Virus record (IMG/VR): IMGVR_UViG_3300017696_000015
Span: 1-16,727 of that record
Strand: one strand, 5' to 3'
DNA: 16,727 nucleotides
Within the stretch, counting starts at the first letter, position 1, and every line of letters starts with the position of its first letter. Positions 1 through 16,727 of this stretch are shown one piece after another. Below the pieces are notes generated by a model. That model made no database searches. It worked only from the letters and a program-made list of their open reading frames with translations, and had not been told where the DNA came from. A program made the position numbers and the translations under genes.

Positions 1-162
1 TTGTCAAATTATAAAGAAGAAAGACTAAGATTGAGTTCTATAATTATTTATTTTGGATATGTTTTAGGTTCCCTTTTAGATGATGAGAAATCTCTTGAAA
101 TATTTCTATCAATTCTTGAGGCTGTATATGTCGTAAAAAAAATTAAAGAAGGAATTGAATAG
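1..162 (+). CDS. 3' end of a hypothetical protein (truncated by window edge)
   Basis: Frame 1 is open from base 1 to TAG at 160-162 (LSNYKEERLRLSS...KKIKEGIE*). A T-run follows, and it converges on the next gene. Confidence 0.6.
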   Translation: MSNYKEERLRLSSIIIYFGYVLGSLLDDEKSLEIFLSILEAVYVVKKIKEGIE

Positions 163-166
163 TTTT

Positions 167-445
167 TTATTCATTAATACATAACTTATATTTTCCATCT
201 TTATAGATAAAAATATAATAAGCATTTTTTATATAACGTTTTAAATCTTCTTCATTTAAAGTTAATCTTTTTATATATTCATCTTCTATTTTTTCCCATG
301 TCTTTTCATCTACATTTATGGCATATTCATCTACAATATCATCATCTGTTATAACACTTATGACGTCTAGATATAAATCGTAATTTCCTTCTTTTAAACA
401 TTCTAAATTCTCAATTTCTTTATCTATAATTACGATAAATGTCAT
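167..445 (-). CDS. Acidic hypothetical protein (~92 aa)
   Basis: ORF track 167..454. The ATG at 445 overlaps the TGA stop of the upstream acetyltransferase (ATGA coupling), so it is the likelier start. Confidence 0.7.
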   Translation of the reverse strand: MTFIVIIDKEIENLECLKEGNYDLYLDVISVITDDDIVDEYAINVDEKTWEKIEDEYIKRLTLNEEDLKRYIKNAYYIFIYKDGKYKLCINE

Positions 446-903
446 CTTAACCACTTCACAAAAATTGGATGACCAGTTCTATTTGTTTTCCCAACTTCTT
501 GAAATCCAGCTTTCTTGTACAAAGCGTTAGAATGGTCTGGAAATCCTAAAGTCCATAAAACCTCAAATCCATCATTCTTTAACTTCTGAGCTAAATCAAT
601 TAGAAAATTTACAGCATAATCTCCTGGAGCTGTTTTGGTAACTCTTCTAATAAAATAACTTCTGTCAAATGGAATTTTGTATTGTTGAGCTATATAACGA
701 AAAGGTGTGTTGTCGTGAAGCCAAGCTACAGCTACTATAAAATCTTCCTCACCGTCGTTAGCTATGTACATAAAATATCTAGAATTTTTTCCAGCTCCGC
801 CACCCATGGGCATTCCTTGAGAATGATAATAATTTATTAACATTCTAACAAATTTTATTAACTCTTTACTTTCTGCTTCCTCAATTCTGAATTTCAATTC
901 CAT
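442..903 (-). CDS. GNAT-family acetyltransferase (SIRV2 ORF154-like)
   Basis: C-terminal GNAT signature SNALYKKAGF. Divergent from the ORF488-like gene, as I recall for rudiviruses. ATG at 903 gives 153 aa and lies 18 nt after a TATA-TGTCAT promoter. Confidence 0.8.
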   Translation of the reverse strand: MELKFRIEEAESKELIKFVRMLINYYHSQGMPMGGGAGKNSRYFMYIANDGEEDFIVAVAWLHDNTPFRYIAQQYKIPFDRSYFIRRVTKTAPGDYAVNFLIDLAQKLKNDGFEVLWTLGFPDHSNALYKKAGFQEVGKTNRTGHPIFVKWLR

Positions 904-1037
904 ACATTTTGAAATCAAATTATGACAAATATATACTTATTGTGTAAAATATAATTAGGACAAATTGTAAAGCTAATATACATAATATTGTATATTAGAC
1001 TTGTATTTTATATTAACATTTTGAGAATATTTCAATT

Positions 1038-2438
1038 ATGGGAAGAAGAAAAGGAAATAGAAATATAGCGTCTATGAAATATCATCTGTATAATAAAGTC
1101 ATAAATAGAAAAAATTTCCCAGCTTTTTCTGTAATGTTTAACGCTGGAGTTGAATCCGTTCTTCCAACTCCTCTCGAGAATTTACAAATTCCGCCAGGCT
1201 TTAATACGAATTACGGAATTGCTTATGCTACAATTATTTCATCTTTACTTTCAGCGTTAAATAATCTAGCAATTTCTACGCTTAATCCGAATACAAATGT
1301 GCAAAGCTTTCTACAATTAGGACAAAGCCCGATATTTGGTCAAACTTCTGGAATTGATTTCGTTAATAAATCTACACAACTTTACGATTATTATGTAGAC
1401 CTTTGCAAAATTTTATATCAGCCAGCAGTATTTGATGAAACATATTTTGACCTCTCAGTTTTCCAGCCAGCTTTAACAATTGAAAATAGAAATGATGCAT
1501 GTAAAAAACTAGAGAAATATTTTGATAGTCTAACAACTTCAAACGTTTCTATAAATTTACAAAATCTAGGTTTTGGATATACAAATATTCCAAATGTAGA
1601 CAATTATTCACTTTCCAATATACAAAATACTGGAATTTCAGATTTATTGAATACTCTTAATTTGAATTTCAATAATCTTCCAGATTTAGCTAAATTTGTA
1701 ATCTCATTTATTCCTAACTTGAACAAGATAATAGATAACGGATTTGCTTTAGATGTCGGATGGTTAGACAGATGTGTTTTAGCCCCAGAAATTGAGGAAA
1801 GTTCAAATTACAAAGTTCAGCTTAAGAACGGCATGATTTTGCAAAACTTTGCAAATGTTTTCGGTATGATTTTAGACTATACTCCTCTAGATTTGGCAAT
1901 TCTAATTCCAGAATTTAATCCAAATGATGTAACTTTAGACAATTTAATCTCTATTTTGTCAGCTGATAAAACTGTAATTTCTATTTTCGGAAATCTATTC
2001 AAACTTCATTTGTATGACCCATCCCCAGGAGGAATAAATATAACTTATAGTTCAGAAATTGAAAATTATGCTGTTACATATCAACAATATCTTCATGTAC
2101 AGAAAGTTGTAAATAGAAAATATTCTAACGTTTGGTATGCAAAAATGATAGCCTCAGCAATCTTAGAAATTGCCAGATATCCATATCAGCAAAATTACAG
2201 TTATCAAACTGGAAAAAGGACACTTCCTTATAACGAATTTTTGAATTATTGGAAAACAAAATGGAGTTTTTACGGAATTTCAGATGAAGATTTACAATTT
2301 GCTCAAGAATATGGAGAAAAATTACAAGGACAGGCAAAAATAGAAAATTCCTTAAAATTAGCTCAAAAAAGTGTAAAAACTAAAGAATATAAACCAATTT
2401 TCTATTACAAAAACTTTAAAAATATAGCAAATAGATAG
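1038..2438 (+). CDS. Rudiviral minor structural protein (SIRV2 ORF488-like)
   Basis: 466-aa ORF with basic N-terminus MGRRKGNRNI, repeated FDETYFDL / LDVGWLDR / LDYTPLDL motifs, and matching size and synteny. Confidence 0.75.
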   Translation: MGRRKGNRNIASMKYHLYNKVINRKNFPAFSVMFNAGVESVLPTPLENLQIPPGFNTNYGIAYATIISSLLSALNNLAISTLNPNTNVQSFLQLGQSPIFGQTSGIDFVNKSTQLYDYYVDLCKILYQPAVFDETYFDLSVFQPALTIENRNDACKKLEKYFDSLTTSNVSINLQNLGFGYTNIPNVDNYSLSNIQNTGISDLLNTLNLNFNNLPDLAKFVISFIPNLNKIIDNGFALDVGWLDRCVLAPEIEESSNYKVQLKNGMILQNFANVFGMILDYTPLDLAILIPEFNPNDVTLDNLISILSADKTVISIFGNLFKLHLYDPSPGGINITYSSEIENYAVTYQQYLHVQKVVNRKYSNVWYAKMIASAILEIARYPYQQNYSYQTGKRTLPYNEFLNYWKTKWSFYGISDEDLQFAQEYGEKLQGQAKIENSLKLAQKSVKTKEYKPIFYYKNFKNIANR

Positions 2439-2451
2439 AAAAAGTGAGAAT

Positions 2452-2565
2452 ATGATAGTTAGAAAGAAAAAAGAATATAATAAAGACCCGAATACTTATA
2501 ATGGAAAATTTTTAGTTCATCCAAAATTAATAAAAAAGAAAATTTTGGAAATTTTAATTAACTAA
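2452..2565 (+). CDS. Small basic peptide, 37 aa (not in ORF track)
   Basis: Hand translation MIVRKKKEYNKDPNTYNGKFLVHPKLIKKKILEILIN*, with a GTGA SD-like element upstream. Confidence 0.4.
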   Translation: MIVRKKKEYNKDPNTYNGKFLVHPKLIKKKILEILIN

Positions 2566-2583
2566 ATTACAAAAGTGATAGTT

Positions 2584-2706
2584 ATGAGAATTGTGAAAAT
2601 TGGAGAAGATTATTTTCTTGAGATAAGGAGTAAGGAAGAATTAGAGAAATTAAAAGAGGATATACTTAGGGAAATTGAAGAGAAAGAAAAAAGAAAAACA
2701 AGTTAA
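2584..2706 (+). CDS. Small charged protein, 40 aa (not in ORF track)
   Basis: Hand translation MRIVKIGEDYFLEIRSKEELEKLKEDILREIEEKEKRKTS*. GTGA SD-like element upstream, purine-rich coding bias, T-runs downstream. Confidence 0.55.
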   Translation: MRIVKIGEDYFLEIRSKEELEKLKEDILREIEEKEKRKTS

Positions 2707-2815
2707 ATTTTTTAAATTTTTTACATAAACAATCAACAAAGCAATATTCATTATATTTTCAATATGGTATATTGGGATTGTATTTTTTTATTTAAGATTT
2801 AGTAAAAAAATAATC

Positions 2816-3184
2816 ATGACATATAAAGATGAATTTTCAAATATCTTCGGTCCCGTAAGAATTGCATTAGACAAGATTAGGGAACTAGAAGCTCGTGGTC
2901 AAATTTATGGATTATCTCGTTATTTACCTAATTCAATTATTGTTTTAAAAAATATACAATTTCCTATGATTGTAGATTTATATATTCCAGGATTTACATT
3001 TTATTTCCAGTTTTTGATAGTAAAAGATTCGAAAACAAACATGATGGAAATAGCAGATTTTCGCGTAGTTTATCCTCAGCCTTATGCAAAACAAGTGGAT
3101 TCTTTACAACAAAAATTCAAAGAAAAAGAAGATTTGAATTTAGATAATTTGGAAGATGAATTAGAGGGATTAGAAGATGAGTGA
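2816..3184 (+). CDS. Conserved rudiviral hypothetical protein (SIRV2 ORF110-like), acidic tail
   Basis: 122-aa ORF located downstream of the ORF488-like gene. Confidence 0.65.
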   Translation: MTYKDEFSNIFGPVRIALDKIRELEARGQIYGLSRYLPNSIIVLKNIQFPMIVDLYIPGFTFYFQFLIVKDSKTNMMEIADFRVVYPQPYAKQVDSLQQKFKEKEDLNLDNLEDELEGLEDE

Positions 3185-3398
3185 GGTCACTCTTATTCTT
3201 ACAATTTTTTCTACATTTATAACTACATTATTCGCAATTGTCCAACTTTATCTCAAAATCAAACAGGCTCTAAAAGATGCAGTTAGAGAAATTGTGAATT
3301 CCGAATTAGAAAATCTAAAAATTCAAATTGAGGAATTAAAAATGGCACAGAATGAACTTAGAAAAGAAATAGAAGAATTGAAAAAGAAATTAAGCTGA
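3177..3398 (+). CDS. Small membrane-anchored coiled-coil protein
   Basis: N-terminal hydrophobic helix (VTLILTIFSTFITTLFAIVQLYL) followed by a heptad-rich tail. Overlaps the upstream gene. Confidence 0.75.
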   Translation: MSEVTLILTIFSTFITTLFAIVQLYLKIKQALKDAVREIVNSELENLKIQIEELKMAQNELRKEIEELKKKLS

Positions 3399-3452
3399 AA
3401 TTTCAAAACATTTTATATTTGTCCTATTTTACTTTTTTATTTAAGAAGGGAT

Positions 3453-3653
3453 ATGGTGAAAGAAATAGACTTAATAAAAATCGAAATTCTTCTACAATTG
3501 CAATTAGGTCTAATTGAGGAAATTCATGATAATGAAAAATTTACAGAAGATGACGTGATGATAGCTCTAGAAATGATTAAAAATTTATCTGATGAAATTA
3601 GTAAAGATATATCTGTTTTGTTAAAACAAAATAAAGAAAACAAGAATAAATAA
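3453..3653 (+). CDS. Hypothetical helical protein, 66 aa
   Basis: ORF track. TTTATATTTGTC promoter at ~3412-3423 and AAGGGA upstream of the ATG. Confidence 0.7.
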   Translation: MVKEIDLIKIEILLQLQLGLIEEIHDNEKFTEDDVMIALEMIKNLSDEISKDISVLLKQNKENKNK

Positions 3654-3662
3654 AAAAGATAA

Positions 3663-3980
3663 TTATAATTTTTTAACTAAATCTCTTATCAAATTCTTAT
3701 CTGAATTTGTGAGCTTTAATTCTGAATCGTTTAGAATTTTTGTACTTCCCGCCTCTTTTACTAATATCGCTAAATCTCTATGCAATAATCGTGACCTATT
3801 TGGTCTAATGTGATAGAATTCCAAATGTATCGATAGTCTACCAGTTTTCATATTGCATATTGGACATCTGTAATTCTCAAAATGTTTTTCCATATGTCTC
3901 TTAAAACTTCTCTCATTTTCTAATTCTGTTTTGCAAATTGTACAATAAAATCTTTTTGGAATTCCTTTTATAGCTCCCAT
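3663..3980 (-). CDS. Double C2H2 zinc-finger protein (paralog 1, 105 aa)
   Basis: CTIC-x12-HMEKH and CPIC-x9-HLEFYH. Confidence 0.85.
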   Translation of the reverse strand: MGAIKGIPKRFYCTICKTELENERSFKRHMEKHFENYRCPICNMKTGRLSIHLEFYHIRPNRSRLLHRDLAILVKEAGSTKILNDSELKLTNSDKNLIRDLVKKL

Positions 3981-3998
3981 ATTTCATCACTTCCAAAA

Positions 3999-4316
3999 TC
4001 ATAATTTTTTCGAGAAATACCAAATCCTTTCTTTTTCATGTCTTTCTAATTTTATACCCAATTCATTTAAGATTTTTGTACTTCCAGCTTCCTTAACAAG
4101 TATTGCTAAATCTCTGTACAACAATCTTGAACCGTTTGGTTTAATATGGAAAAGTGTAATATGCTTAAACAAATCTCCAGTTGCAAATAGACATAAAGGA
4201 CATCTTATTTTATCGTAATGTTTTTTCATATGTCTCTTAAATTCTTTTGCACTTACAATTACTGTTTTACAGATTGGACAATAATATTCCTTTTTTGTAC
4301 CTTTACCTATTCCCAT
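3999..4316 (-). CDS. Double C2H2 zinc-finger protein (paralog 2, 105 aa)
   Basis: CPIC-x12-HMKKH and CPLC-x9-HITLFH. ATG at 4316 gives the same length as paralog 1 and follows a TTTATAAATGTCAT promoter. Confidence 0.85.
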   Translation of the reverse strand: MGIGKGTKKEYYCPICKTVIVSAKEFKRHMKKHYDKIRCPLCLFATGDLFKHITLFHIKPNGSRLLYRDLAILVKEAGSTKILNELGIKLERHEKERIWYFSKKL

Positions 4317-4370
4317 AAAATATATTATTTTATATGACATTTATAAATATCATTTTACTTTTCGATTTTT

Positions 4371-5378
4371 TTATTCCAGAAATCTTGTATATAGATTATT
4401 AATATCATATTTCTTTGCTAATTCTTTTAAATTCTTACTTCTTTCTTCTCTATCTTGTAATTCTATAGCTATTAATATCGCATTTATCATATCTTGAATA
4501 TCAAACTTGTGAATTCTCCATTTTTGACCTTGAGTTTTGTCATAATATTCCTCGACTTCTGAAGATTTTATCAAAAGATTCCACTGCCATGATGTAAATT
4601 CATCAAATGGGGGCATAAGTTGATGAATAATTGGAGTTCCCATAGCCATACTTTCTAATACTGGCATTCCAAAACCTTCTGTCCCAGACGGAACTATCAT
4701 ATAGTCCATAACTCTATAAAATGCAAAAATATATTCTCTAGGATTTAGCCCAAATTCGCTAACAAAATGTACATTTCCAGGAACTTCCAAATCTTTAAAT
4801 TGTTTATGGGAAATTACAAAAAAGTGAACTTTCTTAGCCAAATCTGGAGCTTTTGTATTTAATTCTTGAAAAACTTTTATCATTAAGTCCATATTTTTTC
4901 TCTTTGTCATTCCTGAAACTATTCCAAATTTCACAGTATTTGGGAAATCTCTTTCTAACTTTTGTTTGAGTTGTGGAGATAATTGTTCTGCTTTTTCTAC
5001 AACTTCAAAATTCACGCCATGAAAAACTGGCAAATCTGTTTCTAGTCCAACTTGTTGTAAATTTTGAGCTGAGAATTTAGAATTTGGAATAAATTTTATG
5101 TCTTTCAACAAATATTGATTTACGATATTTAGATTTGGAATTCCATCACATGTAGTATAGAAATATTTCTTCCCTTTGAATTGATGATAAGCTAGAAGAT
5201 ATGGATTTAATGACGGCGGATGAAATGGAACAAAAATTACAAGTTTTTCAGATTGTGGAATTTGATATGGATTTGTTACAACTGTCACATTTTCTCCATT
5301 TTTCCTCAAAACATAAGCTATATCTTCAGCTACATTTTTTATAGATGAATAATTCATAGTTAAAATTGTGGTTTTCAT
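4371..5378 (-). CDS. GT-B fold (GT4-like) glycosyltransferase, SIRV ORF335 homolog
   Basis: 335 aa with the E-x7-E motif in PSGTEGFGMPVLESMAMGTP. Located next to MCP. Confidence 0.92.
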   Translation of the reverse strand: MKTTILTMNYSSIKNVAEDIAYVLRKNGENVTVVTNPYQIPQSEKLVIFVPFHPPSLNPYLLAYHQFKGKKYFYTTCDGIPNLNIVNQYLLKDIKFIPNSKFSAQNLQQVGLETDLPVFHGVNFEVVEKAEQLSPQLKQKLERDFPNTVKFGIVSGMTKRKNMDLMIKVFQELNTKAPDLAKKVHFFVISHKQFKDLEVPGNVHFVSEFGLNPREYIFAFYRVMDYMIVPSGTEGFGMPVLESMAMGTPIIHQLMPPFDEFTSWQWNLLIKSSEVEEYYDKTQGQKWRIHKFDIQDMINAILIAIELQDREERSKNLKELAKKYDINNLYTRFLE

Positions 5379-5392
5379 AAAAGTTTTATAAT

Positions 5393-5402
5393 TGTCATGA
5401 CA
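5393..5402. promoter_or_regulatory. Palindromic TGTCATGACA shared by overlapping divergent TATA-GTC promoters
   Basis: Plus strand TTTTATAATTGTCAT and minus strand TTTTTTAATGTCAT, inside a 36-bp intergenic gap. Confidence 0.65.
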
Positions 5403-5414
5403 TTAAAAAATTCC

Positions 5415-5585
5415 ATGGGTCTGTTCTTATACGAATGCCCATACTGTAAAAAAATCTATAAAACAGTTGGCAGTATGAGAAGTCATTTAAGAAAATATCA
5501 CGGAATTTCTAGAATGGATAATGTAAAAAGAATTTCAACAAGAACTTTTGAATATATTGAAACAAAAACTGAAAATGACGATTAA
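5415..5585 (+). CDS. Small C2H2 zinc-finger protein (SIRV ORF55-like)
   Basis: YECPYCKKIY...LRKYH. ATG at 5415 is downstream of the promoter, whereas the track start at 5397 lies within it. Confidence 0.8.
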   Translation: MGLFLYECPYCKKIYKTVGSMRSHLRKYHGISRMDNVKRISTRTFEYIETKTENDD

Positions 5586-5649
5586 TTTTAAATTAATAAA
5601 TAGAAAAAAAGAAAAAAGAAAAATAGCTTATAAGGAAATCTATAGTTTT

Positions 5650-6054
5650 TTAGCTTACGTATCCGTTAGGAGACCCAGTTATTATATTAGTTACTGCATC
5701 TAGGATTTCTGGATTTGCATTAAACGCTGATATATAATATGCCTTTAATCCAGCTATCATATTTGTGAGGGCAGGTCCAGACCCTAATCTGTTTAAAGCT
5801 CTAGCAATCTTTAAACCATAACCCTGATAAATTGCCCTATTAGGTCCAGTTACACCGTATTCAGTTAATACTGCAGCAACTTGTTCATTCACACTGGTGA
5901 ACTTTGGAACGTTTGTCTGATAGTTTTCTTGGGCAATTGGAGCTACATTAGACAATATCGTGTTAGCGACAGTTGGATTTGAAAATGCTGTAAACTTTGC
6001 ATTCCATTTAGCAAACCTTTGGGAATAACTTCTTGGTGTATGCCCCTTCGCCAT
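5650..6054 (-). CDS. Rudivirus major capsid protein (ORF134)
   Basis: 134 aa, MAKGHTPRSYSQRFAKW...ITGSPNGYVS, recognisable as the SIRV/ARV coat protein. Confidence 0.97.
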   Translation of the reverse strand: MAKGHTPRSYSQRFAKWNAKFTAFSNPTVANTILSNVAPIAQENYQTNVPKFTSVNEQVAAVLTEYGVTGPNRAIYQGYGLKIARALNRLGSGPALTNMIAGLKAYYISAFNANPEILDAVTNIITGSPNGYVS

Positions 6055-6085
6055 TTCTCTTCAAATTACAATTTTTTTTCCTAAA

Positions 6086-6097
6086 TAATAAATTTTC
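6086..6097 (-). promoter_or_regulatory. BRE-TATA of MCP gene (GAAAATTTATTA)
   Basis: 32 nt upstream of the MCP ATG. The identical 12-mer precedes PVAP. Confidence 0.65.
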
Positions 6098-6148
6098 ACG
6101 TTCTATAGCAAATATAATGTATATTATTTGTTCAAATTGGAGAAAAAT

Positions 6149-6236
6149 TGAAAAACAAAGTAATATTCGTAATATAAGATATATTGCAATTTAGATTTGT
6201 CACGTCACTGAAAAACAAAGCAATATACATAATATT
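6149..6236 (+). repeat. Imperfect direct repeat with 60-bp period (TGAAAAACAAAGYAATATWCRTAATAT), each unit holding an AATAT-N5-ATATW palindrome
   Basis: Units at 6149-6175 and 6209-6235, with an inverted third core at 6111-6130. Confidence 0.75.
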
Positions 6237-6362
6237 ATGTATATAAGTTGTTAATGTAAAAAGTTTGATAATTAGAATAATTTCGAGAATATATAGACAT
6301 ATAATATATTATATCTAAAGTAATACAAAACTATAAAATTGACATATTGTGAAATTTAAACT

Positions 6363-6668
6363 ATGGAAAATTTGACAATTATTGAATGTAGAAAATATAC
6401 AGTTCAAATTTTTAAATGGCTTAAAAGTCGTTACTCTGATAACGTATACGATTTTCTAGTTCTAGAAGAAGATGACTTGATAACTATAAAAATCAAAATG
6501 AATGTATCGATAAAATTTTATGAAAAAAGAGGAATTGGAATTTTGAATTATATAGTTAAAACTTTCAAACGTCCAGAATATATAAAGATAAATTGGAGAT
6601 ATAATAGAAATATGTTTAATATTACCGTTTTTTGTGGTCAAAAAAGTCAAGATATAAATTTGTCATAA
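6363..6668 (+). CDS. Hypothetical protein, 101 aa
   Basis: ORF track. TATA-like CTATAAAA about 30 nt upstream. Confidence 0.7.
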   Translation: MENLTIIECRKYTVQIFKWLKSRYSDNVYDFLVLEEDDLITIKIKMNVSIKFYEKRGIGILNYIVKTFKRPEYIKINWRYNRNMFNITVFCGQKSQDINLS

Positions 6669-6692
6669 AACGAAAAATGAAAATGAGGTAAT

Positions 6693-6956
6693 ATGGGTAG
6701 ATTAGCTTTTAGATTATATATTTCTATAATGCTTTCAATTGCAATATTTAATTTACTTTATATATTTTCTGAAGGAATTTTGTCTAAAAATTTGCAAAAT
6801 ATAGTTTTATATTCCGTAATTATATCAATTTTTTTAGCAATATTTTTTACCTGGACAATAGATATGATAATCCATCAAGATATAAAAATTTATGAACTTG
6901 AATTAGAAATTGAAGATTTAAAAAGAAAAATAAATTTGTTAGATAATGAAGAATGA
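6693..6956 (+). CDS. Two-TM membrane protein with C-terminal coiled coil
   Basis: Two hydrophobic segments, then IYELELEIEDLKRK. GAGGT SD and TATAAATTTGTCAT promoter. Confidence 0.75.
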   Translation: MGRLAFRLYISIMLSIAIFNLLYIFSEGILSKNLQNIVLYSVIISIFLAIFFTWTIDMIIHQDIKIYELELEIEDLKRKINLLDNEE

Positions 6957-6968
6957 GTTTGATGAAAT

Positions 6969-7211
6969 ATGGATAGAGAATGTAGAGAAATAATAGTTTT
7001 CCTGATTTTTTTAGCTTTAATATTTTTAGCTTTAATAGTTATGTCATTAGGAATTATTACGAAAAATATAGAAATAGTTATAATATCAACATTTTTTGCA
7101 TCTGGAATTATTGCACTTTTGTATACTATAATTTATGACATTTTTACAGATATTTATGACGAAATTGATGAATTAAAAACAGAAATTGAAAGATTGAAAA
7201 GAAAACGGTAA
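6969..7211 (+). CDS. Two-TM membrane protein with C-terminal coiled coil (probable paralog)
   Basis: Same architecture as the preceding gene, with IYDEIDELKTEIERLKRK. Confidence 0.75.
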   Translation: MDRECREIIVFLIFLALIFLALIVMSLGIITKNIEIVIISTFFASGIIALLYTIIYDIFTDIYDEIDELKTEIERLKRKR

Positions 7212-7256
7212 ATAAAAATATATTTGTCATAAAACGTTTTTTCAAATTGACCAAAT

Positions 7257-7799
7257 ATGATTTTAAGCGATAGAGATTTAAAATATTATCTAGAAAAAGA
7301 ATGGATAAAAATAGTACCATTTGATGAAGAAATAGTTAGAGAAAACGGTGTAGACTTAAGAATTGGAAATCAATTTGCCAGACTAAAAAAGACAAACAAA
7401 GTTTTTGAACCAGGCGATAATATAGAAGATTTTTACGAAATTATAAATAAAAATGACATTATAGTTCAGCCACATGAACATCTCTTAATGACAACTGACG
7501 AATATATAGAATTACCAAATGACATTATGGCATTCGTGAACTTACGTTCTACATATGCTAGATTAGGAATTTCTATACCGCCAACAATTGTAGATGCTGG
7601 ATTTAAAGGTCAGCTTACGATAGAAATTGTAGGGTCAGAATTCCCAGTAAAACTTGAATCTGGACAGAGATTTTTACATCTAATTTTCGCTAAAACATTA
7701 TCTCCAGTAGAGAAACCGTATCATGGGAAATATCAAAAACAAAATAATGTAACTCTTCCAAAATTTGAAACATATAAAATTAAGAATTATATAAGTTAA
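7257..7799 (+). CDS. dcd: dUTPase / dCTP deaminase family protein
   Basis: [39 protein letters not shown] and PYHGKYQ motifs of the trimeric DCD/DUT family. Confidence 0.92.
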
Positions 7800-7836
7800 A
7801 AGAAAAAAGTTTAATAACTTAAAAAATATTTTTTTA

Positions 7837-8013
7837 TTACTGTGGAATTGTTTCTATTTTAATTTCTTTATCTTCATTATCTGACATATGTTTTTCTAGA
7901 TATTCTATAATTGCATTTCTAATGACATCTGACCTATAAAGTCCATTTTTTTCAGCATAACTGTCTAATTTGTTTAGAAGTTCTGGTTCAATTTTTACAC
8001 TTATTGGTCTCAC
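7837..8013 (-). CDS. Ribbon-helix-helix (CopG-like) regulator, 58 aa (not in ORF track)
   Basis: GTG start overlapping the svtR stop (GTGA). MRPISVKIEPELLNKLDSYAEKNGLYRSDVIRNAIIEYL is a textbook RHH pattern. Confidence 0.85.
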   Translation of the reverse strand: MRPISVKIEPELLNKLDSYAEKNGLYRSDVIRNAIIEYLEKHMSDNEDKEIKIETIPQ

Positions 8014-8183
8014 TTTACTCCTCTCTTCTGTAAATATTCTGTTATAGCTTGTTCTATAGCTTCTGTAATTGTTATATCTTGTTCAGCACAATATTTCTTT
8101 AGTTTGATTTTGAGATTTTTGTCCATATTTATTCCAAAAACTACCTTTTCAGATTTCGATTCAGTTTTTATTTTTTCCGTCAT
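8010..8183 (-). CDS. svtR: SvtR RHH transcriptional repressor (SIRV ORF56b homolog), 57 aa (not in ORF track)
   Basis: Hand translation MTEKIKTESKSEKVVFGINMDKNLKIKLKKYCAEQDITITEAIEQAITEYLQKRGVK matches the recalled SvtR pattern VFGIxMDKxLKxxLKxYCA...AIExAIxEYLQKR. Confidence 0.9.
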   Translation of the reverse strand: MTEKIKTESKSEKVVFGINMDKNLKIKLKKYCAEQDITITEAIEQAITEYLQKRGVK

Positions 8184-8240
8184 TTTTTATCAATTTATGT
8201 ATATTTATTATGACATATTTATATGTTTCGAATTTTTGCG

Positions 8241-8252
8241 GAAAATTTATTA
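8241..8252 (+). promoter_or_regulatory. BRE-TATA of PVAP gene (GAAAATTTATTA)
   Basis: 30 nt upstream of ATG 8282, identical to the MCP promoter 12-mer. Confidence 0.65.
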
Positions 8253-8281
8253 CTAAGCAATTTGTTCAATATAAAATTGAA

Positions 8282-8578
8282 ATGTCTATACTGCCATATG
8301 CATTAGAAGGATTTCTAGTATTGATGGGTACATTAGTAGGAAGTTATGTCGTTGGAGAAATAGTACATCTTTATAACGAAAAACAGGCAAATGAGGCATT
8401 TAGGACAGCTATTGACCAAATGGCAAAATCTACAATTGTAACTGCAGAAAGTATAAAAGATACCGCTACACTTGGAATAAATTCGCTTTTGAATATGGAT
8501 ACACTTAGGGATGTAAATTCATTAGCACAAAAGAAAGCAGAACAAAATACAAATTCACAAACTTCAGCATCTAAGTAA
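8282..8578 (+). CDS. Virus-associated pyramid protein PVAP (SIRV2 P98 / STIV C92 family), egress/lysis
   Basis: Exactly 98 aa from ATG 8282. N-terminal TM helix, then GEIVHLYNEKQ...AIDQM.KST...ESIKDT...GINSLLNMDTLRDVNSLA. Confidence 0.93.
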   Translation: MSILPYALEGFLVLMGTLVGSYVVGEIVHLYNEKQANEAFRTAIDQMAKSTIVTAESIKDTATLGINSLLNMDTLRDVNSLAQKKAEQNTNSQTSASK

Positions 8579-8579
8579 T

Positions 8580-8927
8580 CTAGACATTCTGGGTTTTTAA
8601 CATATAAGTTAATACTTTTTTTATATCTTTTTTTGTTTTTGGAACTAATTGTATATTTATATCACTATGAGAAGGCATATGTTTATGAACTCTGGAATAA
8701 TCAAGTTTCTTATTCGTAAAAACGAGAACATGATAATGTAGCCCATGGAATTTTGTTGTATATTCTTTCACAGAAAAAACATGTGAATCTAAGTCATGAT
8801 TATAGACATATTGCCGAAATTTTTTATAGATTTTTGCTGTATCTCCATATCGATAATTCGTAGAAATTGTAATAAAATAAGTATAACTGTAAAGAAAGTG
8901 ATAGTTAAAAACTTTTTTACAGTCCAT
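8580..8927 (-). CDS. rep: HUH-superfamily Rep nicking protein (SIRV ORF119 family)
   Basis: Motif I FITIST, HUH motif GLHYHVLV, catalytic YxxK (TYMLK). Confidence 0.9.
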   Translation of the reverse strand: MDCKKVFNYHFLYSYTYFITISTNYRYGDTAKIYKKFRQYVYNHDLDSHVFSVKEYTTKFHGLHYHVLVFTNKKLDYSRVHKHMPSHSDINIQLVPKTKKDIKKVLTYMLKTQNV

Positions 8928-8998
8928 GAATGTAAATGAAAATCTGACATTTAAATGTATATGTCACGTTTATATCAAGGTTAGGAGTATAAAAAAAT

Positions 8999-9271
8999 AT
9001 GAGAAGACAAAGAAATAAATATATTGAGGTAAGAATTCCACATAAATATCAATCTATTTTTTATGAAAAAAGAGAACAAATCAAACAAGAAATAGATAAA
9101 TTGTTAAATCAACAAACTGAATTCAAATTGATAGAAAGTCAAGAAGTTTATGACGACAGAGCATTTTTTACAGTAGACGAATTATACTACGACAAATTAG
9201 AACAATTGGCAAGAAAATACAATACAAAAATTCCAAGACTTATAAGGTCTTTGTTCTTTAAGTTACTCTAA
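8999..9271 (+). CDS. Putative DNA-binding protein with RHH-like repeats, 90 aa
   Basis: YIEVRIP and FFTVDELYYDKLEQLARKYNTKIPRLIRSL resemble RHH strand-helix-helix units. Confidence 0.6.
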   Translation: MRRQRNKYIEVRIPHKYQSIFYEKREQIKQEIDKLLNQQTEFKLIESQEVYDDRAFFTVDELYYDKLEQLARKYNTKIPRLIRSLFFKLL

Positions 9272-9431
9272 ATCTTTTTTTCTTTTATCTCTCAATTCTC
9301 AACTCAAATATTTAAAATATAATGTATATTGCTTTTTGTGTTTATAATAAAAATATTGAAAAATATGCTAACTTATAAGTTTGTTAATATTTAAATTTGT
9401 CATAATATAATATTTTTATTAGGGGATGTAA

Positions 9432-9845
9432 ATGGCGTCCCTAAAAGAAATAATAGATGAGTTAGGTAAACAAGCTAAAGAACAAAACAAAATTGTTTCA
9501 AGAATTCTAAAGATAAAAGGTATAAAAAGAATTGTAGTACAATTAAACGCTATACCAAATGGAAATTCTGTAAGATATAGCATGACAATTCATTCACAAG
9601 CAAACTATAGGAAACAGATAGGAATTACAGCAAATGATGCAGAAGATTTGAGATTAATCAGTGAATTCCTATCTAAATATGCTGACTTACTTAACGAATA
9701 TATAAAGTTTTCTCCTAGAAATGGAAATAATGTAAGAGAGGAAGAATTAGAAGTTGAAAATACAGAAGAAGAAGAACAAGAAGAACAAAAACAAGAGAAA
9801 TCACAAAAGAAACAAAGTAAAAAGAATGTGGAAGATGAATTTTAA
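9432..9845 (+). CDS. ssDNA-binding protein (SIRV2 gp17/ORF131-like) with acidic disordered tail
   Basis: MASLKEIIDELGKQAKE...YRKQIGITANDAEDL core with an E/Q/K-rich C-terminus. First gene of the gp17-18-19 cluster. Confidence 0.88.
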   Translation: MASLKEIIDELGKQAKEQNKIVSRILKIKGIKRIVVQLNAIPNGNSVRYSMTIHSQANYRKQIGITANDAEDLRLISEFLSKYADLLNEYIKFSPRNGNNVREEELEVENTEEEEQEEQKQEKSQKKQSKKNVEDEF

Positions 9846-9870
9846 AATGTCATAAAATATCATTTTTTTT

Positions 9871-11178
9871 ATGAACGGTAACTTTCAATTCCTGGAAAAA
9901 GTTAAAGAACATTCTTTTTTTTATAACCCAAGAGATACAGAAAGAGTTCTCAATATAATTCTTTCTGGTAAACAAATTGATGATAAGAAAAAGATTGAAA
10001 TTCTTAAAGCTTATAAACGCGGAATAGATCAGCAATATTTTTCAGCGACTTTGCCATATTATGATGAGGTAAAATTTATCTCTAAAATAACAAATTTTAA
10101 AGTAAAAAATGACAAAATAATTGCTAGATTTCAAAATGGGTTTATAGCAAGTTTTGACCCACATTATATAGCAGATAATCCTGATGATTTCTATAATTTA
10201 ATAACTTCTTTTATGTTTGTCAAGATTAGAAAAGGGTCTAACGGCTGGTATATTAGCGATATTTATTCTATAGAACCGCCGAATAATTATGAAATTGCTA
10301 AAGAACTTTTTGACATAGCTAATCAAGAACATCAAACATATGCTCTTCTACTCCAAGCTTTCGGATACGACCCAACTAAAATGGAAATTCAAGATATCTT
10401 TCTATATCTTCCTAGATTATTCCCACTTTTTAAATCACCAATTACGAAAAGGCAAATCAATTATATAGAAATTTCTAATCGTGGAACTGGAAAAACTACA
10501 ACTTTTATGATATTACAAGAAGTGTTTAATTTCCGTTATTATACAGAAACACCAACATATGCAAATCTAGTATATGATGCCAGAAATAATATGTATGGTG
10601 CCGTCTTTCTTTCTAACGGTCTAATTTTTGATGAAATTCAGAATTGGAAAGATGGATATTCCATAAAAGAATTAGGAGCAATAAATGCCACTCTTTCAAC
10701 TGGTCTGGAAAATTGTGTCTGGACTAGAGGAGCTGGAACAGAATCAAAATCCTCAACTATTCAGAAATGTATACCGATTATTTACGCTGGAAATCCATAT
10801 TCTATGACTCTAAACAGATTAAGAACTCCAGATGTAGAAGATTATCTTGTAAACTATCAAATTTTTACTTCTGCAATTCTCGATAGAATTCATATTATAC
10901 AATTAGCAATTAAAAAAACTTATGAAAAAATTGTCAATTCCAGAGTTCTATATCCGTCTATCTTGAAAGCTCTAGTAGAACTAATTCAGCAGAAGATAAA
11001 CAGTATCACGAATTATGTAATTTGTGATAACTTAGAATCTAGAAGACAAGAACAAGCTATAGATATACAAATACTCTTACAGGCTCTCGACATAGATTTA
11101 CAAATTGGACAGAGAACGAAGGAAGAAATTTGTAGACAAATCATCAATTTCATGAGATTTTCAAATTTAGGTGAGTGA
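9871..11178 (+). CDS. AAA+ ATPase / ssDNA-annealing protein (SIRV2 gp18/ORF436-like)
   Basis: 435 aa. Walker A NRGTGKTT, Walker B LIFDE, sensor AGN, Arg finger LDR. Confidence 0.9.
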
Positions 11179-11180
11179 GA

Positions 11181-11822
11181 ATGAATTACGAAGATTTAGT
11201 TAGACAAAGTTTCAAAATAAAATATCCTGAAGACTTAATTTTCCCTTCTGAAGTTGGAATATGTTTCAGAAAGTCATATTTCTCTAGGAAATTTGAGTTT
11301 GAAAAGGGAATAAATGAACTTGTACTTGATCTTGGAGAACAACATCATTTGAGAATAGAGAATTATTTTACTGAGAAATTAGAATGTAAAAGTGAAATTG
11401 AGGTAAAAGGAGAAATAGAAGGTCTAAAAATTTCTGGTAGAATAGACTTGATTTGTGGAAACGATTTACTAGAAATAAAAACAATTTCCAACAATTATTT
11501 TAATATCAAAGAATATCATCTATACCAAATTGCAATATATTACTATTTATTGAAATTACAAAATTACAAAATTGATAATGTTTATATCATATATTTAAAT
11601 AGAATAAATAGAGAAGTTAAACAATTTCAAATTGAGAAAAATGTATTAGAAGAATATATTCAAAAAGCTATAGATTGGATTAAGAAATTTAAAGAATATT
11701 TGAAACTAACAGACTATAAAAACATTCCAGGAGCTAACAATTATTTATGTAAAAATTGTGATTTTAAATCTAAATGTTCTGGTTCTGTTTTGGATTATTT
11801 ACAATCAACTGACAAAAAGTAA
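11181..11822 (+). CDS. cas4: Cas4-like (RecB-family, Fe-S) ssDNA exonuclease (SIRV2 gp19/ORF207-like)
   Basis: CFRK, GRID..LLEIK, QIAIY and [10 protein letters not shown] motifs. AGGTGA SD upstream of ATG 11181 (alternative GTG 11175). Confidence 0.92.
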
Positions 11823-11917
11823 TATTCCTTATATTATTAATATGACATATTCGTCATGGAAAATGCAAATTTAAAAACCTTTTTATTTGTCATAACACAA
11901 CATTTTTATTGAGAAAT

Positions 11918-12196
11918 ATGACACAAAATACATTTCAAGAAATAATAAATATAGTACAAGAAATGGAAAAAGAAGATATAGAAATTTTATTATATAAAAC
12001 TGTGAATTTTTTAGAAAAATTCGAAATATTATTTTATACAAAAAAAGATAACATTATTAAGGGATATTTAGAAATAAGAAATAAAACTTTCTATTTTGAA
12101 ATTAGAATAAACAAATTGACAAATGAAAAACAATATACTGTTAGCGTGACAATAGGAAAAATGGTAATTGTAAAGAAGTTTGATGTGGTGGTTTAA
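11918..12196 (+). CDS. Hypothetical protein, ~92 aa
   Basis: ORF track 11909..12196. ATG 11918 follows a TTTTTATTTGTCAT promoter. Confidence 0.7.
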   Translation: MTQNTFQEIINIVQEMEKEDIEILLYKTVNFLEKFEILFYTKKDNIIKGYLEIRNKTFYFEIRINKLTNEKQYTVSVTIGKMVIVKKFDVVV

Positions 12197-12400
12197 ATGT
12201 GTGCTAAAGTTTGCAATATTGTAGTAACGTTTAAGATAGATGAAGATATGTATGAACAACTAGAAGCCTATAGACTAAAACATAGAATGTCAAAAGGCGA
12301 AGTTATTAGACTAGCGTTAAACAAACTTTTCGACGAAGAAAAGAAAAATGAGGAAAATTTACAAATTAAGGTAGAAAAAGGTCCTAAATTGAGGAGATAA
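12197..12400 (+). CDS. Ribbon-helix-helix regulator
   Basis: VVTFKIDEDMYEQLEAYRLKHRMSKGEVIRLALNKL. Confidence 0.85.
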   Translation: MCAKVCNIVVTFKIDEDMYEQLEAYRLKHRMSKGEVIRLALNKLFDEEKKNEENLQIKVEKGPKLRR

Positions 12401-12412
12401 GGAGTGTTAAAA

Positions 12413-13174
12413 ATGAAAGTTACTTTAGTTTCATATACTCCAGACGGAGAAAAAGTTATTGCAATTGCATCAAAAATGAGTAGGTCAAGAAAAGGATGGG
12501 AATATCATAAAGAAAAAATGACAGATGATGAAATAGAACTATGGATATCTGATGCTATAATTCATGGATATTGGTCTGTACTTGAACACAGTGTATACAC
12601 TTTCTCAATTGAAAGAATTTCTAGAATTGTTTCACATCAACTTGTAAGACATAGAATTGCATCATATACTCAAATGAGCCATAGATTTGCAAAGCCAATT
12701 GAAGAATATTATCAGCCAATTATACCGTCATCTACAGAAAAAAGAGCTAAAGAAATTGTAGAAAAAGCTTATAGCGATTCATATAAACGTTATTATGAAC
12801 TCCTAGAAGCCGGTGTACCAGAAGAAGATGCTCGTTACGTCTTACCAAACGGCATAAATACAAATATTGTCGTTACCATGAATGCTAGAGAACTTTATAA
12901 CTTCTTTGCCTTACGTTTATGTTCTAGAACTCAGTGGGAACTTCGACAATTAGCATGGAAGATGCTCGAAGAAGTGAAGAAAGTACATCCTAGACTATTC
13001 CGTTATGCTGGACCTAATTGTATAATTCATGAGAACTTTATACGTGTCACGCCGATAACTCTTGACTCAATAAACGAGAAGACGGAGTTTATATCGAAAA
13101 GATGTATAGAAGGAGTTCCAAAAGAAGGAATTTATAAATGTATACAAAATTCAAAAAAAGGTGAAGAATTTTGA
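12413..13174 (+). CDS. thyX: Flavin-dependent thymidylate synthase ThyX
   Basis: Signature RHRxxSxxQxSxR ([13 protein letters not shown]), plus [26 protein letters not shown] and QWELR. AGGAG SD before ATG 12413. Confidence 0.96.
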
Positions 13175-13503
13175 AAGTAAAAGATGCAAAAATTCTTTTT
13201 GATTTTCTAAGGAGGAATAATCTACAATTTAGATATTATGAATATAAGAACAATCTATACGATATACATATTACTAATTTGACATTAATTGATTTATCAT
13301 TTTCTGATTTTGATAATCTTGTAGAAATGAATTTTCTGATAAACAATATTGATTTTAAATTTTTACATATCTTAAAAACAAGTTTAGATGTAGAATTTGA
13401 TGTTGGAGATTTACATAATCATGATAAAATAACATTAAAGAAAGTAAGAATAACATGGGATAGAATTCAAGGACTAGAAATTTTATGGGAAAGTAAAAAA
13501 TAA
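13171..13503 (+). CDS. Hypothetical protein, 110 aa
   Basis: TTG start overlapping the thyX stop (TTGA), with an AGGTGA SD. Confidence 0.7.
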
Positions 13504-13521
13504 TTTATAAAAGAAAAAAAA

Positions 13522-13746
13522 TTATTGTCTTAAATAAACACGTTTTTTCTGTCTCCCAGTTTCTGGATTTATTTCTGTTTTTATAATTATCAATCCTTTC
13601 TTTTCCATATTTTGCAATCTTTTATTTAATATCATGTTATAACGTTTTGCAAAGCTAAAATTATTTATCAAATCTTCTTTCCATACTCCGCAAGGAAATG
13701 TAGATAAATAATTTAAGATTTCTTGTTCCTTTCTTCCTACTCTCAT
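13522..13746 (-). CDS. Winged-helix DNA-binding protein, 74 aa
   Basis: EILNYL...RLQNMEKKGLI...GRQKKRVYL (MarR/PadR-like wing). Confidence 0.8.
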   Translation of the reverse strand: MRVGRKEQEILNYLSTFPCGVWKEDLINNFSFAKRYNMILNKRLQNMEKKGLIIIKTEINPETGRQKKRVYLRQ

Positions 13747-13778
13747 ATTGCCATCAATATATAATATGTATTTTTTTG

Positions 13779-13807
13779 TATTTAAAATTTTCTTTATGAG
13801 TTTACAT
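13779..13807 (-). promoter_or_regulatory. Extended promoter copy 1
   Basis: ATGTAAACTCATAAAGAAAATTTTAAATA, 33 nt upstream of ATG 13746. Confidence 0.65.
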
Positions 13808-13935
13808 TAACATCTTACGTTTTTTAAAATCTCAAATTTTAGGAATAATATAACAAGCAGGAGAAAAATTGAAGAAAAAAATAGAAGGAAAAAGGGGTAA
13901 CCCAAATCAGAAAAATTGAGTAGGAAAAAAAGTGT

Positions 13936-14160
13936 TCAGTCAGAAGATTGCGAATTTTGATGTTTTACAAGAAAAGAAAAATGCATGTTTGCTATATTTT
14001 CATCATATCCTGAAAAGAAAAATATTCTTTTTGATTCTGTCTGTATATATACTGCAATTCTTTGTTTCTGGCAACAATTACACTTTGCATAAATTACATT
14101 ACCCTCTTGTTTTACTTGTACAAAGTTGTGATATGTAACATTTATAACTTGGAATTTCAT
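13936..14160 (-). CDS. Small Cys-containing hypothetical protein (~74 aa), candidate anti-defence protein
   Basis: MKFQVINV...IYAKCNCC. ATG 14160 lies 31 nt after the extended promoter. Confidence 0.7.
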   Translation of the reverse strand: MKFQVINVTYHNFVQVKQEGNVIYAKCNCCQKQRIAVYIQTESKRIFFFSGYDENIANMHFSFLVKHQNSQSSD

Positions 14161-14190
14161 TTTTATCAATTTATATTTACTCAATCTACA

Positions 14191-14219
14191 TTTATAAATT
14201 TTTCGATAAACTTTTACGT
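14191..14219 (-). promoter_or_regulatory. Extended promoter copy 2
   Basis: ACGTAAAAGTTTATCGAAAAATTTATAAA. Confidence 0.72.
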
Positions 14220-14245
14220 ATCGATTTATCGTTTCTATAAAAAAA

Positions 14246-14365
14246 TTAAATTAGTTTGTGATTTATAATATATTCTAGAATCACATATAAAAGAAAACTT
14301 ATTGTAAAATCAATAGAAATTGCACATATTAAATCTCTAATATCTCTCCATGTTTCCCGTTTCAT
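14246..14365 (-). CDS. Small hydrophobic peptide, 39 aa (not in ORF track)
   Basis: MKRETWRDIRDLICAISIDFTISFLLYVILEYIINHKLI*. The ATG abuts the upstream TGA. Confidence 0.5.
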   Translation of the reverse strand: MKRETWRDIRDLICAISIDFTISFLLYVILEYIINHKLI

Positions 14366-14536
14366 TCATCTATCACTTTTTTCATATTTTTTCTTTAACA
14401 TTTTTAACATTTCTTCTTCCTCAATTTTTTTCATTAATTGTCTTAATTGTAAGATGAAATACAGAAATAATGAAAAGAAAAGAACGTCTGTATAAATTAA
14501 AAGTATTTCTATATCTGTTATACTATTAAAACTCAT
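14366..14536 (-). CDS. Small TM + charged-tail protein, 56 aa (not in ORF track)
   Basis: MSFNSITDIEILLIYTDVLFFSLFLYFILQLRQLMKKIEEEEMLKMLKKKYEKSDR*. AGGTGA SD 4 nt upstream. Confidence 0.65.
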   Translation of the reverse strand: MSFNSITDIEILLIYTDVLFFSLFLYFILQLRQLMKKIEEEEMLKMLKKKYEKSDR

Positions 14537-14540
14537 ACTT

Positions 14541-14837
14541 TCACCTTTGATTTTTTAAATTAAAATATAGACTAAGCAATTTCTTAAATACATCTAATCC
14601 GTCTACATCATCTTCAGTAATATACATCACATTTTCCTGATTGTCATCAAAAACTATCTTTAATTTGTACATTTTGTCGTAAAGCAGATATACATTAGCA
14701 AATATGAATTTTAAGTCATTATCTTCTTTAGTAAAACAAGTATCATCTAGTTCATTAACTGAGAAATTTCCTAAAAATAATTCTTTACCTTCTTTTACTT
14801 CTTTTAAAACTTTTTCTATAACTATGTCTTCTGACAT
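14541..14837 (-). CDS. Acidic hypothetical protein (~98 aa)
   Basis: ORF track 14541..14849. ATG 14837 fits the spacing from the TTTTATATTTGTCAT promoter at ~14859-14873. Confidence 0.75.
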   Translation of the reverse strand: MSEDIVIEKVLKEVKEGKELFLGNFSVNELDDTCFTKEDNDLKFIFANVYLLYDKMYKLKIVFDDNQENVMYITEDDVDGLDVFKKLLSLYFNLKNQR

Positions 14838-14929
14838 ATTTAAAAACATTTATCGATTATGACAAATATAAAAATATTACAAATTTACAAATTAAAAAGT
14901 TGTTAAAATAATAGTATTAATATTACAAA

Positions 14930-15021
14930 AATGAGAAAAATTAAAAACAAAAAAAGATAACTGTAGAGTAACAACAAAAAACAAAAACAAAAAGAGAAAA
15001 AGAAAATAAAAAAGAAAAAAA
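14930..15021. repeat. Low-complexity A-tract repeats (T-tracts on the coding minus strand), probable terminator region
   Basis: AAAAAC / AAAAAG units directly downstream of the 90-aa gene. Confidence 0.55.
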
Positions 15022-15294
15022 TTAACTTGAACGTGGAATTAAAAAAGTAATGTAATATTTCCCCTCATATTCTAATATTGCCATTTCTTTAATTTCATTT
15101 AATTTTTTTAAACTTTGAGGATCCTTATAAATGCTAATATTCTGAAAATGGTCACACGCAGAAATTACATACAGCTCGTCTCTTTTTATTTGTCGTAATG
15201 AATACGATTGGTCATTTGTTAATAAAATTGTATCACATTTCTTACATTTTATATATATATTGCTTCCAAATTTTTCTATTTTTATTCCTTCCAT
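15022..15294 (-). CDS. Putative zinc-binding protein (CxxC...CxH), 90 aa, candidate anti-defence protein
   Basis: IKCKKC...SACDHF. Preceded by the extended promoter. Confidence 0.78.
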   Translation of the reverse strand: MEGIKIEKFGSNIYIKCKKCDTILLTNDQSYSLRQIKRDELYVISACDHFQNISIYKDPQSLKKLNEIKEMAILEYEGKYYITFLIPRSS

Positions 15295-15328
15295 ATTTTT
15301 CCCCTTATTTACATTTACTTACTTCACA

Positions 15329-15357
15329 TTTATAAATTTATCTCTATCTTTTTACGT
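15329..15357 (-). promoter_or_regulatory. Extended promoter copy 3
   Basis: ACGTAAAAAGATAGAGATAAATTTATAAA, 35 nt upstream of the ATG. Confidence 0.72.
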
Positions 15358-15404
15358 TTGTATTTTTCGTTTTAACAATTTTCAGAAGTCTTCATAATTT
15401 TATC

Positions 15405-15542
15405 AATAAACAAATAAAAAATAAACAAAAAGCAAAAAACTAAAAAACATAAAAACATAAAAATCAAAAACAAGATAACAAGATTAGAAATTGCAAATTT
15501 GAAAATTATAAATTTGAAATAAAAAATTTAGAATTTAAAAAA
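15405..15542. repeat. Low-complexity A-tract repeats (e.g. AAAAACAT x2, AATTTGAAA x2), probable terminator region
   Basis: Directly downstream of the acrIIIB1-like gene on the minus strand. Confidence 0.55.
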
Positions 15543-16253
15543 TTAATCACTTTTTGAACTTCTAGGACTTGGATGAGTAAATAGATAATATTTATTTGCA
15601 TGTATAGTTATCGTATTAGTTCCATGGTCAAACGATCTCAAAATCACATCTGTATCTTTTGACGGACGGATTATATAAGCAGACCCTGGGCTTGAATATA
15701 TTGATATAATTTGAACTTCATTTGAAAATTCAATTTCATGATTATAGATTTTCATTATAGTGCCGTTTTCTGCATTAAGGTCCACAGTTGTTTTTAAAGG
15801 TGGTATAGAATAAATTTCTAAATGTCCTTGAATAAAGTATAAAGGAAATTCTACTAATTTCCCCTTCTTAAACCTATCATAAAAGTAAAATGTATAATTA
15901 TCATAACTAATCAATAATTCTTGATTTTGTAAATTTGAAGTCTGTATAAATGCCATAATATATTTCTTGTAATCTTGTAAATCTCTGCTAATCTTTTGTC
16001 TACTTGATACTCCGAAAAGCGATGTCACTGATAGATAATATATTCCTCTAGTTTCTACTAATTCTCCATTTTGTAATCTAAAACATCCCTCAAATGTTTT
16101 TCCTGATCTCGAAATATATTTTTTACAGTCAATAAATGAACCTGAAATTGTAGAGATTTTTGTAACTGAATTATTCAAATGCCTTATCATGAAAACATTT
16201 GGAAGATAATTAACTTGTTTAACTACTTTTAATTCATATTTATCTTGACTCAT
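15543..16253 (-). CDS. acrIIIB1: Anti-CRISPR AcrIIIB1 homolog (SIRV2 gp48/ORF249-like), inhibitor of type III-B Cmr
   Basis: Colinear blocks matching the recalled gp48 sequence: LPxVF, C..Y.SRSG.T.EGC, EFPL...QGHL..Y, IYNH...F, S.DH, and C-terminal LFxHPxPR...D. Confidence 0.87.
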   Translation of the reverse strand: MSQDKYELKVVKQVNYLPNVFMIRHLNNSVTKISTISGSFIDCKKYISRSGKTFEGCFRLQNGELVETRGIYYLSVTSLFGVSSRQKISRDLQDYKKYIMAFIQTSNLQNQELLISYDNYTFYFYDRFKKGKLVEFPLYFIQGHLEIYSIPPLKTTVDLNAENGTIMKIYNHEIEFSNEVQIISIYSSPGSAYIIRPSKDTDVILRSFDHGTNTITIHANKYYLFTHPSPRSSKSD

Positions 16254-16438
16254 TTTTTTTCCTCCTCCTAAAATATCATATCCCTTATGACAAATATAAA
16301 GCTTTTTTTATCTCTTTATCTACAATTTCTCTCTCCTTTGTATTTTTATCTGTAGAATGAGAAAAATTGTCCATAGTCTTGGCTAAACTGGAAAATAAAA
16401 AAAGAAAAATTGTGACTTTGCAGAATTAGAAGAAAAAA

Positions 16439-16615
16439 TCAACAATCGCTTAAATATTCTATAACTTTCTTTTTAGAAAGATGCAGAGCTTCCGCAATTT
16501 CTTCAATAGAATGACCGTCCTTATATGCCCTCTTGACAGCACTGATAACGTCGTCTCTATTTGCTATCCAGTACTGTGTTCTTCCAATTTTTACAATTCT
16601 TTTGGGATTGTACAT
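16439..16615 (-). CDS. HTH DNA-binding protein, SIRV gp1 (ORF56a/83a)-like, 58 aa (not in ORF track)
   Basis: MYNPKRIVKIGRTQYWIANRDDVISAVKRAYKDGHSIEEIAEALHLSKRKVIEYLSDC*, with HTH GxSIEEIAEALxLSxRKV and a GAGGAG SD. Confidence 0.85.
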   Translation of the reverse strand: MYNPKRIVKIGRTQYWIANRDDVISAVKRAYKDGHSIEEIAEALHLSKKKVIEYLSDC

Positions 16616-16650
16616 TTTTTTCTCCTCAATATCATTTATGTATCTTTTCC

Positions 16651-16679
16651 TTTATAAATTTTTCTTTATGCTTTTACAT
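16651..16679 (-). promoter_or_regulatory. Extended promoter copy 4
   Basis: ATGTAAAAGCATAAAGAAAAATTTATAAA, 36 nt upstream of ATG 16615. Confidence 0.72.
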
Positions 16680-16727
16680 CTCTATCTCTCGTTATTTTTA
16701 TCGTTATTGACGTTAATGAACAATTTA

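What the first reader, a model, noticed from the sequence alone, without database searches (positions are those of the whole stretch)
969..11835. Seven dispersed copies of an intergenic palindromic element AAAGY-AATAT-WCVTW-ATATT
Seen, core positions: 975-989 AATATACATAATATT; 2743-2757 AATATTCATTATATT; 6111-6125 (reverse) AATATACATTATATT; 6162-6176 AATATTCGTAATATA; 6222-6236 AATATACATAATATT; 9316-9330 (reverse) AATATACATTATATT; 11821-11835 AATATTCCTTATATT. Five are directly preceded by AAAG(C/T), and the other two by close variants. All sit in intergenic gaps (the last overlaps the cas4 stop), upstream of the structural gene, the ORF110-like operon, MCP, the SSB operon and the thyX operon. The spacer and one flank are conserved, so the element is oriented rather than random AT palindromy. 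Inference: it is an operator or activator site of a genome-wide regulon (candidates are the RHH, wHTH or C2H2 proteins encoded here), or a replication/packaging signal.
Basis: partly seen in the sequence, partly recalled or inferred. Interest (0 to 1): 0.7.

Follow-up and report, generated by a model that had tools for sequence, protein, structure and literature searches.

The report
Conserved upstream promoter element of rudiviruses
The seven AT-rich palindromes are real copies of a short DNA signal that sits at a fixed distance upstream of the TATA box of a set of structural and other genes in rod-shaped archaeal viruses, almost certainly a docking site for a transcription regulator that has not yet been identified.

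Summary
All seven sites are at the stated coordinates. Chance would give 0.05-0.4 matches where 7-9 are seen.

The window is a whole 16.7-kb metagenomic rudivirus contig, about 79% identical to the Yellowstone SIRVs. Its core is ATATACATWATAT, usually followed by WATGTATA, which together make a 22-bp palindrome. There are 6-9 exact core copies per genome in SIRV1-3 and SIRV4/7/9/10/V60. SSRV1 and MRV1 carry a variant, ATATTCATAATAT. ARV1 and SMRV1 have none.

The element is oriented. It starts about 31 nt (or about 40 or about 60 nt) upstream of a TATA-like box, and 62-72 nt upstream of the ATG of the capsid gene, the ORF488-like and ORF110-like genes and, in relatives, ORF399, ORF564, ORF269 and ORF335. 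This geometry fits an upstream regulator-binding site, more likely for an activator.

In SIRV1 the orthologous capsid-promoter copy lies exactly where the host protein Sta1 gave its upstream footprint. However, the conserved letters are not those of the published Sta1, SvtR or aCcr1 motifs, so the binder is open.

The SSB and gp20/thyX copies are gains specific to this lineage.

Replication, packaging and hairpin readings are not supported.

Moderate interest: a new member of a known kind.

The parts
976..995 (+). Site 1. Core 13-mer ATATACATAATAT (976-988) plus an imperfect right arm TGTATAT. It lies 62 nt upstream of the ATG of the 466-aa ORF488-like structural gene (1038). Read on the other strand, it starts 60 nt from the TATA+GTC box of the divergent p158 gene.
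   Evidence: orthologous copy in SIRV7, SIRV4, SIRV9, SIRV10 and V60
1006..1015 (+). TATA-like box TTTTATATTA of the 1038 gene, 30 nt after the start of site 1
919..935 (-). TATA+GTC core promoter (TATATATTTGTCATAAT on the minus strand) of the divergent p158 gene, whose real start is probably the ATG at 903
2744..2756 (+). Site 2, ATATTCATTATAT, 72 nt upstream of the ATG of the ORF110-like operon (2816). A T-rich TATA-like box lies at 2783-2796 (+39).
   Evidence: orthologous copy at the same 72-nt distance in SIRV1, SIRV2, SIRV3, SIRV4, SIRV7, SIRV9, SIRV10 and V60
6112..6124 (-). Site 3, ATATACATTATAT, the capsid-gene (MCP) proximal copy, 70 nt upstream of the MCP ATG (6054). The BRE/TATA stretch GTGAAAATTTATTAT lies within 6080-6096.
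   Evidence: invariant across 10 genomes of four genera (alignment A1)
6163..6184 (.). Site 4, a degenerate middle copy (plus strand ATATTCGTAATAT 6163-6175; minus strand ATATATCTTATAT 6172-6184). It is a recent local duplication found only in this contig and lies 60 nt from each neighbouring copy.
   Evidence: family D17, 83% identity, 60-nt spacing; absent from sister contig L018
6223..6244 (.). Site 5, the perfect 22-bp palindrome ATATACATAATATTATGTATAT. It is the distal copy in the divergent MCP/p101 region, 120 nt from site 3.
   Evidence: orthologous distal copy in SIRV4, SIRV7, SIRV9, V60 and L018
9317..9329 (-). Site 6, ATATACATTATAT. It starts 115 nt upstream of the SSB ATG (9432) but points away from that gene. 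The SSB core promoter (TATA+TGTCATAA) is at 9387-9405.
   Evidence: present only here and in sister contig L018
11822..11834 (+). Site 7, ATATTCCTTATAT. It begins at the last base of the cas4-like stop codon, 96 nt upstream of the ATG of the operon made of the gp20-like, gp21-like RHH, thyX and p110 genes (11918). The core promoter TTTTTATTTGTCATAA is at 11880-11895 (+58).
   Evidence: present only here and in L018

Best explanation
The element is a double-stranded DNA binding site for a sequence-specific transcription regulator. It lies just upstream of the BRE/TATA core of a defined subset of rudiviral promoters.

Anatomy. The full module is about 40 bp. It has a loosely conserved CAA near -15 to -13, an A-rich 5' flank (ACAAAGC in this virus, CAACTC-like in others), the core ATATWCNTWATAT, and a 3' arm (W)ATGTATA or TATAT that in the best copies completes a 22-bp palindrome.

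Genes served. In this window: the major capsid gene, the ORF488-like structural gene, the ORF110-like operon and, through lineage-specific gains, the SSB and gp20/gp21/thyX operons. In relatives: also ORF399, ORF564, ORF269 and ORF335.

Proposed mechanism. A dimeric factor bound here, about 20-25 bp upstream of the TATA box (or one or three helical turns further), helps TBP/TFB recruitment at promoters whose BRE is weak. It therefore acts as an upstream activating sequence. Extra copies spaced 60 nt apart in front of the capsid gene would boost or cooperatively stabilise binding.

Shown: the motif, its enrichment, its orientation, its fixed geometry and its conservation.
Inferred: protein binding, the activating sign, and the identity of the factor. 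The factor could be the host Lrs14-family protein Sta1, another host factor, or a small viral RHH or zinc-finger protein.
For: - Enrichment: 7-9 copies against 0.05-0.4 expected, almost all of them in the 15.6% of the window that is intergenic. SIRV2 shows the same enrichment, 9 against 0.05.
- Family-wide presence: 6-9 exact core copies per genome in SIRV1, SIRV2, SIRV3, SIRV4, SIRV7, SIRV9, SIRV10 and V60, and a variant in SSRV1 and MRV1.
- Fixed geometry: the distance from element start to the ATG is 62/63, 70, 72 or 81 nt. A TATA-like box starts at +30 to +32 (38 cases) or +39 to +41 (15 cases), and GTC lies at +41.
- Phylogenetic footprint: in the capsid promoter of 10 genomes from four genera, the element and the TATA box are the invariant blocks (A1).
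- Specificity: the 21-mer occurs in 34 IMG/VR stretches. Every one that could be checked is rudiviral. No Sulfolobales genome among 185,579 species carries it.
- Experimental link: the 30-bp Reg2 oligo of the Sta1 study is the core-promoter footprint of SIRV1 promoter 134. The second footprint is described as about 30 nt upstream, and the element starts exactly 30 nt upstream of Reg2. The promoter-399 bait used in that study contains two copies. SIRV1 promoters were weak in a pure TBP/TFB/RNAP system and were stimulated by cell extract or by Sta1 (PMC1635249).
- Independent detection: the repeat finder recovers 55-59-nt paralogous modules around sites 2, 5, 6 and 7.
- Persistence: sister contig L018, about 80% identical, keeps sites 6 and 7.
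Against: - No binding or transcription data exist for this virus, and I could not see the Sta1 footprint figure. The overlap is inferred from the oligo sequence and the stated distance.
- Sta1 is now regarded as an AT-rich, largely non-specific Lrs14-type nucleoid protein (PMC11841832).
- Its proposed consensus occurs about 10-11 times per kb and fits only 2 of the 7 window sites in register. A footprint there does not explain the conserved C and the exact letters.
- Sites 4, 5, 6 and 7 are not at the canonical 31-nt distance, and site 6 is reversed.
- Activation as against repression is inferred from position only.
- Transcription start sites for this virus are not mapped. The TATA boxes are assigned by sequence and by analogy.
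Confidence: 0.75

Rival explanations
1. The element is simply the Sta1 binding site already described. The host Lrs14-family protein Sta1 binds it as a dimer and activates these promoters, so nothing new is needed.
For: Sta1 was pulled down with SIRV1 promoters 134 and 399, both of which contain the element. It protected a roughly 20-bp region about 30 nt upstream of the core promoter of P134, exactly where the element lies. It activated P134 in vitro (PMC1635249). The SIRV1 copy fits ATNT-N8-WNAT.
Against: - The Sta1 consensus is met about 10-11 times per kb, and only 2 of 7 window copies meet it in register.
- The TTATT-CANGNA-TTATT motifs essential at sso0777 are absent.
- Sta1 bound the Reg2 oligo with a Kd of about 10 uM and is now viewed as a non-specific binder of AT-rich DNA.
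- Promoter 56 also bound Sta1 but has only a partial right arm.
- The invariant C and the exact 13-mer are not explained by AT preference.
Confidence: 0.25
2. The element is an operator for a repressor, viral or host, that keeps these mostly structural genes silent early in infection. Repression would work by spreading from the upstream site over the BRE and TATA box, as proposed for the RHH proteins SvtR and AvtR.
For: - The window encodes three Pfam-supported RHH proteins and a C2H2 protein.
- RHH repressors of archaeal viruses are reported to bind upstream high-affinity sites and to oligomerise towards the TATA box (PMC5569661).
- An SvtR-like gene is detected in the SIRVs, SSRV1 and MRV1, but not in SRV, SBRV1, SMRV1 or ARV1. 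This roughly mirrors the abundance of the element.
- The palindromic and tandem architecture suits dimers of dimers.
Against: - The published SvtR consensus and its main target, the gp30 promoter, do not contain the element.
- The gp21/aCcr1 motif AGTATTA is absent from all copies.
- The phyletic match rests on tblastn with proteins of about 57 aa in 14 genomes.
- A position upstream of the BRE is more typical of archaeal activators.
- The same single 14-kDa host protein was recovered from infected and uninfected extracts.
Confidence: 0.2
3. The element is a replication, recombination or packaging signal, acting as a cruciform or hairpin or as a site for Rep or capsid protein, and is not a transcription element.
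For: It is palindromic and dispersed, with three copies 60 nt apart next to the capsid gene. Two SIRV2 copies lie about 900 nt from each genome end, at positions that mirror each other (905 and 34534 of 35450).
Against: - The copies keep a fixed distance and orientation to TATA boxes and start codons.
- Single-strand hairpins are only -0.5 to -5.8 kcal/mol at 37 C, and 4 of 6 are no better than shuffles. They would melt at the host's growth temperature.
- Most copies have a degenerate right arm, so conservation is of sequence and not of pairing.
Confidence: 0.04
4. The copies are only relics of promoter-module duplication, paralogous DNA with no selected function.
For: Paralogous modules of 55-59 nt surround sites 2, 5, 6 and 7. 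Site 4 is a recent local duplication.
Against: The core stays invariant while its flanks diverge, both among paralogs and among orthologs in four genera at about 70-80% nucleotide identity.
Confidence: 0.03

Closest known systems
Sta1-protected region 1 of the SIRV1 capsid-gene promoter 134 (Kessler et al. 2006, PMC1635249)
   Same: It is the same place. The SIRV1 ortholog of window site 3 starts 30 nt upstream of the Reg2 core-promoter oligo, where the upstream footprint is described. It lies upstream of the BRE/TATA and is linked to activation in vitro.
   Different: The published consensus, ATNT-N8-WNAT, is far looser than what is conserved, and only 2 of 7 window copies fit it. As far as I could read, the paper does not describe the 13-mer or 22-bp palindrome, its 6-9 copies per genome or its conservation across genera.
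Early-gene (anti-defence gene) regulatory sequence of rudiviruses and lipothrixviruses (Bhoobalan-Chitty et al. 2024, PMC11065993)
   Same: It is a virus-specific conserved sequence shared by a set of promoters in the same viruses. It was found by comparing upstream regions and is presumed to be a regulator site.
   Different: That motif surrounds a strong BRE plus a TTTAWATA box in front of small genes near the genome ends. The window has its own copies of that type at 13754-16697. The present element lies upstream of weaker core promoters of central structural and other genes and has a different sequence.
SvtR and AvtR operators (RHH regulators of SIRV1 and AFV6; review PMC5569661)
   Same: They are imperfect inverted repeats in archaeal virus promoters. 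High-affinity sites can lie well upstream of the TATA box.
   Different: The consensus sequences do not match (ATnnTTCAAnAnnnnnAAAATG and ATnnTnnTAnnACnTT). The main SvtR target promoter, gp30, lacks the element.
aCcr1 / SIRV2 gp21 site AGTATTA (PMC9976892)
   Same: It is a short AT-rich site bound by a core rudiviral RHH protein. gp21 binds the SIRV2 gp17 and gp20-21 promoters, the same two operons that gained the element in this lineage.
   Different: AGTATTA is absent from all seven copies. The SIRV2 gp17 and gp20 promoters lack the element.
Upstream activating sites of archaeal activators such as Ptr2 of Methanocaldococcus (as discussed in PMC1635249)
   Same: Palindromic sites placed immediately upstream of the BRE/TATA, from which TBP recruitment is stimulated.
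   Different: The host, the protein family and the sequence are unrelated. For the rudiviral element the activator is not identified.

Membership tests
Sta1 (Lrs14-family) binding site | Fits the proposed consensus ATNT-N8-(A/T)NAT | tested here: inconclusive
   Only sites 5 and 7 fit in register. The consensus itself occurs 10-11 times per kb in these genomes, so a fit carries little information.
Sta1 (Lrs14-family) binding site | Orthologous to a region shown by DNase I footprinting to be protected by Sta1 | tested here: met
   This holds for site 3 only. Alignment A1 places it on the SIRV1 element at 11072, which starts exactly 30 nt upstream of the Reg2 oligo. The overlap is inferred from the text because the figure was not available.
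Sta1 (Lrs14-family) binding site | Contains the TTATT / CANGNA / TTATT motifs shown to be essential at sso0777 | tested here: not met
   None of the seven sites contains this arrangement (PMC2175319).
Sta1 (Lrs14-family) binding site | Binds Sta1 specifically | not testable with these tools
   This needs EMSA or footprinting with wild-type and point-mutated probes.
SvtR operator | Matches ATnnTTCAAnAnnnnnAAAATG and occurs at the known SvtR targets (gp08 and gp30 promoters) | tested here: not met
   There is no exact match in SIRV1, SIRV2 or the window, and the near-matches do not coincide with the element. The gp30 upstream region has no element.
aCcr1 / gp21 site | Contains AGTATTA | tested here: not met
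   It is absent from all seven sites and their flanks.
Early anti-defence gene regulatory sequence | Purine-rich BRE plus a TTTAWATA box with conserved flanks, in front of small genes near the genome ends | tested here: not met
   The element has a different sequence and lies upstream of a separate TATA box. Modules of the early type occur elsewhere in the window, at 13754-16697.
Archaeal core promoter (BRE/TATA) | Lies about 25-35 nt upstream of the transcription start or leaderless ATG | tested here: not met
   The element starts 62-96 nt upstream of the ATGs, and a separate TATA-like box follows it at +30 to +60. Transcription starts are not mapped for this virus.
Upstream regulator-binding site (UAS or operator) of a viral regulon | Over-represented, intergenic, oriented, at a fixed distance from core promoters, and conserved in orthologous promoters | tested here: met
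Miniature mobile element or REP-like intergenic repeat | Terminal inverted repeats with target-site duplications, inserted without regard to promoters | tested here: not met
   The copies keep their register with TATA boxes. No flanking duplications were seen in the alignments of sites 6 and 7 with relatives that lack them.

The most novel reading that the evidence does not exclude
A still unidentified sequence-specific factor, possibly virus-encoded, reads this 13/22-bp element and defines a conserved regulon of middle or late genes (virion and DNA-metabolism genes) across at least four rudivirus genera. The element travels as a module of about 55-60 bp that can be duplicated in front of new operons. 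Here that has wired the SSB and the gp20/gp21/thyX operons into the regulon. If so, this would be the first defined upstream activating sequence and regulon for non-early genes of an archaeal virus.
Probability: 0.35. Interest if true: 0.65.

Novelty: new member of a known kind. Interest (0 to 1): 0.5.

Why it matters
How archaeal viruses time their gene expression is poorly understood. The only promoter class defined by sequence in rudiviruses so far is the early anti-defence class. This element marks a second, different promoter class that includes the capsid gene. It is conserved from the Icelandic and Yellowstone SIRVs to the Italian SSRV1 and MRV1.

It gives a precise and short bait for finding the regulator: wild-type DNA against C6/G17 mutants. 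It could also resolve whether the 2006 Sta1 footprint reflects specific recognition or general AT-binding. In practice it helps to annotate promoters, operons and true start codons in rudivirus genomes and metagenomic contigs. It also offers a defined regulatory part for Sulfolobales genetics.

Tried and rejected
- Hairpin or cruciform function. The ssDNA folds are weak, and 4 of 6 are no better than shuffles.
- SvtR operator. There is no consensus match, and the SvtR target promoter gp30 lacks the element.
- gp21/aCcr1 motif AGTATTA. It is absent.
- Early anti-defence promoter motif. It is a different sequence in a different place.
- Host regulon with identical sites. The 21-mer gave no Sulfolobales hit in one genome per species, only chance hits in AT-rich bacteria and unrelated archaea. 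Shorter or degenerate host sites could not be searched.
- Tandem Repeats Finder did not call the 60-nt periodic copies upstream of the capsid gene because they are too diverged. The repeat finder and a manual register did show them.
- Phyletic profiling of candidate regulators. It gave only a weak hint for the SvtR-like gene.
- Literature. No held paper contains the motif string together with Sulfolobus in a relevant context. I therefore cannot exclude that the element was already noted there. From memory, the 'virus-specific consensus element' of Kessler 2004 is the GTC after the TATA box, which I also see.
- The built-in promoter scan was not used because it models bacterial sigma-70 promoters.

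Full report
**What the window is.** The 16,727 bases are a complete metagenomic viral contig, IMGVR_UViG_3300017696_000015 (locus L017). It belongs to a rudivirus that is about 79% identical in nucleotides to the Yellowstone Sulfolobus islandicus rod-shaped viruses SIRV5, SIRV6 and SIRV7 over the conserved half of the genome. The gene order matches those viruses:
- p158 (gp34-like)
- the 466-aa ORF488-like structural protein
- the ORF110-like operon
- glycosyltransferase
- a C2H2 zinc-finger protein
- the major capsid protein (5650-6054, minus strand)
- the p101/dUTPase operon
- two RHH proteins, one of them SvtR-like
- Rep
- a 90-aa protein
- SSB, gp18 and a Cas4-like nuclease
- a gp20-like protein, a gp21-like RHH protein and ThyX
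- small genes of the terminal type

The small DNA-binding proteins were checked against Pfam and PHROGs.

**Checking the observation.**
- AATAT-N5-ATATT occurs 8 times against 0.41 expected.
- The oriented form ATATWCNTWATAT occurs 9 times against 0.09 expected.
- The strictest control resamples only the intergenic DNA, which is 19.5% GC and 15.6% of the window. It gives 7 observed against 0.05 expected, and none of 2000 resamplings reaches that number.
- Two matches lie inside genes, at 6609-6623 and 13233-13245. They lack either the spacer or the context, and I treat them as chance.
- Spacer positions C and T are invariant, and the 5' flank AAAG[CT] or a near variant is present, so the element is oriented.

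**What it really is.**
- The core is ATATACATWATAT. It is usually followed by WATGTATA(W)AG, and together these form a palindrome of about 22 bp.
- That palindrome is perfect at window 6223-6244, ATATACATAATATTATGTATAT.
- SIRV1, SIRV2 and SIRV3 (Iceland) and SIRV4, SIRV7, SIRV9, SIRV10 and V60 (Yellowstone) each have 6-9 exact core copies. SIRV2 has 9 against 0.05 expected.
- The Italian viruses SSRV1 and MRV1 carry a variant, ATATTCATAATAT, at 5-8 places, and ATATACAAAATATTATGTATAT in front of their capsid gene.
- SRV has 2 copies and SBRV1 has 1. ARV1 and SMRV1 have none.
- The window uses both the ATATAC form and the ATATTC form.
- The 21-mer ATATACATWATATWATGTATA occurs in 34 IMG/VR stretches. 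Every stretch that could be checked encodes rudiviral proteins.
- In one genome for each of 185,579 bacterial and archaeal species, the same 21-mer gives only 33 chance hits. None of them is in Sulfolobales.

**Geometry.** Anchoring all copies on the start of the element gives quantised distances.
- The ATG of the served gene lies at +62/63 (ORF399, ORF564, the USA ORF269 homologs, the ORF488-like gene), +70 (capsid), +72 (ORF110, Icelandic ORF269) or +81 (ORF335).
- A TATA-like box (TTTATTTW and similar) starts at +30 to +32 in 38 unique contexts and at +39 to +41 in 15.
- The trinucleotide GTC often follows the box, at +41.
- A third class has the box at +58 to +60. It includes window site 7, and site 1 as seen from the divergent p158 gene.
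- The loosely conserved CAA at -15 to -13 and the A-rich 5' flank extend the module to about 40 bp.
- Window sites 1, 2 and 3 have the canonical geometry, with boxes at 1006-1015, 2783-2796 and within 6080-6096.
- In an alignment of the capsid promoter from ten genomes of four genera, the invariant blocks are the element, the TATA box and a short stretch near the start codon. The flanks vary.
- The element is therefore not the TATA box. It lies directly upstream of the BRE/TATA.

**Which promoters carry it.** About five of roughly thirteen transcription units in the window carry the element.
- Most of the others use a TATA+TGTCATAA core alone.
- The small genes at the right end use a module of the early type, with GAAAAATTTATAAATG.
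- The genes served across the family are mainly virion and modification genes: capsid, ORF488, ORF564, ORF269 with the methyltransferase, ORF335, ORF110 and ORF399.

**Evolution of the copies.**
- Sites 1, 2, 3 and 5 have orthologs in the Yellowstone SIRVs, and site 3 has orthologs in all SIRVs.
- Sites 6 (upstream of SSB, reversed) and 7 (after the cas4-like stop, upstream of the gp20-like operon) have no counterpart in SIRV1, SIRV2, SIRV3, SIRV4, SIRV7 or SIRV9, and SIRV10 likewise lacks site 6. In those viruses the corresponding intergenic regions are about 40-60 nt shorter.
- Both sites are retained in the sister contig L018, which is about 80% identical.
- The repeat finder shows that sites 2, 5, 6 and 7 sit in paralogous modules of 55-59 nt (families D3 and I1). 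The element appears to spread by duplication of a promoter module.
- Upstream of the capsid gene the window has three copies exactly 60 nt apart on the minus strand (6124, 6184 and 6244). The Yellowstone SIRVs have two copies 60 nt apart.

**Link to experiments.** Kessler et al. 2006 (PMC1635249) reported the following.
- SIRV1 promoters were weak in a pure TBP/TFB/RNAP system.
- A 14-kDa host protein, Sta1, was pulled down by promoters 56, 134 and 399.
- Sta1 activated promoter 134.
- Sta1 protected two regions of about 20 bp in promoter 134, one in the core promoter and one about 30 nt upstream.

Their Reg2 oligo, described as a fragment of the core-promoter footprint, is AATTTATTAATTTAAAGAATAAAATTGATA. 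In SIRV1 the element starts exactly 30 nt upstream of it. The promoter-399 bait contains two copies. The upstream Sta1 footprint therefore very probably covers the SIRV1 ortholog of window site 3. This is an inference, because the figure is not available.

There are reasons not to equate the element with a Sta1 site.
- The proposed Sta1 consensus, ATNT-N8-WNAT, occurs 10-11 times per kb, and only 2 of the 7 window copies fit it in register.
- The motifs essential for Sta1 binding at sso0777 are absent.
- Sta1 is now grouped with the Lrs14-type nucleoid proteins that bind AT-rich DNA with little specificity.
- The invariant C and the exact 13-mer point to a more specific reader.

**Other candidate readers.**
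- The published SvtR consensus and its main target, the gp30 promoter, do not contain the element.
- The gp21/aCcr1 motif AGTATTA is absent.
- A crude phyletic profile shows an SvtR-like gene in the SIRVs, SSRV1 and MRV1 but not in SRV, SBRV1, SMRV1 or ARV1. That roughly follows the abundance of the element. The C2H2 protein is detectable only in the SIRVs. This is weak evidence.

**Mechanism proposed.** I propose a dimeric or higher-order regulator bound to the element, centred about 20-25 bp upstream of the TATA box, or one or three helical turns further.
- From there it assists TBP/TFB recruitment at promoters with weak BREs. The extra copies would raise occupancy at the capsid promoter.
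- Three things favour activation: the position upstream of the BRE, the weakness of these promoters in the pure in vitro system, and the stimulation by extract or Sta1.
- Repression by spreading from an upstream site, as proposed for SvtR and AvtR, remains possible.
- The replication, packaging and hairpin readings are disfavoured by the promoter-locked geometry, by the degenerate right arms and by the weak single-strand folds.

**Novelty and verdict.** The kind of feature is known: a regulator site in archaeal virus promoters. One copy was footprinted in 2006. I found no description of the conserved 13/22-bp element, its set of promoters, its fixed spacing or its conservation across genera in the papers I could read. 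I rate it a new member of a known kind, of moderate interest.

Noticed in passing
window 13754-13825, 14169-14234, 15307-15372, 16629-16694: Four copies of a 66-72-nt module (65-77% identical) lie upstream of small minus-strand genes at the right end. Read on the minus strand they contain GAAAAATTTATAAATG, a purine-rich BRE plus a TTTAWATA box. This looks like the early anti-defence gene promoter class described for rudiviruses (PMC11065993).
   Followed up: partly
window 6654-6701, 6930-6977, 7218-7265, 9377-9420, 11867-11910 and others: A second repeated promoter type is a TATA box followed directly by TGTCATAA about 32 nt before the ATG. It occurs in front of at least nine genes, including genes inside operons. 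The GTC matches what I recall as the 'virus-specific consensus element' of SIRV promoters.
   Followed up: partly
window 6299-6314: A different perfect 16-bp palindrome, ATATAATATATTATAT, sits about 30 nt upstream of the TATA box of the p101/dUTPase operon. SIRV1 and SIRV2 have ACTATATA-type repeats at the same place. It may be the site of another regulator.
   Followed up: no
window 11837-11851: Just after site 7, the minus strand reads AATATGTCATATTAA. This resembles the SSB-type TATA+GTCATA core promoter but faces back into the cas4-like gene. It could be a promoter fragment carried along with the inserted module or an antisense promoter.
   Followed up: no
window 9317-9329 (minus); L002 (SIRV1) 5317-5329, L003 (SIRV2) 8737-8749, L008 (SIRV3) 6584-6596: Some copies point into the 3' end of a convergent small regulator gene. 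In the window this is the 90-aa protein, and in SIRV1-3 it is SvtR. In each case the copy is followed by a purine-rich stretch ending in A-runs, which is the T-rich terminator of that gene on the other strand. Window site 6 is directly followed by TTTAAATA. Antisense transcription of the regulator gene is conceivable.
   Followed up: partly
window 442-918 (minus): The p158 ORF as listed starts with TTG at 918, but its TATA+GTC box lies at 919-935. The in-frame ATG at 903 lies 32 nt from the start of the box and is the more likely start codon.
   Followed up: partly
window 12413-13149: The thyX gene is 80.8% identical in nucleotides to that of Sulfolobus monocaudavirus SMV3, a virus of another family. 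The Yellowstone and Icelandic SIRVs gave no match over this region in the near-identity search (megablast) of the whole window. This suggests gene exchange between virus families.
   Followed up: no
window 3663-3980 / 3999-4340 and 6693-6956 / 6969-7211: There are two pairs of tandem paralogous small genes: p105/p113 (78% identical over 86 nt) and p87/p80 (both phrog_9310).
   Followed up: no
L003 (SIRV2) 19330, L009 (SRV) 14877, L010 (SBRV1) 17884, L011 (SMRV1) 16944, L079 (SSRV1) 9420, L080 (MRV1) 8804: An element-like 13-mer, ATATTCRTAATAT, lies inside or at the start of the Holliday-junction resolvase gene in SIRV1, SIRV2, SIRV9, SIRV10, V60, SRV, SBRV1, SMRV1, SSRV1 and MRV1 (no match in SIRV3, SIRV4, SIRV7 or ARV1), including SMRV1, which lacks the promoter element. 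It is conserved as coding sequence and should be masked in any motif count.
   Followed up: partly
L003 (SIRV2) 905-917 and 34534-34546: One exact copy of the 13-mer lies about 900 nt from each end of SIRV2, at positions that mirror each other, far from the promoters discussed here.
   Followed up: no

What the first reader, a model, noticed from the sequence alone, without database searches (positions are those of the whole stretch)
13522..16679. Anti-defence island: a shared 29-bp extended promoter flags orphan genes around acrIIIB1 as candidate new anti-CRISPR/anti-defence proteins
Seen: four minus-strand genes each have an ungapped motif, approximately AYGTAAAA-NN-WTADMGAWAAWTTTWWAWA, 31-36 nt before the ATG. 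The copies are at 13779-13807, 14191-14219, 15329-15357 and 16651-16679. The genes are the 74-aa wHTH, the 74-aa Cys protein, the 90-aa Zn protein and the 58-aa HTH. The conserved AYGTAAA block lies well upstream of BRE-TATA. Each gene is a stand-alone cassette followed by long T-tracts. Known: rudiviral acr genes cluster near genome ends under strong early promoters, and shared promoters have been used to find archaeal anti-defence genes. Inference: these are immediate-early host-takeover genes, and the two Cys-containing orphans are the best candidates for undescribed inhibitors.
Basis: partly seen in the sequence, partly recalled or inferred. Interest (0 to 1): 0.82.

Follow-up and report, generated by a model that had tools for sequence, protein, structure and literature searches.

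The report
Known rudivirus early anti-defence promoter regulon
The repeated promoter is real, but it is the already published early "anti-defence" promoter of Sulfolobus rod-shaped viruses, here in an uncultivated relative; three of the four genes it drives belong to catalogued families, and only the 90-aa zinc-type protein is a new candidate family.

Summary
Observation confirmed. The four minus-strand copies sit exactly where stated: 5 matches against 0.04 expected, the fifth a weak match inside a gene. The conserved unit is longer than reported, at least 45 nt, with an AACG..A.AT block upstream and an AT-rich block downstream.

It is not new. The same architecture precedes aca8, acrID1, acrIA3 and acrIIIB1 in SIRV2, and anti-defence gene (ADG) families in SIRV7-10. 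This is the Aca8-associated early regulatory sequence of Bhoobalan-Chitty et al. 2024 (PMC11065993).

The window is a whole metagenomic contig of an Usarudivirus-like rudivirus.

Gene identities:
- 58-aa HTH = Aca8, the presumed regulator.
- 74-aa wHTH = ADG.02, a MarR-like regulator.
- 74-aa Cys protein = ADG.08, predicted but untested.
- 236 aa = AcrIIIB1 homolog.
- 102 aa = ADG.07, and 56 aa = pADG.02.
- The 90-aa protein is absent from isolate genomes, PHROGs and Pfam.

The 90-aa protein founds a family seen only in metagenomes, with at least 13 loci, 12 of them behind an early promoter. It has an invariant CxxC...CxH signature and is distantly related to SIRV2 gp04.

acrIIIB1 and the ADG.07 operon do not carry the motif. 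They use the core-gene promoter type, TATA followed by TGTCATA.

Verdict: a new member of a known kind. Interest is low to moderate and rests on the 90-aa family.

The parts
16651..16695 (-). Early regulatory unit in front of aca8: AACG..A.AT block, AYGTAAAA block, purine-rich BRE and TATA box (TTTATAAA).
   Evidence: 58.2 bits. The distal part is near-identical to the SIRV2 gp01 promoter. In the strain variant L008, 8 substitutions fall in 16669-16688, none at a position invariant among the four copies.
16439..16615 (-). aca8 homolog: a 58-aa HTH protein, the presumed autoregulator and repressor of the early regulon.
   Evidence: tblastn to SIRV2 gp01/gp54 (E 1.8e-9) and to the Usarudivirus Aca8 genes. 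PDB 2X48 (CAG38821, listed as Aca8 in the paper's Supplementary Data 1), E 8.5e-7 over residues 5-58. PHROG 7067, E 5.8e-16.
16286..16300 (-). Promoter of acrIIIB1: TATA box followed by TGTCATA (the core-gene type), preceded by a purine-rich BRE. There is no AYGTAAAA block.
   Evidence: Exact match to TTTATAWWTGTCATA. The same promoter type is conserved before acrIIIB1 orthologs of the Usarudivirus relatives.
15543..16253 (-). AcrIIIB1 homolog, 236 aa.
   Evidence: 48% identity to SIRV10 gp45 (listed as AcrIIIB1 in Supplementary Data 1) and 31% (E 1.9e-30) to SIRV2 gp48. PHROG 6092, E 1e-70.
15329..15373 (-). Early regulatory unit in front of the 90-aa gene.
   Evidence: 53.6 bits.
15022..15294 (-). 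90-aa protein with an invariant CxxC...CxH signature (C17, C20, C47, H49). It is the founding member of a family seen only in metagenomes, and the one new candidate early or anti-defence gene.
   Evidence: No Pfam or PHROG match. No tblastn hit in 50,697 phage and archaeal-virus records. Homologs P0002-P0006. AlphaFold2 pLDDT 84. No PDB structural neighbour. Best BFVD hits are small rudiviral proteins with TM about 0.6. hhalign to SIRV2 gp04: 74%, E 2.8e-5.
14858..14872 (-). Core-type promoter (TATA + TGTCATA) of the ADG.07 operon.
   Evidence: Exact match. The same type is seen in the closest metagenomic relatives, whereas ADG.07 orthologs in other rudiviral records (SIRV10 among them) carry the early motif.
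14541..14849 (-). ADG.07 homolog, 102 aa. The true start may be Met5 at 14837.
   Evidence: tblastn to SIRV10 gp01 and SIRV9 gp04, which are listed as ADG.07. PHROG 15508, E 1.6e-13.
14366..14536 (-). pADG.02 homolog: a 56-aa membrane-type protein, co-transcribed.
   Evidence: 51% identity to SIRV7 gp51, listed as pADG.02. 4-nt gap to the gene upstream and no T-run between them.
14246..14365 (-). Uncalled 38-aa hydrophobic ORF, the third gene of the operon.
   Evidence: Conserved at 69-95% aa identity at the same place in four other metagenomic contigs. A T7 run follows 4 nt after its stop codon.
14191..14235 (-). Early regulatory unit in front of the 74-aa Cys gene.
   Evidence: 52.7 bits.
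13936..14160 (-). ADG.08 homolog: 74 aa, with the Cys cluster KCNCC.
   Evidence: 48% identity to SIRV10 gp48, SIRV9 gp02 and SIRV8 gp04, all listed as ADG.08. PHROG 27628, E 4e-18. It shares only the N-terminal hairpin and CxxC with the 90-aa family.
13779..13823 (-). Early regulatory unit in front of the wHTH gene. It carries a second CGTAA copy 14 nt upstream of ATGTAAAC.
   Evidence: 47.4 bits. The tandem CGTAA arrangement is conserved in most ADG.02 promoters listed.
13522..13746 (-). ADG.02 homolog: a 74-aa MarR-like winged-helix regulator.
   Evidence: 50-58% identity to SIRV7 gp03, SIRV10 gp05 and SIRV9 gp09. Listed as ADG.02, 'putative transcriptional regulator (MarR...)'. PHROG 9113, E 1e-32.

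Best explanation
The region is the terminal early-gene (anti-defence) island of an uncultivated Usarudivirus-like rudivirus. The repeated sequence is that virus's version of the Aca8-associated early regulatory sequence described for SIRV2 and its relatives.

Proposed mechanism:
- A very strong purine-rich BRE and TATA box recruit host TFB, TBP and RNA polymerase as soon as the genome enters. This fires four short single-gene units, each ended by T-tract terminators.
- The virus-specific flanks are the likely operator through which the virus's own small HTH protein Aca8 later shuts the regulon down. These flanks are the AACG..A.AT and AYGTAAAA blocks upstream of the BRE and an AT-rich block over the start site. 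Aca8 is itself transcribed from such a promoter.
- The products are two regulators (Aca8, and ADG.02 wHTH) and two small Cys proteins (ADG.08, and a new 90-aa CxxC...CxH family) that are candidate inhibitors of host defence.
- The AcrIIIB1 homolog and the ADG.07 operon lie in the same island but are driven by the general rudiviral TATA-TGTCATA promoter.

What is shown and what is inferred:
- Shown here: the motif, its restriction to these genes, its identity with the SIRV2 and Usarudivirus motif, and the gene family assignments.
- Inferred from the literature: early timing, Aca8 binding and anti-defence function.
For: Motif statistics:
- 5 matches against 0.04 expected.
- Position weight matrix scores of 47-58 bits against 3.1 for the next best site in the window.

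Identity with the published motif:
- The same 29-nt architecture at the same 30-35 nt distance precedes SIRV2 gp01/gp54 (aca8), gp02/gp53 (acrID1), gp07, gp47 and gp48 (acrIIIB1). It also precedes ADG.02, ADG.04 and ADG.06 genes of SIRV7-10.
- These are the genes the paper lists as early or anti-defence.

Restriction to rudiviruses:
- A 37-nt degenerate pattern hit 38 stretches among 2.9 million viral contigs. Contig lengths identify the SIRV isolate records (32,735 nt = SIRV10, 35,450 nt = SIRV2) and the window's own 16,727-nt contig. Homologs of the window's proteins turned up in many of the other stretches; I did not verify every one.
- The pattern hit no Sulfolobales chromosome among 185,579 species genomes. 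Eleven of the 12 hits there are SIRV2-like contaminant contigs in bacterial assemblies.

Block conservation without requiring the block:
- When anchoring on BRE/TATA alone, 100 of 135 distinct promoter segments in the fetched loci carry ANRTAAA at -21.

Constraint on the conserved positions:
- A 99.6%-identical strain variant has 8 substitutions in the aca8 promoter, all at positions that are not invariant among the four copies.

Aca8 rather than ADG.02:
- SIRV2 has the block and Aca8 but no ADG.02 homolog.

Gene assignments.

90-aa family: 12 of 13 loci carry an early BRE/TATA promoter at the same distance.
Against: - No transcription data exist for this virus, so 'early' is an analogy.
- Aca8 binding to the sequence is described only as 'likely' in the source paper. 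I found no paper reporting a binding test.
- A block upstream of the BRE is, from general knowledge of archaeal promoters, a more typical place for an activator than for a repressor.
- In Usarudivirus aca8 promoters the block reads AAGATAAAA or AAGGTAAAA rather than AYGTAAAA. Only TAAAA is general, which is weak for a specific operator.
- None of ADG.02, ADG.07, ADG.08 or the 90-aa family has been tested for anti-defence activity.
- The loci used for the wider consensus were fetched with a pattern that contains the block, so at least one promoter per locus is biased by how it was found.
Confidence: 0.8

Rival explanations
1. The AYGTAAAA and AACG blocks are binding sites for a host transcription factor, or a UP-like element that strengthens TFB/TBP recruitment. 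Immediate-early firing would then need no viral protein, and Aca8 would act elsewhere, for example on the block over the start site.
For: The block lies directly upstream of the BRE, where archaeal activators usually act (general knowledge, and my recollection of the host factor Sta1 activating SIRV1 promoters; not checked here). Immediate-early genes must be read by host factors alone. The paper notes that the core promoter is shared with highly expressed host genes and subtype I-A cas genes. A conserved block also exists downstream of the TATA box. In some relatives this block is a perfect inverted repeat, TTACAT-AA-ATGTAA (L011 and L050), which is a more classical repressor position.
Against: The extended pattern has no match in any Sulfolobales chromosome. 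The paper reports that viruses without Aca8 have different flanks around the same BRE/TATA. The downstream inverted repeat is degenerate in the window itself.
Confidence: 0.15
2. The long similarity is kept mainly by recombination or gene conversion between promoter copies, that is, a spreading promoter cassette. Selection for a regulator site beyond BRE/TATA would play little part.
For: The strain variant L008 differs from the window by a patch of 8 changes in 20 nt in the aca8 promoter. The new version shares a 16-nt string with the ADG.08 promoter of the same genome. Orthologous genes swap promoter class between viruses: ADG.07 and acrIIIB1 carry the early motif in some genomes and the TGTCATA type in others.
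Against: The same positions are conserved between this virus and SIRV2, whose flanking DNA is only about 65% identical or unalignable. Conversion within one genome cannot explain conservation across genera, and all 8 variant positions avoid the invariant columns.
Confidence: 0.05
3. The small Cys proteins, especially the 90-aa CxxC...CxH family, are not defence inhibitors. They would be nucleic-acid-binding zinc-ribbon regulators or host-takeover factors, like the two HTH proteins under the same promoter.
For: Two of the four motif genes are DNA-binding regulators. A CxxC...CxH knuckle pair is typical of small zinc ribbons, which often bind nucleic acid or protein partners (general knowledge). 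The paper itself annotates some ADG families with 'host cell cycle regulation?' and notes that false positives are possible. The distant relative SIRV2 gp04 is not under an early promoter.
Against: Family turnover and patchy distribution resemble anti-defence genes: the family is absent from all isolates and present in many metagenomic relatives. One sister branch has lost a zinc ligand. The predicted fold has no neighbour among solved structures, including solved DNA-binding zinc ribbons.
Confidence: 0.3

Closest known systems
Aca8-associated early (anti-defence) regulatory sequence of SIRV2 and other Aca8-carrying rudiviruses (Bhoobalan-Chitty et al., Nat Commun 2024, PMC11065993)
   Same: Purine-rich BRE plus TTTAWAWA TATA box, with the AYGTAAAA block 14-21 nt upstream of the TATA box. 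It sits 30-35 nt before the ATG of single small genes at a genome end, and it is present before aca8 itself. Near-identical strings precede SIRV2 gp01, gp02, gp07, gp47 and gp48.
   Different: The virus-specific details differ: the TATA box reads TTTATAAA, an AACG block is invariant upstream, and the downstream block differs from the AGTTT of SIRV2 and the Usarudiviruses. Here acrIIIB1 and ADG.07 are not under this motif.
Bacteriophage acr-aca operons (an HTH Aca repressing a strong acr promoter)
   Same: The logic is the same: a strong early promoter for counter-defence genes and a small HTH protein encoded with them and expressed from the same promoter class.
   Different: This is a dispersed regulon of monocistronic cassettes, each with its own copy of the promoter and T-tract terminator, rather than one operon. 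The promoter is of the archaeal BRE/TATA type. Operator and repression are not demonstrated.
SIRV2 gp04 (ORF90) with its SIRV1 88-aa homolog, and ADG.12 (SIRV8 gp60 / SIRV9 gp56)
   Same: These are small (75-90 aa) rudiviral terminal-region proteins with CxxC...CxH[F/Y] and a C-terminal KYY-like strand. hhalign of the 90-aa family against gp04 gives 74%, E 2.8e-5. Foldseek gives TM 0.60 to the SIRV1 protein and 0.62 to a 75-aa SIRV9 protein.
   Different: Identity is only 19-21% in a multiple alignment. hhalign to ADG.12 is insignificant. gp04 has a TGTCA-type promoter rather than an early one. I could not tell which of the two 75-aa SIRV9 proteins the Foldseek hit is.
General rudiviral promoter with a GTC element after the TATA box (reported for SIRV1/2 transcription; recalled from the literature, not checked here)
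   Same: TTTATAWWTGTCATA occurs 19 times against 2.0 expected, in front of many core genes and of acrIIIB1 and the ADG.07 operon.
   Different: It lacks the AYGTAAAA and AACG blocks. This class serves as the contrast showing that the early motif is not the virus's generic promoter.

Membership tests
Aca8-associated early/ADG regulatory sequence (PMC11065993) | Predicted strong promoter: purine-rich BRE directly upstream of a TTTAWATA-type TATA box | tested here: met
   All four copies have RAGAWAAW followed by TTTATAAA or TTTAAATA.
Aca8-associated early/ADG regulatory sequence (PMC11065993) | A regulatory sequence around the promoter is shared by several single genes of the same viral genome | tested here: met
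   Four copies are conserved over at least 45 nt. Position weight matrix scores are 47-58 bits against 3.1 for the next best site.
Aca8-associated early/ADG regulatory sequence (PMC11065993) | aca8 itself is preceded by the virus-specific sequence (motif prevalence 1 for aca8) | tested here: met
   Copy at 16651-16695, 35 nt before the aca8 ATG. Prevalence statement.
Aca8-associated early/ADG regulatory sequence (PMC11065993) | Sequence-level identity with the SIRV2 and Usarudivirus motif | tested here: met
   The same 29-mer architecture and spacing are found in SIRV2 and SIRV7-10.
Aca8-associated early/ADG regulatory sequence (PMC11065993) | Genes are transcribed immediately after infection and repressed later | not testable with these tools
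   The virus is uncultivated and comes from a metagenome (JGI 3300017696). No transcriptome is available.
Aca8 | About 55-aa HTH protein homologous to SIRV2 gp01/gp54 (short form) and SIRV1 CAG38821 | tested here: met
   tblastn E 1.8e-9 to SIRV2. PDB 2X48 E 8.5e-7, full length. C-terminal ...YLSDC as in the listed Aca8 sequences.
Aca8 | Binds and represses the early promoters | not testable with these tools
   This is only proposed in the source paper.
AcrIIIB1 | Sequence homology to SIRV2 gp48 | tested here: met
   31% identity over 254 columns, E 1.9e-30. 48% identity to SIRV10 gp45, which is listed as AcrIIIB1.
AcrIIIB1 | Inhibits type III-B (and, per a 2024 preprint, I-A) CRISPR interference | not testable with these tools
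   Function is known for SIRV2 gp48 only (abstracts).
ADG.08 | Homology to SIRV10 gp48, SIRV9 gp02 and SIRV8 gp04 | tested here: met
   48% identity over 65 aa, E 6e-16. Family listing. KCNCC is conserved.
ADG.02 | Homology to SIRV10 gp05 and SIRV7 gp03 (MarR-like wHTH) | tested here: met
   51-58% identity, full length. Listing.
ADG.12 / SIRV2 gp04 small zinc-type proteins (for the 90-aa protein) | Significant sequence or profile similarity | tested here: inconclusive
   gp04: hhalign 74%, E 2.8e-5 over 46 columns including both metal knuckles. ADG.12: probability 1.5%. Foldseek TM about 0.6, E 1.5e-4.
ADG.12 / SIRV2 gp04 small zinc-type proteins (for the 90-aa protein) | CxxC...CxH[F/Y] ligand pattern | tested here: met
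   C17, C20, C47 and H49 are invariant in 6 homologs. The same pattern is in gp04, its SIRV1 homolog and SIRV9 gp56. Metal binding itself was not tested.

The most novel reading that the evidence does not exclude
The 90-aa CxxC...CxH protein (15022-15294) founds a previously uncatalogued family of early rudiviral proteins, known only from metagenomes so far. Almost all members (12 of 13 loci) sit behind an early anti-defence promoter, and the predicted fold has no solved structural neighbour. On this reading it is a new zinc-dependent inhibitor of an archaeal defence system (CRISPR type I or III, or a toxin-antitoxin system). Together with SIRV2 gp04, ADG.12 and an 84-aa branch, it would define a fast-evolving superfamily of such inhibitors.
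Probability: 0.3. Interest if true: 0.5.

Novelty: new member of a known kind. Interest (0 to 1): 0.3.

Why it matters
The motif and the idea of using it to find anti-defence genes are already published, so the main finding adds little. It is another uncultivated rudivirus whose terminal island follows the known plan.

Modest added value:
- The promoter-guided approach carries over to metagenomic contigs. It yields one gene family, the 90-aa CxxC...CxH protein, that isolate-based catalogues could not contain.
- The conserved unit, the AYGTAAAA block and its AACG companion are delimited precisely. A natural strain variant changes only the degenerate positions, which gives a ready-made design for operator mutagenesis.
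- Orthologous anti-defence genes (acrIIIB1, ADG.07) switch between the early promoter and the generic TATA-TGTCATA promoter in different viruses. Promoter-based prediction will therefore miss some true anti-defence genes, and timing may be tuned lineage by lineage.

Tried and rejected
- Pfam gave nothing above cut-off for any of the small proteins except weak HTH hits for the 58-aa protein.
- tblastn of the 90-aa protein against 50,697 phage and archaeal-virus records found nothing credible: two hits from human faecal phages at E 3-9.
- Foldseek against the PDB found nothing for the 90-aa model (best E 0.34, TM at most 0.34). Sequence searches of the PDB found nothing for AcrIIIB1, ADG.02 or the 90-aa family.
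- I considered that ADG.08 might be AcrIIIB2, because two members are tagged 'ADG/Acr'. I rejected this because AcrIIIB2 is a SIRV3 gene. In the paper's comparison table ADG.08 is only 'AcrNET 0/1, DeepAcr unknown subtype'; I did not find what the tag itself means.
- I considered that the two C2H2 zinc-finger ORFs at 3663-4340 might be ADG.04 with a weak motif (2.7-bit site at 4332-4376). I rejected this because they are homologs of the gene beside the glycosyltransferase in SIRV7-10, and their promoter is the TGTCATA type.
- A literature search for 'Aca8' alone was swamped by the plant calcium pump ACA8. The narrowed search gave three papers, none reporting a binding test as far as titles and abstracts show.
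- A search of the paper's supplements for the CxHF strings of the 90-aa family found nothing. Most entries there are accession numbers without sequence, so this is weak evidence of absence.
- A downstream inverted repeat, TTACAT-AA-ATGTAA, whose half-site equals the upstream block, is perfect in relatives (L011, L050). It is degenerate in the window's own copies, so I do not build on it.
- The first structure model, from 2 sequences, was poor (pLDDT 67) and was not used.

Full report
**What is in the sequence.** The region 13.5-16.7 kb carries eight minus-strand ORFs separated by long T-rich spacers. The fifth is a 3-mismatch match inside the 466-aa ORF. The distance from motif end to ATG is 30-35 nt. 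A position weight matrix from the four copies scores them 47-58 bits, with leave-one-out scores of 19-42. The next best site anywhere in the 16.7-kb window scores 3.1.

**The unit is longer than reported.** All four copies also share AACG 12-16 nt and A.AT 5-8 nt upstream of AYGTAAAA. They share an AT-rich block between the TATA box and the ribosome-binding site as well. An alignment with three promoters from another metagenome has 31 invariant columns in 99.

**Provenance.** The window is a complete 16,727-nt contig of JGI metagenome 3300017696, which is also IMG/VR UViG 3300017696_000015. Its core is about 79% identical in DNA to Usarudivirus SIRV5 and SIRV7. The terminal region reaches only about 65% identity to any SIRV. 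Flipped, the window's right end corresponds to a genome terminus, and the minus-strand genes point inward.

**A strain variant.** A second contig of the same sample (L008) is 99.6% identical over 5.3 kb and extends 101 nt further. Eight of its 21 differences fall within 16669-16688, in the distal half of the aca8 promoter. Seven hit positions that are fully degenerate among the four copies, one hits a 3-of-4 position, and none hits an invariant one. By my own count, the chance that all 8 would avoid the 9 invariant positions of that 20-nt tract is C(11,8)/C(20,8), about 0.001. The new version shares a 16-nt string with the ADG.08 promoter, which suggests exchange between promoter copies.

**What the motif is.** A relaxed pattern (AYGTAA[A/G], a 10-18 nt gap, then the TATA box) was run on five reference rudiviruses.
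- In SIRV2 it finds the same architecture at the same distance before gp01/gp54, gp02/gp53, gp07, gp47 and gp48.
- In SIRV7-10 it finds it before the homologs of the window's wHTH gene and a few other small genes.
- The window's aca8 promoter and that of SIRV2 gp01 share a near-identical distal string ending in ATGTAAAA.

This is the consensus regulatory sequence of Bhoobalan-Chitty et al. 2024 (PMC11065993). The paper describes a strong BRE/TATA promoter with conserved flanks before 11 of 13 SIRV2 early genes, including aca8, acrID1 and acrIIIB1. It used this sequence to predict 354 anti-defence genes (ADGs), and it proposes Aca8 as the repressor.

**Distribution of the motif.**
- A 37-nt degenerate version that includes the upstream A.AT matched 38 stretches among 2.9 million viral contigs. 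Contig lengths identify the SIRV isolate records and the window's own contig. Homologs of the window's proteins were found in many of the remaining stretches, though I did not verify every one.
- The pattern matched no Sulfolobales chromosome among 185,579 species genomes. Eleven of the 12 hits there are SIRV2-like contigs in assemblies of unrelated bacteria, that is, contamination.
- Anchoring on BRE/TATA alone, 100 of 135 distinct promoter segments in the fetched loci have ANRTAAA at -21. These loci were fetched with a pattern containing the block, so the figure is partly biased.

**Gene identities.** Homologs were found by tblastn against SIRV2, 7, 8, 9 and 10 and looked up in the paper's Supplementary Data 1.

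| ORF | Coordinates (-) | Assignment | Main evidence |
|---|---|---|---|
| 58-aa HTH | 16439-16615 | Aca8 | Full-length match to PDB 2X48 (SIRV1 CAG38821), E 8.5e-7 |
| 236 aa | 15543-16253 | AcrIIIB1 homolog | 48% identity to SIRV10 gp45; 31%, E 2e-30, to SIRV2 gp48 |
| 74-aa wHTH | 13522-13746 | ADG.02 | Annotated in the paper as a MarR-like regulator |
| 74-aa Cys protein | 13936-14160 | ADG.08 | 48% identity to SIRV10 gp48 |
| 102 aa | 14541-14849 | ADG.07 | Homologs SIRV10 gp01, SIRV9 gp04 |
| 56-aa membrane protein | 14366-14536 | pADG.02 | 51% identity to SIRV7 gp51 |

- ADG.08 and ADG.07 are machine-learning 'possible Acr, unknown subtype' in the paper's table and are untested.
- The 102-aa, 56-aa and an uncalled 38-aa hydrophobic ORF (14246-14365) form one operon with no T-run inside. 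The 38-aa ORF is conserved in four other contigs.

So three of the four motif-bearing genes, and everything else in the island, belong to catalogued families. Two of the four are regulators rather than inhibitors.

**The exception: the 90-aa protein (15022-15294).**
- It has no Pfam or PHROG match and no tblastn match in the phage and archaeal-virus collection.
- The 5.8-billion-protein word search found one 64%-identical relative.
- A profile search of 1.84 billion representatives found four more small proteins at 32-42% identity.
- C17, C20, C47 and H49 are invariant (CxxC...CxH).
- In all fetched DNA the family occurs at 13 or more distinct loci from several hot-spring metagenomes. Twelve carry an early-type BRE/TATA promoter at the same distance. 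Some have AYGTAAAA and some have other virus-specific blocks, such as AAGTAGAAAG.
- An AlphaFold2 model from six sequences is confident (pLDDT 84, pTM 0.71).
- The model has no neighbour among solved structures (best E 0.34).
- Its three best matches among predicted viral structures are small rudiviral proteins, with TM 0.59-0.62 and E 1.5e-4 to 7.6e-4.
- One of these is the 88-aa SIRV1 homolog of SIRV2 gp04/ORF90 (my assignment, from its length and organism). That protein shares KCxxC, CxHF and a KYY strand, and hhalign gives 74%, E 2.8e-5.
- SIRV9 gp56 (ADG.12) has the same ligand pattern, but its profile score is insignificant.
- An 84-aa family found behind the motif in IMG/VR contigs aligns over its full length (65%, E 6e-5). 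It has lost one Cys.
- ADG.08 shares only the N-terminal hairpin and CxxC.

**Second promoter class.** acrIIIB1 and the ADG.07 operon lack the AYGTAAAA block. Both carry TTTATATTTGTCATA.
- This TATA-TGTCATA pattern occurs 19 times with up to 2 mismatches, against 2.0 expected. By my reading of the coordinates, most sites lie just upstream of core genes on both strands.
- acrIIIB1 orthologs of the Usarudivirus relatives share this promoter type, whereas SIRV2 gp48 has the early motif.
- ADG.07 orthologs in other rudiviral records (SIRV10 among them) have the early motif, whereas those in this virus and its nearest relatives have the TGTCATA type.

Promoter class is therefore exchanged between orthologs.

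**Mechanism, and how sure I am.**
- Shown here: the motif and its restriction to these four genes, its identity with the published regulon, the cassette structure with T-tract terminators, and the family assignments.
- Inferred from SIRV2: immediate-early transcription from the strong BRE/TATA by host TBP, TFB and RNA polymerase, followed by shut-off by Aca8.
- Aca8 is a better candidate than ADG.02 for reading the upstream block, because SIRV2 has the block and Aca8 but no ADG.02 homolog.
- Absence of the extended motif from host chromosomes favours a viral factor over a host one.
- The position upstream of the BRE and the looser TAAAA core in Usarudivirus aca8 promoters keep the host-activator rival alive.
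- Anti-defence activity of ADG.08 and the 90-aa family is a prediction only.

**Verdict.** It is wrong that the genes are orphans and that both Cys proteins are undescribed. What remains of value is the 90-aa family, the precise delimitation of the conserved blocks with a natural variant, and promoter-class swapping between orthologs.

Noticed in passing
L014-L018 and L020-L025 (genome-contig hits): Assemblies of unrelated bacteria contain contigs 70-93% identical to SIRV2, one of them 31,951 nt long. The assemblies are JCM strains of Aliiglaciecola litoralis, Aquimarina litoralis, Halomonas salifodinae, Gaetbulibacter jejuensis and Planomonospora alba, plus Streptomyces gamaensis CGMCC. These look like rudivirus contamination of the bacterial assemblies.
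   Followed up: partly
window 14246-14365 (-): An uncalled 38-aa hydrophobic ORF directly follows the 56-aa gene. It is conserved at 69-95% aa identity at the same position in four other metagenomic contigs. It is probably the third gene of the ADG.07 operon.
   Followed up: partly
window, 19 sites, e.g. 921-935(-), 7217-7231(+), 9390-9404(+), 11880-11894(+), 14858-14872(-), 16286-16300(-): A second promoter type, a TATA box followed by TGTCATA, occurs 19 times against 2.0 expected. It lies before core genes and before acrIIIB1 and the ADG.07 operon. Orthologs of ADG.07 and acrIIIB1 in other rudiviruses carry the early motif instead.
   Followed up: partly
window 16669-16688, 15758-15806 and 12592-12694, compared with L008: The 21 differences from a 99.6%-identical co-occurring strain are clustered. 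There are 8 in the aca8 promoter's degenerate positions and 6 in acrIIIB1, giving I150V, A161T, T165I and I166V. A further 6 lie in thyX, and 1 in ADG.07 gives D83G.
   Followed up: partly
window 12404-13174 (+) and 13171-13503 (+): A ThyX (Thy1, PF02511) gene and an overlapping 110-aa ORF with no Pfam or PHROG match have no counterpart in SIRV2, 7, 8, 9 or 10. They sit between the conserved core and the early-gene island.
   Followed up: no
window 15404-15541 and 14973-15021: The spacers after acrIIIB1 and the 90-aa gene are arrays of short T-rich units on the coding strand, for example about 9 copies of a 7-8-nt unit. They carry up to nine runs of 5 or more T in 90 nt, far more than one terminator needs.
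   Followed up: no
L011 and L050 (promoters of 90-aa homologs): Between the TATA box and the ATG some relatives carry a perfect inverted repeat, TTACAT-AA-ATGTAA, whose half-site equals the upstream ATGTAA block. The repeat is degenerate in the window's own copies.
   Followed up: partly
L019 (MAG 'archaeon isolate S141', contig JALTZZ010000080.1): This is the only non-contaminant hit of the extended motif in the genome collection. It has no nucleotide similarity to SIRVs at E 1e-10, and I did not examine it further.
   Followed up: no
SIRV10, SIRV7, SIRV2, SIRV8 and SIRV9 RefSeq records (L001-L005): Aca8 homologs are annotated as 'terminase small subunit' in RefSeq and in PHROG 7067. This is a mis-annotation of a 55-aa HTH protein from a virus group that has no terminase.
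   Followed up: no
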